A DNA stretch of 64,000 bases from a virus. Under the pieces are notes generated by a model. The model did not search any database. It saw nothing but the letters and a program-made list of their open reading frames with translations, and was not told where the DNA came from. A program made the translations under genes and the position numbers. Position 1 is the first letter of the stretch. Every line of letters starts with the position of its first letter. Positions 1 through 64,000 of this stretch are shown one piece after another. The stretch spans positions 3,036 through 67,035 of the IMG/VR virus record IMGVR_UViG_3300035670_000178, one strand, 5' to 3'.

Positions 1-129
1 GCGCAGACCACGCACATTCCCCACACACCCGCCCATGAAACGGAGCTGCACGACGAGGGGCTTGCTCTTCTTGCCAGCGTCGTTGGAGTTTCTCCCGCTG
101 TTCTTCGTTCATAGAGTCATCATTAGTGT

Positions 130-417
130 TCATTCCGGCGCTCCTTTCTTGATCACGCCAAGCCGGACCAGCCACGCGGGCACCTTGTGATCGCGCACAA
201 ACAGCGCAAGCAGGTGCATGAACGGGTGAAGCCAGACCTGAACAAAGATGTACCACGGGCGAAACTTGGGCAAGTAGTGCTTTTGCACCTCCGGCCTCTT
301 CAACCATTTGTGCATTCGCAGCGATTCATAGATCCACCACCACCACAGGAAGATCACGACGATCAGGCCCATGGGCCAGCGCAGGTCAATCGATAAAACG
401 GGCCAGTCGATCCACAT
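130..417 (-). CDS. small membrane protein
   Basis: Trp-rich hydrophobic segments; ATG (MWIDWP) follows a GGAGG-like RBS, so the ORF-track start at 708 is probably over-extended. Confidence 0.5.
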   Translation of the reverse strand: MWIDWPVLSIDLRWPMGLIVVIFLWWWWIYESLRMHKWLKRPEVQKHYLPKFRPWYIFVQVWLHPFMHLLALFVRDHKVPAWLVRLGVIKKGAPE

Positions 418-592
418 TAGACCCCCCTCCCCTTCCCGCGCTCGCCTACCGGCACGCGGTTTCCGGTCTTGCGGCCCCGCCGGTTCGCCCGGTTTGCGCC
501 CGCCATGCGGTTTTCTCGGGCGATCAGCCACGTAACCCGCTCCACGTAGCGCACGACGGCGCACAGGGCCGTGGAAGCCCACTCCAGCGCCA

Positions 593-1117
593 TCATGGGG
601 CCACGGGTCCGGTCGGCAGCGGCGCACCCTCAGAGGGCTCATCGAAGGGACTCGCATCCATCGCGTCCATGATCTCCTTGGTGGTGTACCGGATCTTGAG
701 GCCGTCAACGATGTACTGGAGGCTTTTCGGGATCCCCGCGCCTGGCGGTGGCGCGGCGGCCGGCTCGAAGTGCAGGCCGGGGACCACGAATTGCTGTAGG
801 GCTTCGTGCCAGATCTCCGGGGTATGTCGCACGTAAGCCCAGCGGTGAGGCCCGCGCCAGATATTTCCGCTCGCGCTGCGCCAGCGCCCTTCCCAGTAGT
901 AGAGGATCACGGGCTTGGGGTCGCCCTCGTAGTAGGCCAGGATCGGCCATTTCAGGGAGCGATCTCCGGTTTCGTCGATCTGCCCGTCGGGTCGGTCCGG
1001 GATGGCGTTCCACGGCTGCCACGGGTAGGCCGCAAAGTCGAGGTAGTGCGTCATGGGCCCGGTCGGGTGGTTCGTGGTGTGCAGGGTCAGGCGCTGCACG
1101 CCGTTGCTGTTCATCAT
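593..1117 (-). CDS. hypothetical phage protein
   Basis: 174-aa ORF with GGAG upstream, in the co-oriented minus-strand chain. Confidence 0.55.
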   Translation of the reverse strand: MMNSNGVQRLTLHTTNHPTGPMTHYLDFAAYPWQPWNAIPDRPDGQIDETGDRSLKWPILAYYEGDPKPVILYYWEGRWRSASGNIWRGPHRWAYVRHTPEIWHEALQQFVVPGLHFEPAAAPPPGAGIPKSLQYIVDGLKIRYTTKEIMDAMDASPFDEPSEGAPLPTGPVAP

Positions 1118-1353
1118 GGTTCGTCTCCGTTGGTTGTTCCTGTTGCCAGACAGGGGATCAGGGGGCTTCGGGCGCGAAGGGGTTGAGTTCGGCGAAGGCG
1201 ATGATCATATCGGTATGCGCAATAGCTGCTATCACGTCTCCACTCGCCACTATATGGTTGAGTCCTTTCGTCGCTACGACGTACTCTTTGCCCGGCTCCG
1301 CACTCTCCACGTCGGTTCGCCACGGCCCGGCGGCGGCTTTGTCGTCTTTCGGC

Positions 1354-1575
1354 TTACCCATTCCGCTTCTCCTTGTCGCGCTCGATTTCGGTTGCGATTT
1401 CGTCCGCAAATTGTTTTGCAATCTTCACGCTGCTATAAGGACCAAACGTGTCAGGCCCGACGCCGAGCACTACGCACCGCGAATTTGCTGCGACAATATG
1501 AAATGAATAGCCCTCGTATTCGGCGCGGTAGGCCGTGAAAATTGACTTATCGTCTTTTTTCCAACCGAGCTTCAT
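1354..1575 (-). CDS. hypothetical protein
   Basis: Overlaps the stop of the upstream gene; GGAGG RBS. Confidence 0.55.
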   Translation of the reverse strand: MKLGWKKDDKSIFTAYRAEYEGYSFHIVAANSRCVVLGVGPDTFGPYSSVKIAKQFADEIATEIERDKEKRNG

Positions 1576-1817
1576 TTATCTTCCTCCAGTATTGCCCTGA
1601 TGGCGTCTAGTCTTTGTGTGGTGAGTTCAAGTCTTCCGCCAGACTCTACGATATCCGCCCAGCCGGGCAGACTCACCAGCGCGGCGATGCGGGCGATGCG
1701 TGCCTCCAACTCCGCGATCCGCGCCTCGTAGGCGTCGCAGTCGGCGTTGTGGCGGTCGCACAGGTCGGACCAGTCGGTGAATTCGCGCTGTGTTTCGTAA
1801 TCTATCCACTTACTCAT
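1572..1817 (-). CDS. hypothetical coiled-coil protein
   Basis: Start MSKWIDY after AAGGAG; EARIAELEARIAR heptads. Confidence 0.55.
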   Translation of the reverse strand: MSKWIDYETQREFTDWSDLCDRHNADCDAYEARIAELEARIARIAALVSLPGWADIVESGGRLELTTQRLDAIRAILEEDK

Positions 1818-2182
1818 TAGTATCTCCTTTCTCCACGAATGCGGGGCAGGCGGGCGTGCCATCCATGTCGCAGAGCAGCGGCTACTCGGGGCCACGTGAC
1901 GGCGTGTCGAGGGCGCTGCCGCCGCCTACGCGCCGCCAGTCTTCCGTGGCGAAGAACTTATACACTGTCAACGATCCGAACTGAGCGGGCTTCAATACCG
2001 CCAAATCCCATCTAATGATTTGGGCACCGGCACAAATCGTTCCAGCCACTGTTAGTGCAATAATCGTTCTTTTCATTAGAGATTCTCCAGATAAGTCAGC
2101 ATGTTGAAGATGCAGTTAGTGAGCGTCACAATCCAAATGGCGAATAAAGTTGTGTGGATATCTTTCAAAAGTTTGTCTGTCA

Positions 2183-2452
2183 TTAGGATTCCTCCTTATA
2201 CGGGTTGTGTTTGCGTCGGAATTTGAGTGCCTCGTTGAATTCGCTCAGGGTCTCAACGTCTGCGCGTTGTTTGGCTGCGTAGAGTTCTAAAGCGTACCGA
2301 AGTTTGTCTAGTTCGGATTCAATTTCGGTGACTTCTGCTTCAAGACGGTTAGCGAGATCTTCCAATACCCCCGCTGTGTAATCGTCCGTGTGCAGTCGCT
2401 CTTCATCTGCCAGCGCCCGCATTTCTTCGATGATGTCTTTCATGCTTCTCAC
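2183..2452 (-). CDS. hypothetical coiled-coil protein
   Basis: Shares the MKDII.EMR start and RLEA motif with 2634-3068. Confidence 0.6.
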   Translation of the reverse strand: MRSMKDIIEEMRALADEERLHTDDYTAGVLEDLANRLEAEVTEIESELDKLRYALELYAAKQRADVETLSEFNEALKFRRKHNPYKEES

Positions 2453-2633
2453 TCCTTCCGAAACGTCCCGTAGAACTGTTTTGCCTGTCGGTCTTGAAAT
2501 CGCCGAGTGATTTCTTCGTTTAGCGCGTCAAAAGGTGCCTTGTATCCAGCGGCGATCCGTTCGAGGTCATCGATTCGGGCTTGCATTTTCGCTAGTTCGC
2601 GTTCGTGCTGTCGTCGGGTCATGATGGGGAGCT

Positions 2634-3068
2634 TCATTTCCATTCCTCCACGTTGAACCCGGCGGCGGCGAAGGCGGCAAAGGCAAGGCAACGCCACAGA
2701 CTTGCGTGATTTTCAAACGGCACGACAAATATTCCGTTTCTGCAAAAGTAGTTCTCGTGCGACTTGTGCAGCGCCTTCGCTAGCGCCACTACCTGCTCCG
2801 CCGTGACGGTGCGCGGCTGGAGCCACGGGGAGAGGTGGGAGAGGATGGCGTTGGCGATATCGTCCCAGTCTCCCGCGAAATCACCAAAAGCATTACTAAC
2901 GACGTCTGCCAATTCCTCCGCGCTCGGCACGTCGGCGGGATGCATGGCTTCGAGGCGGGATGCCCAACGATCCATAGCTTTCACGACGTGGTCTGGGATG
3001 TCGCTAAACGCTGGAGTGTCGCGAAGGCATTTCGCGCAATCTCGCATCTCTTTGATGATGTCCTTCAT
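2634..3068 (-). CDS. hypothetical mosaic phage protein
   Basis: Start overlaps the upstream stop; shares modules with neighbouring ORFs. Confidence 0.6.
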   Translation of the reverse strand: MKDIIKEMRDCAKCLRDTPAFSDIPDHVVKAMDRWASRLEAMHPADVPSAEELADVVSNAFGDFAGDWDDIANAILSHLSPWLQPRTVTAEQVVALAKALHKSHENYFCRNGIFVVPFENHASLWRCLAFAAFAAAGFNVEEWK

Positions 3069-4003
3069 AGCTCATCCTCCTCTTGTATCGCCGGCATTCC
3101 GTCTACCGCTTGCCTTATAGCGTCCTTCAGGTTTTCTGCTGCCTCTTGGGCCATCTCGCATGTCTCAAGATAGCCAAGATCCACATCTCCTACAAACAGA
3201 GAGTCGTCTTGAACGTTGATGCTTTGATATAGGGCCTCAAGCCTTTTGTTCAGGCCAGAAAGCTCTTCGGTGATTACGTCGCAGCAGTGATTTAGCGTAA
3301 TCACATCGTTGTTATGGGCGATGACTATATCATCGCGCCAAAACTCGTCGTTTGAGTCTATCGACCTATCATTACTGATCGATATTTTTGTCTCGCTAAA
3401 CGCAGGAACAGACCAACGTCTTGCGTTGCGCAGCCCAGCTAATACCCTTTGCCGGCGAAGCTGCGATAGCCGCTCTTCTAGCTGGTCCCTTTCCGCTTGT
3501 AGCTGTTTCATTTGCTCCGCGCTCGGCACGTCTCCGCCCACTTCGATCACGGCGCGAGAGGCGAGGTAGGACATGATTCGAGTGGCCTCTTCGATGCGTT
3601 GTTGGCCGTGGTGTCCGTAGATGAATTGCGCCACTTCCTCCGGCTTCGCATCGAACCGCACCTTCACGGTGCGCGAACAACGCGGAAAGCCCTGGACTTC
3701 ATCCGGGTGACGCAGCCATGCCATCTCCTGTCTTATATGTTCGTAGGCCACCCGTGCCTCCGCTAGATATCCTTTTTTCGACGAGCATTCCTCCCAGGTC
3801 TTTGGCGGCAAGCCTTTGGCTTCTGTGAAAGCAGCAAACATTTTCTTCGCCAACTCGACGTGCTCTTTTTCCTCGCGCGCTTCCAAGACAGCCCGGACAA
3901 CATTGCGCCATATATCATCATTCTTCCCGCTCACTTCGGAATTGAAGAAAGCGTCACAGGCAGCTTCCGCCATGCGATCAATTTGATCGTCTGTTGCTTT
4001 CAT
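3065..4003 (-). CDS. hypothetical mosaic phage protein
   Basis: 312-aa ORF, GAGG RBS, 4-nt overlaps at both ends. Confidence 0.65.
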   Translation of the reverse strand: MKATDDQIDRMAEAACDAFFNSEVSGKNDDIWRNVVRAVLEAREEKEHVELAKKMFAAFTEAKGLPPKTWEECSSKKGYLAEARVAYEHIRQEMAWLRHPDEVQGFPRCSRTVKVRFDAKPEEVAQFIYGHHGQQRIEEATRIMSYLASRAVIEVGGDVPSAEQMKQLQAERDQLEERLSQLRRQRVLAGLRNARRWSVPAFSETKISISNDRSIDSNDEFWRDDIVIAHNNDVITLNHCCDVITEELSGLNKRLEALYQSINVQDDSLFVGDVDLGYLETCEMAQEAAENLKDAIRQAVDGMPAIQEEDEL

Positions 4004-4302
4004 TTAGCACCTCGTTTCATCGCCGCGCGGGCCACGCGGAGCCAGTCGCACCGGTTCATCTCACTCCATTCACTGTAAGGGTCGGCCGGTATATCACCAA
4101 GCCACACTTCCCGTAACGCCTCCGCCATTTCAATCTCCTCTTCCGTAGGTCGAGCTAAATATTCGTCCAACCAGTCCCTCAATTCTATGGCCTGTTCACG
4201 GCTATGAACGTTGCTTTTGAGCTTGAATCGCCCGTCTCTAAATGCCTGAACGATCGTCTCGTCTGAAGGGGCGCTTGTGCATTTCAGCCTCAGTTGTCTC
4301 AT
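4000..4302 (-). CDS. hypothetical protein
   Basis: In chain with 4-nt overlap; WLRVARAA motif. Confidence 0.6.
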   Translation of the reverse strand: MRQLRLKCTSAPSDETIVQAFRDGRFKLKSNVHSREQAIELRDWLDEYLARPTEEEIEMAEALREVWLGDIPADPYSEWSEMNRCDWLRVARAAMKRGAK

Positions 4303-4412
4303 ACCTCTACTTCCTTTCTTAGATCAAATGACCTAGGTTCCAATGGACGCACAGGCCACCCCGTAGTCAGCTATTCTTTGCACATCCTCAATCGGTGGTT
4401 CATAGACTAATC

Positions 4413-4781
4413 TCACCGCCACTCTCCTTCTCTGAAGTGAATCATCTTCCAAGCAGCCTGTTTTCGGATCTTCGGATCCGGGATGAACTCCTCAAGCAGC
4501 CGGTTCATGTAGTCAGTCACGCAGTCCGACTCATACCACGCAAGGAAATCGGCCATGTCCTCCTCTGTCGAAGTCGATCGGTCCTGCAACTCCTCCCAAG
4601 TTTTGACGCACGCCTCGATCGACTTTCGCCGCGGACGATCATAGGAAGGAAGCCAGTCTTTCAGCCCGTCGATCACGGCCCTGTTCGACACGACGTAGCT
4701 CACGTCGTCGACCACGATCACCAGACCGGCGTCCGTCATCTTGAACGAAATAGGAAGATTCACAATCTCGAAATTACTCAT
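4413..4781 (-). CDS. hypothetical protein
   Basis: In-chain 122-aa ORF. Confidence 0.6.
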   Translation of the reverse strand: MSNFEIVNLPISFKMTDAGLVIVVDDVSYVVSNRAVIDGLKDWLPSYDRPRRKSIEACVKTWEELQDRSTSTEEDMADFLAWYESDCVTDYMNRLLEEFIPDPKIRKQAAWKMIHFREGEWR

Positions 4782-5094
4782 AAGGCAACACCTTCACAAG
4801 GAAATCCACGATCTCCTTAGTAAGCGGAACGTCATTCGCCTCACCCCAGTAGTCGATATAACATTCCGTCCGTTCAGTCATCAAGTAAGTACCGCCCTTG
4901 TACCCCGTGAACTCCTTTCCGAGGGCGAACTCCGCATGAAACAACATCTTCCTAATCGTGGTGCGCCTGCCAGGACGAAACATCAAGCACGCATAGTCCC
5001 CACGGTAAGAGTCAGGATACTCAAGCCCGATAGGCAATTCAAGATCCGGCTCGACAAAATCTTTCAGATAGGCAATGTATTCACCTAAGCGCAT
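4774..5094 (-). CDS. conserved-looking phage hypothetical protein
   Basis: Start MRLGEY; SYRGDY and FTGYKGG motifs resemble a small phage family of unknown function. Confidence 0.6.
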   Translation of the reverse strand: MRLGEYIAYLKDFVEPDLELPIGLEYPDSYRGDYACLMFRPGRRTTIRKMLFHAEFALGKEFTGYKGGTYLMTERTECYIDYWGEANDVPLTKEIVDFLVKVLPYE

Positions 5095-5329
5095 CTTCGA
5101 TCTCCCTTTTGCGAAACTGCAAGTACAACCCGTACTCAGAATCGCCGTACAAGTTATTGACAATGGCCTCTTCGACTTTGCGAAGCTGATATTTCAAGCA
5201 CCCTTCATATGATAGATGATCAAAATAATCGCCCAAAAGACGCTCAAACTCTTCTTCAAAGTTCTCCTCATTTCGTGTAGCTTGCTCGAATATCTTACCG
5301 ATCCTCACCGTCGAGACTTTCACGATCAA
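5081..5329 (-). CDS. hypothetical protein
   Basis: In-chain overlap, AAGGAGG RBS. Confidence 0.55.
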   Translation of the reverse strand: MIVKVSTVRIGKIFEQATRNEENFEEEFERLLGDYFDHLSYEGCLKYQLRKVEEAIVNNLYGDSEYGLYLQFRKREIEDALR

Positions 5330-5520
5330 CCCTCCTTAACGAGGACACGCCCGTGATCGTCCACGGTCAGTCCAGTAAACTCAGGCAAAAAGCGGACCAA
5401 CTCCAAGTGATCGTCCACCAAACGCAACACGGCGGCACCCTCCACGTGAAGGGAGCAAACGCCATCTTCAAACACCAGCTCCACTTCCCGTGGCTTAGCA
5501 ACTCCTACAGGTACAAACAT
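5326..5520 (-). CDS. hypothetical protein
   Basis: AGGAG RBS, in chain. Confidence 0.5.
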   Translation of the reverse strand: MFVPVGVAKPREVELVFEDGVCSLHVEGAAVLRLVDDHLELVRFLPEFTGLTVDDHGRVLVKEG

Positions 5521-5523
5521 GGT

Positions 5524-5937
5524 TCAACTCCTAACTATTTTGTAAGGGATCTCAGCAATCCCTACTTTACGGGCGACTTGAACTCTCAAGTTTCCGTCGA
5601 TCACCCTTCCATCCTCAGTCACGTGTATTTCTTTGCAAATACCTTCGTGCAGGTACAGTTCGATAAATTTCAACACCTCCTCTTCACTATGTGTGATTGT
5701 GAGTTTAAAACTGCCAACATCAAACACAGGACCATACTTGACCGGCACCCGTTCCCATTCTAGAAATCGCATAGCAAGCAATCGCAGTGTACCATCAACA
5801 ACCCAGTTGCTTAGATTGACCACGATCGGTTCACGTAGTCCATTATTCTTCAAGTCATGGACCATACGCAATACTTGGTGAGGCTTGTAATCTTTCCCGG
5901 CGGTAATCTTGAGATCACAACAGTTCAAGAACATCAA
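5524..5937 (-). CDS. ParB/Sulfiredoxin N-terminal-like protein with two mini-domains
   Basis: GLREPIVV..WVVDGTLRL and a second VIDGNLRV resemble the ParB DGxxR motif. Confidence 0.6.
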   Translation of the reverse strand: MMFLNCCDLKITAGKDYKPHQVLRMVHDLKNNGLREPIVVNLSNWVVDGTLRLLAMRFLEWERVPVKYGPVFDVGSFKLTITHSEEEVLKFIELYLHEGICKEIHVTEDGRVIDGNLRVQVARKVGIAEIPYKIVRS

Positions 5938-6196
5938 TTACCCTCCTTATGGTCCCTCCTCCAGTCGTACGTTGCTCGTACAAAGCATCGGCTTTAGTTC
6001 GCCACGATCTGGCGGACACGCCGCCGGAGGGGAACACCACGATCCACTCTGACAGGTCGTACATCCGATAGCCGGCCGCGGCGAAGTCGGAGAGTTCATC
6101 TCGCGTGATCGTTTTGCAACGTGGCGACAGCTTCGATCCGTCAATGCCGCGAAACTCGAACACAATCTTCTTGACCAAATCAACTTTCAGATTCAT
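5915..6196 (-). CDS. hypothetical protein
   Basis: Start MNLKVD after GGAG. Confidence 0.45.
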   Translation of the reverse strand: MNLKVDLVKKIVFEFRGIDGSKLSPRCKTITRDELSDFAAAGYRMYDLSEWIVVFPSGGVSARSWRTKADALYEQRTTGGGTIRRVIDVLELL

Positions 6197-6398
6197 CGAA
6201 CAACTCCATAATCTTCTCGGCCTTGCTCTTCGCGTGGCCCACCAACTCTTCCTCGAAGAAAAAGGCACAAATACGTCCGCACCCCGTGACTCGGTACTTC
6301 TCACCGGTAAAGGCACAGATTACATACCACACCCCGTCATCAAATACCTGATGGAATCCATAGTCATAGTCGAGCTTAGTCTTCCAGCTCATATCCAC
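6180..6398 (-). CDS. hypothetical protein
   Basis: In-chain ORF. Confidence 0.5.
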   Translation of the reverse strand: MDMSWKTKLDYDYGFHQVFDDGVWYVICAFTGEKYRVTGCGRICAFFFEEELVGHAKSKAEKIMELFDESES

Positions 6399-6642
6399 CT
6401 TCCTTCACGATCCGGGCAAACAGCTTCTGCCGTTGCTTGTTGAGCCTCATTCCATCATTCAGCAAAGTCACCTCCCAAATATTCAATTCAGGAAACAACG
6501 TATGCACCGCTTCGCATATACGATCAGGTTGGTAGTCACGCACACCGATCTGATGGGCGAGATGGCCTATGACACAGCAAGGTTCACCATCTACTTCAAA
6601 CATGGCCCTTCTGCCGATTTTCTCAGGTACCTTGAACTTCAT
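6376..6642 (-). CDS. hypothetical protein (DGEPCC..H family)
   Basis: Shares motif with 6756-7079. Confidence 0.6.
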   Translation of the reverse strand: MKFKVPEKIGRRAMFEVDGEPCCVIGHLAHQIGVRDYQPDRICEAVHTLFPELNIWEVTLLNDGMRLNKQRQKLFARIVKEGGYELED

Positions 6643-6832
6643 TGATCCAACTCCTTACAGCGGGCAACACCGCGTAAGCCGGCAGAATCAGCGTCTCTCC
6701 GGCCATAGTCATGATCGTTACTTCTCGTGCTCCGGCACAGTATTCACGAAGAAACTCACTTGCTTCGTGAGCTTTCTCTTGCTCGCAGCTCTTGAGAAAG
6801 CTGCGTTCCTTCAAGGTCAAGTATGTACTCAA
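6623..6832 (-). CDS. hypothetical protein
   Basis: AAGGAG upstream, in chain. Confidence 0.45.
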   Translation of the reverse strand: MSTYLTLKERSFLKSCEQEKAHEASEFLREYCAGAREVTIMTMAGETLILPAYAVLPAVRSWINEVQGT

Positions 6833-7079
6833 TGTTGTTCTCCTTACAGAACTCGATCGTGAGTTCGATCACTTCTACTTGTTTCGTACATTGATCGACA
6901 TGATCAATAAAGTCCCACAGGTAGTCAGAGCTAACATCCAATTCCTCTTCGAGGATATCAACTACTCCTCCCTTGCGATCAGGAAACAACTGGCTCCTTA
7001 CATGGGCCAGCGGGCAGCACGGCTCTCCATCACAATAGTAGAAGTTACCAAACGTGATCTCTGGGTTAATCCGAAACAT
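6756..7079 (-). CDS. hypothetical protein (DGEPCC..H family)
   Basis: Start MFRINP; motif shared with 6376-6642. Confidence 0.55.
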   Translation of the reverse strand: MFRINPEITFGNFYYCDGEPCCPLAHVRSQLFPDRKGGVVDILEEELDVSSDYLWDFIDHVDQCTKQVEVIELTIEFCKENNIEYILDLEGTQLSQELRARESSRSK

Positions 7080-7269
7080 AGAGCAGTTCCATAGCGGAAA
7101 ACACCTTGGGTTCCCCGCATTCCTCACACTTGTACCGTCGGGCATCCGGCTCAAGCCCGTCATGGATCGTGCCGCACACCGTGCAGATCCCCGGTTGAAC
7201 CGAGTCTAGCATCATGGCCTGCAAATCTTCTTCACCGTATTCTTCATACAATTCTTCAAGTCCGAACAT
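7066..7269 (-). CDS. small zinc-ribbon protein
   Basis: CTVCG and CEECG CxxC pairs. Confidence 0.6.
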   Translation of the reverse strand: MFGLEELYEEYGEEDLQAMMLDSVQPGICTVCGTIHDGLEPDARRYKCEECGEPKVFSAMELLYVSD

Positions 7270-7768
7270 CGTAGATCTCCAGTGGTGCCAAAGAAACAAA
7301 CAGGCACCCGTTGTAGTTGAACCGGCGGGATTGCTTCCAGTGGGCGAACACCCACACTTCTGGAAGCGGCATCTCCGCCAGTTTCAGTTCAAATTCAGTT
7401 GCTTGATACCCGGCGGGGTCCATGATTTCCCCGACACTCGCCGGGCATTCATGGCTCAACACTACACGGACGCCTTTCCACCGGGACTTGACGAACGACC
7501 ACTCCGGGCCCCACAAACTAGATCCCACGATCAAGGCCCCGTTCAACCGTTCACCGTCCGTGATCCACTGATCGCACTTGACCACGTCCTCGTAACGATC
7601 TTTGTTCCCGCGAAGGAACTTATGCCCCTTCCGTGGTAACTGGGACCTCACGAAACTGAGATCCCCAAGGTCGCCTAATTGACAAGTAACATAGGGGCTT
7701 TCCTCCACTATCTTGAAGTACTCGCCCCAGGCGCCATTCACGACACCCACACATCGGATCGTCGTCAT
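7256..7768 (-). CDS. degenerate calcineurin-like metallophosphoesterase
   Basis: QLGDLG, LRGNKD, LSHECP and FAHWK match the MPE motif order, but the first DxH and the GNH His are substituted. Confidence 0.55.
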   Translation of the reverse strand: MTTIRCVGVVNGAWGEYFKIVEESPYVTCQLGDLGDLSFVRSQLPRKGHKFLRGNKDRYEDVVKCDQWITDGERLNGALIVGSSLWGPEWSFVKSRWKGVRVVLSHECPASVGEIMDPAGYQATEFELKLAEMPLPEVWVFAHWKQSRRFNYNGCLFVSLAPLEIYDVRT

Positions 7769-8073
7769 TGTAGGAAGATCCTCCGGCCCTCTAACACTTC
7801 GATAATCTGACTCTTCACGTTGGCCTGCTTCGTAAACGGGAAGTGCCGGTCGACATATTGGTCGACCGCTAAGTGCCACTTCTTGGCAGCATCCTGGAAC
7901 TTCTCTTCACCGAGAGCCCACGACACAAGCTCGAAGCGATCTCTGACCGTCTGGTCATCGACCAGCTGAGAGTACAAGTACTCCAGCCGGTCCTTCCCGG
8001 CACCTACCGTGAGATCCTCGGGATCCCACAGTTCGGCCATGACTTTCTTGATTCTCACCCAACGATAGAACAT
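7765..8073 (-). CDS. hypothetical protein
   Basis: GGAGG RBS, in chain. Confidence 0.55.
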   Translation of the reverse strand: MFYRWVRIKKVMAELWDPEDLTVGAGKDRLEYLYSQLVDDQTVRDRFELVSWALGEEKFQDAAKKWHLAVDQYVDRHFPFTKQANVKSQIIEVLEGRRIFLQ

Positions 8074-8075
8074 AT

Positions 8076-8342
8076 TCAGTTCCTCCGAGGATCTATCAGA
8101 GATCCGCTCATCCAGTTGAGGTCCAATTCCAGCGCAAGCTGAAGCAACAACGCTCCACTGTTCCGGCAGTTGCTAATAACCGCCAGATTACCCTTCGTGT
8201 GATTGGCGGCCACCCATTCCAACACTTCGATTTTATCGAAGTCGTCAGTCCGGGCAGTGTATTTATAACCGCCATTCTTGGCATAGGCGATGCCAAGATC
8301 TAAATCGTCACTTATGAGCATTAGCAGGTGATGTCTTCCCAT
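8076..8342 (-). CDS. hypothetical protein
   Basis: GGAGG RBS, in chain. Confidence 0.5.
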   Translation of the reverse strand: MGRHHLLMLISDDLDLGIAYAKNGGYKYTARTDDFDKIEVLEWVAANHTKGNLAVISNCRNSGALLLQLALELDLNWMSGSLIDPRRN

Positions 8343-8698
8343 CTTTCCTCCATTTTCTGCCGGACATGCTCCGGCACGTTGGTCTCACCCCTACCCGTGA
8401 GTGTGATGATCTTTAGATCCGCCCCGAGATGTCGGGCCATCAATCGGTAAGGGCGAATCTCGCATTCCCGTGTAAAGGGCGAAACTACGATCACCTGTCC
8501 ATCCCGGTTCAAGATCCGGGTGGCTTCGGCCAGGCACCACTCACGTGCCTGGCGGACCAGACTGTAGTTGAACGGAGCATCCCGAAAGAAGTGCTCCGGC
8601 TCGACATACTCGACGCCGAACCCCTTGCCCAGATTGCGGGCAAACTGGGATTTTCCCGAACCGGGGAGTCCCCGGATCAACAGGATTTCACGGGCCAT
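8321..8698 (-). CDS. P-loop kinase (AAA_33 / polynucleotide kinase-like)
   Basis: LIRGLPGSGKS Walker A and NVPEHV..M..RWE C-terminus. Confidence 0.8.
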   Translation of the reverse strand: MAREILLIRGLPGSGKSQFARNLGKGFGVEYVEPEHFFRDAPFNYSLVRQAREWCLAEATRILNRDGQVIVVSPFTRECEIRPYRLMARHLGADLKIITLTGRGETNVPEHVRQKMEERWEDITC

Positions 8699-8967
8699 TC
8701 TTTTGCCTCCCATCGGACCCTGAGATCCTCCGCTCTGCTTTTAAGCTCTTTAACAGAGTCCCACACGAGGTCCTGAAGCTCAGGCGGCAGATGCCCCACA
8801 GTAGTGCGGGCACACGCCACGGTGTGTTCGTAGTAGCTAAGTTCCCCGTGAAGCTCATGGGCCTTTTCATAGAGATCAGTATTTACCCGAATCTCGAAAT
8901 TGTATTTATTCGATAGTCGGATCAGATTTTTGACGTCGGAATGGTATTCTTTCAGGCTGACTTTCAT
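8677..8967 (-). CDS. hypothetical protein
   Basis: Start MKVSLK, in chain. Confidence 0.55.
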   Translation of the reverse strand: MKVSLKEYHSDVKNLIRLSNKYNFEIRVNTDLYEKAHELHGELSYYEHTVACARTTVGHLPPELQDLVWDSVKELKSRAEDLRVRWEAKEWPVKSC

Positions 8968-8968
8968 G

Positions 8969-9370
8969 TTAGTTCCCCATCCGGTGAAGGGCAGCATTTA
9001 TGCTGACCCAGGTTCCGCCCAGCCGGCACAGCGCCACTATGGCATTGCACCGAGCCGGGGTCAGATGCTCGATTTCGGCTGCCCGTGAGAGGGCCGCCTC
9101 CAGTCCGACGCCAGACTCGATCTGGTGTCGAAAGAAAGTGACCTCTTTCAACTCGAAAAGGCCGGCTTCGTACTGGTCTTGAAGGTCAAAGAAGCTCACT
9201 TCTTCGCAGCCCCGCAACCGTTCGTGCAACCCATCTAGGGCCGCGAGATCTTCAGGCTCGTAGCCTTGAAGGCTACACTTCTCTTCGATTGCCTCGATCC
9301 GTCGAGCATACCCCTCCAGATGCTCAGGGATATATTTCACCCGGTTCGTGATTTGTTCAAACTTAAGCAT
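8969..9370 (-). CDS. hypothetical protein
   Basis: Start MLKFEQ after GGAG; the upstream extension in the ORF track is the hairpin element. Confidence 0.55.
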   Translation of the reverse strand: MLKFEQITNRVKYIPEHLEGYARRIEAIEEKCSLQGYEPEDLAALDGLHERLRGCEEVSFFDLQDQYEAGLFELKEVTFFRHQIESGVGLEAALSRAAEIEHLTPARCNAIVALCRLGGTWVSINAALHRMGN

Positions 9371-9401
9371 GATATTTCTCCAGGGCGCAATCCGCCCATT
9401 C

Positions 9402-9456
9402 TTCAGGACCCAATGTCCTGCATGGCGCACTCACGTGATCGAGTGCGCCAGCCAGG
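9402..9456. repeat. twin-hairpin element, copy 1
   Basis: CAGGAC-CCAAT-GTCCTG then TGGCGCACTC-N8-GAGTGCGCCA then GCCAGG; second copy at 10178-10232. Confidence 0.85.
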
Positions 9457-9622
9457 AAACTAGATGCCGTAGATTTGGACCAGTTTCACAAATTCTTTGA
9501 ACAGAGTATTCTGTTTTTCTGTATACTTCCCTCGAAGAGGGCAGTTACGGCGGAGGTGCAGGATGTGAGCGCGAACACTAAACAGACCCATGGTATTACT
9601 CCCTGTGACGACTGCGAAGCAG

Positions 9623-9883
9623 TCAACAATAGCTGCGATCCGCCCAGCAGCGGGCGGCCTCTTCTGTGAACCCACGCCCCACCAGCTCTCGAATTGCGGA
9701 GCCGTGAGTATTCCGCCCGAGAAAGGCGCATTCTTCGTCCATCTCTTTGAGCCAGCGGTCGATACCGTTGGCCTCGATTTCCCGACCGATTCTCCCGGAA
9801 CAGCCGTGGAATTTAATACTATCAGAAGGCCACTTCGTGGTAGCAAAACTGAGATCGTCTCTACGCGCTACGGAGATTATCAT
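9623..9883 (-). CDS. hypothetical protein
   Basis: GGAGG RBS, ATGA overlap. Confidence 0.45.
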   Translation of the reverse strand: MIISVARRDDLSFATTKWPSDSIKFHGCSGRIGREIEANGIDRWLKEMDEECAFLGRNTHGSAIRELVGRGFTEEAARCWADRSYC

Positions 9884-10086
9884 TTTTCTACCTCCTTTGC
9901 GATCTCAATGATCGCGTCGTTACCTTCATCACACAAAATAGTCGCCCAGTAGTCTTGGGTGCCGATTTGAACCTCCCGGCACGATCCGGCACTATGCCGC
10001 CGGGACACTTCAACAATCACGTGAGAGAACACACGGAATTCTTCCGCGTGAATTTCAAATGGCATGGAGTCAATGTACAGAATCAT
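9880..10086 (-). CDS. hypothetical protein
   Basis: Start MILYID after GAGGAG. Confidence 0.5.
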   Translation of the reverse strand: MILYIDSMPFEIHAEEFRVFSHVIVEVSRRHSAGSCREVQIGTQDYWATILCDEGNDAIIEIAKEVEK

Positions 10087-10177
10087 TGTGATTTCTCCTC
10101 GGGTGCAGTTCACCCGCGTTTCGGCGTAGCTATTACGCCATTCGACGATCCAATACCCCACACTTGGGTACCGGCCA

Positions 10178-10232
10178 TTCAGGACCCAATGTCCTGCACG
10201 GCGCTCTCGACTATCCGAGAGCGCCGGCCAGG
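10178..10232. repeat. twin-hairpin element, copy 2
   Basis: Same first hairpin; second stem CGGCGCTCTC/GAGAGCGCCG carries compensatory changes relative to copy 1. Confidence 0.85.
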
Positions 10233-10403
10233 GCATTAGAGCTTGTCCAAAGCCTCCAGGGCTTTGGTGTACCTATCTACCGACAGGTTAAATCCCCGAT
10301 CGGGGAATTCCCGGTCCATGGTGCGGGCATGGTCAAGCCCGGCCACAAGCGCCCGCATAAGATCGGGCTTCGAAAGTCCTAGAAAAATTTCCACGGTATT
10401 CTC

Positions 10404-10763
10404 CTATTGTCCACGTTTAACATTCCCCGCATGGGCGAGGAATTCCCCGCGGGCGATCGCTTCCTTACGTCGGCGAAGCTCGTACGGGTGCGAATCACTT
10501 TTGAAGGGAGTGTCATATTCCCGAGTTTTCCCCCTAGAAAGATCTTTATAGATCTGTCTCATTCTCAACTCCGCCCGCCGATTTTCCTCGCGTTTGATCG
10601 CGAGATTCCACCTTTTTTCCCACTTCCCGATCCCCGGAAGATGGAACGGGTCTATCCCCAAAGATAGCCCGTGCGCGAAAAATCCCCCGCAAAACAGTTC
10701 ATCCAGAATTTCCAGGGATTCCCCCGGAAATTCCCCCTTTAACTCTTTTAATTTCCCGATCAT
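10404..10763 (-). CDS. hypothetical basic early protein
   Basis: AGGAG RBS; 119 aa. Confidence 0.55.
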   Translation of the reverse strand: MIGKLKELKGEFPGESLEILDELFCGGFFAHGLSLGIDPFHLPGIGKWEKRWNLAIKREENRRAELRMRQIYKDLSRGKTREYDTPFKSDSHPYELRRRKEAIARGEFLAHAGNVKRGQ

Positions 10764-10838
10764 CGGCTTTCTCCTATGGGGATAAATTCCCCCTGATAAA
10801 AAATCCTTTAATTTCTTATCAGGAAAAACTTACACTTC

Positions 10839-10933
10839 ACGCGCACGCGCACGCCTGGGCGCACGCCTGGGCGCACGCCCGCCTGGGCGCACGCCCGCCT
10901 GGGCGCACGCCCGCCTGGGCGCACGCGCACGCG
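10839..10933. repeat. GC-rich tandem repeat (CGCACGCCTGGG / CGCACGCCCGCCTGGG)
   Basis: Five GCCTGGGCGCACGC units seen directly. Confidence 0.9.
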
Positions 10934-10937
10934 AGGC

Positions 10938-10977
10938 AAAAAAATGGCGCTAGGAAATTTTTTCCTAGCGCCATTTG
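10938..10977 (-). terminator. intrinsic terminator after the Ala-rich gene
   Basis: Stem AAATGGCGCTAGGAAA/TTTCCTAGCGCCATTT followed by a T-run on the minus strand, immediately after the stop at 10983. Confidence 0.8.
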
Positions 10978-10982
10978 GGTCG

Positions 10983-11858
10983 CTATTCCGCCGCCCGCTC
11001 CGCCGCATATCGCGCACGGAGGAAAGCCAGCTCATCCGCCTCCGCCGCCGCCTTCGCCTCCGCCGCCGCCGCCGCCTCCGCCGCCGCCGCCTTCGCCGCC
11101 GCCTTCGCCTCCTTCACATAGAATTCCACTTTTGGGTAAAAACTGGCGAAAGTATCATCATCCGCGAAGTGTTCTACCATTGGTGCACCATGGTCACGGT
11201 ATAGCGCGAGTATACGGTCCAATGGACCGCGGAGGCTATTGTATGCGTCGCCGCCTTTTGCCTTCTCCGTGGAAATTTGCATTTTCTCGCACACGGCTTG
11301 ACGGGCATGACGAATTTTTTCCGCTTCCTCTTTGCGAATGGACCGCCAAACAGCCCAAAGAAACAGAGCGGCGATGGCAGGCGCGATTTTATTCCGCCCC
11401 GACTTAATTTCCGCCTGCGCTGCGAAAATTGCCTCCGCCTCTGTCTTGAAATTGATACTCACTTCCGCCGCCTCCACCGCCCGGAAGGCGATGGCATAGG
11501 CTCTATTTTCTTCCGCCGCCGCCGCCTCCGCCGCCGCCGCCGCCGCCTTCGCCTTCGCCGCCGCCTTCGCCTTCGCCTTCGCCTCCGCCGCCGCCTTCGC
11601 CTTCGCCTTCGCCGCCGCCTCCTTCGCCGCCTTCGCCTCCGCCTTCGCCTTCGCCTTCGCCGCCGCCTCCGCCTCCGCCTTCGCCGCCTTCGCCTTCGCC
11701 GCCGCCTCCGCTCGTTCAAGACGGTTATTTTCCGCCTCCGCCGCCGCCTTCGCCTCCGCCGCCGCCTTCGCCGCCGCCTCCGCCTCCGCCTTCGCCGCCA
11801 GCATAGGTTTAGCGTTCTCGAATGCCTCTTTGAGTGTATTCATGGGGTATTTCTCCAT
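10983..11858 (-). CDS. Ala/Lys/Glu low-complexity helical protein, probably immediate-early
   Basis: AAAKAKA/AAAEA repeats coded almost only by GCG/AAG/GAG, flanking a globular core; has its own promoter and terminator. Confidence 0.75.
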   Translation of the reverse strand: MEKYPMNTLKEAFENAKPMLAAKAEAEAAAKAAAEAKAAAEAENNRLERAEAAAKAKAAKAEAEAAAKAKAKAEAKAAKEAAAKAKAKAAAEAKAKAKAAAKAKAAAAAAEAAAAEENRAYAIAFRAVEAAEVSINFKTEAEAIFAAQAEIKSGRNKIAPAIAALFLWAVWRSIRKEEAEKIRHARQAVCEKMQISTEKAKGGDAYNSLRGPLDRILALYRDHGAPMVEHFADDDTFASFYPKVEFYVKEAKAAAKAAAAEAAAAAEAKAAAEADELAFLRARYAAERAAE

Positions 11859-12070
11859 TTTGCACGTTGTGCAAATTTTGCGCTATTTTTGGGTACAGTT
11901 GACCAGTCCCAAAACTTAGCACGTTTAAGGTTTAGCGGTATTGATTCAACTATCAATCGAGTCCATCGCGCCTAGTTGGTATCACTCGTGCGCGATAGGC
12001 GCAGTCATGGCGAGGGCTAGGATTCAGGAACTCGGTTCAAGTGGTAACGGTGGATACTATCCACGTTCTA

Positions 12071-12099
12071 AGTCTAGCAGAAACGAGCCACCGTGTCAA
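12071..12099 (-). promoter_or_regulatory. sigma70-type promoter
   Basis: Minus strand TTGACA-N17-TAGACT with an A-rich tract upstream, pointing into the left arm. Confidence 0.7.
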
Positions 12100-12182
12100 G
12101 CCCCATGGCGCATTATTTTTCCGCCAGGGTACAGGGTCGTTTTTGAGAATGAATTATCAGCAACGGATCTTGCGCGCGATCC

Positions 12183-12420
12183 AACTGTACTACCAGTGTA
12201 GGGAAAATCTATACTATTGCGGCCTGGGAAAACTGTACTAGTATCGCAGGATCTTGGATGCCTTCGTCCCTCGTCCCTCGTCCCTCGTCCCTCGTCCCTC
12301 GTCCCTCGTCCCTCGTCCCTCGTCCCTCGTCCTTCGTCCCTCGTCCTTCGCCCTGGCTGGAACTGTACTACCAGTGTAGGGAAAATCTATATTATTGCGG
12401 CCTGGGAAAACTGTACTAGT
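12183..12420. repeat. 60-bp direct repeat pair (12183-12242, 12361-12420)
   Basis: AACTGTACTACCAGTGTAGGGAAAATCTATA(C/T)TATTGCGGCCTGGGAAAACTGTACTAGT, one mismatch. Confidence 0.95.
12264..12347. repeat. heptamer tandem array (TCGTCCC)x12
   Basis: 12 units counted, two of them TCGTCCT variants. Confidence 0.95.
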
Positions 12421-12489
12421 GTGGTAGTAGGGGAGGGTAGTAACTGTGTCACACCCATAGTACAGTGAACGCGCGGAATTTAATACCAT

Positions 12490-12546
12490 GACATTCCCCC
12501 CAAGACATTCCGGGATCAGACATTCCCCCAAGACATTCCGGGATCA
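12490..12546. repeat. tandem duplication of about 28 bp containing four GACATTCC boxes
   Basis: GACATTCCCCC(C)AAGACATTCCGGGATCA twice. Confidence 0.9.
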
Positions 12547-12573
12547 ACTAATTTACTAAGATCCAGATAGATC

Positions 12574-12608
12574 GGATAATATCTAGTTAAATAGTGTATT
12601 ATAGAGTA
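12574..12608 (+). promoter_or_regulatory. putative phage promoter of the morphogenesis operon
   Basis: GGATAAT-N11-TAGTGTATTATAGAGTA; the 17-mer recurs exactly at 62159-62175 on the minus strand. Confidence 0.65.
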
Positions 12609-13186
12609 TGAGGTACGAATTCGTTCGCGCAACGAGTGAGGACGATCGGTGCGCTAAGTCTAATTGTCCATATGAAAAAGTAGAGGGTGCCGACTACTGT
12701 CCTCGGCACGGTGCAAACAAACAGATCGAAAAGAAGGCTCGACTGATGAAATATCAATTTCAAAAAGAGCGAGTTCGAGCGTCTGTCGCACTATTGGCCG
12801 CCGATCCAGAGCGCTACCGACTGGACGAAGAGTTGGCGATCATGCGGCTCACTCTTCAGGACACGATCAATGCAATCACTACCGAATCTGATCGCGAGTA
12901 TGCGCTCATGCAGGCGAGCGACACGATTCGGAATCTAGTAGCAACAATCGAAAAGACATCTCAAACATGTCTTCAACAAAGCGTCAATCTCGGACTCCTC
13001 CTCACAAAAGAGGATCTCATGGAGCACATCCAGAAGATAGTAGACGTACTAGCCGAAGAGATAGAAGATGAAGAAACGCTACTCCGAATTGCCAACCGAA
13101 TCGATCGGGTCCTTAGTGGCTCAAGGGATTCGGGATCGAGCAACAACCAGTCCTTGCAATTGGACGGCCCAGTATCGACGGATTGA
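12608..13186 (+). CDS. putative terminase small subunit
   Basis: Directly upstream of TerL; N-terminal C-x4-C...C-x2-H zinc motif and helical body. Confidence 0.6.
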   Translation: MRYEFVRATSEDDRCAKSNCPYEKVEGADYCPRHGANKQIEKKARLMKYQFQKERVRASVALLAADPERYRLDEELAIMRLTLQDTINAITTESDREYALMQASDTIRNLVATIEKTSQTCLQQSVNLGLLLTKEDLMEHIQKIVDVLAEEIEDEETLLRIANRIDRVLSGSRDSGSSNNQSLQLDGPVSTD

Positions 13187-14744
13187 AGATCCGCGGGACA
13201 AGACTAAGGTAATCAACTGGAAGTTCGATCTACATCCTTGGACCAAGGAAATGACGAATAGTCAAGATCGACACTGGGTCGGCCAAAAAGCCGCGCAGAT
13301 GGGCTTCAGCGAAGTGCTGATGAATCTCGCGTTCTACATGGTAACTCAGAAGAAAACGGCGACGTTGTACGGCCTCCCATCGGAACGGCCCGACGCCCGT
13401 GACTTCTCTGCGACTCGCTTCGATCCGGCGATCCAACATTCGCCATATCTCAAATCGATGCTTTCAGCGTCCGTATCTAACAACTTCTTGAAGATGTTCG
13501 GCGGCATTCCACTGTACATCCGCGGCTCGCGTGGTACAGCATCCTTCCACTCCATTCCCGTGGGCTGCGTTCTGCTGGACGAAGTGGACAAGATGTCGGA
13601 AAAGGCCGTTCGTGAAGCTATCGAACGTCTGTCCGGCCAGATCGAATTCTGGCTTCGGCAAGCATCCACTCCGTCACTCCCAGGGGTGGGCATCAGCAAG
13701 ACATTCCAAACGTCGACCCAGGACTTCTACACATTCCAGTGTCCGGGTTGCTCACGATGGACCGAATTAGTATTTCCCGACTGCCTGGTAATCCCTACGG
13801 ATGATCCAAAAAGTCCAGCAATCAACAATTCATACATCAAGTGCAAAGACTGCGGTATTCACTTACGCCACGAAGAAAAGCCATCCTTCCTCTCGTCCGG
13901 GAAATGGGAACCCCGCTTCCGTGATCGTAACATCCGCGGTTTCAAAATTTCTCAGCTTTATTCTTGCACTTTGCACCCTGCTCGTCTGGCCGAGTCGTAT
14001 CTTAACTCTCTGACGAATCCGGCCGACGAGCAGGTGCTCTATAATTCTAAGTTGGGCGAAGATCACATCGTAGCCGGCGCCGCCGTGACCGAGGAACATA
14101 TTCACAACTGCATTCGTCCATTCAATATTCGATCCGCGGCCACATCACCCGTCGTCACGATGGGCGTCGACGTGGGCTCTTATCTTCACTTCAAGATAAT
14201 CGAATATCGTTTCCAGCCTAATGCAGTCGATCCGAATACAGACTCAGAGGCTAAGTTACTGTATTACGACAAGATCAAGAACACCGAACCGGGGTTCGGC
14301 AACTTGATGCCGATTGTTCAAGAATACAACCCGCTCGCCATCTGTATCGACGCAGCTCCGGAACGTATTTCTTCGGAGAAATTCGCCAAGTCATTGTTCG
14401 GCCGCGCGTTCACCGTGAACTACAATGATCATACGGACGGCAAGACTATTTCAGACACGGATTTCTTCAAATTGACCGTCAATCGTACGTACTGGATCGA
14501 TCAATATCTTGGACGTTACATGAACGGCACTATTCATATCCCTGTACAAATCAACGAAGAGTTCAGGGTCCACATGAAAAGTCTGAAGAAGTTCTACGAA
14601 AAAGATCGCTTCGGTGAGACGATCGGGCGCTACGTGAAAACAGAGGGCCGAACAGACTATGCTCACTGCGGTGTGTATTGCGAAATCGCACTGCGTAAGG
14701 CATATCAGTCCGGTCACCTCAGCAACTTGAGAGTGAAAGTATGA
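13068..14744 (+). CDS. terL: terminase large subunit, lambda gpA-like
   Basis: KAAQMGFSE, LLDEVDKM Walker B, ASTP, CPGC/CKDC zinc motif, MGVDVG nuclease motif. Confidence 0.92.
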   Translation: MKKRYSELPTESIGSLVAQGIRDRATTSPCNWTAQYRRIEDPRDKTKVINWKFDLHPWTKEMTNSQDRHWVGQKAAQMGFSEVLMNLAFYMVTQKKTATLYGLPSERPDARDFSATRFDPAIQHSPYLKSMLSASVSNNFLKMFGGIPLYIRGSRGTASFHSIPVGCVLLDEVDKMSEKAVREAIERLSGQIEFWLRQASTPSLPGVGISKTFQTSTQDFYTFQCPGCSRWTELVFPDCLVIPTDDPKSPAINNSYIKCKDCGIHLRHEEKPSFLSSGKWEPRFRDRNIRGFKISQLYSCTLHPARLAESYLNSLTNPADEQVLYNSKLGEDHIVAGAAVTEEHIHNCIRPFNIRSAATSPVVTMGVDVGSYLHFKIIEYRFQPNAVDPNTDSEAKLLYYDKIKNTEPGFGNLMPIVQEYNPLAICIDAAPERISSEKFAKSLFGRAFTVNYNDHTDGKTISDTDFFKLTVNRTYWIDQYLGRYMNGTIHIPVQINEEFRVHMKSLKKFYEKDRFGETIGRYVKTEGRTDYAHCGVYCEIALRKAYQSGHLSNLRVKV

Positions 14745-16363
14745 ATCCACATCCTAGTATCGACTCTGAGTTGATCGAGCGTTGGCGTCTCATCAAGAAC
14801 GGCGGCGACGACTTCATCGAAGAGTTTCTCACTGCCCGTGAGAAAGAGAATCCACTCTCTTTCGGCACGCGCCGCGCAATGACTTACGATCCGGCAACCG
14901 CGTCATCGGCCATCGACGACGTGGTCAACTCACTTTCCGCTCGCCTCGACGTGACTCGAACCGGCGGGTCTATGGAGTATCAGAATATCGTAGCCGGCAT
15001 GGACGGCGGCGTGGATCGAAACGGATCTTCAATGAACGATTTCCTTATCAAGGAAACGATTCCCGAACTCTGTTTCATGCAGAAAGTTTGTTGGGTCATC
15101 CACAACGTGACCGACGACGACGATGTTCGGCAAGTACCGCACATCGTTCAGCATCCGGTCGAACAGATCTACAACTGGGCTTACCGTGACGGCCGTCTAA
15201 CTGCTTTCGCTGTCAAGTTCCCGGCTGCCAAGATTGACGAAGAAACCGGCTTCATGACCGAAGAAGTCGAAGTCATCCGTGCTTTCAAACTAGTTGATGG
15301 CGGCGTAGAGACTTGGTTGCAGCTTGAAGATGACACGGAAATCGATCCACTGACTCTTGAAGAAGGGGATTCACGAACGACGCTGGAAATTGACGAAATT
15401 CCAGTTGTACTGTTCATGCTTCCCGTGGCTCTTCTGTCGAAAATCGACAAGATTCAGATCGCTGCGCTCAATCTCGAATCGGCTGACATCGAGTGGCTTC
15501 GAATCGCGAACATTACCTTGTACACAGAACAGGGTCACGCCAGCTTTCCTAGCTCTGCTCTCATCAAATCCGATGACGCCACCGAAACTGAAGACAGTTT
15601 CGAGGTCGTTCTTGGATCAGGCAGTGGCCGTAGGTATGCGCTCGGCACTGAACGTCCTGGCTTCATCTCTCCTCCTGCCGATCCGATCATGGCAAGCATG
15701 AAAAAGCAGGAGCAACTCGAAGCAAAAACAAAGAACATCTTGAAGACTACTATGTCTTCAATGTCTCTGGCCTCCGCGGAAAGCATCCAGCTGCTCGGGC
15801 AAGGCATGGAATCCGGCCTATTCGTGATCGGAACTGTCTTGAAGCTGGGCGAAGATGCGTTTGCTCGCATCTTTCATAAGTATCTCAACCGTGATTACGT
15901 TCCGGTTAACATAAGCTATCCGAAAAAGTACGAACTTCGGACTGAAGACGATCGGATTAACAAAGCCAAGAACCTCAAAGAAATCGCCAAGACAGTCGGA
16001 TCGAATACGGCTAAGAAATATTTGGAAATCGAAACAGTCAAGACTCTTCTCGACGGCAAAGTGCCATACGAAGAGATGGCAAACATAGAGCAAGAAATCT
16101 TGAACTCCGATTTCTGTATTTACGAACCGGATACAGTCCGTGATCTAGTTGAAGGTGGTATCATCAGTCGAGCCACAGGCGCGACGGCAATCGGTGCTCC
16201 TGAAGGAGATTCGAAGACTGCCGAAGAGGAACATATTCGTCGAATCCTTGCTGTGAAGGTAAGCCAGACCAGCGGGATGGGTGAAGTAGATCCAGATCCT
16301 GCATTCTCCGAAAAAGTAAAGAAGGAGGCGTCCGATGAAGTACGTGCTGTTGGAGGAAGCTGA
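14741..16363 (+). CDS. portal protein
   Basis: 540 aa directly after TerL; mainly a positional call. Confidence 0.8.
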   Translation: MNPHPSIDSELIERWRLIKNGGDDFIEEFLTAREKENPLSFGTRRAMTYDPATASSAIDDVVNSLSARLDVTRTGGSMEYQNIVAGMDGGVDRNGSSMNDFLIKETIPELCFMQKVCWVIHNVTDDDDVRQVPHIVQHPVEQIYNWAYRDGRLTAFAVKFPAAKIDEETGFMTEEVEVIRAFKLVDGGVETWLQLEDDTEIDPLTLEEGDSRTTLEIDEIPVVLFMLPVALLSKIDKIQIAALNLESADIEWLRIANITLYTEQGHASFPSSALIKSDDATETEDSFEVVLGSGSGRRYALGTERPGFISPPADPIMASMKKQEQLEAKTKNILKTTMSSMSLASAESIQLLGQGMESGLFVIGTVLKLGEDAFARIFHKYLNRDYVPVNISYPKKYELRTEDDRINKAKNLKEIAKTVGSNTAKKYLEIETVKTLLDGKVPYEEMANIEQEILNSDFCIYEPDTVRDLVEGGIISRATGATAIGAPEGDSKTAEEEHIRRILAVKVSQTSGMGEVDPDPAFSEKVKKEASDEVRAVGGS

Positions 16364-16769
16364 ACTTTATTTCGCATCCCGCATCGGATCTGATCCGTGG
16401 GATCAAGCTGCTGACATCCTAAAAGAAAAAGCTCTCAATCACGCTGAACGCAGTTTCGAACGTCTTGCGTATAAAGGTCTGGAAGTAACTGCTGGCTACA
16501 TATTTCCCAGGGACGAGCAAACGGAAATACCTGTTCGCTTCAAAGAAGCAGTCTACGAGGAGGCCCTTAGCCTTCTTAACGGTAACAGTAACGAACGAGA
16601 GCTATCAGACCTGCATGTTAGTTCCTCATCTGTCGCAGGGTTCAGCACTAATGTAGATGTAACAATTGAGCGACCTTGGATCGGTTGGGGTCTCACGTCT
16701 TCCGTGGCGTGGACTTTGATCGCTCCCTATCTGCTTGATACGAAAACATTCCGCATAGTGCCAGCTTAA
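16335..16769 (+). CDS. head-tail adaptor (DnaT-like/gp6-like)
   Basis: YV.LEEAELYF, FPRD...IP..FKEA.YE.AL and LIAPYL motifs. Confidence 0.75.
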   Translation: MKYVLLEEAELYFASRIGSDPWDQAADILKEKALNHAERSFERLAYKGLEVTAGYIFPRDEQTEIPVRFKEAVYEEALSLLNGNSNERELSDLHVSSSSVAGFSTNVDVTIERPWIGWGLTSSVAWTLIAPYLLDTKTFRIVPA

Positions 16770-16782
16770 AGGAAAGTTTGTA

Positions 16783-17511
16783 ATGCTTTATTTTGTATTC
16801 GGTTACGAAGGTGAAAACGACGACGTCGATCCGGTGGTTGAAGAGAAGAAATTCAGCCAGAAAGAAGTAAATGAGTTCAACAAGAAAGAACGCCTCCGCC
16901 GTGAAGCTGCTGAACAAGAACTTCAGCGGCAGAAAGATCTGATTGAGAAACTTCAAAATCAGCATCACATGACGGAAGCCGAAAAAGCTGAACTCGCTCA
17001 AAAGATCGATGAGTACGAAAAAGCCAAGATGACTGAAAAAGAACGGCTCGATCACGAACTCGCTAAGTTGCGTAAGCAAGCTGAAGAAGAGCGTAACACT
17101 CTTTCCAAGCAGCTCAACGAGATGAAGTCTAGCCGCGACAGTCTTATCATTACTCGCGCAATCAAAGAAGCTGCAATGGACGGCAAAGTAGTAGCCGCTG
17201 ATGGTACCGGCCATCAGGTGTGGGCTGTCCTTCGCCACTCCGCAGAAGTCAATGATGAAGGCGAGGTTGTTATTAAAGGGTTCGAGTATACCGAAGATGG
17301 GAAGTCCTTCACGGCTGACCTACCCGTTGGTGAAGCCATCGAAAAGATGAAAGCCAGCGACAAGTGGGTCAACTTCTGGAAGGATCCGAAAATCAAAGGC
17401 TTCCCCGATCCCTTCAATTCAGGTGGTGCGCCGGGCAACAAAGATCCAAAAGACTTCAAGACTTACCAGAAGCTCCGCCGCGAAGGCAAGCTCCCACATC
17501 AACGAGGGTAA
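16783..17511 (+). CDS. capsid scaffolding protein
   Basis: FSQKEVN motif, long coiled coil, Gly-rich C-terminus, directly before the capsid gene. Confidence 0.8.
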   Translation: MLYFVFGYEGENDDVDPVVEEKKFSQKEVNEFNKKERLRREAAEQELQRQKDLIEKLQNQHHMTEAEKAELAQKIDEYEKAKMTEKERLDHELAKLRKQAEEERNTLSKQLNEMKSSRDSLIITRAIKEAAMDGKVVAADGTGHQVWAVLRHSAEVNDEGEVVIKGFEYTEDGKSFTADLPVGEAIEKMKASDKWVNFWKDPKIKGFPDPFNSGGAPGNKDPKDFKTYQKLRREGKLPHQRG

Positions 17512-17517
17512 ACAGTT

Positions 17518-18861
17518 ATGTACTTTATTTTTGGTTACAACGACACGACTGCTTTCAACATCGATAAGATCGCCAACGAAGCTATGGCGATGTTCTTCGA
17601 GGAAGGCATCATTGCGAACTACGTAGCGACTGACTACGAGAACGAGTTCGCGTCTTGGGGCGATACTCTTCGCATCCCTTACCCGGCCGAGATGGATGCT
17701 GACCGTACGCCTGAAGGCACCGCGGCTGGCGTCACCGCTCTCGACAGCTCCTACCACGATCTCAAGCTGAATCAGCGTCTCACGCTCGGCTTCACGATCG
17801 GCACCCGTGAGCAGCAGCGTTCGTTCCAGAACCTTGCCGAAACTTATCTTCGTCCGACTATGCGCGGCTTGGCTAAGCTCCGTGACCGCGTCATTCAGGG
17901 TGAAGTCTACAAGTCTTACGGTAACACGGCTGGCGCTCTGGGCGCTGCCCTCACGTTCGACGACATCATCAATGCCGGCACGATCATGACCGAAAATCAC
18001 GTCCCGACAATGGGCCGTAACGCCATCGTCGGACCGCGCATGGGTGGCTACATCCGCAAAATGGATGAGTTCATCGCCAACGTGTCCAGCACGGACGACA
18101 CCGTCATCCGCACCGGTCTGATTGGCGACATCAACGGCTTCGCCGTCCACGAAACGTCCAGCTTCGTGACCGTCGCGCAGTCCACCCGCGTGACCGGTGC
18201 CGTCAACAGTGCGTCTATGGTTGCTGGTACGACTGCTGTCATTGTCGACAGTTTCAGCGCGGCGATCACTTCTGGCAGCTGGTGCACCATCGCTGGCGTG
18301 CCTTATCGCATCACGAGCACTGTTGGCGGCGCGACCCCGACCACGCTCAACATCGAAGGCGGCCTCCGTGATGATGTCGCCGATAATGCTGTGGTGTACG
18401 TCTACACTCCGTCCGTTGTTAACCACCCGACCGCCGGTAACTACGCTGCCGGTTACGAAGGTTGGATCGGCTGGGACGGCGCCGTTACGCCGAAGGTCGG
18501 CCAGGGCGTCACGTTCGGTACGGACGGTCTGCCCTACTCGATCGTCCGCATTGATGGCGGTAACATCCTGCTGAACCGCCCGCTTGACGTGGCTGTCAAC
18601 AACGATGCCTCCATCTTCCTGATGCCTGGTGGTAACTACGGTGTTGCTCTCTCGAAGAACTCCATCCAGATCGCCAATCGTCCTCTTGCCATTCCTGGCG
18701 AAGGCGAAGGTGTACGGGCTTCCGTCGTCGATGGCGGTGGCTGGTCGATCCGAGTCATGTCTGAGTACGACATGTACAAGGCTGAGACCACCTACATGTT
18801 CGACTTCATCATGGGCGCCAAGAGCCTTCAGCCGGCCCTCAACGTAATCTTCCTGGGATAA
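17518..18861 (+). CDS. major capsid protein (P22 coat-like, with inserted beta-rich domain)
   Basis: DYENEFASWGDTLRIP, GLIGDINGFAV, FDFIMGAK.L motifs; strongly biased codon usage. Confidence 0.85.
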   Translation: MYFIFGYNDTTAFNIDKIANEAMAMFFEEGIIANYVATDYENEFASWGDTLRIPYPAEMDADRTPEGTAAGVTALDSSYHDLKLNQRLTLGFTIGTREQQRSFQNLAETYLRPTMRGLAKLRDRVIQGEVYKSYGNTAGALGAALTFDDIINAGTIMTENHVPTMGRNAIVGPRMGGYIRKMDEFIANVSSTDDTVIRTGLIGDINGFAVHETSSFVTVAQSTRVTGAVNSASMVAGTTAVIVDSFSAAITSGSWCTIAGVPYRITSTVGGATPTTLNIEGGLRDDVADNAVVYVYTPSVVNHPTAGNYAAGYEGWIGWDGAVTPKVGQGVTFGTDGLPYSIVRIDGGNILLNRPLDVAVNNDASIFLMPGGNYGVALSKNSIQIANRPLAIPGEGEGVRASVVDGGGWSIRVMSEYDMYKAETTYMFDFIMGAKSLQPALNVIFLG

Positions 18862-18866
18862 TCGCT

Positions 18867-19310
18867 ATGTACTTTATTTTTGGTTACGCAGAAACTGCGC
18901 TTGTCGAATGTGTTGCTCTTAGTTCCGCCGCTCCCGCAGGTATGAAAAGTCTGGCTCTGCCGACTGCCGCTAGTGTGGCACCTGCTGTTGCTGGCGCCAC
19001 TTTCTGGAACGCCTACGACTCAGTGAACATGAACTACTTCACCTATGGCACCAAGAAGCAGTTGAAGGTGGTAAACACCAACGCAACTGGTTCTGTAACC
19101 CTCACTGTCAAGACTAAAGACGACACTGTCGCCGGGCTTGATCGTGTAGTCGAAGATTTGGTTATCACTCTTGGGCCCGAAGAGGTCTGGGAATCTGGTA
19201 TCCTGCCTTCAGTATTCAACGACGCTAACAAGGTCAAGATTGAGCTTGCCGACGTGGCAGCTGGTGACAGCCTTGCCGATTGCTTCATCGCAGTCGTGAA
19301 TGTCACCTAA
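18867..19310 (+). CDS. putative capsid decoration / structural protein
   Basis: Follows the capsid gene; beta-rich; shares the MYFIFGY N-terminus. Confidence 0.55.
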   Translation: MYFIFGYAETALVECVALSSAAPAGMKSLALPTAASVAPAVAGATFWNAYDSVNMNYFTYGTKKQLKVVNTNATGSVTLTVKTKDDTVAGLDRVVEDLVITLGPEEVWESGILPSVFNDANKVKIELADVAAGDSLADCFIAVVNVT

Positions 19311-19669
19311 TGAACCTTGACCCTGTATTCAGAAATCTAGGGACGTGGATCTATCTTGTTAGAGAAGAGGTTGGCGAGCTCGACTATGATACAGGGTTGC
19401 GTCCCAAAATTTATAGCTACGAAAGAGTACGTGCGCTAATTGGTCAGAAAAATTTCGGTTTCCAGTTGCATCTCAATTTGGATGAATCGATGGTAGCTCT
19501 GACCAAACAAGCAGACCTCGTGGTTCAAGATCAGGAAGCCTACCGACTTGAAGAGTTGAGTAGTGCATTTGGAGTTTACATTTACAAGAAAAACAAGGTG
19601 ACTGGTGATGAGCTTAGATCCATTGTGGATGGCATCGCTTCAAAAAGCAGCCACGAAACATTTTCTTAA
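19310..19669 (+). CDS. putative head closure protein
   Basis: Positional; start MNLDPVF overlaps the upstream stop; YDTG motif. Confidence 0.5.
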   Translation: MNLDPVFRNLGTWIYLVREEVGELDYDTGLRPKIYSYERVRALIGQKNFGFQLHLNLDESMVALTKQADLVVQDQEAYRLEELSSAFGVYIYKKNKVTGDELRSIVDGIASKSSHETFS

Positions 19670-20006
19670 CTACGATCTAGGCGTCCCGTGGGACTTTGAC
19701 AATACAGTTGAAGGAGATAAAATCTCCGTCAAACTGATTGACTCTAGTCTAACTAAGCTGAACTCGGAAGAGTCTATGGCTGAGTTTACAGTGCGAATAA
19801 CTTGCACTGTATCAACGGACGGTCTCTATGACTTAGCCGCCTTGTCAGGTAAAGTAGCTCTTGTGCTACAAGACGAACTACAAGTTGATGGATCCTGTGC
19901 AGCGTCACCGATCCAAGAAGACGTCAAGATAAGTTATTTTGACGAGATTCACGGCTACAAACAATCCTTGATGATGAAGAAATTCATCGCAAGACTGCGA
20001 GGGTAA
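19608..20006 (+). CDS. putative tail terminator
   Basis: Positional, directly before the tail tube gene. Confidence 0.5.
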   Translation: MSLDPLWMASLQKAATKHFLNYDLGVPWDFDNTVEGDKISVKLIDSSLTKLNSEESMAEFTVRITCTVSTDGLYDLAALSGKVALVLQDELQVDGSCAASPIQEDVKISYFDEIHGYKQSLMMKKFIARLRG

Positions 20007-20007
20007 T

Positions 20008-20508
20008 ATGTACTTTATTTTCGGTTACCTCGATGCGGATGCCCCCATCGAACTTCGTTATTGCACCGTTCTCATCGAAGACGGTGCATCGGCCAGCGTT
20101 GAGCTTACGTTTGACGACGGTGATTTCTCTTACACGATTGCTCGTGAGTGGAACTACCGCCCCAACCGTGGTCGCCTTGGCGCAGCTAATGGTGCTTCGG
20201 TCACGCAAGGTGACGATCAGCCGATGTCTCTCAGCTTTGAAGGCCGTTACTCGTTCTTCACTTCTGTCGCTGACACGAAGCCCAACCAGATCCTATTCAA
20301 TATCGGCGGCGGTTTCACTTCTACGGACACGCAGAATTGCGCGACCTACGCTGTGAACATCACGCTGACTTATGAACCTCCCTGCGCGGACAGCGAAACT
20401 CTGCTGTTCCGTGACTTCCGAATTGATGAAGGACAGTACGGCATCCGGGACGGCCAGGCGTCGTTCTCCGGTCGCTGCAACGCAACCGAACCTGAGGTGG
20501 TATCTTAA
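20008..20508 (+). CDS. major tail tube protein
   Basis: Beta-rich 166 aa directly before the frameshifted chaperone pair; SFSGRC C-terminus. Confidence 0.75.
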   Translation: MYFIFGYLDADAPIELRYCTVLIEDGASASVELTFDDGDFSYTIAREWNYRPNRGRLGAANGASVTQGDDQPMSLSFEGRYSFFTSVADTKPNQILFNIGGGFTSTDTQNCATYAVNITLTYEPPCADSETLLFRDFRIDEGQYGIRDGQASFSGRCNATEPEVVS

Positions 20509-20509
20509 T

Positions 20510-20971
20510 ATGCTGATCAACGGTGAAAAAATCAATGCCCCTTTCCGTAGAGAGATCGTAATCCCACGCGTGGAAGGAGACATTGTATTTAATGCCACGG
20601 CTGTTTCTGTAGAGCAGAAGTTTCTTGAACTCTGTCCTGTGATCGAGCCGAAAACGCAGAAAGATGCAAAAGGCAATATCGTAAAGTATCTTTACGACGA
20701 TCCCGACTACGTCAAGCGCTCGCAGGAGCGTTTGATGCGCAAGCTGGACCTTCAAGTCATCATGTCTCTTGAAAATGTCAAGTGGGAGACTGTTGTTCTT
20801 GAAGATCCGGAAACTTGGAAGAACTGGAAGACGGAGGCGGTTGAGTCCGGCTTGTCTGATTGGGAAGTAAACAGTCTTCAGAATCAGGTAGTCGAAACGC
20901 TCCAGCCTTCTCGTGAGCTAATCGACGAAATGAAAAAACGTTTTTTAGCTTCACAGGACCTAAAGGCGTAG
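20510..20971 (+). CDS. tail assembly chaperone (gpG-like)
   Basis: Start MLINGEK; ends just after the slippery heptamer T TTT TTA at 20941-20947. Confidence 0.8.
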   Translation: MLINGEKINAPFRREIVIPRVEGDIVFNATAVSVEQKFLELCPVIEPKTQKDAKGNIVKYLYDDPDYVKRSQERLMRKLDLQVIMSLENVKWETVVLEDPETWKNWKTEAVESGLSDWEVNSLQNQVVETLQPSRELIDEMKKRFLASQDLKA

Positions 20972-21162
20972 CGGCTCCTCCCCTCCCTAAGTACCGAACA
21001 GTTTTCTATCAAGTCTATAGGGCTTGTGAAAGATTCGGGATAAAGCCCTGGTTGTGGGATGACTTAGACGTCACGACACAATCAGGGCTTTTAGCTTATG
21101 AGGAGATAAGGGCAGATGAGGAAAGCTACCATCCGAACAAAGGTGACGGTCCGCAAGTTTGA
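20941..21162 (+). CDS. gpT-like extension reached by -1 frameshift
   Basis: The -1 frame is open from the heptamer to TGA at 21160-21162 (FSFTGPKG...ACERFGIKPWLWDDL...GPQV). Confidence 0.75.
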   Translation, partial: FFSFTGPKGVAAPPLPKYRTVFYQVYRACERFGIKPWLWDDLDVTTQSGLLAYEEIRADEESYHPNKGDGPQV

Positions 21163-21625
21163 TCTTCAATACACCGAACAGACGTTCAAAGATGAAGTGC
21201 AAAAATTATTCAGAAATGCGGCCATTGAGTTTGTAGAGACGGGCATAAAAAATTTCCCAGCTCTTACAGGCCAAGCCAAAGCAGCAGTAATTAATGTTGC
21301 CGGTACACTAGGCTTACGAGTAGACTTCGATCCGATGTCTGAGCCTTACTCTGAATACATGCACTTAAGGCCAGCACTGATTGCTACAGGTAACGATATC
21401 CTACGTGGTTACAAAATGGGATCTTCAAAGATCCGTGATTACAAGTACACTGTGGCTTGGGAAATTAAGTTAAGCATAACTGCTGCTTCAAATGAGTTCG
21501 ACTACTTTACTTACTGGGATAATTCCCGTTGGCATTCGATGGAAGCTGCTATAGCTTCCGCCGAAGCATATGTCAGCCGCCACATGAGCGGTTTGTTGAA
21601 AGCGAGGCTTAAGAAAAATGGCTGA
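21116..21625 (+). CDS. putative neck/tail completion protein (HK97 gp10-like)
   Basis: PALTGQAKA resembles the P.DTG.L motif. Confidence 0.5.
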   Translation: MRKATIRTKVTVRKFDLQYTEQTFKDEVQKLFRNAAIEFVETGIKNFPALTGQAKAAVINVAGTLGLRVDFDPMSEPYSEYMHLRPALIATGNDILRGYKMGSSKIRDYKYTVAWEIKLSITAASNEFDYFTYWDNSRWHSMEAAIASAEAYVSRHMSGLLKARLKKNG

Positions 21626-24600
21626 TGGATTTGATTATTCTATTTCTATTAAAGGCGGCCAGGAAGCTCTCACTTTCTTCAATACGTTGAATAACGTATT
21701 AGACGACACTTCGGCGACCGCCAGAACAAACGCTGATCGTTTAAATGCGATCGCTAGACGTGCGGAAGAACTGGCTGCACGCTACAATGACGGTGCAGAG
21801 GCAGCGGCTTTATTTTTTAAAGAAGCCGCAGATGGATCTAGCACTTTCATCGAAGCCAATCTTAAAATGACCAAGGCTCAAAAAGCCTTAACGAGGCGTA
21901 CGGCTCAAGGTCTCGACGTTGCTGAAGCGATACGGCGTACCCTCGATCAGCTTACAAAAGAATACGAGCAGCAAAACACCATACTAGTTGAAGCTGCAAA
22001 AGCTGGTGAAGCCGTAAATGCTTCTCAGAAAAAAGTAGCAAAGTCTACAGGTGAAGTCTCTGAGGCTCTCGAAAAAGTACCTCTCAACATTTATGCTCAG
22101 ATGGCTGCTGAAGCTAAGGAAGCTCAAGAAAACATTGAAGCATACCATAAAGCAAATGCTGAATTTATGGATGACTTCGAGCGTAGACAAGCCGCTGCTC
22201 AGCTTCATACAGACGACGCTGGTGCTATTCGTCAAGTCATAGAGATCAACGAAGAACACGAGCGTACGCGCCAAATAATGCTTAAGTCTTACTTGGAGCA
22301 AAAAGATCAGCTAGAAGCTATACGGAAGCAAGAAGAAAAAGATGAAAAAGAACGGCTAAATGCAATTAAACGTGAAGAAAAAGCTCGTCAGAAAATGTAC
22401 GAGAATATTTTCACGTCTAGAGAATCTTTGCAACAAGAAAAAGATATCGATGAGTACGGTAGCATTGATCTTGCTAAGCAAGCACGTATGTATCAAGATC
22501 TTTTTGGATCAGCGGCTTCAGTAAAACAAGAAAGAAAAGCAGAGACAAAGCTGATCGAAGAAGAAATGGCAGCTTTGAAAGCCAAAGAAGACTTGGCTGA
22601 CCGTATCACTGCGGATTCTTGGGCTAGATACGTAGAAGAAGAAAAAGCTACAGAGGCTTTTGTGGAAGCCAGTATCAAGTCCTATAATAAGATGCATGCT
22701 GCTTTCATGAAGAATGTCGCCGAAGAAGAAGCAGCAAACGAGAAGAAGTTTCAAGAAGAACTTGCTTTGGCTAAGAAGTTTTTGAAATTTCAAGATGATG
22801 TCGCTAATGGTGCAAAATCTAGGCAAAGTCTTGGAAGTACTTCAGCGGCTGATCTTGTTGATGTTTCCCGCGGAGAAACGATCGTTAACCGTGAAGACGA
22901 CGGTTCGGAACGTTACCGTCGAATGTCTGAAGCTATAGCAGACTACCGAAATCAGCTTACTCTAGCTCAAGCTATGAAGACTCGATTCATCGGGACTGCA
23001 AAAGACGCTAATGAAGTAATTAAAGATTTCACTCTTTCCTGGCAGACCATGGGTCGAATCATGGTTGCTCAGGCATTCAATGAAGTCTTTTTTGCGATGC
23101 AGAACGGCATTCGTGGTGCCGTCAGCGAAGCCACTGAACTTTACAAAGTCGTAGCTGAAATTCAGACCATCGTCGATCCGGCTATGAGGACTCTTGGCGA
23201 CTACTACGCTTCGTTGGAAGCAATTATTCAAGCATCCAACCAGCTTAACTTTGCCCCAGATGACGTAGGTCTTGCTTTTTATGAAACTCTGTCCAATCAG
23301 ATTGGCGATAGCGTTGGAGAAATCCAAAATTTCATAAAAGAGTCGGCCAACCTTGCGAAGGTGACAAGATCAACTCTTGCAGATTCGTCTGACGCCATTT
23401 CGTCGGTGATGAACGCTTTCAATCTCAGTTTGTCTGACACTAACAAGATTGCATCTGAACTGTTTTCAGTTGTAGACTTGGGTCGTGTTAAGCTCGAAGA
23501 GATTGCAAATCACATCGGTAACGTTGCTGTACCTGCTGCTCAGCTAGGTCTCACGATGGAAGATCTGTCAGCTTCGCTGGCCACGATCTCTATTGCGGGT
23601 ATCCCTGCTAGCGAAACTATGACTTTGCAACGTAACTTGATGTATAAGTTGATCGACCCCACTGAAAAAATGACAGAGCTGATAAAAAGTTGGGGTGTTG
23701 ACTCTGCGGATGCTGCTGTTCAAACTTTTGGTTTCTTAGGTATCCTTCAAAAGTTAGATGAAGCCGCCGCCAAAGGTAGTGAAGAGTTGGCCGGCATAGC
23801 TGGTACGACGCGAAGTTACCGTGGTATCCTGGGCCAAATTGGCACTAACCTTGAAGTTTACGAAAAGGCATTAGAGGCTACTAGGAAGGCGCAAGAAAAC
23901 TACAACGAAGTTGTCGCAAAGTATGTTGAAAATCCAGGGGAACAGTTCTCCAAGCTCCAACAGCAAATCTCAAACGAAATGCTGCAAATGGGTCTTCGGA
24001 TCGTAGAACTTGTTAACTATTGGGATAACTTGTTTGGAAAGACTGAAGACGGCAATAGAGCTTTGGCTGTGGCTATAGGCTATATGACAAAGCTCACTAT
24101 GACGGTTACGGCTGGTGTTGTTGCTTTTCTTGTACTAGAAACAGCCATCGGCGCAGTCACACGTGCTCTTCTCGCTTTGAGCGTAGCGGAAAAGACAGTT
24201 ACGACAATCTCAGGTATTGGTCTAGCTATTTCAGCTTTGATCGGCACAGTGACGTTGGCAACAGCTGCCTATGCTACTTTCTCGGATAGCGCCACGAAAA
24301 GTCTTTCCAGAATTAAAACTGCTGCCGCCGAAGCCAACAAAGATGTGGCAAAAAGTTTTAAAGAAGGAATCATCGGGGCTACAGATCAGTTGGTCGGTGG
24401 TCAAATGACTACGATCAATGACAATTTGAAAGATATGGCTGCTTACCTTCAAAAGGTAAATGAAGCTGCGAAAAGCCAAGAAGCGAAAAAAGCGTTTGAA
24501 GATCTAGAGGCTTCTTTGAATCTATTCATCGATGCTTTGGGCGGTGATGAAGCCTCTCAGAAAATCACCCATCTATTCAAGTCTGCAAGTGAACTTCAGG

Positions 24601-27170
24601 ACATCTACGGAGAGTCCGTTTGGTACACTAATGACGCTTTGAAAGAAGGAGCTGATCTTCACGAAAAGAATGCAAATGAAATGGAGCGTGAGCTTGATCT
24701 TCTTAGACAGCAAAGAGACATGGTTCTTGATCTAGCTGCTGCTAATAGATTGGCTTTGGCTCAGAGCGTAACTGAAAGAAATATTTCGGCCATCGCAGAT
24801 CCAAAAGCCAGAGGCGTAGCACAGTTTAGGGCTGCTCAAGATGCCGCCTATCAAGCAGCCAACGTCGCCGACCCAGAAGAATCGCGTAAGCTCTTTGAAA
24901 TTGCTAGGAAATTCCTAGCAGATTCAGAACGCAGTGCCTACGAATCTGGAGCTTTCGGAAATCTTCAAGCCCACATTTCTTTCTTCAATCGACAAGAATC
25001 TGAGCTTTATGCTTTGCAAGAGCGTAGGTTGCAAGCAGAATACAATGCAATCGACGCTCAAAGTGTCAGTCTTCAAAAACAGCAACAAGAGCATAAAGAA
25101 AGTCTTGACTGGTACAACAAAGAATCAAAGCTACGCGAAGAAAGATTGCAACAGTACGATCTTGAGCTTAAGTATCTCCAAGAGTATGTCAGACTGCGCG
25201 ATCAAACTCTTAACAATAAAGAGCTTGGTGTCGACGAGCAAGTCCAAAGACTTAAAACTCTCAGAGATCAAGCTGAGATGGGCTTGAATGACATCAACGC
25301 TGGCGATCAAACCCGTGCAGCGTTTGCCCGTGAGTTCAATAAGACAGACCAGGAACTTCTAGGTTCAGCCGTATCTGCCGCCCAGACTCAAACTGCTATG
25401 GGTGCTAAAGATATTAAAGAAAAACAAAATGCACTTGATAGGGTTACCGATGATTTTGGGACGTCATTAACAAACGCTGCCGCAAAAACAGAAGAAGCCA
25501 TAAGAATCATTGCTGAGTCGGCCAAAGAACTTTATCGCTACGAAGGTCCGGCAAACGAGTACAGAAAACCGTCTGAAGTTTCTGAAATAGATACAATATT
25601 GTCTGAGTTTATTGCACTCAGAGATAGAGCTCAAACTGACAAATCTTTCACACCTCAAGATTACGAAGCATCGCTAGGTGCTCTGCAAACAAGGCTGGAA
25701 GATTTTATTAACCGAACTGGAACCGGATCGGACGATGCTAATTCTGCTTTGGCACTTGCTAAAGCAAATCTATCTCAGTTAGGGATTTTGAAAAACAGCA
25801 TTGACAATCTCACGCAAGAAATTGAAAAGCAGACAAAAGCTCTAATTGAGTATAGTAATCGTTTCGTCGGCCCGGACGTTGACTATAGTCAAGGTGTCGG
25901 TTCTTCTGAAGCAGAAGAAATGTATCTCGCTGAAGAAAGTTCAACTGAAAAAAAGTTTTGGGAAAGAACAGAAGAACAGTGGAATAAATTCTTCGATCTG
26001 GCGCTAAATACTATAAGCACAAAAGCTGCCAAATATTGGGGAAGGGTTCCTAAAGCCGGCGGTCTTGCAAACTACCAAGCTCATGCTATGAGTAGTTTCA
26101 CTCAAGAAAACTTTGACGATCCGGCCAATATGCAGAAAAAGATAAATAATCTAGTAGCTTCTGCTGAAATGGCCAATCCGTTAGCGTATAATAACAATAC
26201 TCAAATGGGCGCTAACTTGAAATCCTTTTTGCAAGAAGATATGACAAACAAACAGCAAACTGGAAATCAACCTTTTGAAAACTTGCCCAATCTAAATGAA
26301 ACTTATCACAGATTTCAAGATCTTGGTCGCATAGCTGTAGAAGCGATGGCTGATGGCGCTACGATAGCTATGGAGCAGGCACCTGCACCGGCTCCAGAGC
26401 AGGAAGCCCTGCTGTCGCAAGAACAAGCGCAAGCTAAGCAGAAGCAAACTATTCTAGATCAGGAAATGGCAAATGCTCAGGCTCAAGCTCAGCGTACCAA
26501 TCTCGAACCCTACATGTCTTACACAGATCCGCAAGGTAAGATAAACGGACAACCTGCTGTTGACGCTCTGGGGCCTGATCTTAAAGGTCCTCTAATTAAC
26601 GGCCAACCTATGACAGATTTCTTGCCTGAAAGACACAATCAAGTATCTTCTGGCGGCTTTATAGATGGCGTCCCTGCTGGATACATGACAAACGAAATCC
26701 AGAATGGAGTTAGTTGGGGAGCACAACAGTCGATCCCGCAAGCTATGGAACAAGGATCTATGTCTGTTCGTCAGGCTATTGTTGACGGTATGGCTCAAGC
26801 CTTCCGCGAAAATCAGATGAATCAAGGTATGATGAACTCTGAAGATCGTTATTACGATTATAGCCCTCGCAGATTTGCAAAAGGCGGACCTGTTGGCACA
26901 GACACGATCCCCGCTTGGCTTAGCCCTGGTGAGTATGTAGTGAATGCAAAAGCCTCTAAAGAAAACTTTAGTTTGCTTCAGGCAATCAACTACGGTGGCG
27001 GAATGAAACGCTACTCACAAGGCGGCCCCGTGACGAGCAGCCAATCTTTCAGCAACACTTTCCACATTACATCTGCTAATCCGAATATGCAAGCATCGAA
27101 TATCGCGACTGCACTGCGTAGGCAGATCGCACAAGGTAAGGCAACACTCTCAAAGAGAAGGCCCTATTGA
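21618..27170 (+). CDS. tape measure protein
   Basis: 1850 aa, helical, TP901-type core, central hydrophobic segments, C-terminal FAKGG..GTDTIPAWLSPGEYVVNA. Confidence 0.93.
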   Translation: MADGFDYSISIKGGQEALTFFNTLNNVLDDTSATARTNADRLNAIARRAEELAARYNDGAEAAALFFKEAADGSSTFIEANLKMTKAQKALTRRTAQGLDVAEAIRRTLDQLTKEYEQQNTILVEAAKAGEAVNASQKKVAKSTGEVSEALEKVPLNIYAQMAAEAKEAQENIEAYHKANAEFMDDFERRQAAAQLHTDDAGAIRQVIEINEEHERTRQIMLKSYLEQKDQLEAIRKQEEKDEKERLNAIKREEKARQKMYENIFTSRESLQQEKDIDEYGSIDLAKQARMYQDLFGSAASVKQERKAETKLIEEEMAALKAKEDLADRITADSWARYVEEEKATEAFVEASIKSYNKMHAAFMKNVAEEEAANEKKFQEELALAKKFLKFQDDVANGAKSRQSLGSTSAADLVDVSRGETIVNREDDGSERYRRMSEAIADYRNQLTLAQAMKTRFIGTAKDANEVIKDFTLSWQTMGRIMVAQAFNEVFFAMQNGIRGAVSEATELYKVVAEIQTIVDPAMRTLGDYYASLEAIIQASNQLNFAPDDVGLAFYETLSNQIGDSVGEIQNFIKESANLAKVTRSTLADSSDAISSVMNAFNLSLSDTNKIASELFSVVDLGRVKLEEIANHIGNVAVPAAQLGLTMEDLSASLATISIAGIPASETMTLQRNLMYKLIDPTEKMTELIKSWGVDSADAAVQTFGFLGILQKLDEAAAKGSEELAGIAGTTRSYRGILGQIGTNLEVYEKALEATRKAQENYNEVVAKYVENPGEQFSKLQQQISNEMLQMGLRIVELVNYWDNLFGKTEDGNRALAVAIGYMTKLTMTVTAGVVAFLVLETAIGAVTRALLALSVAEKTVTTISGIGLAISALIGTVTLATAAYATFSDSATKSLSRIKTAAAEANKDVAKSFKEGIIGATDQLVGGQMTTINDNLKDMAAYLQKVNEAAKSQEAKKAFEDLEASLNLFIDALGGDEASQKITHLFKSASELQDIYGESVWYTNDALKEGADLHEKNANEMERELDLLRQQRDMVLDLAAANRLALAQSVTERNISAIADPKARGVAQFRAAQDAAYQAANVADPEESRKLFEIARKFLADSERSAYESGAFGNLQAHISFFNRQESELYALQERRLQAEYNAIDAQSVSLQKQQQEHKESLDWYNKESKLREERLQQYDLELKYLQEYVRLRDQTLNNKELGVDEQVQRLKTLRDQAEMGLNDINAGDQTRAAFAREFNKTDQELLGSAVSAAQTQTAMGAKDIKEKQNALDRVTDDFGTSLTNAAAKTEEAIRIIAESAKELYRYEGPANEYRKPSEVSEIDTILSEFIALRDRAQTDKSFTPQDYEASLGALQTRLEDFINRTGTGSDDANSALALAKANLSQLGILKNSIDNLTQEIEKQTKALIEYSNRFVGPDVDYSQGVGSSEAEEMYLAEESSTEKKFWERTEEQWNKFFDLALNTISTKAAKYWGRVPKAGGLANYQAHAMSSFTQENFDDPANMQKKINNLVASAEMANPLAYNNNTQMGANLKSFLQEDMTNKQQTGNQPFENLPNLNETYHRFQDLGRIAVEAMADGATIAMEQAPAPAPEQEALLSQEQAQAKQKQTILDQEMANAQAQAQRTNLEPYMSYTDPQGKINGQPAVDALGPDLKGPLINGQPMTDFLPERHNQVSSGGFIDGVPAGYMTNEIQNGVSWGAQQSIPQAMEQGSMSVRQAIVDGMAQAFRENQMNQGMMNSEDRYYDYSPRRFAKGGPVGTDTIPAWLSPGEYVVNAKASKENFSLLQAINYGGGMKRYSQGGPVTSSQSFSNTFHITSANPNMQASNIATALRRQIAQGKATLSKRRPY

Positions 27171-27171
27171 T

Positions 27172-27864
27172 ATGTTACAGTACAATTTGAGTCTTGTAGC
27201 GCACGCGCAACTTGCTGCCACCTTGTCAGACTCTGGTACTACGCTTCAAGTAATGCCTGGACAGGGGGCTGCTTTCACGCAGCCCCCTGCCATAGGGGTT
27301 CTTGCTCGTAGCCGGGCCTACAGGGATCTAGCAGTCGCAGAGCACGTCAAGCTAGTTTCACGATCCACAGACATCATCACAATCGAAAGAGGAATTATCG
27401 GCACTCCACAAGAGTGGCCAACCGGTACTCTTCTTCTAGGGTACTGGTCCCCTGCTCTGCTAGATCAGGTCTTTAATAACCTCGATGCGCTTGAGTACAC
27501 GCTCAATCTCACAGTCGGGGGAGGAAAGCAGAATGTTGTATTCAAACGTACTGGTAAAGATTTCGCGGCGTCTGCCGGATCTGGACTTAGTGTCAATGTC
27601 ACTTCTGGCTCTGCTTTTGCAAATTACAAACTAGTCACTACTTTGACTACAACGAATCTTGCTTTCACAGCGCCAGCCAGCGCAACCCGCATCGACTTGA
27701 TTCAAGCCAATGCTCTCAAACAAACGGTAGAAGTTAAGCTAGGAACCGAAGGAGGTTCCGCTCCTTCTGCGGATACTGACTGTATCGGACTCTGGCAAGT
27801 AACTACTACGGTAGGCCAGGCAACAAGAATAAGTGGAGACCTAGCCGATGTCCGCGTCTACTAA
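27172..27864 (+). CDS. tail/baseplate protein
   Basis: ITIERG.GT and TAPASATRIDLI motifs typical of tail fibre attachment proteins. Confidence 0.65.
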   Translation: MLQYNLSLVAHAQLAATLSDSGTTLQVMPGQGAAFTQPPAIGVLARSRAYRDLAVAEHVKLVSRSTDIITIERGIIGTPQEWPTGTLLLGYWSPALLDQVFNNLDALEYTLNLTVGGGKQNVVFKRTGKDFAASAGSGLSVNVTSGSAFANYKLVTTLTTTNLAFTAPASATRIDLIQANALKQTVEVKLGTEGGSAPSADTDCIGLWQVTTTVGQATRISGDLADVRVY

Positions 27865-30664
27865 GAAGTTCCTTCTTGCTACGCTAATGCTCATACCGAT
27901 CTTTGCGATCGGCCAAACGTACATCCCTTCCGGTGGACTGGAAATACTCAACAATCTCGGGCAGACTGTAATCAGTTTGTTCGACACTGGCGACGCTGAG
28001 TTTGATGGCACGATCACCGCAACAGCTTTCGTCGGTGACGGTTCGGCCCTCACCGGGGTGGGTATCACACCGGAGTTCATCGAAGCCCTCGATCCAGCTT
28101 CTCCAGCCGCATTGGATCTTCTTGTAGGTGTCGATGCGACAGATGGCGCACTTAAACAGTATGACATTGGCGACATCCTAGGCGCTGGCGGCGGCATCAC
28201 AGACGGCGCGACTCTTGTTACTGGGCTTACTTTCCCTAACACCGGTCTTCACTTACTTGATACAAACGCAAGCCACGATCTAATCTTGTCGCCCGGCTCA
28301 GACCTCACAGCTGACCGCACTCTGACGATCATGACTGCCGATCTCAATCGTACGCTCACACTCTCCGGTGACTCTACGATCAGTGGAGCTAACTCCGGCG
28401 ACATCACGCTTAGTGGAACTCCTGACTACCTGAGCTTGACAAATCAAGTCCTCACGCTGAACGGCATCGATATGAATGACATCGATGCAACAGGCACTCC
28501 AAGCGCCAGCACTTATCTTCGCGGCGACGGATCGTGGGCTGCCGTTTCGGGCAGCGGAATAACTGATGGCGACACTCTAACTACTGGGCTTACTTTCCCC
28601 AACACTGGACTCAAAGCTCTTGACACAGATGCGAGTCACGCACTCACTCTTCGATATAACGAAAATGCATCTGCTGCTAGGACGCTCAATCTAGTCCTTG
28701 GAAATACTGATCGAACTCTCACTCTGAGTGCAGACGCAACTGTCGGTGGCACAAACAGCGGTGACGTCACGCTAAGTGGTACTCCTGATTACTTGAGCCT
28801 CACTAATCAGGTACTTACGCTTAATACCGTTGACATGAACGATATCGATGCAACGGGTACGCCGAGTGCAAGTACCTACCTTCGTGGCGATGGCTCTTGG
28901 ACCGCGTTGGTTGGCGGAGATCCGACTTACGGAAGCGCTGGCGGAGCAACTGACAATGCTGTATACGTAGACGCAGACAATCAGTTAGGCTTGGGTATTC
29001 TAGCTCCTCTGTCAAGCATCCACATCTACGACGAAACGCTGCCTCCGACGATCACTTACCAATACTTTAATGAAAGCGTAGGCGACGTCACTCAATATGC
29101 CGGTACTGGCACCGGCATGGCAGACGGAGCCGGCGGAACTTGGAACAATCCTAGTAACATTTCTGCGAACGACGGTAATTTTACTCAGACGATCAATCTA
29201 TTTACAGACGATTCGGAGAGTAATTCTTTTAAAGCCACTAACTTTTCGTTTGCCATACCGGCTGAAGCCGTTATTGACGGCGTCGAAGTAGACGTAGAAG
29301 TTTGGTCTAGCGAAGCAGACACCGAAGATTACGTCACTAAGTTAATTATCGGAGGCGTAGTTCAAGAAGCTAACAAAGCCACAGGCGCTCTTCTAGGAAC
29401 AACCCCTGCTGTTAAAACTTACGGCGGCCCGGCAGACACTTGGTCAGAGAGTTTGACACCTGCGATTATCAACTCTTCTGACTTCGGTGTTTCTTGGCAG
29501 GGTTGGTATGGCGTCGCGGCCAACATCTCGATCGACTACATCACGATCACTATTTACTATACTACAACTGCTGGCGATCATACTTGGGCCACAGGACTCA
29601 GCCTTGCTGACGGATCGTTCAACTTCCGTGAGAATGCAATCGATCATTTCAGCATCGCAAAGACTACCGGCAACGCAACGTTTCAAGGCAACGTGACTGC
29701 TGATGCGTTTATAGGTGACGGTTCCGGTTTGACTGGACTTCCTGCCCCTACTATCGCAGATGGTTCAATCAGCCGTGCCAAGCTGGCTGACATGGTCGCT
29801 GATCGAATTATGGGCCGTAATGGAACAACCGGCGCACCTGAAGATCTAACACCCGCTGAAGTACGCACCATGCTCAACGTAGCTGACGGCGCGACAGCTA
29901 ACGCTGGTACAGTGACTAGCGTCGGAATCATAGGCACCGACGGCATTGACGTTGATTCTGGCTCGCCCGTCACGTCGAGTGGATCGATCACTTTGGGTCT
30001 GAATAGCAATACTATTTGGACCAACTTAGTATCCACTGCCTCCACCGTGACCCCCGGCACAGAAGATTCTTTGCTTATTGCCGATGAAAGTGCTTTGGGC
30101 GCTGTAGCTGAAGTCAGTCTAACTAACTTTGTTTTGACTGGCACCGGTAACGATAACTACCTCTACAAAAAGAACGGAACGTCAGGACAGTTTGATCGTA
30201 CCGACATAATCGTTGACGACTCAAACAATGTCACCGGACTTGGCACGATCAACGGTCACACTCTTCCGACAGGAACTTACACTCTAGCAACTACTTCCAA
30301 AGCTGAAGTGCTTACAAACAAAGAAGTAGTCAAAAGAGAATACGTAACAAACGGAAGCTCTGCCACAGTAGATATTGATTCTTACGATCAAATGACCATT
30401 ACAGGAGTATCTAGCAGCCCGATTACTATCGGTGCTCCTACAGGCACCAAGTACAACGGTCAAGAGTTGATTATTTGGATCAATCAAAACGCAACACCGG
30501 CAGTGTTTAACTTCAACGCTGTCTTTGTATCTTCGGCGGAGTGGGGTCTCAGCGGAGCTATCCCCGCGCCGTCGACCACGAATGATGCTTGGGATTACTA
30601 CAAGTTCGTCTGGAACGAGTATGAACTTCAATGGCACCTTTTGGCGCATAGCGCAGGGAACTGA
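27848..30664 (+). CDS. tail-fibre-like protein with N-terminal signal peptide
   Basis: FVGDGSALTG and TYLRGDGSW fibre motifs, internal duplication, Thr/Gly-rich; KK plus hydrophobic N-terminus. Confidence 0.75.
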   Translation: MSASTKKFLLATLMLIPIFAIGQTYIPSGGLEILNNLGQTVISLFDTGDAEFDGTITATAFVGDGSALTGVGITPEFIEALDPASPAALDLLVGVDATDGALKQYDIGDILGAGGGITDGATLVTGLTFPNTGLHLLDTNASHDLILSPGSDLTADRTLTIMTADLNRTLTLSGDSTISGANSGDITLSGTPDYLSLTNQVLTLNGIDMNDIDATGTPSASTYLRGDGSWAAVSGSGITDGDTLTTGLTFPNTGLKALDTDASHALTLRYNENASAARTLNLVLGNTDRTLTLSADATVGGTNSGDVTLSGTPDYLSLTNQVLTLNTVDMNDIDATGTPSASTYLRGDGSWTALVGGDPTYGSAGGATDNAVYVDADNQLGLGILAPLSSIHIYDETLPPTITYQYFNESVGDVTQYAGTGTGMADGAGGTWNNPSNISANDGNFTQTINLFTDDSESNSFKATNFSFAIPAEAVIDGVEVDVEVWSSEADTEDYVTKLIIGGVVQEANKATGALLGTTPAVKTYGGPADTWSESLTPAIINSSDFGVSWQGWYGVAANISIDYITITIYYTTTAGDHTWATGLSLADGSFNFRENAIDHFSIAKTTGNATFQGNVTADAFIGDGSGLTGLPAPTIADGSISRAKLADMVADRIMGRNGTTGAPEDLTPAEVRTMLNVADGATANAGTVTSVGIIGTDGIDVDSGSPVTSSGSITLGLNSNTIWTNLVSTASTVTPGTEDSLLIADESALGAVAEVSLTNFVLTGTGNDNYLYKKNGTSGQFDRTDIIVDDSNNVTGLGTINGHTLPTGTYTLATTSKAEVLTNKEVVKREYVTNGSSATVDIDSYDQMTITGVSSSPITIGAPTGTKYNGQELIIWINQNATPAVFNFNAVFVSSAEWGLSGAIPAPSTTNDAWDYYKFVWNEYELQWHLLAHSAGN

Positions 30665-30666
30665 TC

Positions 30667-31206
30667 ATGAAAAAGTACATTCTAATCTTTGCACTTGCTC
30701 TGCCTTGTTTCGCGACGACTCTCGAAGAGAGAGTCGCCGCTCTGGCCGAAGCTCCCGGCGTAGCCGTGGCCGAGGTTCAAACCGACGCTCAGGGCCGCCC
30801 CGCGGTCAAGCCCATGCCTGGGTTTCCCAAGTACGGTACCGTCGAAGTTCGATATCTTTACGTGGCTGACGGGGTAGTCGAAGATAACTCTGTTACTTTG
30901 ATTATCACCCCTGACGAGCAAGCTCTGTGGCATCGAAGGCTGCCCGCTCCTTTAGAGCAAGTGAGGCAGACTACCACGATCCAAACTATCGGCACGGACG
31001 AAGAGATTCGTTTGGCAATTAACACGTCTCAAAAAGTTACTTTGCTCGACAAGATCAGTGTCGAGCGCAGTGACTTGAGTGCTGATGTTCACGGCTATAT
31101 CGAAGTAGCCGGCTTGCTAACGCCGGTGCATTACTATGTAGCTCGTAACATCAAAACTCAAGAATGGATCGTGAAGCCTTACGATACTACGGCGGTGACA
31201 AAATGA
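30667..31206 (+). CDS. hypothetical protein with signal peptide
   Basis: MKKYILIFALALPCFA N-terminus. Confidence 0.7.
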   Translation: MKKYILIFALALPCFATTLEERVAALAEAPGVAVAEVQTDAQGRPAVKPMPGFPKYGTVEVRYLYVADGVVEDNSVTLIITPDEQALWHRRLPAPLEQVRQTTTIQTIGTDEEIRLAINTSQKVTLLDKISVERSDLSADVHGYIEVAGLLTPVHYYVARNIKTQEWIVKPYDTTAVTK

Positions 31207-32330
31207 TCAAGCGTCTCCTGTTTGTAGCCTTGCTACTCGCTACGACTAGAGTCGAGGCTGCTTGGCCGTCAACAGGCAGCTATACGGCTTGGTCAAAATG
31301 TTTCAAAATCACAACGCAAGCATCAAAAATTGACGGCGCCCTAGATTGGTACTGGCTGGATCTCGATGATATGCCCATCGAGTTCTGGAACACAGTCAAG
31401 ACTGACGGTGGGGATCTTCGATTCGTAGAAGATGATCTTGAGACAGCGATCAATCACCGTCTGATTTTCATTGACACAGTCACGGACACAGGGCTAGTAG
31501 CTGTAGCCCAGCCTCACGGGGGCAGCGGCGCAACAGTAGACATAGACAGTTACGTCTTCGTCGGAAACGCCGCTGCCGCCGATCCAGGAATCTCACCGTT
31601 TCCTGGAACCGTTGAAGCTCTTTGGATGTTGCAAGAAGCACCCACTTCTACGACAGCCATCACAGACTACAGCGGTAACTCTCGTGGCTCAACTAACATT
31701 GCTGGCGTGATGACTAGCGGTGACTTGATTGCTGCCGGGCCTCACTCTAGTCTAAAGTGCATAGACTTTGATAGCAACGATCGAATAACTTTTCCTGCTA
31801 CAATCTTCAACGACATCGAATCAAGTTTGACCTTCACTTTTTGGTCTTGGGCCAAAGTAGAAGACGAAGATACCGACCGTGGATTGTTCGGTTCAGCGGG
31901 CAACCAGTTCGCGACAAGACATAAATTAACGGGTGCCGGTGAAGCTCTAATCCGTAGCAGCACGAACGCTTCTAACTTTACTGTGAACACTTCTCCTGCA
32001 TTTGAAGAATGGTTCTTAGATGTTTGGGTAATGGTCCATGTAGTTTGGGACGGATCGACGCTTAAGTTTTACCACAACGGCGTCGAAAAAGGATCTGCAT
32101 CTGCTCTGTCTTTAAGATCCGTAGACTTGAATTACTTTCTTGGCTCCGACAACACTACTTATTGGAATGGAAAGATCGGAGAAACTGGGATAGCGTCTAA
32201 TGCGCTGACAGCCAATCAAATTGCTACTATGCATACAAACTCAACAGACTCAACTTTTTGGGTTATTGCAGAACACACGGGCGGTGGTGGCGGAATGACA
32301 GTGCAACAGAGAACTAGAGGATTCTTCTAA
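31203..32330 (+). CDS. DUF2341-like plus LamG/ConA lectin domain protein with signal peptide
   Basis: DGGDLRF; W.MVHVVWDGSTLKFYHNG and WNGKIGE...ALTANQI; start MIKRLLFVALLLATTRVEA. Confidence 0.8.
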   Translation: MIKRLLFVALLLATTRVEAAWPSTGSYTAWSKCFKITTQASKIDGALDWYWLDLDDMPIEFWNTVKTDGGDLRFVEDDLETAINHRLIFIDTVTDTGLVAVAQPHGGSGATVDIDSYVFVGNAAAADPGISPFPGTVEALWMLQEAPTSTTAITDYSGNSRGSTNIAGVMTSGDLIAAGPHSSLKCIDFDSNDRITFPATIFNDIESSLTFTFWSWAKVEDEDTDRGLFGSAGNQFATRHKLTGAGEALIRSSTNASNFTVNTSPAFEEWFLDVWVMVHVVWDGSTLKFYHNGVEKGSASALSLRSVDLNYFLGSDNTTYWNGKIGETGIASNALTANQIATMHTNSTDSTFWVIAEHTGGGGGMTVQQRTRGFF

Positions 32331-32854
32331 TGTCGTTAGCGGAACTTAGCCTTAGATGCGCCAAAGAGATCTACGGCTCGATTGCACCCAACACCAACTA
32401 TATTGATCGAACACATCGGCTGCTTCTTGGAACAGCCGCTACCGAGTCTCACTTCAAGTATCGAAGGCAAGGCGGTTTCAGTTTCGATTCTGACAAAGGT
32501 GCTTGGGGTCTTTGGCAAACAGAAAAAGACAGCGTCGAAGATAATCTTCGACTGCTGTCTAGGCGAGAAGACATACGATCAAGAGTCGCAAACTTCTTGG
32601 TTGGGCACGAAAATATCGACGGGCTTCTTGCAATGAATTCGTCTGCCGTTCTTCGTCTAATCTATTCTTGGGATGCGTTAGCCGTCGTGATGTGCAGGCT
32701 TCATTACTTCCACAAACGACCACCGATCCCTGAGTCTCTCGAAGCCCAGGCTGAATACTACAAGATATACTACAACAGTATGCTTGGCAAAGGTTCACCT
32801 GAGAAGTACATTCGTGACTGGAACACATTTGTCAAAGGAAAACTCTATGGTTAG
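32330..32854 (+). CDS. lysozyme-like / transglycosylase-like protein
   Basis: LLLGTAATES (candidate catalytic Glu), GLWQ, CRLHY, YYKIYYNS..GKG. Confidence 0.7.
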   Translation: MSLAELSLRCAKEIYGSIAPNTNYIDRTHRLLLGTAATESHFKYRRQGGFSFDSDKGAWGLWQTEKDSVEDNLRLLSRREDIRSRVANFLVGHENIDGLLAMNSSAVLRLIYSWDALAVVMCRLHYFHKRPPIPESLEAQAEYYKIYYNSMLGKGSPEKYIRDWNTFVKGKLYG

Positions 32855-33062
32855 TTCACGCACCACACAAAACGCTGTACTCGGGGCCGGGTTAGCCGGC
32901 ACTGTACTGTTGTCTCTGTTCACGTTGCTTCGCAACCGTTGGCCTGATGTGATGTGGCCGCAAGAACACGACAACGCGATCATCGTATATCTGACGGCTG
33001 TTCTCGGACCTCTGTTGGCCCGAAAGATAGCTTTCATTCGTAACCCGGAGAAAAAGAAATGA
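32847..33062 (+). CDS. putative holin
   Basis: 71 aa, two hydrophobic segments, basic C-terminus, next to a muralytic gene. Confidence 0.6.
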   Translation: MVSSRTTQNAVLGAGLAGTVLLSLFTLLRNRWPDVMWPQEHDNAIIVYLTAVLGPLLARKIAFIRNPEKKK

Positions 33063-33130
33063 TTGAGTTCATCGAATACATCATCTGGCTGCTCAACACG
33101 ATCCTCGAAGCTCTCGGTCTTTTCGTATGA
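33059..33130 (+). CDS. 23-aa hydrophobic peptide (not in the ORF track)
   Basis: MIEFIEYIIWLLNTILEALGLFV; ATGA overlaps with both neighbours. Confidence 0.55.
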   Translation: MIEFIEYIIWLLNTILEALGLFV

Positions 33131-33489
33131 AAGCCATCGCCGGTTTCCTACTCGCAGCTTCGTTAAGCGGCTGCGTCGGCCTAGCGCCGGCAATGGCAGG
33201 GAAGACTCACTACAACGTAGAGTTCACGGATACTACTCTCGATCAGAACACTCAGTACAAAATGAACATCAAAGCACCGGCCGGCGTCGATCTAGCTTCC
33301 GTGACTGGAATGACTTACGATTGGCAGCCGGACGGCTCTGGTAACATTTCGGTATCGAATGACTCTACCGTGAACACTCAAGCTCAAGCCGAAGCTCTAG
33401 TCAAGATCAACGAGCAGCAGACTATGATCCTCGGCGAAACCGTAAAGGCTCTAACGAGCGCTTTGGAAATGTTGAAGAATGAAGATTAA
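33127..33489 (+). CDS. lipoprotein, possible spanin component
   Basis: MK, hydrophobic stretch, LSGC lipobox. Confidence 0.7.
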   Translation: MKAIAGFLLAASLSGCVGLAPAMAGKTHYNVEFTDTTLDQNTQYKMNIKAPAGVDLASVTGMTYDWQPDGSGNISVSNDSTVNTQAQAEALVKINEQQTMILGETVKALTSALEMLKNED

Positions 33490-33910
33490 ATATTGGAACT
33501 TTAGGAACCCAACCCAAGAACAGATAATCAAAGATCTGATAGAAGAGTTGGGTGAATTGATTCCCAGATATGTACTTAAGTTGGACGTCTACAATTGGGA
33601 CGACGACGGTAACTGCTACGCATCGGTCGAGCACGACATCAAGTACATGCTTGTCAAATTGAACATCTACAATCTTTTCTTTGCCGGCACACGGGAAGAA
33701 ATGCGTGAAAGGCTGATACATGAACTAACCCATTTGCACACCAATAGTCTGTTCACCTTTATTGAACTCGACATATTGGATTATGTGCGTGAAAGTAATG
33801 CGCCTCTAGCAGAGCATTTTCGGAGGCAACTCAATTTGCTGGAGGAGGGTCTTGTAGTACAAGTGTCACACTTTATAGCGGAGTCTACTCGTGGAAGTAA
33901 ACGGAACTGA
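33479..33910 (+). CDS. HEXXH metallopeptidase-like protein
   Basis: LIHELTHL with downstream EE. Confidence 0.6.
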   Translation: MKIKYWNFRNPTQEQIIKDLIEELGELIPRYVLKLDVYNWDDDGNCYASVEHDIKYMLVKLNIYNLFFAGTREEMRERLIHELTHLHTNSLFTFIELDILDYVRESNAPLAEHFRRQLNLLEEGLVVQVSHFIAESTRGSKRN

Positions 33911-34232
33911 CGTTGGACTGGGGTTTGGGGCTTTCATAACATCAGTACTAGCTTACTTAGGATTCAGACCAAAAAAGGACGATCCGATGGCTGAGCTAAA
34001 GAAAGAAATAGAGGAGATTAAGGGGAGGCAAAATCGATTTGAAGAAGCTCTTCACTCGCTGACTGAACTGACTAAACGCGACATCAAAGAAATTAATGAA
34101 GATGTGAAAGAGATGAAAGAGGGCGTAAAAGAAATGTCCCATGCGATACAAAATATCGCAACAAGTGTCACTAGGTTAAATACCCTTTATGAGGTAGCCG
34201 CCAATGCGACAAAATCTTCAAGACACTCGTAA
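33891..34232 (+). CDS. membrane-anchored coiled-coil protein (lysis accessory)
   Basis: N-terminal hydrophobic segment followed by heptads. Confidence 0.6.
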   Translation: MEVNGTDVGLGFGAFITSVLAYLGFRPKKDDPMAELKKEIEEIKGRQNRFEEALHSLTELTKRDIKEINEDVKEMKEGVKEMSHAIQNIATSVTRLNTLYEVAANATKSSRHS

Positions 34233-34533
34233 GGCGCAGCAAACACGCGACGCTATCCGCGCGATCCGCGGCAACATCGAAACTATCTTTTGGATGTTGC
34301 GAAACATGAACACGAGCGCGGCGTCGGGCACAGGCGACGGCACGGGAACTAGCTTTTCAGTTGAAGTCGTAGAGTCGTTGCCGGCCATACCTACCGTGGC
34401 TTACAAAATGGTGTTCTGGACCTCAGCCGGTGCTGGCACGGGAGACGATCAGACTTGGGAAGCATTCCCCGGCCAGACCCGCTGGTACCCGTGTCAGAAA
34501 CCGACTACACTTAGTGGAGCACCTGGAGCATGA
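34204..34533 (+). CDS. hypothetical virion protein
   Basis: In chain; helical N-terminus then Gly/Thr-rich. Confidence 0.55.
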   Translation: MRQNLQDTRKAQQTRDAIRAIRGNIETIFWMLRNMNTSAASGTGDGTGTSFSVEVVESLPAIPTVAYKMVFWTSAGAGTGDDQTWEAFPGQTRWYPCQKPTTLSGAPGA

Positions 34534-35795
34534 GTTGCTACAGCAGTGAAACAGAACCTACAGGGGATACCGTCGGCGGTTGGCATGATCTTGAATCTTT
34601 CTACGATTCTTTGACAGGCAAAAGCCCGCTTATGCATCTGTGTCGGATGTGCCACGATCGATCTGAAGCATTGAAGATGCCAGCGCTTTCTTTCTCAAAA
34701 GTAGGCGTCAATCCTTCCGATACTGCTTTCGCTAGTGTAGCGTACAGTAGCAACCCTTCGTGGAACCCTCTTCAAGATATACAAGTTATACTGAATCAAA
34801 TTCACACACGGATAACAGACTTAGCTGGTATTTCTCTCGATACAGAAACTTGCATAAAATGGTATTACATTCCTACGGCTACTGTTTCGTCTCTGCTTTC
34901 AGCTTATAATTCTGCAATAAGTGGATCTTCACTCAGTAACAAAGAAGATTGGTTGATTTATGTAAATGCAATGAAAGACTTCTTAGAAGGTCTTTCAGGT
35001 CTAGACATCGAATCGGTACCGTGGACTTCTACAACCGGAAGCCTAAATGCTGATTCAGGTGTCAGAGTAGGAACTGTTACAGCAGACATAGCCGGTATAA
35101 ATAAAACTGGTGCGAATACAGGTGCTGCTATCACAGGAGACTGCCCGCCATTCGGTGATCCGTCTAACGGTTACTGGGCAGTAGATTATGGTGTAGATCA
35201 AAATTATGGCGCCATAACTTGGAATGTCACGGCAGGGGTTGCGGCTCAAACTGGAAGTCTTGATCTTTCTGTAGGAATTCAAAACCATCCCGACAACCTT
35301 GCAGATCCTGTCATAGGCGAGGCTTTCCTAGTCTCCTACCCTACCTGCTCAACGATAACTGAAGATGAGCTTTTTCAAATTTACGCCTACACAGGTTGGT
35401 TCCAAGTAACTAGATCTAAAAGAAGATTTACTGTCAGCGTGAGTACCACAGGAGGTATGCCTAGTTCTATCTTGAACGGAAAAACTTTTAACTGGGAAGC
35501 TAAATTAAAAGAGTACAATGGAAGCGGCCCCTCATCGATTGACTCAGACATACCTCATTCTTTTATAGGAGCTTCTACTGGTACTTTCACAATAGGTGCT
35601 TTGCCTTCCTATATTGATGTCGAAGTAGAGCTAAGCGGGGCGATCATCGCAGACACAGCGGAGCCTTTTGTCGGTGGCTACTACGAAGATGATAGTGTCT
35701 GGATTGCAAAAGCCGGTATTTTGGTTATTGAAATAACACCAGATAATTACCCTTACTGTAAAACTGGTTGTAATACCTACATCGAGGATGTGTAG
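34530..35795 (+). CDS. putative tail-tip / receptor-binding protein
   Basis: 421 aa, Ser/Thr/Gly-rich, visibly more AT-rich than its neighbours. Confidence 0.5.
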   Translation: MSCYSSETEPTGDTVGGWHDLESFYDSLTGKSPLMHLCRMCHDRSEALKMPALSFSKVGVNPSDTAFASVAYSSNPSWNPLQDIQVILNQIHTRITDLAGISLDTETCIKWYYIPTATVSSLLSAYNSAISGSSLSNKEDWLIYVNAMKDFLEGLSGLDIESVPWTSTTGSLNADSGVRVGTVTADIAGINKTGANTGAAITGDCPPFGDPSNGYWAVDYGVDQNYGAITWNVTAGVAAQTGSLDLSVGIQNHPDNLADPVIGEAFLVSYPTCSTITEDELFQIYAYTGWFQVTRSKRRFTVSVSTTGGMPSSILNGKTFNWEAKLKEYNGSGPSSIDSDIPHSFIGASTGTFTIGALPSYIDVEVELSGAIIADTAEPFVGGYYEDDSVWIAKAGILVIEITPDNYPYCKTGCNTYIEDV

Positions 35796-35796
35796 A

Positions 35797-36093
35797 ATGG
35801 CAAAAGCATATGTAGGTGACATTGGGACAGCCATTGAGATCAATACTTTCATAGATCTCACACTGGCCACTACCAAAGAGTTCAAAGTCAAGAAGCCTGA
35901 CGGAACAATCCATACTTGGGATGTCGACATCCCTGATGGACTGACCGCCGCGGACGGGAGGATTGTACACTTCACAGTGGAAGACGATTTCGATCAAGCT
36001 GGAAAGTACTACATCCAACCTCACGTCATAACCGGATCTTCCGATCACTTGGGAGATACCGAGTCATTCGAGGTGTTCGATGCTTTTCAATGA
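35797..36093 (+). CDS. BppU-like baseplate domain protein
   Basis: YVGDIGT..KKPDG..DFDQAGKY pattern. Confidence 0.6.
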   Translation: MAKAYVGDIGTAIEINTFIDLTLATTKEFKVKKPDGTIHTWDVDIPDGLTAADGRIVHFTVEDDFDQAGKYYIQPHVITGSSDHLGDTESFEVFDAFQ

Positions 36094-36262
36094 TCTATAT
36101 GTAGGTGTGCCTCCTGGCCAGCCCTACCCTGATCTCACAGAAATCATTCGCTTGACTTGTAGATTGACCGACAAGACAATCGAACTCGATTGCCCGATCG
36201 GACTAGATCTAGAGTCTGATATGAATAAGGAGATCGACATTGCCTCAAGGATTTATTCTTAG
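36080..36262 (+). CDS. small hypothetical protein
   Basis: Bridges its neighbours with overlaps. Confidence 0.45.
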   Translation: MLFNDLYVGVPPGQPYPDLTEIIRLTCRLTDKTIELDCPIGLDLESDMNKEIDIASRIYS

Positions 36263-36644
36263 ATATCCGATTGACGTTCCGGACGCGACTTATTTGTCCA
36301 CGTCTATGATTCTGAATGATACATTCATCATCAGAAACGTAGCAAAAGAAACGTCGATCGAGATGAGCCTCTTCCGGACAGGCCGCCCTCTGCCGCCACG
36401 CAGACGTCAACGCCCCGTGAAACGAACGTTCACAGCGCAAGACATCTGCAACAAAGAAGAGTTCAAGCAGTTCTACTTCGACAACTTAGGTAAGTCTGTG
36501 AAGATGGACTTCGAGGGTCATACTTACTACGGCTATCTTCAAGATATTGTAGTAGGCGAGCATGACATCGAGTTCTCTTACACTTACATTTCGAAGATCC
36601 AACAACCAACCGAAGAAGACGAAGATAGGCTCTTCCCACTATGA
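36240..36644 (+). CDS. distal-tail-like protein
   Basis: Similar in pattern to the next ORF; precedes the hub-like gene. Confidence 0.5.
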   Translation: MPQGFILRYPIDVPDATYLSTSMILNDTFIIRNVAKETSIEMSLFRTGRPLPPRRRQRPVKRTFTAQDICNKEEFKQFYFDNLGKSVKMDFEGHTYYGYLQDIVVGEHDIEFSYTYISKIQQPTEEDEDRLFPL

Positions 36645-37009
36645 TTACTTTCCAGTATCCAGGGTACAACCCAACACATTCGATCAATCTGCCTTCGCCC
36701 GAACGCGGCGACGACGAAGTTGACCTTTCAACTATCCATCTGCACGAAACGGAAAGCGGGCAGTTCAAATCAAATGTGAATCGATCCTGTCTGAGAGAGT
36801 ACGAGAGATCTCTTAACTTCACAGGCTTGTGTCAAGCTCAAATCGATGAGTTCATGCAATTCATCGTCGATTCGACAGGGCACTACATCAAGTACATTGA
36901 CTACAACGGCGTCGAGTGGATGACTCAAATCACCGATGAAGTCATCAACATCGTTGAGGAACCATTCGGTTATACGATCAACATGACGTTGCTCGTATGG
37001 GAGGTCTAA
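36641..37009 (+). CDS. distal tail (Dit / lambda gpM-like) protein
   Basis: SLNFTGL...EFMQFI..G..IKYIDY.G pattern. Confidence 0.55.
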   Translation: MITFQYPGYNPTHSINLPSPERGDDEVDLSTIHLHETESGQFKSNVNRSCLREYERSLNFTGLCQAQIDEFMQFIVDSTGHYIKYIDYNGVEWMTQITDEVINIVEEPFGYTINMTLLVWEV

Positions 37010-39151
37010 ATGCGAACCATTCCCCCTAACATGCTTGCTGCATTCCAAGAGCAGCAAGGACTCGACTTGAAGTTCATAGTCGAAGTAATCTGGGACGAGG
37101 GCGAAGATCCGATCATGTATTCAACTTGCGAATACGACGGGTTGGAAGTCTACCCTTACGTCAAAGAGTTCGGCACTTTTCAGTCCGTCTCTCACGTAGA
37201 GGGGCTCGGCGCCGTGAGTTCAATGGAAGTAGTGTTCTATGATCAATTCGGCCACTTCAAAGAGAAGTTGAACAACGTTGATCTTGTCGAGCGAGCCACC
37301 GCCACGGTCTATTTGACGTTGGACGGCTCGGAACTGTTCGACTTGTTCGAGGGCAAGATTAGCGATAGCGCTTCGTGGGCTAACAACGAATTCAAAATCG
37401 AAGTGCTCAGTGAAAACATCGATAAAGAAGTCGGCTATCAGCCCAGTATCGACGACGTCGACGAAACCGAACCAGACTATGAGTTCCTCGAACGGCACCT
37501 CAACACATCGTCGGCTTGGCCCGCCGTCTTCGGCACGGTTAAGAACTACGAGATTCCCATTATCTGGACTCAACGTGAAGCCGTAACCGAAGAAGACATC
37601 AGTTACGAACCGGGTTCCGACCCGCCGTACTATGAACTCAAGATTGACCAGCATGATGATTTCACCCTTGACACAGAATACTTCGTGAACATCGTCGGCA
37701 AGATCAATTCTGTATTCTCAATCCTCGGCTACGGTGTATTCACGGACAATGAAGACGGCGATCCTGTCTTTCGACTCACGAAAGAAGGAGTACACTCTAA
37801 CTGGTACAAGAACATCGCCTTCACGATCCTCGATAACAACGGAATCGTAGGCGACACCGATCAACCCACTACACGAATAACGATCGAACCCGGCCCAGTA
37901 ACAATCGACGAAGTCGAATTACACACGCTCGGCCCCGACGGTGAAGAGACGACTTCCGTCTGGCTTCAGTTCATGAAGTTAGAGATCCGTTACTCTTTCA
38001 TGGCGTTATCCGGCCCCGGAGCTTCCAGCAAGATAACACTTTCTAAGTATGTCAATTGCTCTAGGCAGCAAGGCAATGTGATTACTTTAAATGAAAACTT
38101 GTCTTTAGTTGGCGGAGCATTTGATATATACATTCGCACCGTGAGTAAAGCCAACGACATCATCTATCAGATCCCTTCGGGTTCTAAGATATACATCATG
38201 GGTGATCGAATCGGCTACGCCGTAGACACAAAGACAGATACAGTAATCGATCGAATCGCAATCAAGCACGGCGACGAACTTGTAACAATCGATCCGGCTG
38301 CTTACGAAGTCAGCACGGCTGCTCTCTGGATCGGCACCCACCCTCCCGTGAAGTACATTCATATGCTCGGTGAAGTCTACATGCGCTACATCGAACATTA
38401 TGCTTTGGAAGGGAACAGCAACGAAGGCTTGCTTGCTTCGGCACACAATACTTACAATAGCGAAGCCGAGGCCATAGCACAACTGACCGACATTCCTACG
38501 ATCGATCTGGTGCCGAATGAAACGAACTTCGTATATCTTTCCGTAGAAGACGCGCAGGATGTCGTACCGGAGATCGCTTGGCAAGCGAACAAAGCTGTCC
38601 GGTACACCCGTGAAAACAACGATGACGTGCTCGAACTGATCGACTTGACAGACACAACGACACCTGCTGTGTATTCGTTCACAGAAGATAACATTCTGTT
38701 CGGTAGCGTAGAGTACGGGTTCACGTCGAAAGACAATCTCTACACCGTGTTCAAAGCATCGTTTCAGACCAACAATCTATTGAAGGATCTCGAAACGATT
38801 CGCATGAAAAAGAACAATGACATCTACGGTGAGGAAGTCCTCGAAACAGACTATTACATCTTCAAGAGCAAGACTGTAGCGAAACAAAAACTTTCCTGGT
38901 GGAAGGACAAACTAAGCCGGTTCTATTACACAATCAAACTGACCGGGTTCATGGATGCCTTCGGGCTGGAAGTTTGGGATAGGGTTCATGTGAGCCTCGA
39001 TCCCTCTACGTTCTACGATCCGGCTGACGGCACTCCTTACACCCACACTCACGACGCAGATCCACAGCCGATCATCGGCTATGGCAGAATCAAAGAGATA
39101 GCACCAGACTTGACAACTGGTCTGGTCGAATTCACAATCGAGGTAGAGTAA
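37010..39151 (+). CDS. tail tip / baseplate hub protein
   Basis: LFEGKI, PAVFGTV, IYGE, LEVWDRV motifs; 713 aa. Confidence 0.65.
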   Translation: MRTIPPNMLAAFQEQQGLDLKFIVEVIWDEGEDPIMYSTCEYDGLEVYPYVKEFGTFQSVSHVEGLGAVSSMEVVFYDQFGHFKEKLNNVDLVERATATVYLTLDGSELFDLFEGKISDSASWANNEFKIEVLSENIDKEVGYQPSIDDVDETEPDYEFLERHLNTSSAWPAVFGTVKNYEIPIIWTQREAVTEEDISYEPGSDPPYYELKIDQHDDFTLDTEYFVNIVGKINSVFSILGYGVFTDNEDGDPVFRLTKEGVHSNWYKNIAFTILDNNGIVGDTDQPTTRITIEPGPVTIDEVELHTLGPDGEETTSVWLQFMKLEIRYSFMALSGPGASSKITLSKYVNCSRQQGNVITLNENLSLVGGAFDIYIRTVSKANDIIYQIPSGSKIYIMGDRIGYAVDTKTDTVIDRIAIKHGDELVTIDPAAYEVSTAALWIGTHPPVKYIHMLGEVYMRYIEHYALEGNSNEGLLASAHNTYNSEAEAIAQLTDIPTIDLVPNETNFVYLSVEDAQDVVPEIAWQANKAVRYTRENNDDVLELIDLTDTTTPAVYSFTEDNILFGSVEYGFTSKDNLYTVFKASFQTNNLLKDLETIRMKKNNDIYGEEVLETDYYIFKSKTVAKQKLSWWKDKLSRFYYTIKLTGFMDAFGLEVWDRVHVSLDPSTFYDPADGTPYTHTHDADPQPIIGYGRIKEIAPDLTTGLVEFTIEVE

Positions 39152-39663
39152 TGGCATCCCGTGACATCAACAAATTAAAGCCCGGCTGTAAAGAAAAAGC
39201 GTACGCCCTCCTTGAACGCGCACCATTTGAGGTGCTCATTTATTGCACAGGACGATCCGCTGTAGAGCAAGCGAAGCTGTACCGGCAAAGCCGCACCAAG
39301 GCCGTGATCGAGCACAAGATCAGCGTCTACGAAAAGTACGGTCACTATGAGCTTGCGAAGATCCTTCGTGATGTTGGCCCACAACATGGGCCACACGTCA
39401 CTAAGGCCGGCCCTGGTGAATCCATCCATCAGTACTGGTTGGCGTTCGACGCTGTACCAATCATCAACGGCAAACTTGCTTGGGACACCAAGAAGTACGC
39501 CGACCAATGGTCGGTCATCGGAAAGATCGCCACTGAGCTTGGGTTGAACTGGGGCGGCAATTGGCCGAAGTGGGCGGACTTCCCGCACTTCCAAGACGCG
39601 CCATCAGGCAATCCTCTTAAGCTAGGCTGGAAAGACTGCATCTTTACGGAAGACGATCTATGA
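39151..39663 (+). CDS. endolysin, M15 family peptidase (L-Ala-D-Glu type)
   Basis: RS..EQAKLY, SIHQYWLAFD, WGGNW, DFPHFQ. Confidence 0.9.
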   Translation: MASRDINKLKPGCKEKAYALLERAPFEVLIYCTGRSAVEQAKLYRQSRTKAVIEHKISVYEKYGHYELAKILRDVGPQHGPHVTKAGPGESIHQYWLAFDAVPIINGKLAWDTKKYADQWSVIGKIATELGLNWGGNWPKWADFPHFQDAPSGNPLKLGWKDCIFTEDDL

Positions 39664-40253
39664 ATGTTTTGCTGGCCTGTGAAGAATCTCAAGAAGTTTG
39701 TCTAGCTTTTAGGGAGAAAGGCCACTTTGCTTACAGCTGCGATCTTCAGGAATGTTCTGGCGGACATCCAGAATGGCATTTGCAAATGGATGTATTCGAT
39801 GCCTTTAACGAGTTAGACTGGGATCTAGTGATTGCATTCCCTCCTTGCACGCACTTAGCAACTAGTGGCGCTCGTTGGTTCAAGGAAAAGCAAAGAGATG
39901 GCAGACAGTACCAAGCCTATAAGTTTTTCATAGAAATGGCCAGCACGAAGTTTGAACGGTTAGCCATTGAAAATCCGATAGGCATCATGTCTAAGCTGTA
40001 CCGTAAGCCAGATCAAATCGTCCACCCGTGGATGTTTGGCGATCCTTATTCTAAGGCTACTTGTTTGTGGCTGAGAGGGCTTCCTCTGCTACAGCCTACG
40101 AATATAGTCGATAAAGGTGATTATGAGTTGACGAACGGCGGTAATCTCATACCGAGTTGGTACAATCTTCCGCCATCCGAAGATAGAGCAAAGATGAGAA
40201 GTAAAACATTCCCAGGCTTAGCTAAAGCTATGGCCGATCAATGGAGTTTCTAA
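39660..40253 (+). CDS. short phage DNA cytosine methyltransferase-like protein
   Basis: VLLACEES, FPPCTHL, IENP, K.TCLWL, RSKTFPG.A.AMADQW. Confidence 0.8.
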   Translation: MNVLLACEESQEVCLAFREKGHFAYSCDLQECSGGHPEWHLQMDVFDAFNELDWDLVIAFPPCTHLATSGARWFKEKQRDGRQYQAYKFFIEMASTKFERLAIENPIGIMSKLYRKPDQIVHPWMFGDPYSKATCLWLRGLPLLQPTNIVDKGDYELTNGGNLIPSWYNLPPSEDRAKMRSKTFPGLAKAMADQWSF

Positions 40254-40254
40254 C

Positions 40255-40503
40255 GTGATCACCTTACCAAATGGAAACAAGTTTCGGGACAAAGCTGGCG
40301 ACCCTCTGACGCTCGAAGGTTACATTCCCGATCCCAACAATCCGAAAATGCTCATTCAACAGTTTCTCCCATGCAAGTATCGGGAGATGAAAGTATGCGC
40401 CACGTGTCCCGCGTCAAAAGCAAAAAAACTGCGACCTTCTTGTAAACTCAAGAAGATCGCAGTCAGGTTGACTTGCGTCGGCTGCCTAGAACGGAAAACG
40501 TAA
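40255..40503 (+). CDS. small Cys-rich protein
   Basis: Six cysteines; last gene before the convergence point. Confidence 0.5.
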   Translation: MITLPNGNKFRDKAGDPLTLEGYIPDPNNPKMLIQQFLPCKYREMKVCATCPASKAKKLRPSCKLKKIAVRLTCVGCLERKT

Positions 40504-41055
40504 CATTCTCTTATACGCCTTCGACATAGCCATCGCTTGCTGCAAAGCCGTATACTTGAGATCAAGCGGCGCTTCACAGTTGTTCAAGATATACCGTAAG
40601 GTAGTCTTCGAGAACGGGATAACTTTATCTTCCCCTTCGTGAAGATCATTCATGTACAACGAAACAGCTTTCAAGTCTCTAGCCTTATCGCAGAACGCAA
40701 GTTTGAACCCAGACTCAGAGACAAAGCTAGTCAAGAATTCTTTAGTCACAGGCCAGTCATACACTAGTGGTATGATCTGGCCTTTTTTTATGTGCAAATC
40801 AAACCACTCATCAAACAAATCCCATACTTCCGTGTGGCGCTTAGCGAAGATTCGGTCTTGCAGCTTCAACTTCTTTTCGTGCTCTGGGCTGACTCGAATA
40901 TACTTCTCAAAGATTTGCTTGAAGATAGGGTTGTAGTTCAAATCCAACGGCAATATGCAGATGTGATATATTTCATCCGTCTTTGGATCTTTACCAGTGG
41001 TACGAATACCAATGGAACACATCACATTACCGTTGAGTGTTTTACCCATACGCAT
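40486..41055 (-). CDS. DEDD exonuclease-like protein with degenerate catalytic motif
   Basis: SIGIRTTGKDP..DEI aligns with DxETTGLDP. Confidence 0.65.
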   Translation of the reverse strand: MRMGKTLNGNVMCSIGIRTTGKDPKTDEIYHICILPLDLNYNPIFKQIFEKYIRVSPEHEKKLKLQDRIFAKRHTEVWDLFDEWFDLHIKKGQIIPLVYDWPVTKEFLTSFVSESGFKLAFCDKARDLKAVSLYMNDLHEGEDKVIPFSKTTLRYILNNCEAPLDLKYTALQQAMAMSKAYKRMLRFPF

Positions 41056-41813
41056 TCGTACCGTCCTTTCTCTCTAGACCCTATGTTTGCTTGGGCTTGC
41101 CAACATTCTCGGTAATCCCAATACTTCATTTCATCATAGTAGTCACAAGGCTCGCCACTGAGTATCACCTTCCCATCAATATCACCGATCAATTGAAGTA
41201 ACCTTCTGTGCTCACGTTCGCCAAAGTCTTCTTCGTCGTACATCCCATTGTATGCGCTAACGTAAGGTGGATCGATATAAAAGATTGTACTTTCTGAGTC
41301 ATACTTTTCTATGACTTCAAAACAATCTTTATTCAACACCTTAACATCTAGCAACCTCTCGTGAATCTTTCTGAAGAATGGAAGACGATCATATATTTTC
41401 TTCGCGTCGGAAGAATTCTCCATTCTTCTCCCGAAGTGCTGACCTTTCTTAGAAAATGATGCTATCGTCAAGTACCAGAAAGCAACAGCAGCGTCCAGCC
41501 CTTCAAGTTCACTGTTCAGATAATCTTGGAACTGCTCTCTAGAGTATGGGTGCATTTCCATCTTGAACAGCAACTCTTCAAGTGTGTCCGGATCTTGAAG
41601 AACCTTAAAGAAGTTGACTACATTCTTGTTGAGATCGTTAAGGACATCGCAGAAATGAGGTTCCGTGTTTAACAGGACTACTCCGCTTCCAGCAAAAGGC
41701 TCCACATAGTAGTCGGGTTCATAATCAATGTGTTTCAAGATCTTGTCTAGAAACTTTTCTTTATTACCAACCCAACCGAATGGACTCTTTATGCGTTCTT
41801 GACCCATACGCAT
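41022..41813 (-). CDS. Dam-family DNA adenine methyltransferase
   Basis: YVEPFAGSG, NDLN, FYIDPPY. Confidence 0.9.
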   Translation of the reverse strand: MRMGQERIKSPFGWVGNKEKFLDKILKHIDYEPDYYVEPFAGSGVVLLNTEPHFCDVLNDLNKNVVNFFKVLQDPDTLEELLFKMEMHPYSREQFQDYLNSELEGLDAAVAFWYLTIASFSKKGQHFGRRMENSSDAKKIYDRLPFFRKIHERLLDVKVLNKDCFEVIEKYDSESTIFYIDPPYVSAYNGMYDEEDFGEREHRRLLQLIGDIDGKVILSGEPCDYYDEMKYWDYRECWQAQANIGSREKGRYECVWVKHSTVM

Positions 41814-42565
41814 TCGTACCGTCCTTTATGTCTCGACTCAGACTTGATCCTGACCGGAGCCGGCCACTTGTCTGTGTAGTCCCAGTAATCCATGTCATCA
41901 TAGTAGTCACAAGGTTCGCCGCTGAGAATCACCGTTCCTTGAACTTCACCAATCAAAGCAAGCAAAGCCTTGTGATCTTCTTCACTGAACTGAGGTCCAC
42001 TGTACGTTCCATGTTGCGTCCCCGTGTAAGGGGGATCTAGGTAGAAAACTGTTTCAGGGTGATCGAACTCGCGGATAATGTCAAATGCATTCTTACATTC
42101 AATGTAACAGTTTCGGATCCTGAGATGGATTTGTTCAAGCCCCGGAAGGCGTTCGTATACGCGACGCGTCTCGGCAGATGCTTGCATATTGCGACCGTAG
42201 TGTCGCCCAAGCCTGGAAAATGAAGTTTCAATTGTGTAGTACCAGGCGACAGCACGATCCACTGGATCAGGAAGGGTATGTCTATTGATGACATATTCAT
42301 CAAATTGCTCCCGTGAATGCGCATGCAGCTCCATCTTATGCACAAACTCATCGAGAGTTTCTTTCTCTCGAATGACTCTGAAGAAGTTGACGACATTCCC
42401 GTTCAAGTCATTGTAAACATCCAAGATGTGAAATGGAGTGTTCAACAACACAATACCCGATCCACCGAACGCATCGACAAATCGACTAGTATACGGAATC
42501 AACGGCAGGATCTTGTCAAGATGTGCCTTCTTCGATCCCGGCCAAACAAACGGTGCTTCAATCAT
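41789..42565 (-). CDS. Dam-family DNA adenine methyltransferase (paralogue)
   Basis: Start MIEAPF; FVDAFGGSG, NDLN, FYLDPPY. Confidence 0.9.
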   Translation of the reverse strand: MIEAPFVWPGSKKAHLDKILPLIPYTSRFVDAFGGSGIVLLNTPFHILDVYNDLNGNVVNFFRVIREKETLDEFVHKMELHAHSREQFDEYVINRHTLPDPVDRAVAWYYTIETSFSRLGRHYGRNMQASAETRRVYERLPGLEQIHLRIRNCYIECKNAFDIIREFDHPETVFYLDPPYTGTQHGTYSGPQFSEEDHKALLALIGEVQGTVILSGEPCDYYDDMDYWDYTDKWPAPVRIKSESRHKGRYECVWVKNA

Positions 42566-42735
42566 TTCGAGTACTCCAACAACAGAGCCAAGCCGAGTAG
42601 AATCAAGAACATCCAAACAACCAAAAATGTAGGGAAGCACTTGGTGTGCTTGAAATAATCGCAAACTCGTCGGGAAGCGTCACTAAGGAGAAGGCCCAAG
42701 AAAAACAACCCGCAAGCAAATATAAAAGAACTCAT
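42562..42735 (-). CDS. 57-aa two-TM membrane protein (not in the ORF track)
   Basis: MSSFIFACGLFFLGLLL...FLVVWMFLILLGLALLLEYSK; ATGA overlaps on both sides. Confidence 0.6.
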   Translation of the reverse strand: MSSFIFACGLFFLGLLLSDASRRVCDYFKHTKCFPTFLVVWMFLILLGLALLLEYSK

Positions 42736-43283
42736 TTGTTTCTCCTACCGAACATGTCGATCACCTTGCCTCGAAGGTCTTCAAGCGTTCCGTCGTTGAC
42801 GATCACTTCATCCCAATCAGTCCACTCTTCCATAACATCGTCTACTGAGTCGCCCTCAACCATGATGGTTGGCCGGACCACTTTGATGAGCACACCGCCT
42901 TTCTCACGAACCATCTTCGCCTCAACCGGGAAACGAAGATCAGATATGAGCATTCGTTCCCATTGCTCCAACTCTCGGCTAAGCACGGCCCGTGCAAAAC
43001 AGTCGGGACCCAACGTCTGTTTCAGACTTTGACCTACATCGATCAAGATCTGCCTAGGCGACTTGCCAAGCCTATCTATCTTCACTTCCTTTCTTTCAGG
43101 GTGAGCGTCGTAGAAAGACTTGCTGAAGAACTCAGGGACAAGTTCTTTACAACACGCATACAAGGGACGGGCGAACGAACAAATGACAGGATCAACCATC
43201 GTGTGTTTGTTCATGTAGTCTGCTAGAATGTTGACGCAAGTATCCTTACCCTGCTGTTTCCTGTGGCCGAATGCGAAGATCAT
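42732..43283 (-). CDS. deoxynucleoside monophosphate kinase
   Basis: GKDT, SFARPL, PRQIL..G, ISDLRFPVE, NDGTLEDL. Confidence 0.88.
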   Translation of the reverse strand: MIFAFGHRKQQGKDTCVNILADYMNKHTMVDPVICSFARPLYACCKELVPEFFSKSFYDAHPERKEVKIDRLGKSPRQILIDVGQSLKQTLGPDCFARAVLSRELEQWERMLISDLRFPVEAKMVREKGGVLIKVVRPTIMVEGDSVDDVMEEWTDWDEVIVNDGTLEDLRGKVIDMFGRRNK

Positions 43284-43284
43284 A

Positions 43285-45957
43285 TCAGATGCCTTTCTTC
43301 AAGTAACCGTTAATCACGGTGTAAGGATCGCTGGGCGGCTCTTCGGAATTAAGAGAGACGTTCGCCCAGTGCATAGTTTTGGCAAGCCCGTACTTACCGC
43401 GGACTGCACCGGTAAGCAACGCAACTTGTTTGTTGAATATACCCATAGTCAAGTGAGTCGTATCATTCTGACTAGAGAACGATTCCCACATGTCATTGAC
43501 CGACACGCAAGCACCGTCAATCTTGAACACATCGGACTGAACAAATCGTTCTATGTCGCTCACATTAGAATCAGCCAGCAACTCTTTACTGTCTGTTTCA
43601 ATCACGGGGATGCGAAGGCGGCCAGCAGTCTCTGGAATCTCAAGGTCAAGCAATTCTGTTGTGAAGTCTTGAGCTTCTTCTTCTAGCCGTCGGGTCATCT
43701 CCATCTTCGGAATTTCATTCTCCAAAGGATAGACAGGAATCACTACGATCCGAGTGTCGCCTGAGAAGACAGGCGCTGCGTTGGGATCGTTACTGAACTG
43801 AGCAAAGTGCATCGTATTTTCATTCATGAAGGGCGTCTCTCCCTTGCGGTGAATACTGATCTTCCGACTAGTCACCCAGTCTTTGATCTTGTTAATCACA
43901 GGGCCGCCGCGTTTGTTAGACAGGTTCAACTCTTCAATGATCCCGAGAACCGCGCCTTCAACTTCGCCGTTGAAGTTGCTCGAACTTTCTAGAGCCGTCG
44001 AGACTCGCATCACTCCCTTCGTCATCAACAAGTCAATCGCTTCGTGAAACGTCGACTTACCTGTATTCTCCTTACCGTAGAAAAACAAGTAAGGCAACGG
44101 CTGCTTCGGGTACTGAATTATCGAAGCGATCCAACACTTCAAGTAGTCACCGCCCGTGCTGAGCCCGTGCTGCATACACCAAGAATTCTCACGAATGGCT
44201 TCATCAAGTCCGCGGCCCAAGTGATTGAGAACAGCCATCCAAGTCGGGTAATGAAGGTTCGTCGCGTCCTCACGTCTAGTATACCGCAACTGCGCCGCGT
44301 TCTTGTTCCAACGTCGTCCACCGGGGTACTCAGGCTTGAACGGTTCGTTCACCAAGATCCAGTAGTTCTTAGTGAGACGACCAATCTCCATTTCACGTTC
44401 ACGCAACGTGTACCCCATAGAACTGATAACGCTCAGAACGTTTGTCCTAGGCTCTTCGATCCAAGTGTCTCCGAGTCCACGAATGAAGAATCCCGCGTCA
44501 GCACCTTCCGGCGTGACGCAGTGTCGAATATCTTCCTCACTCGTGTCTGTTTCGATCTTGTCAACGTTACGCACAGTCTCATGAGACATGAACTGGTACG
44601 ACTTCGGCTTCTTGATCCAGCCGGATACAGTTTGATCTTGAGGGAACGCATCGACTTCAAAGATCAGCTTATCGGTCTTCGCGTGCAAGCTAAGCCTCGC
44701 ACTACGGTTAGTCATATTCGGCGCAAGATTGACCTCGACTTCCATCGCTCTCGCCGCGGCAGCCGCATCTTCTACTTTCTCGAAGTAGAAGCTGCCATCT
44801 TTGTCCTCCAACCCACCGTGAATCTTGCAAGCAGTAGGGAAGTCTGGAACCCTGTTGTAATAGCACTGAGTCCAATCACCGGAGTCCCTCGTCCAAGTAA
44901 GTGCTTCAGTTACACCGCGGCCATGGCGGCGGACGCTCCACGATCCATCTTCCAGCGGGAACGCAAAGCAATTCTTTGTACTACTTCCCGTGGTCGCAGT
45001 CTCGAACGGGCCTTTCAGGCTCAGCTTCGTGTGAACTTCCTTCAAGGCCAACGTGTGCGTAATCAACATACCGTAATCACAGTTCCAGTATGTATCATAC
45101 TCGGTGATCTTGTTAAGCTCCTCGATCACGCGGCGGTGCTTGTCGTCGAGCGGAGTCATCAATCGACGCTTAGCCAACTCATTGAAGTTGTCTATCTCCG
45201 AGTCATCAATAAGATCCGGACGCAGACGCGAACGACGGCCGGTAACGACGCCGGAGTGCTCCCTCCAGTTAAGCGGTATCTCTTTGAGTACCTCACCTTT
45301 CTTAACTAGTTGAAGTCCTTCCGGCGTCATTTTGCTGGCCCACACCCAAAGGATCTGACCGAACTGATCTACCTTGGCTTGCAAGTCAAGCCCAGTGTCG
45401 ACCGACATTTTCGACAGAATCGAACGTGCAAGCGACTGATGTTCGGTATGCGTCTTGGAATCTGCGCCTTCGACGTACACGTAGATATGGTATCCACTGC
45501 CCGTGGTCGAAGTACGAATTGTAGCATATGGAAGGTTCTTAATCTTCTCGTAGATCTCAGCAAGCTCTTCTTTTGAAAGACCCTGCTTGTGATTCAAGAG
45601 AGAGTCGAAGTCGTAACCGACCCAAACAGATTGCTTGTTCTTCCAGTCCCACCCAGTCAATCCAATGCCTACCGCATACTCGGCCAAATCGAATGTCATT
45701 GGCGGATCGTCGTAGTGAGCACCTTCATTCATTGAGTCCCACGGAATGCGGAAAGGCTTGTAAATGACTCCGGTTTCTCGGCACTGGTAGGTCATGTACT
45801 TCTCGCCGCGAAACTCGTTGTCTTTGATGACGATGCTGTCTCGTTTGTCTACATATACTTGGCACTCCATATTCTCATTGTAATGCGCCACAAGATCCGC
45901 GGGCGCTCCGCAGTTGGCCAGGAAGGCTTTGATTGCCTGTGTTCTAGTTACCACCAC
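43285..45957 (-). CDS. primase-helicase (AEP primase plus SF3/D5-like ATPase)
   Basis: DFD and STTGSGYHIY at the N-terminus; GKENTGKST and IIEEL; probable GTG start after AGGAG. Confidence 0.82.
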   Translation of the reverse strand: MVVTRTQAIKAFLANCGAPADLVAHYNENMECQVYVDKRDSIVIKDNEFRGEKYMTYQCRETGVIYKPFRIPWDSMNEGAHYDDPPMTFDLAEYAVGIGLTGWDWKNKQSVWVGYDFDSLLNHKQGLSKEELAEIYEKIKNLPYATIRTSTTGSGYHIYVYVEGADSKTHTEHQSLARSILSKMSVDTGLDLQAKVDQFGQILWVWASKMTPEGLQLVKKGEVLKEIPLNWREHSGVVTGRRSRLRPDLIDDSEIDNFNELAKRRLMTPLDDKHRRVIEELNKITEYDTYWNCDYGMLITHTLALKEVHTKLSLKGPFETATTGSSTKNCFAFPLEDGSWSVRRHGRGVTEALTWTRDSGDWTQCYYNRVPDFPTACKIHGGLEDKDGSFYFEKVEDAAAAARAMEVEVNLAPNMTNRSARLSLHAKTDKLIFEVDAFPQDQTVSGWIKKPKSYQFMSHETVRNVDKIETDTSEEDIRHCVTPEGADAGFFIRGLGDTWIEEPRTNVLSVISSMGYTLREREMEIGRLTKNYWILVNEPFKPEYPGGRRWNKNAAQLRYTRREDATNLHYPTWMAVLNHLGRGLDEAIRENSWCMQHGLSTGGDYLKCWIASIIQYPKQPLPYLFFYGKENTGKSTFHEAIDLLMTKGVMRVSTALESSSNFNGEVEGAVLGIIEELNLSNKRGGPVINKIKDWVTSRKISIHRKGETPFMNENTMHFAQFSNDPNAAPVFSGDTRIVVIPVYPLENEIPKMEMTRRLEEEAQDFTTELLDLEIPETAGRLRIPVIETDSKELLADSNVSDIERFVQSDVFKIDGACVSVNDMWESFSSQNDTTHLTMGIFNKQVALLTGAVRGKYGLAKTMHWANVSLNSEEPPSDPYTVINGYLKKGI

Positions 45958-46450
45958 CCAGTCTCCTGTAGACTTCTTCGATCCGTTCCACTTTAACTTT
46001 CGTGTCGATTTCCAACACCTTACAGATGTTGTCGAGACGAAGATTCTTGAACAACGGCGGCTCGCTCCGCATACAACGGTTAAGGTTGTCCGTCTCAGCA
46101 AGCACCATCGTATCGATCATTCTGTTCTTGCCAAAGAACTCGACGGCAAACTTGGAGCCCAACGTGTTCACGATCATGTCGAAATCAAATCTGATATTAT
46201 GCCCAATTGCCGTGATGTCCTTGAATTGAGACAAGATCATTTCTTTCACTTGTTCTTTCTCAAGGAACCCGCCGGCTACAACCGCTGAGATGCCATTCAT
46301 TTCTTGAGCTTTCGCGTCGTAAATGTCCAGTCTCTCCGGCTTCATACGGTAGGTCACAGCGCCGAGCGCAAAGGGCTTGATTGAAAGCTCGATCACTTCA
46401 TGTGACCCTTGCTTCAACCCTGTGGTCTTTGTAGCAATGCTGCAAATCAT
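45944..46450 (-). CDS. DEDD exonuclease-like protein with degenerate ExoI motif
   Basis: SIATKTTGL, GHNIRFD, IDTM. Confidence 0.7.
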   Translation of the reverse strand: MICSIATKTTGLKQGSHEVIELSIKPFALGAVTYRMKPERLDIYDAKAQEMNGISAVVAGGFLEKEQVKEMILSQFKDITAIGHNIRFDFDMIVNTLGSKFAVEFFGKNRMIDTMVLAETDNLNRCMRSEPPLFKNLRLDNICKVLEIDTKVKVERIEEVYRRLGGGN

Positions 46451-46806
46451 TTAAGCTCTCCTAGTTTCTTTATTGCGGCTTTCGTCAAACAAATGCTTCC
46501 GCCCGTCTCAATGTCGTACACTCGAAACATACTCTTCTCAGGTACTACTATGTGTCTGCTGGAAATCTTGTACTTCGTGAATTCCTTGTACATCTTGACT
46601 GCGGTCTCTTCGATCTTTTCTTTGAGCACGCCGGACTTCGATTGAATTATGTTTCTTGGGTTGTCAATGTAAAGCCAGATCGTTCCAGTCGGCAAGCTGT
46701 CAGGCATCCAATAGTCCACACAAACTTTCCCGATCCCTCTACCGTAATGGCTCGTTCCGGTGAGGTTCTCGAAAATGTCATACGTATCTTGTGCCTCGAA
46801 TTTCAT
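46447..46806 (-). CDS. hypothetical protein
   Basis: In chain, AGGAG RBS. Confidence 0.55.
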   Translation of the reverse strand: MKFEAQDTYDIFENLTGTSHYGRGIGKVCVDYWMPDSLPTGTIWLYIDNPRNIIQSKSGVLKEKIEETAVKMYKEFTKYKISSRHIVVPEKSMFRVYDIETGGSICLTKAAIKKLGELK

Positions 46807-47338
46807 ACAACAACTCCTTAATAATTACAGCCGTGGACTCGGCATCAACCAAAGCAGTATGCGCTCCTACATTTGACACTTTAAATTTCTCTCTAAGCGC
46901 ATTGAGAGAGGTGCCGGCAGAAAATCCTGGCCTAGCTATGTTCAGAGCCAAAGCCAAACTTGCAGTGTCGATCATTCGATAGTTAAAGAACTTATCGTAA
47001 ATATCACGACCGAACACTTGACGTGTAAGGAAAGACTGATCGAAAGGATAATTATGCCCAACAGGTGTTGCCTTAGCAAACTTAGAGAAGAAGTCCCAGA
47101 TTCTCGGGATGACCTCTACTCTGTCAGGCCAAGAATTAATTTCTTCTTCCGTATAGCCGTTGACTTCAAGTGCCTTAGGATCGATTGCAAATCCTTTAGG
47201 GTTGATCTTGAACTCAGCCCTAGCTAAAGCGTAATCTTCTCTAAGATCAGACTTAATAACTGCACCGACACTAATCACAGCGTGCTTCTCGGGGTCTAAG
47301 CCGGTAGTCTCGGTATCTATTATCGCGTACATCTTCAC
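46778..47338 (-). CDS. DEDDh 3'-5' exonuclease (DnaQ-like)
   Basis: IDTETTGLDP, GHNYPFD, IDT, HTALVDA all intact. Confidence 0.92.
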   Translation of the reverse strand: MKMYAIIDTETTGLDPEKHAVISVGAVIKSDLREDYALARAEFKINPKGFAIDPKALEVNGYTEEEINSWPDRVEVIPRIWDFFSKFAKATPVGHNYPFDQSFLTRQVFGRDIYDKFFNYRMIDTASLALALNIARPGFSAGTSLNALREKFKVSNVGAHTALVDAESTAVIIKELLYEIRGTRYV

Positions 47339-47343
47339 TCCTT

Positions 47344-48219
47344 TCAGAAGTATACATCTCTAAGAGGGCCTTCGAGATTGGCGATCATCTGATCACTTTC
47401 TTCTCTCGTCTTACCCATCTGCCTAAACACATATCCAGAGTTAATGTCCTCCCACATTTCTTTCAGTCCAACGGCGCATTCAATCTGAAACTTCTTCGAC
47501 AAGTGAGCGCGGTAAGTGTAGAACGAAGGACCGTTAGTCACCTGGTCGATCGAAGTAATGAACTGATCTCCGATTGATGATCCCAGCCCAATCGCATAGA
47601 CAAACTGCTGGAACGCCCAACTTTCGTCCACGTCTTCCAGTCCCTTATTGACGCAAACCGGCAGTCCAGAGTCATTGACGATCACGACGCCCTTGGCCGG
47701 CGCGCCAGTCTGATGGTCCGTTACGTAGTGCTTACGCTTAGCGTTCACACTGCTGAAAATAGAATTCACCTTCCAGTCCAAAATAACCGGCGTTCCGTGT
47801 TGATTGATGTAGAAAGCGTCAGGCTTGCCGTAACACGGAACTCCAAGGATCGTCGCGTCTACGCCGAATTCAAACCGCGGTTCGAGATTCGCTAGTCCCA
47901 TGTCAGCTACTGCGATCCCATACGCACCACACTCCTTATACAAGTGAAGCCAGTATTCAGCCTTAGGCCAAAGTTCTTCGCGAAACTGCGGATCTACCTG
48001 TTCTTCAAAAAGTTGCCGGGCATCAAAGCGAGTCGCAGTTTGCAGATCATTCGTTATCTGAGCTTTGACCAACGCGTCGAACGCCGATCCCGCGGCCATG
48101 TAAATAGTCTGCGGTTCACGAACTTCCAGACGATCAGAAAGATAGTTCACGAAATATCGCAAAGGTTCTTTCTTGAAACACTGGTATGCACTAGGGCTGA
48201 TATACTTCGGTATTCTCAT
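47344..48219 (-). CDS. PD-(D/E)xK exonuclease
   Basis: ISPS, GSAFD, GKPD, ILDWK, Q..Y. Confidence 0.8.
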   Translation of the reverse strand: MRIPKYISPSAYQCFKKEPLRYFVNYLSDRLEVREPQTIYMAAGSAFDALVKAQITNDLQTATRFDARQLFEEQVDPQFREELWPKAEYWLHLYKECGAYGIAVADMGLANLEPRFEFGVDATILGVPCYGKPDAFYINQHGTPVILDWKVNSIFSSVNAKRKHYVTDHQTGAPAKGVVIVNDSGLPVCVNKGLEDVDESWAFQQFVYAIGLGSSIGDQFITSIDQVTNGPSFYTYRAHLSKKFQIECAVGLKEMWEDINSGYVFRQMGKTREESDQMIANLEGPLRDVYF

Positions 48220-48404
48220 TCTCGGGGCCTCGTGATTCTGGAGAAATAGTCAATGCCCTTTACATTAGGGATAGGCACAACCCCTTGACTCAGCTTAGCA
48301 TACCATTTGCCTTCGATCTTCAGCAACAATCCCATGCTCTCATTCTTTATGATGTAAGTCAAGTAAGTCCCGTCTTTCTTTGGCTCACTCTTTGTCCACT
48401 TCAT
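48216..48404 (-). CDS. small hypothetical protein
   Basis: W...P..DG.YL pattern, in chain. Confidence 0.5.
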   Translation of the reverse strand: MKWTKSEPKKDGTYLTYIIKNESMGLLLKIEGKWYAKLSQGVVPIPNVKGIDYFSRITRPRE

Positions 48405-48500
48405 TTCTTTATCTTCCCGTCTACTTTATCGACGATCTTCTCTTTCTTCAGGTTGTCTTGAATACGCTGAGCTTCGGCCAGACTCTTCGCAACATACCTC

Positions 48501-49421
48501 TTAGGTACGGTCATAACGTGCCTCCTTAGGAATCCCACCTTTCGTGAGTTCTCGATATTTAATAGTTATCTTCGATCCATTCTCAAACATACAGTCATCA
48601 CGATCCGATCGATGGAACGGAAAGCCAACCGAACGAATCTTTCTTTCTTCGTCTGTGAACCCGGACACTTTAAAGATCCGGCCAACGTCGTCTTGCACTT
48701 CGAGTGCGCCCATCATTCCGTAATACTTGCCATCGCCGTAGTAATACCCTGTGACTGTGACTTCCATCTTTTCATAGGGCTTGACTTTCAGCAGGTTGTT
48801 TGAACGGCATTGCTCCCACTTGCTGTAAGGTTCGCGCAGCATCAACCCTTCGCCGCCGCGAGACATCACTTCGCCCAGCATTTCACTGAGATGTTCTTCG
48901 TCTCTGACTAGAGTCTGTTCGACTACTTTGAAGATCTCATTTTGCTCTAGCTTAGACAGCAGATGGTACGCAAATCGAAAAGGCAATTGATCTTTGATGG
49001 TGGGGTGAAGTTGGATCTCAGGAATCAGCTTCTCTGCTTTGCGGAAACGCACAAGCCCGGTATCCATCTTTACAGGCATATCGAACGCCATGAACTTAAC
49101 GTGTTGCCACTCCAAAACAATAGGGGTCTTCTTGCGAACAACAGACATAGTTTCTTGAAACATCTGACGATCAATGTAAAGTTCACCGTCCAGCGGCATG
49201 TTCTCAGGCAAGTGCTTCAGCCACCACTTAGGAGCATGTACCACTTTACCGTCACGGGTCCAAAGCCCCGTCGGCTCGATGTCAGGGTCGTTGCTGAATT
49301 CCTTCGGGAAGTTGGGAAGCCAGAGACCGCGGCAGCCGTCTAGCTTTTCGCTAGCATACCAACCAGCCACCTTCTGATCTTCGTACATCTTACCGAGCAT
49401 AGCGAAAGTCTTAAGAGCCAT
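48501..49421 (-). CDS. ATP-dependent DNA ligase
   Basis: SEKLDG, LDGELY, EGLMLR, LLKVK, OB-fold C-terminus; start MALKTF. Confidence 0.93.
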   Translation of the reverse strand: MALKTFAMLGKMYEDQKVAGWYASEKLDGCRGLWLPNFPKEFSNDPDIEPTGLWTRDGKVVHAPKWWLKHLPENMPLDGELYIDRQMFQETMSVVRKKTPIVLEWQHVKFMAFDMPVKMDTGLVRFRKAEKLIPEIQLHPTIKDQLPFRFAYHLLSKLEQNEIFKVVEQTLVRDEEHLSEMLGEVMSRGGEGLMLREPYSKWEQCRSNNLLKVKPYEKMEVTVTGYYYGDGKYYGMMGALEVQDDVGRIFKVSGFTDEERKIRSVGFPFHRSDRDDCMFENGSKITIKYRELTKGGIPKEARYDRT

Positions 49422-49746
49422 TTTCAAGCCAATCCAGTTTGTCGTTGACGGCATCATTCAAATCGATGTGCATAGCCGAAGCTATCAACGCCGTGATAAT
49501 AACAATGTCTGCGAGTTCGGAGCTCAGCCCGACAGGCTTGTCATTGTAGCTAGCCTTAATGAACTTATTGCTGTAGTCCACGGTAGCTTCGATCACTTCC
49601 GTGGACAAGTGTTTCAGCATTTCTTCGACATTCTTGAACCCGCCTTTCTTGGGCTTGAGATTCAATAATCTCCGTCCAATACTTTCACGACTCTGTTTTT
49701 CATGCCTTGAAGAATCCTGTGTATTTGCACATACGGGATCTTGCAT
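49411..49746 (-). CDS. MazG-like NTP pyrophosphohydrolase
   Basis: EVIE...ELADIVI. Confidence 0.7.
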   Translation of the reverse strand: MQDPVCANTQDSSRHEKQSRESIGRRLLNLKPKKGGFKNVEEMLKHLSTEVIEATVDYSNKFIKASYNDKPVGLSSELADIVIITALIASAMHIDLNDAVNDKLDWLENGS

Positions 49747-50267
49747 TCTACTGATACCTCCTCTAGTGTGTAACCGTCAACCCTCATTTGAATGATCTTC
49801 TTTTCTATATCGGAGAAAAGAAAGTTACTTACAAGATCGTCACGGACAATGGTATCTTCGTGTTTCTCGTCCCAACATTGCTTTGGCGTGCCTCGATTGG
49901 CTGACACAGATTCTTCATTGTCGTCGCATCCGAATTCAGAGTCAAACACATCGCAGTCAAATGGATTGTACATCAGATCTTCGCCGTCGGGCGTCTTGAT
50001 CAGATGCGATCGTTTGACGAAATTGATTATATGTCCTTTAATCTTTTCACGCAGAAATGCTCTCGGATTCGGGTGTCCTTTCAGTACGTTCACGCCAGCT
50101 ATCAGAGCCACGTAGGCTTCTCCTCGAATATCGACACGTTCATGTGTGAAGCTACGCTGTGAAACACGATCCGCTAAGTAGTTAGCAAAAGGAATGTAGT
50201 TCAGTATAACGATTTCGAGTTCGCCTTCTTGAATTTTGTCAATCACTTGCTTGTCGGTTAGATACAT
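49662..50267 (-). CDS. RNA polymerase sigma-factor-like protein
   Basis: Region-2-like N-terminus (NYIPFA..DIRGEAYVALI) and region-4 HTH (EKKIIQMR.DGYTLEEV); start MYLTDK. Confidence 0.7.
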   Translation of the reverse strand: MYLTDKQVIDKIQEGELEIVILNYIPFANYLADRVSQRSFTHERVDIRGEAYVALIAGVNVLKGHPNPRAFLREKIKGHIINFVKRSHLIKTPDGEDLMYNPFDCDVFDSEFGCDDNEESVSANRGTPKQCWDEKHEDTIVRDDLVSNFLFSDIEKKIIQMRVDGYTLEEVSVECKIPYVQIHRILQGMKNRVVKVLDGDY

Positions 50268-50733
50268 CTTTGCAGATCCTATACATTGGGTGGAACCCCG
50301 ATAGGCGCGTCGTGTAGAAATCACTGATCTCGCCATTTGAAGGGTTGTACACTTTGTTTCCGTCCCACGCACAAAAATGATTCTGATACTGCAACAGGCC
50401 CACGTTGCCTTCCGTGAGCAAATCTCCTTCCTCCCAACGTCCTTTGAATTTCCCCGATCCACCACACAGCAAACACTTGCTCGAATGAAAATGAATGGCC
50501 GGCCAACGACCGTAGTTAATTACGAGCGCCCATCCTTTGTCTTGTAAATACTTTGTAAAGTCCTGCGGGTGATGGCCTCGAAACTTCATGCTGCCTTGCG
50601 CGCCAAAATGTATAACGTCTTTGTAAGGCTTATTGATTTCCTCGATCAACTCCTGAACGGGAACGTCAATCACCATGGCAATCGCTGTGACCATGCAACT
50701 AGCAGGGTCAGGTTGTATTTGAATCTTTAGCAT
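50239..50733 (-). CDS. C39/papain-like cysteine peptidase
   Basis: Q....SCMVTAIAMV and HFCAWDG..VYNP. Confidence 0.6.
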   Translation of the reverse strand: MLKIQIQPDPASCMVTAIAMVIDVPVQELIEEINKPYKDVIHFGAQGSMKFRGHHPQDFTKYLQDKGWALVINYGRWPAIHFHSSKCLLCGGSGKFKGRWEEGDLLTEGNVGLLQYQNHFCAWDGNKVYNPSNGEISDFYTTRLSGFHPMYRICKDVSNRQASD

Positions 50734-52444
50734 AGCTTAATTCTCTCCGATCTTATGTTACGCATGACAACACTCTCAGGAAATACAGAACCTTCTGCAA
50801 TCACTACATCTTCTAGTCCATTTATCCAAACTCTTTTATACATATTTTCCTGTATACAAAGAGAATTAATTCCTAGTTGAATGTATAGATCGACGCAGCT
50901 AAACACAAGAATCTGCCCCGAAGATAGTTCAGCATGTAGTATACCGTCGTGGCACGTCAAAGTAACTACGCCCGCTCTATGAAAAGATCTGTCAAACATT
51001 TTGTAAATCCAGATCTACAAAATAAATCTCAAGATCCTTACCGTCTCTCAGCCTGAACTCAGCCACAGAAAAATTAGGCTTACTCTTGATGTGTTTGAGT
51101 TCATCAAACTCATACAAAACACCAGCACCAGTGATCGCTTGCTTGCTTAGCAAATTTATCTTCAAATAAACGACGTTTGCTTTCATCTAGTCCTCCCACA
51201 CAAGTTCGCCAGCGAACACTTGACCTTCAAACTTACAATGAACACCATTCTTGTCGACCCACTCTACTTTCATATCCCAGAGAGGGCCCGGCGTCACGCG
51301 ATCAAATTCGTAGTAGAGAATGCCGGCAGCAATATATTCGTTACCGTTGATGTTCAGTTTGTTACCGATTCTAATAACTTGGTCCACTGTATCTACCCTT
51401 TCACAAAACTGACTCCACCTGAGCATTTGAGCTGAACTTCAGGATCTTTGAATCTCACCACAACTGCCGTGTTCCAATCACCGATCACATCTTGAAAAGA
51501 CTCGAACTTCATTATAGTCTCCCCATTCGAGTACACGAATCCGGCTAAGTCAACTATCACATGGGTTGATATCTCTCGAAGGATGGATCGTTCCACCACA
51601 TTGCTCCGCAATACGTTCAGCCTTTGCCAGATCCTTAGTAGTACACACTACTCGCATATCTGGCATCACGACTCTGTAGTCTATCTGAGTCCTCCCACGA
51701 TCAACCCAACCGTGGTACATTACATCTTTGACGTTCATTTGCCTACCACCTTAAGGACAAGTAACAAGATTAACAGACAACCCAAGATGCCGAGGACGCC
51801 TATCAATGGCGCCGCAACAACATACCAACTAATGTTTGGAAACGCCGTCACTTTCAGCGCCGTGAACAAAGTTACCCACGTAAAAATAAGAATACTACTT
51901 AGCTGCTCTTTCATTAAGGATACCCTCATCTATTTCAATTTCTTGCAACAGTTCCAACGCGCAAGCTTTTCGATTCTTTAATTCCGAAAGAAGGTGAGCT
52001 CTTAGCTCTTCCTTAAGGATGCTTAGAGCTTCTTCTAAGCTAAGCCCTACACGCTCAACAATGTATCTTCCTTTTAGATATCCTACCTCCAGCTCTCCCT
52101 CCGCGTCTTTGATCTCTTTTACGAACTCATAGAGCATAACTTTATCTCGGCTGAACTCCGACCACATTACAGACAAAACTGTTGCTTTGACAAAGGGCTC
52201 CACTGTAACATCTAATTGAGTTCCAAGAGCACTGTGAGATAATCGGTATTCCATATCAAAGATCCCATTTCGTTATCTCAATCCCTTTGCAAACTTCGAT
52301 GCCATCGATCAGCATCCGAGGCCAAGCAATCCCATGCCAGTCACAACTACAATCCCTTTCGCTAGCTTCACAACAATCGAAGCCAATGCTCGTGATATTG
52401 TGCTTTTCCATCAACGCTTTAAGTTCTTGCTTGAACTCTTTCAT
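50727..52444 (-). other. run of about eight small hypothetical ORFs
   Basis: Overlapping chain 50727-50999, 50992-51186, 51187-51426, 51393-51611, 51550-51738, 51735-51929 (two TM segments), 51895-52254, 52256-52444. Confidence 0.55.
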
Positions 52445-52461
52445 CTTTAATTCCTTTAAAA

Positions 52462-52527
52462 AGCCCTGGTAGGGCACGATCCTACATCCCACTCGATTCA
52501 GTGGCTACTTACTTAGACGACAGGGCT
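52462..52527 (-). ncRNA. degenerate tRNA-like cloverleaf
   Basis: AGCCCTG/CAGGGCT acceptor stem, CCACT/AGTGG arm, GTAGG-ATCGTGC-CCTAC T-arm-like; D arm unpaired, no CCA. Confidence 0.5.
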
Positions 52528-52533
52528 TAAAAT

Positions 52534-52607
52534 TGGTGAACTCCAGCAGGATTTGAACCTGCGTTCCAGGTGGCCGACCCGATCCTATCCGCTAGAAGAT
52601 GGAGTTC
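52534..52607 (-). tRNA. tRNA-like gene with aberrant anticodon loop (isotype undetermined)
   Basis: GAACTCCA/TGGAGTTC, D arm TTCT-AGCGGAT-AGGA, GCAGG-TTCAAAT-CCTGC, encoded CCA. Confidence 0.75.
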
Positions 52608-52611
52608 AAAA

Positions 52612-53283
52612 TCAGAGCATGTATTCTTTCAAGTTTGCTTCGCGATCCAAGATGCTCAAATCGTAAGTGCCTCCACTCACGTCAAGAAGCCATATGGGGA
52701 TCTTGCAGCCAAGCATTCTAGGAAAGTTTTCAACTTGAGCTGGTGTGAAAGAGAGTTCACGTTTCAGCTCAAGCCATTGACGTTTCGTTCGCTTGAGAAG
52801 ATAAAGATCCGGCAACCCTTTCTGGATATTGTTGCCGTAAGTAGGCATCACCGTGTATCCTTTGGCTTCAAGCTCTTTCGTCACTTCTATTTGAATCTGC
52901 CCTTCGTAGTGCGACTGCACTTCGTGAGGCTTAGGCTTTGCGTTGCCCCCTAAATAGTTAAGGTAGTTAGGGTTCTGGAAAAGCCTAAGATATTCTTCAC
53001 GTGTCGTACCTCGAAGGAGCCACACGTTTCGGATCTTGGGGAAGTAGAAGTTCTGGTACTCGGTAAATGTTTCCTTACCCGGCCGTTTGACTTCTACCCA
53101 TCGCTCGCCGTACTTGTGATGAAAGCAGTAAAGATCTGGGAACCCGCCCTGAAACTTGTTCCCGTGAGTGTTAATTACGTTCCACTCCTGAATCCTCAGC
53201 ATCTTTATTATCTTGTCTTGCAGTATTGCCTCGGGCTGTCTGTTGCTCTTCGGCGAAAACGGCTTCATGCTTGTAAACTCCAC
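52612..53283 (-). CDS. tandem two-domain VRR-NUC nuclease
   Basis: GFPDLY..WVEVK and GLPDLY..WLELK. Confidence 0.8.
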   Translation of the reverse strand: MEFTSMKPFSPKSNRQPEAILQDKIIKMLRIQEWNVINTHGNKFQGGFPDLYCFHHKYGERWVEVKRPGKETFTEYQNFYFPKIRNVWLLRGTTREEYLRLFQNPNYLNYLGGNAKPKPHEVQSHYEGQIQIEVTKELEAKGYTVMPTYGNNIQKGLPDLYLLKRTKRQWLELKRELSFTPAQVENFPRMLGCKIPIWLLDVSGGTYDLSILDREANLKEYML

Positions 53284-54156
53284 ACGCCAAATGCCAGCCG
53301 GCCTCGATCAAAGATTCAGGGCCTCGAACACCTTCAATGAAATAGGTAATCAACATCCGCGCTCTTTGGATATGGGCCATAGCGTGCATGTCACGAGCCT
53401 GAATATGCCACTCTGTGCTCTTGTCTTTCGGGTCAACGGCGAAAGACTTGAGAGCCTTACGAATGTGGGTGATCTTCAACATCTTTAACAACCTTTCGTT
53501 TGATGCTTTCAGGCATCGTTCTACGGAAATCAGCACGGAATACTTCGAGTCTATATTTCAGCTTTTGATACTCTGCCAAGTGAGGGTAGAGCTTTTGCTT
53601 CCTCAGCCACACATCGAGATCAGCTTCTTTATATAACTTAAGTAGAGACTTGTAACTGTCTCGCTCAAACAACGAAACATACCAATCTCGAACTTCAACC
53701 ACCTGATCTTCTTCAAGATCCCTGAGGTTCTTGAACGTAACTTTAACTAGAGGAAATCCTTTTACGCTCTTTCTCAAACTTTCGTCGAGTGACCTCACCT
53801 CTTTTATAACGTTCGATTTCAATCTTTAGCTCCTTTTTCGTAAGCAAGCCGTAGTTTCTTACGTTAAGCCTCCTGGCTTCCTTAATCAGATCGACGATCA
53901 TCGGATCATTCTCACGCCAGGCTTTCTTGAGTCCTTCAAAATCGCCCGCCTCAATCAACTGCCTGTGTGGTTCTAGATCGTCGAACTTCGCCACTAGGCG
54001 TACTACTTTCTGCCAACGACTTATCTCTGACTTGCACATCTTTAAGTCCGCGGCTGTGAAATCAACGCCGTAACTCGCAGACATTGCTCTCAAATTGCGC
54101 CTCCACTCAGCCAACTTATCTAGTGGATAGCGTGCCAGTTCGGGCCGGCGACCCAT
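53171..54156 (-). other. three basic hypothetical ORFs (53171-53536, 53457-53822, 53743-54156)
   Basis: Co-oriented chain downstream of the polymerase; starts uncertain. Confidence 0.45.
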
Positions 54157-56366
54157 TTCATTTCTAGTAATGGTACCTTCTCCCTAAGTTCCTCTATCCT
54201 CGCAAGGACAGTCTCCTCTACTTTCCCGATCAGACTCGGATCATGCACCACGGCTACGATTTCGTCGTGAATGTTCAACGTCTGCACTTTCCAGTCTTGA
54301 ATACCAGCAGGTTGCAAGTCGTAGATAGATCGCTGTACTTCTTTCGTGATGTCTGCGCCGGGACTTTGGATCTCATGATTGATTGCTGCACGTGATGCTT
54401 TCTTCTGAATACGTCGTATAGTTTGATAGAGAGCAGTGCGTAGCGCATTCGACACGGTTTGCGTCCGTCCTTCGTATCTCTGACAAGTCGGTTCGTCTTT
54501 ATACTCGAATGGCATGTTCTGCGCTAGATTGTACAACATCCGGCAGATCTTCCACTCAAGCATGAAGTACCGCCTGTGACCCATGAAAGACTCAATATAG
54601 GGTAAAGGCTCCTCCCAAGTATAGTCGTCTCTCAAGGGTCTGTAATGCTTGTAGATTTCTTCCCGTCGTTTCAAGAACTGTGGGAAGTTCTTGAAGAACT
54701 CTTTCTCTGCACGCTTGGATTGCTCCGACGTGGCTTCGAGTTTGTATTCGATCGCGTCAGCCGTCCCGCCGTACACGAGGGCAAACAACCCTGACTTTGC
54801 TTTGCCATACTTATCTTTGTCTTCCATGACTTCATCGTAAGACATACCGTACAATCCAGCGCCAAACACGGCGTGTACTTTCTTACCCGTCGTGAGCATC
54901 TCATGCCAGTTAGGATCGTCGTACACAGCATCGCAGATCGTCAACTCGAATCCGTCGAAGTCACCGCCAGCCATGTTCGGCCCGAACGTGAAGCACTCAC
55001 GAAACGATGCTTCACGATCAAAGCCCTGCGGGTTAAGTCCGCCCGCGCCCGACATTCGGGAACTCTTCGTACCGATAACGTTGTACCCCGGATACAAACG
55101 TTCGGCCAACAACAATTTCTTTAGTACGCGCAACTTCGCGTTCATCTTCCGTGACTTCTTGATATGCTTGGCTCGCTTAGCCACCTCGTGAGGCGGACAG
55201 TTCGGGCAGCCGTCAAGATCATTTTCGAGGCAGTCGTCGCAAGGCTCAATCCACTTTTCAAGCTGATCTAGCGCGGGTTTGTTTGTGCTGCCTTCGACTT
55301 TTTCTTCACGCATAAATCTGTCCACTTCAAAGTCGGACATGGCTTCCATTAGATAACGCTTGGCTTTGCGTGCGTCGATCACCGAAGCGTCAATCTCATC
55401 GATAATCGAATCTCTAAGTAGCTCAAGTTTCTCGTAATCAAGATCGAACCCACGCCAACGACACGACGCAACAGAGCAAGTCAATACGCTATCTGTCGTT
55501 TCTTCAGGTTCACCGAATGCCCGGTACAACTTACGGGTCCATATCACGTCTTCAGTTGCGTACTTCATAGGCAAGCCCATCTTCCAATGGGCGACATGTG
55601 ATCTCACGTGAGCCGGCCATGTACCTTTGTAAGCACCGATCATATTTGGCGGCGCGGCTTTGGTGGGCCACGACTCCATCTCGACGATCCGTTTAGCATA
55701 AGGTATGTAGCCTAGTTCAACGGGCTTGTTCTCAGGCATCATTTCCGGGAACGACTTAGTCGGCAACCCGAACACATAAGCGCAGAGCGGTTTCAACCCG
55801 CCGGACGACTTGGCCCGGCCAATGACGTCCCGCCAGTCGCGATCAATCCAATTACCTTTTTTGTCGAAGATCGGTTCGGAGTGCCAAATCGGCGTCGGAT
55901 CGATATGCAAATAACTCTCTAGCTTCGTGTTCATGTTCAGGTAGTCAATCAACTTGTGAACTACACTCACGTGGACCTTATGGATTCGCCACTCTTTCTT
56001 ACCCATAGACTGCTGCAATTCATTCTTGCGAGCAACCATCATGAGATCAACGACTTCGTAAGGCTTGACGCACTTGCCAAATCTCCCGTCGGCTTCGGCT
56101 TCGTACATCATGTTGATGTTCTTGATTGGGATCGTATCCTCCGGCACCAAGGACAGCATGTTGTAGATCTTTTGAATGTGAAAGTGGTCGAACGTGAGAT
56201 TGAACCCGCAGACGCCTTCGTTCATCATTCGCTCGATCAACTCAAGCGTGTTTCCCGCAGGCTCATTCCACACGTCGTGAATCACAACCGGCCCATCGTC
56301 CTGGGCATATTGGATTATGACTGGGACTCCGTGGAATCCGATTGTTTCTGTATCATAGAAGTACAT
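54120..56366 (-). CDS. polA: family A DNA polymerase
   Basis: YDTET and FNLTFD exonuclease motifs; SSRMS, NPQ, DFDGFEL (motif A), AKSGLFALVYG (B), IQSPGAD, IHDEI (C). Confidence 0.92.
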   Translation of the reverse strand: MYFYDTETIGFHGVPVIIQYAQDDGPVVIHDVWNEPAGNTLELIERMMNEGVCGFNLTFDHFHIQKIYNMLSLVPEDTIPIKNINMMYEAEADGRFGKCVKPYEVVDLMMVARKNELQQSMGKKEWRIHKVHVSVVHKLIDYLNMNTKLESYLHIDPTPIWHSEPIFDKKGNWIDRDWRDVIGRAKSSGGLKPLCAYVFGLPTKSFPEMMPENKPVELGYIPYAKRIVEMESWPTKAAPPNMIGAYKGTWPAHVRSHVAHWKMGLPMKYATEDVIWTRKLYRAFGEPEETTDSVLTCSVASCRWRGFDLDYEKLELLRDSIIDEIDASVIDARKAKRYLMEAMSDFEVDRFMREEKVEGSTNKPALDQLEKWIEPCDDCLENDLDGCPNCPPHEVAKRAKHIKKSRKMNAKLRVLKKLLLAERLYPGYNVIGTKSSRMSGAGGLNPQGFDREASFRECFTFGPNMAGGDFDGFELTICDAVYDDPNWHEMLTTGKKVHAVFGAGLYGMSYDEVMEDKDKYGKAKSGLFALVYGGTADAIEYKLEATSEQSKRAEKEFFKNFPQFLKRREEIYKHYRPLRDDYTWEEPLPYIESFMGHRRYFMLEWKICRMLYNLAQNMPFEYKDEPTCQRYEGRTQTVSNALRTALYQTIRRIQKKASRAAINHEIQSPGADITKEVQRSIYDLQPAGIQDWKVQTLNIHDEIVAVVHDPSLIGKVEETVLARIEELREKVPLLEMKWVAGPNWHAIH

Positions 56367-56694
56367 CCATTCGATCCTCGTTCACAAAGAGCACGTTAAG
56401 TCTACTGCCCATAAGCAAAGGCACGAGCTTAGGGCCATTCTGACTAATTCTCCAAGATCCGATTCCTGTGATGTCAGGCTCGAAGTTCTTGATGCTCACG
56501 ATCCCTTTGATTGTGACTGGAACAGACTGACCGGCCTTTGCATTCTCAAGAGCGACGCCGAACAAATCACCAAGATAATTGCGGACTGAATAGTTTCCTA
56601 AGTGTGTGACAGGATCTCCTTTTGCAATGTCGCATTCAGCAAGGCAAGTGATAATCAGTTGACTACATGAACCTCCAATATCACCGTACGGCAT
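56353..56694 (-). CDS. DUF2190/capsid-cement-like small protein
   Basis: AECDIAKGDPV..FGVALENAKAGQSVPV.IKG. Confidence 0.55.
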   Translation of the reverse strand: MPYGDIGGSCSQLIITCLAECDIAKGDPVTHLGNYSVRNYLGDLFGVALENAKAGQSVPVTIKGIVSIKNFEPDITGIGSWRISQNGPKLVPLLMGSRLNVLFVNEDRMDVLL

Positions 56695-56869
56695 TAAATT
56701 TCTCCCAGTTGTCTAGCCAGTGTTTTCTGATCCACACATCCACATCTTTGCCAACTACTTTCAAGAAGGCGTTAAATCTGTGGCGATCCATTTTTAGGAT
56801 GCCTTCTGTGAATGGCGGAGTGGTGTTCTTTCTCGCTGTGATGACGTAGAATTCAAGAGACATCCTCAC
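56681..56869 (-). CDS. hypothetical protein
   Basis: In chain. Confidence 0.45.
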   Translation of the reverse strand: MRMSLEFYVITARKNTTPPFTEGILKMDRHRFNAFLKVVGKDVDVWIRKHWLDNWEKFNAVR

Positions 56870-57299
56870 CCCAGTTTTCTGAATCGATCATAACTTCCCC
56901 TGGCCCCATCAACTCTAACTTGTATCTGAGTCTTGGGTTGTCGAAGTATTTCTTGATCTTTCCGTCAATGACCAACATCAACCCTTCGATAGCTTCTTCA
57001 TCCGTCATGTAGTTGACGAAGACAGGATTGTGCACGCTCACCCACACATCATGCTTGCACGATATAAGAGAGTTCATCAACTCTTCAATCTTGTCTATGT
57101 CGATGTGAGCGTCAACATCGTCAATAATTAGCGTGTCGGTGGCCCGTGCACAAAGACTTTTGATTGCTTGGAGTCTCGCATATCCGGATCTAGAATCCGA
57201 CAGGTACCGCATCCCTTCCAAGTTAGCTAGATACTTGCTCTTTCCGCCTCTATTTGGACCTATCAGTACTCTCAGCATTTCCATCTCCCAGCCGGACAC
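56853..57299 (-). CDS. minimal ABC/AAA-type ATPase
   Basis: GPNRGGKS, LIIDDVDAH, VSVHNP. Confidence 0.7.
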   Translation of the reverse strand: MSGWEMEMLRVLIGPNRGGKSKYLANLEGMRYLSDSRSGYARLQAIKSLCARATDTLIIDDVDAHIDIDKIEELMNSLISCKHDVWVSVHNPVFVNYMTDEEAIEGLMLVIDGKIKKYFDNPRLRYKLELMGPGEVMIDSENWGEDVS

Positions 57300-57434
57300 T
57301 TATGAGCTTTGTGCAGTACGGCTGCCGGAATATGGCAGCCGCACAGCAAGCAAAACTCATCGTCATTGAATTCACACGTGGCGCACACATTCAAACGATC
57401 AATCATCTTCTCGTTACCGAAAAGAATGTACTGA

Positions 57435-58406
57435 CTATTTTTGAGGAAACCCATTAACAGGACGCTCGTAGGTGCGCTCCGCAGCGTTCTCTTTAATAGC
57501 GGCCAGTTTCGCATAAAGGAGCTGAGTGTTTTCTTTGTACGATTCCAAATCATCGAAGATGTCCTTAAGTTCAGAGTCTTGCCGCGGATCGTGAATCAGT
57601 TCGTCGAACCAATCCATCAAGTCATAGTCGTTAATCACACCGTTAGTCCAGGCGATCACTTTCGACCACCCTTCGTAAGGCACCTGCTTACCGAACGCCC
57701 ACTCCGTGAGTGCAGCACGCATAGGCTTGGTGCGCTCCATGAGCATGGTGGCTACATTCTGCTTCGTCTTGACGTCAGTCTTCGTGACTTTCGGCTTCTT
57801 GATGCCGTGCTCAAGCTGAAGCAGGATTTCGTCCAGCTTGTCGTTAAGATCAGCCGGGTCGGAGATGCTGTTCAACGTACGCACCAGAGCGTAGTCGAAG
57901 TTCATCTTACGGGCGATGTCGTTGATCTTGGTGTGACCACGCAGGACCATTTTCGCCAGCATCACGCGGGGCTGCACCCACGAACGGGACTTACCAAGCG
58001 TGCTCATAATGTCCTGCTCGGAATAGCCCTTCTTCACGAAGTGCATCAGAGCTTTCGATTCTTCGTAGAAGCTCAGCGCCTGACGTGAATCGTTCTCACG
58101 GAAGTTGGCCGCAACCCATTCGTCTTCGGACATCGACGGCTTGACAGTCGCCTTGTAAGTCGGAATGCCAGCTTCCTTACAAGCCTTGTACCGGCGAAAG
58201 CCGTTCACGAGAATGTACTTACATCCCGTGGCCGCTTGCTGCTCAGCAGTAGCCAAGCACACAGTACCCGGCTGATCTTGCCCGCCATTCTTGATGGACA
58301 CCTTCAGCTCGGTGACATCAATGTTTGCCAGTTCACGGCTGTTCTTGTCGAAGTCAGCGTAGATCTCGTTCAGCGGAAGAGCGTAAATTCCTTCAAGTTC
58401 GATCAT
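57435..58406 (-). CDS. ParB-like protein
   Basis: ELKVSIK.GQDQP, ILVNGFRRY, EN..R, HTH LGKSRSWV. Confidence 0.85.
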   Translation of the reverse strand: MIELEGIYALPLNEIYADFDKNSRELANIDVTELKVSIKNGGQDQPGTVCLATAEQQAATGCKYILVNGFRRYKACKEAGIPTYKATVKPSMSEDEWVAANFRENDSRQALSFYEESKALMHFVKKGYSEQDIMSTLGKSRSWVQPRVMLAKMVLRGHTKINDIARKMNFDYALVRTLNSISDPADLNDKLDEILLQLEHGIKKPKVTKTDVKTKQNVATMLMERTKPMRAALTEWAFGKQVPYEGWSKVIAWTNGVINDYDLMDWFDELIHDPRQDSELKDIFDDLESYKENTQLLYAKLAAIKENAAERTYERPVNGFPQK

Positions 58407-58407
58407 T

Positions 58408-60210
58408 TTAAAGTTCCTCTAATGCAATGCTTTGCAGGTTGACTTTCTTGTCAAGATTTTCCAAAATGTACTTGTCCACAGGGAGTTGTACAAGATCAAC
58501 TATGCGACATCCACGAGTCATGTCCATACCCATATCTGTGCCGCGCTCAATAGACTGCATTCGAGCAGCGCCATCGAACGGGTTATGCCAATACATGATC
58601 GTCGGACTTGCACTGTAACTCACACCCGTACCGCCAGTGGCCGGATGTGCAACAACACATAACTTATCAGGGTATTCTTCGATATTGGCGAAAGCCTTGA
58701 GGGCTTCGCCGTTACTCTCGAAATCATGCTTAAATCCACGGCCGTCGATCTTTATGACCTTCCAGCCCTGTCTCAAAGCGATTTGTTCCATTCGATCAAT
58801 ACAGCCAAGGAATCCACCGAATGCCACAAAACGAGCGGCACTCTCTGCTTCGTCGAGCAACTCGATCATCTTGTCTTCTTTCGGGCACTCGACTTGTTCC
58901 GTGACTCGCTTCATCGGATGGACTCTTCCATTACCTTCGCAGCGTGTACATGTCGTATTGTCAGCAACATCCTTTCCTGTTGTCCAGCATTTGGGGCAAT
59001 CAACCCACCGTGTTTCGTCCGGCACTTCTTTGTAGTAGAACCCGGCACTAAGCTGCGCGAGTTCGTTGAGTGCCACGGCGGGGCTTGATGCGGATCTTTT
59101 GATTTGAGCCGCGTATTTGAGAATCGTCCGTGAGGGCTTGAGTTCGATCATCTCGTAGATCTTCTCAGGCAGGTTCATACAATCACGCTTAAGGAACTTA
59201 ATCGAAATACCCCTAAGACGTTCACCCAACAACTTAACTTCGTTGCGGGCCGGTACATAGCCGTGATCCGAATCATCGTGCCCATTCTTCGACCGCCCGC
59301 ACTCGTCACATATATTGTCCGAGTTGCGGCAGAATGCTTTCACGGGGAATTGACCGCCGGTTTCGTTGTCCTTATATTCTATCTTGTAAATCTTTTCTTC
59401 CAAGTCTTTGAAACTATTCTCAGCTAGGAAGCCAGGACGTACAACTTCGATTTGGGACCAGAAATCAGCGGGGTTCTTAGGGCTGGGCGTACCGGTCATA
59501 GCAACTATATACGGCTGGTCATGACAACGCCGCATTTCATTGCATACATGAAACGCGGCTTGTGTGCGAAGAGTAGTCCAAGTCTTCAATGCGTGGCTCT
59601 CGTCGAACACGATCACTTCGGGCGGTATCAGTTTGTCACCATACTCCTTCAAGCTACTCACGAGTGCATCGTAAGTCATTAGACTAAGTTGTAAGTTAAA
59701 GCCCCAATTCCAGATCTCAACTTCGACGCCGGCAATAGCCGACTTGGGGCCGATGTACCAAGCACGTTTGCCTAGTCGTTCGATCACGCTCAGTACAGGC
59801 AAAGTCTTACCTGTACGCATCTCAGCCGCTATGTGGCATTGCTCTCGTGCCCACCAGTGTGAAGCCATAGCTTCCTGATGTGGCATCGGATCGAGAACTT
59901 TGCCTTTAGCTTTGCTGAACCGTGGCTGCATACCAAAAGGTTCGACTTGCTTAGTATACTTCGTGTATGGGCTAGGCGTGTGCGCGTCGAAGTAATCGAG
60001 CACCCACAAATTTCGTGGGTTGACCGGGGCTTCGTAGTGCATTGAATCTTTACGCCAGTTAGGCGGTGCCCCACCTTTCCATACTCTTCCCGAGAATGAA
60101 TTGATGAACCGTTCTTTGACTACTTTGTTGTAGTGGCTAGGGATAATGATCTTATCCCCGGCCACCCGAACATCCATCTGTATAATGGAGTTACCTATTT
60201 TGACATCCAC
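58408..60210 (-). CDS. SNF2-like SF2 helicase
   Basis: MRTGKT, FDESH, MTGTP, QSIER; Cys-rich inserts. Confidence 0.88.
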   Translation of the reverse strand: MDVKIGNSIIQMDVRVAGDKIIIPSHYNKVVKERFINSFSGRVWKGGAPPNWRKDSMHYEAPVNPRNLWVLDYFDAHTPSPYTKYTKQVEPFGMQPRFSKAKGKVLDPMPHQEAMASHWWAREQCHIAAEMRTGKTLPVLSVIERLGKRAWYIGPKSAIAGVEVEIWNWGFNLQLSLMTYDALVSSLKEYGDKLIPPEVIVFDESHALKTWTTLRTQAAFHVCNEMRRCHDQPYIVAMTGTPSPKNPADFWSQIEVVRPGFLAENSFKDLEEKIYKIEYKDNETGGQFPVKAFCRNSDNICDECGRSKNGHDDSDHGYVPARNEVKLLGERLRGISIKFLKRDCMNLPEKIYEMIELKPSRTILKYAAQIKRSASSPAVALNELAQLSAGFYYKEVPDETRWVDCPKCWTTGKDVADNTTCTRCEGNGRVHPMKRVTEQVECPKEDKMIELLDEAESAARFVAFGGFLGCIDRMEQIALRQGWKVIKIDGRGFKHDFESNGEALKAFANIEEYPDKLCVVAHPATGGTGVSYSASPTIMYWHNPFDGAARMQSIERGTDMGMDMTRGCRIVDLVQLPVDKYILENLDKKVNLQSIALEEL

Positions 60211-60486
60211 TTTTCGTGCTCCTTTTTCACCCTTAACACCTGCGACAAGACATAATAAAACGGATCAAGATCAATTGGCGGGTTGCTTAAGAACAACTCC
60301 CGCCATGCATCGATCGATCCGTAGTACACATAGTTTCCTTCTTTCTCAATTACGCTCACAGGTGTCAAGTCCAGTAGGGCGTCTGCCACCACAGCGAATG
60401 ATAAGCACTGTGGTGGCAGACGAAGCGGGGAGGAGGCCCCTAACATTATAAGGGCCTCCTCCGCTATCTCAGGCTTACATAGTAGC

Positions 60487-61143
60487 TTAGCTACGTACGT
60501 CACCGGGATCGCTAATGAAGGCCGGAGGATTTCGGAATCGATGGATTGCATCGCGAACTTCTTCCTGTTCCGGCTCGTTGTGGATCTCAAAGTCACCCTG
60601 GCGAGCGGCAATCACCGTGCGCTTGTACTTGGCCTTGGGGCCAGTGGGCTGACTGTACAAAATGAACTTGTTGTTCTGGGCGTCGAGGCCGTCAAGGATC
60701 TTGGACGATCCCACGCTACGCTCGAAGTCAGTGCCGTGGAACACGGTCACGTACTCGCCGAATTCGGGGAGGTAGAACAGCCATTCGATACCGTACTTGT
60801 AACCGTTGACGCGGGCCTTAGCCTTCGCACGGTAATCAGCGTACTTGATCGGATCGCCACCCGAATCGACACCGGAAAGAACCGTCTCGAATTCACCTTC
60901 AGTGTAGAAGGAAGCCTTCGAGCGGTAGGCCAGACAGACGGCATCAACTTCTTTGCCGACAAGTTCATAACGACCGCTGTTGTAAACGGCCATCTGGTTC
61001 AGCTTCGTGAGCAACTCGACGTTCTCAGGAAGCTGAAGTTTTTCCATGCGGCTGTTGAGCACGCACAGGACGGGGAAGAAAGAGGAGACAGCAACTGCGT
61101 CTTCACGAAGTTCAGCATTCGGTGCAACAATGATCTCGTTCAT
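60487..61143 (-). CDS. putative ssDNA-binding / replication accessory protein
   Basis: Position and biased codon usage only. Confidence 0.4.
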   Translation of the reverse strand: MNEIIVAPNAELREDAVAVSSFFPVLCVLNSRMEKLQLPENVELLTKLNQMAVYNSGRYELVGKEVDAVCLAYRSKASFYTEGEFETVLSGVDSGGDPIKYADYRAKAKARVNGYKYGIEWLFYLPEFGEYVTVFHGTDFERSVGSSKILDGLDAQNNKFILYSQPTGPKAKYKRTVIAARQGDFEIHNEPEQEEVRDAIHRFRNPPAFISDPGDVRS

Positions 61144-61151
61144 GTTTCAAG

Positions 61152-62117
61152 TTATCCTTCGATGGTGGGTTCAAGTCCGCCGTTAAGTTCGGCAATGCGC
61201 TTCTGGTGCTTTTCGAGTTCTTTCTGTTTGCGGAGTTCCTCCTGGGCTTGCTGCTTGCGTTCGAATTCTTCACGGGCGGCAGAGACGGTGTCTTCGTCAA
61301 GCGAAACACCCCACTTCACGCCCTGGGTGAAGGCTTCCTGAAGAGCCGGATCGTTGTACAGGGCCTTGGCCAGATCGCCGGCTTCGATTTCCTGCATGAT
61401 GACGGCACGATCACGGGCCTTGAACTTGGCCTCGAACACCTTGGGTTCCTTCGGCTTGGCGGGTTCGACTTTCTCGCCCGCGGCTAGGGCCTGCTTCGTA
61501 GCCGTGATCCGGTTCTTGAGGTCTTCGGTCTTCAGCACCTGAGCGGCCTGAATGAGTTCGTCGTTCTGGAGCTTCTTGCCAGCCTTCGACAACTCACGGG
61601 CGTTGTCCAGCGTGATCGTGCCGGACTCGACCAGGGTGATGACCTTTTCGTCCAGCTTCTCGCTGGAGAACTTCAGCGCATCACGGACGAAATCGACGGA
61701 CTGACCGACGACCTTGGCCAACTCTTCGATCTTCAGACCGGGCTTCTCAGCCATGATGCGTTCATACTGACGGGCAACCTGCGTCTTCTTCTGAGGAATG
61801 CGCAGGGTATTGGCGCGGATCTGAAGACCCAGAAGTTCCCACCGGGGAGTGCCTTCGGGGTAGACGATCGCGGGGATCTCCGTGAGCTTGGCTTCCTTGG
61901 AAGCCGAAAGTCGGTGGAGGCCGTCGACCAGTTCGTAGTACTCGATCCCAGTCTCAAGGTTGGTGGCCTTGACCACGAAGATCGGGGAGTGGATCCCATT
62001 GCCACGCTTGAGGTCTTCGACCATGAGCATGTACTTTTCGTCTTTCGTCTCAGTTTCACGCAGCGCAGTGTCAAGCACCTGGATGTCGGCAACAGAGATC
62101 AGTTCAATCTGGTTCAT
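61152..62117 (-). CDS. ParB-like protein
   Basis: SPIFV, ELVDGLHRL, HTH LAKVVGQS; highly biased codons. Confidence 0.85.
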   Translation of the reverse strand: MNQIELISVADIQVLDTALRETETKDEKYMLMVEDLKRGNGIHSPIFVVKATNLETGIEYYELVDGLHRLSASKEAKLTEIPAIVYPEGTPRWELLGLQIRANTLRIPQKKTQVARQYERIMAEKPGLKIEELAKVVGQSVDFVRDALKFSSEKLDEKVITLVESGTITLDNARELSKAGKKLQNDELIQAAQVLKTEDLKNRITATKQALAAGEKVEPAKPKEPKVFEAKFKARDRAVIMQEIEAGDLAKALYNDPALQEAFTQGVKWGVSLDEDTVSAAREEFERKQQAQEELRKQKELEKHQKRIAELNGGLEPTIEG

Positions 62118-62158
62118 TAGAATCTTCCTTTTGTTCAGCAGTCACCATGACCACTCTC

Positions 62159-62194
62159 TACTCTATAATACACTAAAAAGGGTACAAATTATCC
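62159..62194 (-). promoter_or_regulatory. putative phage promoter of the replication cluster
   Basis: GGATAAT-N12-TAGTGTATTATAGAGTA, matching 12574-12608. Confidence 0.65.
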
Positions 62195-62324
62195 AAAAAT
62201 ACGAGTTTGAAAAAAAATAGTTTGTCTCAGTTTCTCCTTTCAAATCATGAGGGAGGTCAATCGACCAATAGGACAATGCGACCATTGATCACGAAGAAGA
62301 TCCGACCGTGAAGATCAGACCCTA

Positions 62325-62514
62325 GGTGGATCGGATATTTCCCGAAGTGACGGTCCGTGTACACTATCCGTCTCACGGGCGGGCCGGTCACGGGAGAGAG
62401 AGACTCCCCTTGATAGTGGTCGCGCTCTACAGACCCGACCGACCCTAAGATGATAATAAGAGCATAGACCGACGTTCTCTCCCTCCCGCGACTTTAGAGA
62501 TTATCCGATCCACC
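62325..62514 (-). ncRNA. candidate structured RNA or origin element
   Basis: Nested inverted repeats in a gap with no ORF in the supplied track. Confidence 0.5.
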
Positions 62515-62548
62515 GACTCTGAGATCCGACCGACGGCCGACGTTGATC

Positions 62549-62797
62549 TTAGGATGGGCCGCGGCCTCTGATCGACTGCTCGACCACGAGACTGCGAATA
62601 TCCTCGGACAGCGCCGTGGCCTGATCGCGCGTCATGCGAATGACGACTTTGTCCGTCTTCAACGTGACGACCTCTCCTCTAAGCTCAACCCTATGTCCTG
62701 TGATGGCGACCCCGGACTTCGTGAAGTAGTCCTGCCACTTACGAAGTTCGTCCCGGATGTACTTGTCTTGTATGCGGTTCATCAGATATTCAAACAT
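62549..62797 (-). CDS. hypothetical protein
   Basis: GGAG RBS, in chain. Confidence 0.55.
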   Translation of the reverse strand: MFEYLMNRIQDKYIRDELRKWQDYFTKSGVAITGHRVELRGEVVTLKTDKVVIRMTRDQATALSEDIRSLVVEQSIRGRGPS

Positions 62798-63258
62798 GAG
62801 ATAACTCCAAGGTAGTAAGTCAATGCGGCCAATGGATCGTTGAACTCAACGTTTTTGTCTTTGTCTTGTACTTCCTCCCACAACACTTCCTTCTCTAGAT
62901 CGTAGATCTTGTTGAGCTTGTCCTGATCGTATGGAACACCGAAGTGATCGTAGATCTTGCGAAGCAGCCGTTCTTCGTAGTTCACAAAGCTCTCACCCGT
63001 GGCGCTGATCGTAAGCTCACATTTGATGGGCGTCGGTATGTCACCCAGGTACGCCTCCGCCGCATCGTGCAGATAGGCATGAATCTTCAGATCATCGGAC
63101 GGCACTCTTTTCGCTAAGTTAATGCAATGCCGGGCGACGCACACATTGCTGTGTCCATTCCAACGAACTTGCCGGGCAAGGGACTCGGCAATATCCCAAA
63201 TATCTATGACGGGATCCTCAAGATCAATCAGCCCGGAAAATCTAGTCCACACTTTCAT
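62782..63258 (-). CDS. HD-domain phosphohydrolase (YfbR-like 5'-deoxynucleotidase)
   Basis: RWNGH, VARH, LHDAAEAYLGDIPTPIK; start MKVWTR. Confidence 0.88.
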   Translation of the reverse strand: MKVWTRFSGLIDLEDPVIDIWDIAESLARQVRWNGHSNVCVARHCINLAKRVPSDDLKIHAYLHDAAEAYLGDIPTPIKCELTISATGESFVNYEERLLRKIYDHFGVPYDQDKLNKIYDLEKEVLWEEVQDKDKNVEFNDPLAALTYYLGVISCLNI

Positions 63259-63475
63259 CCAGCATCTCCTTGAATCTGAGAAGGAACTTCTCAGTCTCTT
63301 CCCGTGAGGGAGCGTCGTACACATACAAAGACATAGAGTCCTCTAGTCGCGTACAGCGCCCATCCCACATACCCGTGTCTCTGTAGTGGGTCATCCGAAA
63401 GAACAATCCACCAACGCTGTAAGTGTATCTCACAAACGTCTCATTCGGCGCCGTGTTCTCAGTCCAGTCCATCAA
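63242..63475 (-). CDS. hypothetical protein
   Basis: GAGGAG RBS. Confidence 0.5.
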   Translation of the reverse strand: MMDWTENTAPNETFVRYTYSVGGLFFRMTHYRDTGMWDGRCTRLEDSMSLYVYDAPSREETEKFLLRFKEMLDESVD

Positions 63476-63591
63476 GATCTAAGCTCCTCTATGATTCTGT
63501 TCTTCAACATAGTCATGTTGTCCTCTTCGAGAAGTCCACGCAGATGTAATCATCGTCAAACTCCTGGAATCCATCATAATCTGTAGTATGT

Positions 63592-63837
63592 CTATCGATC
63601 ATGTTTCCTTACTTTCGTTATGACCGGCACGCCGATCAGCGGGTCCCGCACTTCAACTTCATACTCAGAATCGCTATCAACCGCTACCCGTGAATACATC
63701 ACGCCGCGGTCCGTGGTCACGTATCTTCCGTTGACTCCCTCCACTACGACTATATACGTTTCACGGTCGAATCCACCGTAGAAACAGTAAACAGCTAGCC
63801 CGATAAGACATCCGATTATCGCTCGTTCGAGGTTCAT
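63592..63837 (-). CDS. small membrane-anchored protein
   Basis: N-terminal hydrophobic segment. Confidence 0.55.
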   Translation of the reverse strand: MNLERAIIGCLIGLAVYCFYGGFDRETYIVVVEGVNGRYVTTDRGVMYSRVAVDSDSEYEVEVRDPLIGVPVITKVRKHDR

Positions 63838-64000
63838 GCTCTAAGCCCCAAGTAGGCCACGATCAGATACAGCACGCAAACATAAATCATGTCCATCTCC
63901 TTAAGTTGACAGGTTGAATCAAACTATGCGACAGCAAGTGCTTATTTTCGTCGGAAATCGACGGCCACCAGTATCCATACTTATCACTTCGAGCGTAGAT

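What the first reader, a model, noticed from the sequence alone, without database searches (positions are those of the whole stretch)
16783..20028. Shared N-terminal MYFIFGY tag on the scaffold, capsid, decoration and tail tube proteins
Seen: four otherwise dissimilar proteins begin alike: scaffold MLYFVFGY (16783), capsid MYFIFGY (17518), putative decoration MYFIFGY (18867), tail tube MYFIFGY (20008). Similarity stops after GY and acidic residues follow. Three DNA copies read ATGTACTTTATTTT(T/C)GGTTAC. The scaffold copy keeps YFxFGY using a different Tyr codon and an I-to-V change, yet also keeps CTTTATTTT in a shifted frame. Low-copy genes in between lack the tag, and the head module has no prohead protease. 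Known analogy: Staphylococcus phage 80alpha scaffold and capsid share an N-terminal motif cleaved by the host protease Prp. Inference: an undescribed leader system marking high-copy assembly proteins for cleavage, chaperoning or membrane targeting, and/or an mRNA box for coordinated translation. Extension to the tail tube goes beyond the Prp precedent.
Basis: partly seen in the sequence, partly recalled or inferred. Interest (0 to 1): 0.88.

Follow-up and report, generated by a model that had tools for sequence, protein, structure and literature searches.

The report
Shared leader peptide on phage virion proteins
Four unrelated virion-building proteins of an uncultivated phage begin with the same seven-residue peptide, and related phages each carry their own version on the same kinds of protein, which points to an undescribed tagging or processing step in virus assembly.

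Summary
Scaffold (16783), P22-type coat (17518), a 147-aa beta-sandwich protein (18867) and the tail tube (20008) start M(L)YF[IV]FGY; no other ORF in the window does. The tag is translated and under peptide-level selection. It is on 15 of 15 close coat orthologs, 18 of 18 tube orthologs and 7 of 7 orthologs of the 147-aa protein. A diverged relative has [LFY][FY]I[FYP]AY on the same four genes with quite different DNA. In 16 related phages, leaders on non-homologous proteins are 68% identical within a phage and 21% between phages. Leaderless orthologs begin exactly at the junction after the final Tyr/Phe. It works like the Prp-cleaved leader of staphylococcal phage 80alpha, but the motif differs. 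Five host genomes of distant relatives, four of them Planctomycetota, have no Prp and a short L27. Cleavage and the recognising factor are unproven. An mRNA role is at most secondary. Verdict: a new variant of a known kind, in a large capsid family (1204 clusters at E<=1e-30).

The parts
16783..16806 (+). leader MLYFVFGY of the scaffolding protein
   Evidence: the ortholog leaders are MHYFIYGY (L007) and MLLFIFAY (L012)
16783..17511 (+). scaffolding protein, 242 aa, acidic and coiled-coil with a basic C-terminus
   Evidence: phrog_206 E 2.2e-9; lies directly upstream of the coat gene
17518..17538 (+). leader MYFIFGY of the coat protein
   Evidence: 15 of 15 close orthologs carry M(0-3 residues)[YF][FY][IVH]F[GAS]Y
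17518..18861 (+). major capsid protein, P22 type, 447 aa
   Evidence: PF11651 E 1.6e-12; phrog_283 E 2.4e-44; 65 homologs; 1204 cluster representatives at E<=1e-30
18867..18887 (+). leader MYFIFGY of the 147-aa protein
   Evidence: 7 of 7 full-length orthologs are tagged
18867..19310 (+). 147-aa beta-sandwich protein; possibly a decoration or cement protein, by position only
   Evidence: AF2 pLDDT 83 with residues 1-6 below 50; no PDB match at E<=0.001; no Pfam or PHROG hit
20008..20028 (+). leader MYFIFGY of the tail tube protein
   Evidence: 18 of 18 orthologs with a complete N-terminus are tagged
20008..20508 (+). tail tube protein, 166 aa
   Evidence: AF2 pLDDT 82.5 with residues 1-11 below 50; best Foldseek PDB matches are tail tube proteins; followed by the chaperone-like gene 20510-20971 and the tape measure 21618-27170
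13068..16769 (+). untagged context: large terminase, portal and an Ad1-like adaptor
   Evidence: PF05876/phrog_675, phrog_145, phrog_477
19310..20006 (+). two untagged small genes (119 and 133 aa) between the 147-aa gene and the tube gene
   Evidence: untagged in L007 and L012 too
20510..27170 (+). untagged chaperone-like gene, a 169-aa gene and the tape measure (1850 aa)
   Evidence: the tape measure of relative G005:C4 is tagged

Best explanation
M(x)YF[IV]FGY is a modular N-terminal leader peptide. It is not part of the folds it precedes. This phage lineage has grafted it onto several self-assembling virion proteins: scaffold, coat, a 147-aa head-associated protein and the tail tube. One common trans-acting factor reads it sequence-specifically. 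The most likely reading is a propeptide removed by a cytoplasmic endopeptidase that cuts after the final Tyr (small residue at P2, aromatic at P1, D/E/N nearby downstream). That would keep polymerising proteins tagged or held back until assembly, as the Prp-cleaved leader does on staphylococcal phage 80alpha CP/SP and the phi13 tail protein. The peptidase is probably host-encoded, but it is not Prp in the lineages that could be checked.

Shown: the peptide is translated, conserved, modular, phage-specific and shared within a phage, and its junction coincides with the start of leaderless orthologs. Inferred: recognition by one factor. Not shown: cleavage, and the identity of the factor.
For: (1) Peptide-level conservation. 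The tag is on 15 of 15 close coat orthologs at 45-72% identity, on 18 of 18 tube orthologs and on 7 of 7 orthologs of the 147-aa protein.

(2) The same four genes are tagged in relatives L007 (MHYFIYGY, MNYFIFGY, MNYFIFGY, MYFIFGY) and L012 (MLLFIFAY, MFYIYAY, MQFFIPAY, MNLYIYAY). G becomes A in all four L012 copies, and their DNA differs.

(3) In 16 phages, the last 7 leader residues of non-homologous proteins are 0.68 identical within a phage (n=33 pairs) and 0.21 between phages (n=492). 0 of 5000 label permutations reach this.

(4) Synonymous divergence with the peptide kept. The G006 coat and tube leaders MNPLYLA[TP]AMLICF differ at 4 synonymous sites and 1 non-synonymous site in 36 nt. 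The four G005:C4 copies of F[KR]PVYD use different codons; 4 hits were found against about 0.19 expected by my own estimate, and all are at N-termini of ORFs on the phage contig.

(5) Modularity. Coat orthologs P0034, P0058 and P0059 start MANSLDA, exactly where others have ...[YF]|AN. Tube orthologs start MARIELR where L024 has ...MLICF|ARIELR. Of the 99 best family representatives that could be anchored, 88 have an extension (median 14 aa; 53 end in F/Y/W; P1' is A in 38 and D in 22) and 11 start at the junction.

(6) The AlphaFold models leave the tag unstructured: pLDDT below 50 for residues 1-11 of the tube and 1-6 of the 147-aa protein.

(7) No prohead protease. 40 window ORFs scanned with Pfam and 17 with PHROGs give only a lysis-type M15 peptidase. 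No peptidase family turned up among the genes the window shares with the related genome G005:C4.

(8) Precedent: 80alpha CP and SP, and the phi13 major tail protein (PMC5744158, passages).
Against: No data show that the leader is removed. In 80alpha, cleavage itself is dispensable while the SP leader is needed (PMC5744158), so a leader can act without being cut.

No host protein with the tag was found. The YFIFGY pattern in 401 Planctomycetota genomes is at chance level: 14 hits against 11 in the reversed-pattern control. M-x(1-3)-LYL-x6-C[YF] in five genomes hit only the two phage copies plus one out-of-frame chance match. G005 and G006 carry their phage's leader only on phage genes.

Prp is absent and L27 is short in 5 of 5 host genomes of distant relatives, so the only known enzyme of this kind is excluded there and no candidate replaces it.

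The host of the window's phage is unknown. One of the five genomes (G005, labelled Cloacimonadota) is linked to its phage only by binning: the phage is a separate 64.5-kb contig. The four Planctomycetota genomes carry their prophages on contigs of 444 kb to 4.2 Mb.

The phages in the co-variation statistic are related, so its permutation count overstates independence.
Confidence: 0.5

Rival explanations
1. The leader is never cleaved. It acts as an assembly or chaperone handle. It could be a short aromatic beta-strand that binds a common chaperone or phage protein. Alternatively it could pair in register with identical tags on other subunits, co-localising the virion proteins. It would stay on the mature proteins or be buried in them.
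For: 80alpha needs the SP leader but not its cleavage, and its authors propose a common chaperone (PMC5744158). Near-identity of leaders within a phage is what in-register self-pairing would demand. No protease candidate was found in phage or host. The tag is strongly aromatic and hydrophobic, and unstructured in monomer models.
Against: A generic chaperone would not need sequence identity across 7-14 residues. The sharply conserved small-residue plus Tyr/Phe end, and leaderless orthologs starting exactly at that junction, look like a processing site. No binding partner was tested; I ran no complex prediction.
Confidence: 0.3
2. It is an ordinary Prp substrate. The unknown host would be a Prp-bearing bacterium whose L27 (or FlhB) precursor carries a YF[IV]FGY-like extension.
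For: The logic matches 80alpha and phi13. Aromatic at P1, often followed by Ala in the wider family (P1' is A in 38 of 88), resembles the F|A site of Prp (PMC5744158; PMC9405229, passages). The host of the window's phage could not be identified.
Against: The motif lacks the L-x-L-Q-x-F core printed for L27 precursors in PMC9405229. The virus record has no L27 or Prp gene. Relatives of this phage family sit as prophages in Planctomycetota genomes, which have short L27 and no Prp. [quoted passage not shown]
Confidence: 0.07
3. The conserved element is chiefly an mRNA or DNA box, for example a translation-initiation enhancer of late high-expression genes. The peptide would be a by-product.
For: The three copies in the window are identical at 20 of 21 nt or better. 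The tags use TTT for 6 of 8 Phe codons and ATT for 3 of 3 Ile codons, although the rest of the four genes uses TTC 36:2 and ATC 40:12 (Fisher p=7.7e-5 and 0.017). GC content of codons 2-8 is 0.29 against 0.42 in 21 untagged genes.
Against: L012 keeps the peptide pattern with dissimilar DNA in its four copies. Copies in G005:C4 and G006 differ at synonymous sites. An extra codon after ATG in L007 shifts the box relative to the start. Predicted folding energy at the start does not differ: -9.4 vs -9.2 kcal/mol. GC-rich Planctomycetota relatives have leaders with no A/T bias in their residues.
Confidence: 0.07
4. There is no function. The shared 5' ends are remnants of gene conversion or cassette duplication (ribosome-binding site plus first codons), or the true starts lie downstream.
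For: The window copies are nearly identical in DNA. One gene caller started the 147-aa gene at an internal Met (P0085, 122 aa).
Against: The tag is conserved in every ortholog examined down to 45% identity. Residues between the tag and the internal Met of the 147-aa protein are conserved: E9, T10 and L12 are invariant. The next in-frame Met in the coat is 22 residues on, and none occurs in the first 60 residues of the scaffold. Each tag ATG is preceded by a Shine-Dalgarno-like stretch. Leader copies have diverged synonymously under peptide constraint.
Confidence: 0.04

Closest known systems
Prp-cleaved N-terminal leader of Staphylococcus phage 80alpha capsid and scaffolding proteins, also noted on the phi13 major tail protein (host cysteine protease Prp, which matures ribosomal protein L27)
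   Same: A short N-terminal peptide shared by non-homologous head and tail assembly proteins of a siphophage that has a separate scaffold and no prohead protease. It ends in an aromatic residue, and the junction gives the N-terminus that leaderless homologs have. Its purpose in assembly is unclear there too (PMC5744158, passages read).
   Different: The motif is unrelated (YF[IV]FGY rather than ...LxLQxF|A). No host protein with the motif was found. Five host genomes of related phages lack Prp and long L27. The leader sequence is specific to each phage lineage rather than copied from a conserved host substrate. Cleavage is unproven here.
Propeptides and capsid-targeting sequences cut by phage-encoded prohead proteases (T4 gp21, HK97 delta domain, phiKZ/SPN3US). 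This comparison is recalled from general knowledge; only the abstract of the SPN3US paper PMC10052503 was seen in a search listing.
   Same: Several head proteins of one phage carry N-terminal segments with a common cleavage signature.
   Different: Those systems need a phage protease packaged inside the prohead and act on head proteins only. Here no such gene was found in 40 ORFs, and tail proteins (tube; tape measure in a relative) are tagged as well.
Encapsulin cargo-loading peptides (recalled from general knowledge; no paper read for this)
   Same: A short conserved peptide appended to unrelated proteins in a system built on an HK97-fold shell.
   Different: Cargo peptides sit on cargo and bind the shell protein. 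Here the shell protein itself, its scaffold and the tail proteins carry the tag.

Membership tests
Prp / long-L27 leader system | Short N-terminal leader shared by non-homologous virion assembly proteins of a phage without a prohead protease | tested here: met
   Four tagged proteins. No prohead protease family in 40 ORFs scanned with Pfam and 17 with PHROGs.
Prp / long-L27 leader system | Leader matches the Prp recognition motif of L27 precursors (e.g. MLKLNLQFF'ASK as printed in PMC9405229) | tested here: not met
   By eye, YF[IV]FGY followed by E/N/A/L shares only the aromatic residue at the junction. No profile comparison is possible for 7 residues.
Prp / long-L27 leader system | Host encodes Prp (PF04327) and an L27 with an N-terminal extension | tested here: inconclusive
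   The window's host is unknown, and the virus record has neither gene. Five host genomes of distant relatives: Prp in 0 of 5, L27 starts MAHKKG in 5 of 5. Controls matched in B. subtilis, Thermotoga and Lactococcus.
Prp / long-L27 leader system | Leader is removed from the mature proteins | not testable with these tools
   Needs N-terminal proteomics. Indirect only: leaderless orthologs start at the junction.
P22-like coat plus scaffold head module | Coat protein of family PF11651 with a separate scaffolding protein gene directly upstream | tested here: met
   PF11651 E 1.6e-12, phrog_283 E 2.4e-44, scaffold phrog_206 E 2.2e-9.
Prohead-protease propeptide systems | Phage-encoded prohead protease gene in the head module | tested here: not met
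   Portal, adaptor-like, scaffold and coat genes are contiguous with no room for another gene. The only peptidase family found is Peptidase_M15_4 at 39151-39663, in the lysis region. A weak partial PHROG 'protease' hit for 33127-33489 (E 1.9e-4, 90 of 1125 profile positions) has no Pfam support.
Siphophage tail tube proteins | Tail-tube fold, and a gene upstream of the chaperone and tape measure genes | tested here: met
   AF2 model pLDDT 82.5. The best Foldseek matches are tube proteins at E 1e-3 to 2e-2, prob 1.0, TM 0.45-0.57, so the scores are modest. Gene order.

The most novel reading that the evidence does not exclude
A widespread, Prp-independent leader-peptide system of tailed phages. 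In a large family of P22-coat siphophages (many are prophages of Planctomycetota; this window belongs to an uncultivated lytic-looking branch), each phage marks its self-assembling virion proteins with its own short N-terminal peptide ending in Tyr/Phe: always coat and scaffold, and variably tube, tape measure and small head proteins. An unidentified protease or receptor, of host or phage origin, reads that peptide to control when and where these proteins polymerise. Repeated grafting of the leader onto new proteins shows that it is a portable signal.
Probability: 0.45. Interest if true: 0.85.

Novelty: new variant of a known kind. Interest (0 to 1): 0.74.

Why it matters
Apart from proteases encoded by the phage itself, Prp is the only described case I know of where head and tail proteins of a phage share a cleaved leader. 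That statement is my recollection plus the papers read here. Prp is confined to Firmicutes-like lineages.

Here the same logic appears with a different peptide, in a capsid family with 1204 cluster representatives at E<=1e-30. It occurs in hosts that lack Prp. That implies either a second, unknown processing enzyme or a cleavage-independent tagging mechanism for virion assembly.

The leaders are short, portable and phage-specific. They therefore give a direct handle for finding the factor by peptide pull-down, or by genetics in Planctomycetota that carry such prophages. They also help annotation: they flag true start codons and identify structural genes that have no family assignment, such as the 147-aa protein and the 104-aa ORF in G005:C4. 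I found no paper containing the motif and none describing leaders on these prophage proteins. Papers outside the held library were not searched.

Tried and rejected
Rejected readings:
- A lipoprotein or signal-peptide reading of the Planctomycetota leaders (...L[AIV][SA]C[YF]). They are too short, most lack a basic n-region, the Cys is absent from the window's clade, and these are cytoplasmic capsid proteins (listing).
- A prepilin-type G|F/Y site. The hydrophobic stretch lies before the Gly, not after it, and Gly is replaced by Ala, Ser or Cys in relatives.
- A Bacteroidota-type -7 promoter box inside the tag (TAnnTTTG, recalled). It was dropped because the peptide, not the DNA, is conserved in L012.

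Searches that led nowhere:
- Single-protein coat scan of viral contigs.
- Close-clade coat profile in genome contigs and in metagenome contigs.
- DNA tag pattern in viral contigs: 7 loci, 1 real.
In the rest, the hits in ORFs of 90 aa or more were internal matches in unrelated, mostly membrane-like ORFs, and none matched the six query proteins by tblastn.
- Cultured phages: best coat match 28% identity over 35% of the protein.
- tRNA scan: none found.
- Host identification for the window's phage failed.

Not done:
The longer contigs behind P0012 and P0071 could therefore not be read.
- Supplements of papers were not consulted.
- I ran no complex prediction, no read mapping and no atlas search.
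- PMC4418427 (Wall 2015) is not held, so its content is cited only through PMC5744158 and PMC9405229.

Rows dropped before the co-variation count: L011 and L013 (same phage as L007), L020 (same as L019), L028 (same as L021), and L031 and L040 (only the coat leader was identified).

51 of the 150 representatives could not be anchored by my regex and are not counted. By eye, many of them also carry extensions.

Full report
**What is there.** The window is most of a 67-kb IMG/VR virus record (linear, estimated 81% complete). Its late operon on the + strand runs as follows:
- small-terminase-like gene (12608)
- large terminase (13068; PF05876, phrog_675)
- portal (14741; phrog_145)
- Ad1-like adaptor (16335; phrog_477)
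- scaffold (16783; phrog_206)
- P22-type coat (17518; PF11651, phrog_283)
- a 147-aa gene (18867)
- two small genes (19310, 19605)
- a 166-aa gene (20008)
- a chaperone-like gene (20510)
- a 169-aa gene (21116)
- an 1850-aa tape measure (21618)

Four of these proteins begin M(L)YF[IV]FGY. The 21-nt DNA word occurs three times, against none in 100 shuffles. The degenerate peptide pattern occurs four times, against a mean of 0.02 in shuffles. A relaxed regex over every possible start on both strands finds no fifth case.

**Naming of the tagged proteins.** The 166-aa protein is a tail tube protein. An AlphaFold model built on 21 sequences has pLDDT 82.5. Its best PDB matches are tube proteins of siphophages, tailocins and contractile systems, with modest scores (E from 1.3e-3, probability 1.0, TM 0.45-0.57). 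The 147-aa protein models as a beta-sandwich (pLDDT 83) with no PDB match at E<=0.001, so 'decoration' rests on position only. In both models the tag is the one N-terminal segment with pLDDT below 50.

**The tag is translated, and it is the peptide that is conserved.**
- *Relatives found by scanning.* A pattern scan of viral contigs found relative L007 (coat 56-57% identical). There the same four genes start MHYFIYGY, MNYFIFGY, MNYFIFGY and MYFIFGY. These copies show synonymous differences and an extra codon after the ATG.
- *A more distant relative.* A profile scan found L012 (coat 52% identical) with MLLFIFAY, MFYIYAY, MQFFIPAY and MNLYIYAY on the same four genes. Gly has become Ala in all four copies, and the four DNA copies are dissimilar.
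- *Orthologs in the protein database.* 15 of 15 close coat orthologs (45-72% identity), 18 of 18 tube orthologs with a complete N-terminus and 7 of 7 full-length orthologs of the 147-aa protein carry the tag.
- *Start codons.* Shine-Dalgarno-like stretches precede every tag ATG. In the 147-aa protein, the residues between the tag and the next Met are conserved.

The refutation condition 'true starts lie downstream' is therefore not met.

**The phenomenon is wider than this phage.**
- *More distant coat homologs.* Homologs at 30-39% identity carry variable N-terminal extensions that end in [AVCT][YF], just before a conserved ANDNDAxxPExWAxES segment. Three of them start MANSLDA with no extension.
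- *Genome scan.* A scan of species-representative genomes with these homologs returned 34 loci. Many are prophages on large contigs of Planctomycetota (Thermoguttaceae, Pirellulales, Planctomycetaceae).
- *Leaders are shared within each phage.* Examples: MLTDLYKSCALISCY|DN (scaffold) with MNHVYLSVAVASCY|AN (coat)...SLYLSRPWFGCY|EG with MKSLYLSRPFVACY|DN.
- *Some phages also tag the tube.* L024 has MNPLYLATAMLICF|AN on the coat and ...MNPLYLAPAMLICF|ARIELRD on the tube. Most tube orthologs start MARIELRD, exactly at that junction.
- *A related whole genome.* G005:C4 (64.5 kb) shares 24 of the window's ORFs by blastp at E<=1e-3. It has [VI]F[KR]PVY|D on the scaffold, the coat, the tape measure and a 104-aa ORF next to the portal gene. 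Its tube is untagged.
- *Statistic.* For the last seven leader residues of non-homologous proteins, mean identity is 0.68 within a phage (33 pairs) and 0.21 between phages (492 pairs). 0 of 5000 label permutations reach this. The phages are related, so this count is not a true probability.
- *Synonymous divergence.* Leader copies within one genome differ at synonymous sites while keeping the peptide. The sharing is therefore maintained by selection rather than by recent copying.
- *Family size.* A profile search of 1.84 billion cluster representatives gives 1204 coat relatives at E<=1e-30. Of the best 150, 99 could be anchored on the conserved segment. 88 of these have an extension (median 14 residues; 53 end in F/Y/W; the next residue is Ala in 38 and Asp in 22), and 11 start at the junction.

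**Mechanism.** The evidence shows four properties:
- The leader is dispensable for the folds, because leaderless orthologs exist and the models leave it unstructured.
- It is portable: it has been grafted onto the tube, the tape measure and small head proteins in different lineages.
- It has a sharply defined C-terminal end: a small residue, then Tyr/Phe.
- It is kept nearly identical on unrelated proteins of one phage.

Together these indicate sequence-specific recognition by one common factor. I consider cleavage after the aromatic residue the most likely outcome (confidence about 0.5). This follows the host-protease Prp precedent in staphylococcal phage 80alpha. There CP and SP lose 13 and 14 residues at an F|A site, and the same motif sits on the phi13 major tail protein (PMC5744158, passages read).

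The main rival (0.3) is an uncleaved handle for a chaperone or for tag-to-tag pairing. In 80alpha the SP leader is essential but its cleavage is not (same paper).

**It is not the Prp system itself, where this could be checked.** The motif lacks the LxLQxF core of L27 precursors (PMC9405229, passages). The virus record has no L27 or Prp gene. In five host genomes of distant relatives, L27 starts MAHKKG and PF04327 is absent, while the control genomes matched. Four of these are Planctomycetota genomes with prophages on contigs of 444 kb to 4.2 Mb. The fifth is a Cloacimonadota-labelled bin whose link to the phage contig rests on binning only.

No host gene carrying a leader was found:
- The leaders of G005 and G006 occur only on phage genes.
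- A consensus Planctomycetota leader pattern hit nothing else in five genomes.
- YFIFGY in 401 Planctomycetota genomes is at the level of the reversed-pattern control.

These negatives are weak, because the patterns are strict and catch only some of the known phage copies.

No phage protease candidate emerged. 40 window ORFs scanned with Pfam and 17 with PHROGs gave only a lysis-type M15 peptidase at 39151. The host of the window's phage remains unknown.

**mRNA-level role.** The window's copies are nearly identical in DNA. They use rare A/T-ending codons: TTT in 6 of 8 Phe codons against 2 of 38 elsewhere in the four genes, and ATT in 3 of 3 Ile codons against 12 of 52 (Fisher p=7.7e-5 and 0.017). 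Predicted folding around the start does not differ from 21 untagged genes (-9.4 vs -9.2 kcal/mol), and relatives keep the peptide with different DNA. I read this as a secondary constraint on the 5' coding region, or a trace of common origin, not the main function (0.07).

**Novelty.** The motif string occurs in none of the papers held. Searches for leaders on Planctomycetota phage or prophage structural proteins, and for other host-protease cases, returned only the 80alpha/Prp literature. Papers outside the held library and all supplements were not seen. I file this as a new variant of a known kind. It uses the logic of the Prp leader with a different peptide, in hosts without Prp, in a large and mostly uncultivated capsid family. 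The recognising factor is still to be found.

Noticed in passing
window 12217-12468: Between the leftward early genes and the late operon, three reading frames on the + strand and one on the - strand translate into repeats such as PRPSSLV or RDEGRGT. This is a tandem DNA repeat just upstream of the small-terminase-like gene; it might be a packaging or regulatory region.
   Followed up: no
window 39151-39663: A 170-aa protein with Peptidase_M15_4 (E 1.9e-10), probably the endolysin. It is the only peptidase family found in 40 ORFs.
   Followed up: partly
window 41022-42664 (- strand): Two adjacent D12-class N6-adenine DNA methyltransferase genes (PF02086, E about 1e-23 each). Both match the same single gene of the related genome G005:C4, so this is a tandem duplication.
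   Followed up: no
P0213: A 5871-aa protein with 18 separate stretches matching positions 245-316 of the coat profile. This looks like a giant protein built from repeats of the domain inserted in this coat family.
   Followed up: no
G005:C4 (L179-L182), 7451-7765 (- strand): A 104-aa ORF next to the portal gene carries the phage's leader (MKKVFKPVY|DG...) and has no counterpart in the window. It is an unannotated, probably head-associated, tagged protein.
   Followed up: partly
L015, L016, L035, L022, L025, L017: Phage contigs of this family sit in MAG bins labelled Methanomassiliicoccales, Saccharibacteria, Anaerolinea, Dehalococcoidales and Cloacimonadota. Several are short or stand-alone contigs, so these host labels may be binning artefacts, unlike the Planctomycetota prophages on contigs of hundreds of kb to Mb.
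   Followed up: no
window 18942 (internal Met of the 147-aa gene); P0085: The protein database holds a 122-aa version of this gene starting at an internal Met. An automatic gene call has missed the tagged start, so leaders of this kind can correct start-codon annotation.
   Followed up: partly
window 16335-16769 and its orthologs in L017-L032: The Ad1-like adaptor gene lies between portal and scaffold in all leader-bearing relatives examined, but after the coat gene in leaderless relative L033. This is a gene-order difference that tracks presence of the leader in the few cases seen.
   Followed up: no

Follow-up and report, generated by a model that had tools for sequence, protein, structure and literature searches.

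Tail-fibre modules of the classical kind, such as lambda Stf/Tfa and T4 gp37/gp38, comprise a fibre gene and a downstream accessory or chaperone gene, and their fibres fold and attach in the cytoplasm, where the virions of tailed phages are assembled. The host Sec system is used by late phage proteins such as secreted or SAR endolysins and the coat proteins pIII and pVIII of filamentous phages, the latter two being virion proteins matured by signal peptidase. Phages also encode exported proteins beside their receptor-binding and tail-fibre genes, including T5 Llp, Cor of phi80 and N15, and lambda Lom and Bor, which act on the host envelope. PblA and PblB of the Streptococcus mitis phage SM1 are tail-fibre proteins that serve in addition as cell-surface adhesins outside the virion. 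To our knowledge, no tailed phage has a Sec-exported virion fibre, and a literature search found no description of a signal-bearing tail-fibre module such as the one presented here.

The module lies in a window of 64,000 nucleotides (the whole stretch of DNA that was analysed), which is part of the 67-kb genome of an uncultured tailed phage with no cultured relative. The phage is probably virulent, and no integrase or repressor was seen among the 20 ORFs of the replication module and early region covered by a non-exhaustive scan. A diderm host envelope is assumed, the only grounds being a lipobox protein and an M15 endolysin. The tape-measure gene (21618-27170; PF10145, phrog_28) is followed by the gene of a 230-aa tail protein (27172..27864, +), which matches a PHROG tail-fibre family weakly (phrog_8469, E 9.6e-6), shares 28% identity with the 240-aa tail protein of contig L020, and has a stop that overlaps the next start by 17 nt. 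That next gene is ORF A (27848..30664, +; 938 aa), succeeded by ORF B (30667..31206, +; 179 aa) and ORF C (31203..32330, +; 375 aa). Further downstream, a 174-aa protein (32330..32854, +), the start of which overlaps the last base of ORF C, belongs to phrog_3108 (E 5e-21, function unknown) and was without a match in the PDB sequence search or NCBIfam. It is followed by a small protein with two hydrophobic segments (32847..33062, +), holin-like by the architecture of its translation only and without a match in the family search; by a predicted lipoprotein of 120 aa (33127..33489, +; MKAIAGFLLAASLSGC...) with a lipobox-like LSGC in its translation; and by a 113-aa protein (33891..34232, +) in which an N-terminal membrane segment is combined with a coiled coil, the same architecture as that of the protein encoded after the corresponding trio of L001 (9078-9374).

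The initial annotation described three tail-fibre-like genes, a description that suits ORF A, whereas ORF B and ORF C are accessory proteins. ORF A is the sole match in the genome to the fibre profile A3 (E 2e-106), which also finds the fibre genes of contigs L001 and L016-L020 at matching positions. It contains two copies of a repeat of ~120 aa and shares homology in its tip region with the L001 and L017 fibres; no Pfam, PHROG or NCBIfam family was matched. ORF B, a small alpha/beta protein, consists of two alpha+beta halves and belongs to no known family; its one Pfam match scored 18.6 bits against a cut-off of 28, and neither PHROG nor NCBIfam gave a family. Its structure model (pLDDT 79) had no PDB match at E<=0.001, the weak top rows including a fungalysin-type metalloproteinase chain, the YpeB C-terminal domain and cystatin-family proteins. 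A role as a Tfa/gp38-like chaperone was considered, but these searches gave no family or fold match to one, and only the position after the fibre gene is in its favour. ORF C is a lectin-like protein of two jelly rolls. Of the two families first assigned to it, LamG stands (PF13385 at residues 190-341; 53 bits against a cut-off of 27.6, E 5.7e-14), while DUF2341 (PF10102) was not matched at E<=0.01. PF10102 is recorded for the close homologues P0008, P0012 and P0029 and for the distant, cellular P0032, so the N-terminal jelly roll may represent a diverged form of that family. The model of ORF C (pLDDT 85, pTM 0.85) has a jelly-roll fold, for which Foldseek returned lectin-like jelly rolls in the PDB (E down to 7e-11) and phage proteins in BFVD (E down to 2e-17), the named rows being LamG or concanavalin A-like.

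Each of the three proteins was found to open with a basic, hydrophobic and small-residue segment, and each start is coupled to the preceding stop, as had been noted at the outset. The predicted signal peptide of ORF A is 22 aa long (MSASTKKFLLATLMLIPIFAIG; 27848..27913, +; predicted mature start QTYIPSGG) and consists of two lysines, 15 uncharged residues and A-I-G. Those of ORF B (16 aa; MKKYILIFALALPCFA; 30667..30714, +) and ORF C (19 aa; MIKRLLFVALLLATTRVEA; 31203..31259, +) would leave mature proteins beginning TTLEERV and AWPSTGSY, respectively. The ATG of ORF A at 27848 is preceded by GGAG 9 nt upstream, and that of ORF B at 30667 lies 2 nt past the ORF A stop. Public gene calls start ORF A at Met14 (925 aa), a start that was rejected as no SD is found there, and shorten ORF B to 146 aa; the signals of both have been hidden because these calls truncate the N-termini. 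The real start of ORF C is almost certainly 31203 (MIKRLLF...) and not the longest-ORF start at 31164, the former having an ATGA start/stop overlap with ORF B and an N-terminus of a type common to 21 homologues.

The positive charges of the n-regions are K6 and K7 in ORF A, K2 and K3 in ORF B, and K3 and R4 in ORF C, and no acidic residue precedes the hydrophobic stretch in any of them. The h-regions hold 15, 13 and 11 uncharged residues, with best 9-residue Kyte-Doolittle means of 2.89, 2.83 and 3.29, and residues -3 to -1 are A-I-G, C-F-A and V-E-A, in the same order, the c-region of ORF A being less canonical than the other two. When 107 greedy ORFs of the 67-kb genome were ranked by N-terminal hydrophobicity, the trio took three of the four highest places. 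A crude three-part signal test, which is our own rule and not a trained predictor, was passed by 6 of the 107, headed by the trio, with the remainder marginal or tiny; the 120-aa predicted lipoprotein is among those that pass. No RR of the Tat twin-arginine type is present in the three n-regions. The lipobox consensus, [LVI][ASTVI][GAS]C, is likewise unmatched, the signals of ORF A and ORF C having no cysteine and that of ORF B reading L-P-C, with proline at -1.

The relatives of ORF C exist in two states. A peptide of variable K/R, hydrophobic and A-x-A composition is present in 21 of 30 homologues, with alanine at -1 and A, V, S or T at -3 in all 21, while the other nine begin Met-Ala-Trp-Pro(-Ser), exactly at the predicted cleavage site. 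At the DNA level in L001, there is no space for a hidden signal, since the ORF B stop and the signal-less start overlap. In the ORF C tree, at least four changes of state fall on well-supported branches. Core cysteines average 2.67 with the signal (n=21) and 5.56 without it (n=9), and are fewer with the signal in all three sister contrasts, a difference in which lineage and G+C are partial confounders. The periplasm is oxidising and loss of cysteines is expected in exported proteins, so that the lower number in signal-bearing ORF C proteins fits export into that compartment.

The same two states recur in the other families. Seven of 35 full-length ORF B representatives lack a signal and begin at the aligned mature start, signal-less homologues opening with M-(T/K)-I-K-E-Q-L, aligned to TLEER; the remaining 28 carry one, mostly with A-x-A ahead of x-T-L-E, although the L/V-I-A-C present in P0034-36 and P0157 could make these four lipoproteins. 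Fibre homologues P0038-41, P0043, P0050, P0082 and P0155 keep MSA(R/D)xKK and the h-region, followed by G-I-A/S in P0038-41 and by F-L-G, F-I-G or L-L-G in the other four, and 30 of 119 fibre homologues among those listed passed the crude test. The N-terminal extensions are variable in sequence, with the three-part signal-peptide pattern kept. In the structure models, the signal segments have pLDDT <50 and are detached from the folds.

The signal state agrees between the genes of the module on 10 of 10 contigs. Seven bear signals, namely the window and L020 together with contigs of 78807, 63480, 40973, 4972 and 14425 bp, the genes on these last five being paired only through equal 'longest_contig' values, and three (L001, L016 and L017) have whole trios without signals and are closely related, which reduces the concordance to fewer independent events. 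These three sister modules, from uncultured IMG/VR and JGI contigs, have the same three genes in the same order, with 56-62% identity to the window in ORF C, 31-32% in ORF B, and homologous fibre tips; each of their proteins starts at the residue after the predicted cleavage site of the window, their ORF C cysteines are more numerous, and their G+C is 0.60 against 0.49. The fibre and ORF B homologue of L020 carry signals although the tail genes are shared with signal-less L001 (tape-measure protein 56% and a 592-aa tail protein 60% identical, with equal G+C), and residues 29-280 of the L020 fibre align to residues 1-225 of that of L001. Of 125 residues, 106 are identical between the fibre tips of signal-bearing P0054 and signal-less L017.

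The earlier proposal that the three proteins are exported is sustained by this family comparison, namely by the variable extensions, the Ala-x-Ala site, the signal-less starts at the cleavage site and the fewer cysteines. Homologues without these N-termini were found (9/30 for ORF C, 7/35 for ORF B, and the trios of L001, L016 and L017), which formally speaks against the proposal; loss exactly at the cleavage site, however, argues for a discrete signal peptide and not against one. The comparative evidence hence points to real, cleavable Sec signal peptides, which very probably drive export, and the phage would probably send fibre parts out of the cytoplasm, the site of virion building. The supposed link of a MYFIFGY tag to an envelope-linked assembly route found no support: this 7-residue motif opens head-module genes, where a nearly identical 21-nt stretch encodes it, and it includes neither a basic region nor an h-region as long as that of a signal peptide.

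It is proposed that ORF A, ORF B and ORF C form a distal tail-fibre module of fibre, small accessory protein and LamG lectin, made as precursors that would pass through SecYEG into the host periplasm late in infection. Signal peptidase I would cut after AIG in ORF A (the least certain), CFA in ORF B and VEA in ORF C, leaving N-termini that correspond to those of the signal-less sister phages after removal of the initiator methionine. The module would then fold, and probably assemble, in the periplasm; holin action and lysis would mix the compartments, and only then would it meet the fibre-less virions of the cytoplasm and dock on the tail tip. All four steps, namely translocation, cleavage, periplasmic assembly and late docking, are ones that we infer. 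That the proteins, once exported, nonetheless become virion fibres, maturing in the periplasm and joining virions at lysis, is put forward tentatively, at somewhat less than even chances. Several points favour a virion role: the module occupies the position of a fibre, past the tape-measure gene, and contains the only fibre-profile match of the genome; the mature N-termini are conserved; and the fibre tips of P0054 and L017 match at 106 of 125 residues across the two states. Docking restricted to lysis looks inefficient, a point against this explanation.

The main rival to periplasmic virion fibres is a module that bears real signals and acts outside the virion, either in or on the infected cell's envelope or, once the cell has lysed, in free form. 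By occupying receptors of this phage on the dying cell and its debris, it could spare progeny from being lost or block superinfection; it could also make cells stick together. The trio lies directly 5' of the membrane and lipoprotein gene cluster, Llp, Cor and Lom set a precedent for exported proteins beside receptor-binding genes, and runs of exported proteins surround signal-bearing fibre-like genes in the uncultured phage contigs L063 (five consecutive) and L091. The tip shared with signal-less fibres is what a receptor mask would require, and the frequent switching of state fits a function after lysis, when the compartment of origin is irrelevant. Against this, a periplasmic fibre must cross the outer membrane to reach a surface receptor, and the region showed no secretion system; a second fibre of the ORF A family, one free of a signal, is absent from the genome, so that virions would be left without fibres of this kind; and mature N-termini and upstream tail genes are conserved across both states, which is unexpected if virion docking had been lost. 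A part in lysogenic conversion is unlikely in view of the integrase and repressor scan, itself not exhaustive. On balance, a role outside the virion is judged rather unlikely and less probable than the virion role.

Uncleaved signal anchors, at least in the fibre, would tether the module to the inner membrane facing the periplasm, where tails might dock or the envelope be disrupted. The fibre might stay anchored because its c-region is weak (A-I-G, with F-L-G and L-L-G as poor -3/-1 residues in relatives); moreover, an invariant T-x-(I/V)-P-S-G-G directly follows the hydrophobic stretch of the fibre homologues, and the trio adjoins lysis-like genes in both the window and L001. Nevertheless, h-regions of 11-15 residues fall short of the length that a stable membrane span needs, textbook A-x-A sites are present in ORF B and ORF C, and signal-less relatives of all three exist, implying that a tether is unnecessary for function, so that anchoring is considered improbable. 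Absence of export, with the N-termini as cytoplasmic docking or oligomerisation helices or neutral extensions, would conform to the cytoplasmic assembly that is the norm for tailed-phage virions, but has little chance of being correct given one three-part pattern in three unrelated proteins, the alanine at -1 in 21/21 ORF C homologues, extensions conserved in character though poorly in sequence, their exact removal at the +1 residue in relatives, the accompanying cysteine depletion in ORF C, and the detached, low-confidence modelled segments. It would be favoured by the statement in one paper that phage DGR target proteins are without the signal peptides of bacterial ones (PMC6199706).

Like the classical modules, the window trio is part of a late operon, after the tape-measure and tail-tip genes, and combines a repeat-rich fibre and an exchangeable tip with small accessory genes directly downstream; unlike them, all three products start with predicted Sec-type signals, and ORF B matches no chaperone family. 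Llp, Cor, Lom and Bor have no relation to fibres, being small lipoproteins or outer-membrane proteins, whereas in the window the fibre itself and its partners carry the predicted export signals, with no lipobox in the trio. Endolysins differ in not being virion fibres, and filamentous phages in being assembled at the membrane and unrelated to tailed phages. PblA and PblB of SM1 are without signal peptides and reach the surface via holin- and lysin-dependent release. The MAT fibres of Bdellovibrio are phage-tail-fibre-like trimeric adhesins with signal peptides, all 21 having a conserved domain directly after the signal peptide (PMC10769870). Some carry S74 chaperone-protease domains, of which none was found in the window trio, and their genes are chromosomal genes of a predatory bacterium, whereas the window trio belongs to a phage tail operon.

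The initial annotation had claimed Sec-type signal peptides and coupled starts for three consecutive tail-fibre-like genes, and signal-peptide-like N-termini and coupled starts are both present in the sequence once the third gene is taken from 31203. The N-termini read MSASTKKFLLATLMLIPIFAIG in ORF A (the 938-aa fibre, 27848-30664), MKKYILIFALALPCFA in ORF B (a 179-aa accessory protein, 30667-31206), and MIKRLLFVALLLATTRVEA in ORF C (a 375-aa LamG lectin). A GGAG sequence lies 9 nt 5′ of the ORF A start, which overlaps the stop of a 230-aa tail gene upstream; the ORF A stop and the ORF B start are 2 nt apart, and the start of ORF C and the stop of ORF B overlap as ATGA. A longer ORF C beginning at 31164 was rejected as homologues do not support such an N-terminus, and public gene calls gave truncated forms of 925 aa (ORF A) and 146 aa (ORF B). 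For N-terminal hydrophobicity, the trio falls within the top four of 107 greedy ORFs, and it takes the top three scores in a crude three-part signal test passed by six of the 107. A 64-aa early-region ORF on the minus strand (1882-2076) with the signal-like N-terminus MKRTIIALTVAGTICAGA... also passes this test. Tat and lipoprotein signals were discounted, the N-termini having no RR and no lipobox, respectively; a second, signal-less isoform arising from an internal start was dropped for lack of an in-frame ATG, GTG, or TTG at the cleavage site. Nor does the trio look like a foreign island, with a G+C of 0.501 vs. 0.494 for the window. The first 2 kb of the window (1-2000) have a G+C of 0.61 vs. 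about 0.49 elsewhere in it.

The window represents 64 kb out of one 67,035-bp contig catalogued as viral, in which the late module occupies the plus strand from 12.6 to 40.3 kb and encodes a terminase (13068-14744), a portal (phrog_145), a scaffold (phrog_206), a P22-type coat protein (PF11651, phrog_283), a 1850-aa tape-measure protein (PF10145, phrog_28), and an M15 endolysin (39151-39663), the sole recognisable one. Beyond 40.5 kb, genes on the minus strand (41022-62117) encode a family A DNA polymerase, a DUF5906 protein, a ligase, an exonuclease, a dNMP kinase, two D12 methyltransferases, an SNF2 helicase, and ParB-like proteins; the two D12-class N6-adenine DNA methyltransferase genes are neighbours (41022-42664). 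The phage is without a close cultured relative, its terminase being at most about 24% identical to those of cultured phages (Vibrio phages). Neither blastn of 27000-33000 nor tblastn of ORF A gave a match in 50,697 phage records, and tblastn of ORF C returned two weak matches only, both archaeal spindle viruses. IMG/VR yielded no relatives for ORF A alone or for the major capsid protein alone, and a metagenome scan gave two short loci only. The ORF C profile found no relative in 185,579 species genomes, and therefore neither a prophage nor a host.

ORF A is a fibre. It is located 3′ of the tape-measure gene, carries a repeat of about 120 aa in two copies, has a tip homologous to fibres on other phage contigs, and is the sole ORF in the window matching a related-fibre profile (E 2e-106), with no match to curated families. 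The earlier assignment of ORF C to DUF2341/LamG was borne out for LamG (PF13385, 53 bits), while DUF2341 was not detected directly; its structure model (pLDDT 85) comprises two jelly rolls that resemble lectin-like domains among PDB entries and, in BFVD, phage proteins of which the named rows are LamG or concanavalin A-like. ORF B was modelled as two alpha+beta halves (pLDDT 79) with no significant structural match and no family match, and its ESM Atlas scores (up to 0.76) are leads only. Ten proteins of the region, the trio among them, gave nothing usable in an NCBIfam scan, nor did a 174-aa neighbour in a PDB sequence search. Complex prediction with ORF B as the partner of mature ORF C and of the ORF A tip (score 0.13, mark 0.32) speaks neither for nor against binding.

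The signal state was then compared across homologues. In 21 of 30 close full-length ORF C homologues (47-67% identity), an N-terminal peptide of variable sequence but constant basic start and hydrophobic core ends in A/V/S/T-x-Ala immediately before A-W-P-x-x-G-S-Y, the most conserved stretch of the family, with Ala at the -1 position in 21/21. The remaining nine open M-A-W-P-S and thus start exactly at the predicted +1 residue of their signal-bearing relatives. The initiator Met is normally removed when Ala follows; therefore, the mature N-terminus would be the same in both states. In L001, one of the related uncultured phage loci, ORF C is signal-less and its start overlaps the preceding stop codon, so that no signal is hidden upstream. 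A profile search with ORF B against 1.84 billion representatives gave 37 matches, two of them fragments; 28 of the 35 full-length proteins bear a signal, mostly ending A-x-A before x-T-L-E, and some of the seven signal-less ones open at the aligned M-T-I-K-E-Q-L. A Cys within the signal is conserved in many ORF B relatives, having a lipobox-like L/V-I-A-C context in P0034-P0036, P0157, P0158, P0161, and P0165, and some of these relatives may be lipoproteins; the L-P-C of ORF B in the window does not fit a lipobox. Close ORF A homologues retain MSA(R/D)xKK and the hydrophobic core, and 30 of 119 fibre homologues among the matches listed pass the crude signal test. Many signal-bearing fibres (P0054-P0105), on contigs with a G+C near 0.6, show A-Y-A or A-A-A and then, immediately beyond the predicted cleavage site, Q-Q. 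Gln at +1 (the “Q-rule”) is typical of Bacteroidota signal peptidase I substrates, and is a possible clue to a Bacteroidota host for these fibres.

The three genes change signal state in concert. L001, L016, and L017 have trios without signals, whereas the window, L020 (for its fibre and ORF B), and five Logan contigs have signal-bearing combinations; the state is concordant between genes on 10/10 contigs, which represent fewer independent events and include the five Logan contigs, whose genes were paired only through an equal length value in the result tables. L020 and the signal-less L001 have the same G+C and tape-measure, 156-aa, 240-aa, and 592-aa tail proteins that are 45-60% identical, yet in L020 both the fibre and the ORF B homologue are signal-bearing, and the alignment of the two fibres begins at residue 29 of L020. 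A host-lineage explanation was rejected on G+C, as signal-bearing L019 and L020 stand at 0.59 and signal-less L001 at 0.60. The tips of the signal-bearing fibre P0054 and the signal-less L017 fibre are identical at 106/125 residues. A maximum-likelihood tree of mature ORF C cores contains at least four state changes on well-supported branches (for example, P0017 vs. P0021 and P0026 vs. P0028), with P0008/9/12 nested within signal-bearing forms. More distant DUF2341/LamG proteins in phage tail modules (L003-L015, 26-33% identity) are without a signal. The ORF C cores average 2.67 cysteines when signal-bearing (n=21) vs. 5.56 when signal-less (n=9), the direction being the same in 3/3 sister contrasts; this contrast would be an independent trace of compartment change. 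ORF B is nearly cysteine-free in both states.

These sequences are best read as Sec export of the trio with cleavage by signal peptidase I, which is very probable. The fibre, accessory protein, and lectin would be exported and cut, the fibre module would mature in the host periplasm, and the merging of cytoplasm and periplasm at lysis would let it dock on virions. This course after export is favoured, although the proposal as a whole is judged slightly less likely than not. Because the signal state flips often and yet leaves unchanged the mature proteins and their N-termini, the tail genes upstream, and even the fibre tip, function must tolerate either compartment of origin, which in turn suggests that the module acts once lysis has mixed the compartments. 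An exported module with a non-virion role is ranked second and considered rather unlikely; docking at lysis is preferred since the trio is the genome's sole fibre of its family and sits in the fibre position. A membrane-anchored variant is improbable against the cleavage motifs kept in ORF B and ORF C, although among the trio ORF A has the least canonical c-region. Equally improbable is that the trio is not exported at all. Of about 107 ORFs in the genome, 20 from the replication module and early region were scanned and gave no integrase; the phage is therefore probably virulent, and a lysogenic-conversion adhesin was dropped.

Directly 3′ of the trio lies a plus-strand run of envelope-type genes (32330-34232), encoding a phrog_3108 protein, a small protein with two hydrophobic segments, a 120-aa lipoprotein (LSGC), a 143-aa protein with a HELTH (HExxH) motif, and a membrane-anchored coiled-coil protein; the M15 endolysin follows 5 kb beyond, after further tail-like genes. 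MYFIFGY or MLYFVFGY opens four plus-strand head-module genes (16783, 17518, 18867, and 20008), namely the scaffold-like, major capsid, 147-aa, and 166-aa ORFs. In three of these the first 21 nt are nearly identical (3 matches vs. 0.01 expected by chance), and an AGGGA/AGGAA-like SD precedes the aligned starts at 16783, 17518, and 18867. The tag does not resemble a signal peptide, and its proposed value as a hint of envelope-linked assembly found no support.

The fibre profile retrieved 80 loci in IMG/VR, and signal-bearing fibre-like proteins occur in L019, L020, L053/54/56, L062/63, and L091, over a G+C of 0.375 to 0.60. Such genes have phage structural neighbours (L053 has a terminase and a portal, L063 a head protease, and L020 a tail protein) and often adjoin small proteins of predicted exported type. 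In L063 (3649-9587), five consecutive genes encode predicted exported proteins, two lipoproteins and a 782-aa protein among them, and in L091 (6750-11498), a 1210-aa signal-bearing fibre is followed by a 104-aa signal-bearing protein and, two genes on, an 83-aa lipoprotein. It is conceivable, if somewhat doubtful, that a broad clade of tailed, probably virulent phages has a fibre module that is Sec-exported, cut by signal peptidase I, and built in the periplasm, with virions completed only at lysis, the trait flipping as a three-gene unit and signal-bearing fibre-like genes occurring in at least five unrelated uncultured lineages.

Among the papers listed by full-text searches on the subject, none describes a tailed-phage fibre with a Sec signal peptide. 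Here, a whole fibre module bears conserved, cleavable-looking signals that are missing from the otherwise equivalent mature proteins of sister phages, such pairs constituting a clean natural experiment. A periplasm-built module, if true, would be the first known Sec-dependent virion component in Caudoviricetes. Should export be confirmed, either virion completion can be postponed to lysis or copies of the adsorption apparatus are routinely exported for another purpose, and either outcome would alter the annotation of signal-bearing fibre-like genes in viromes and their use in host prediction. Textbooks place tailed-phage assembly wholly in the cytoplasm, and small exported phage proteins adjoin the receptor-binding genes of T5, phi80, and lambda. 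The absence of signal peptides has been used as a mark of phage origin for fibre-like genes (PMC6199706). Fibre-like adhesins with signals occur in Bdellovibrio, where they are cellular (PMC10769870).
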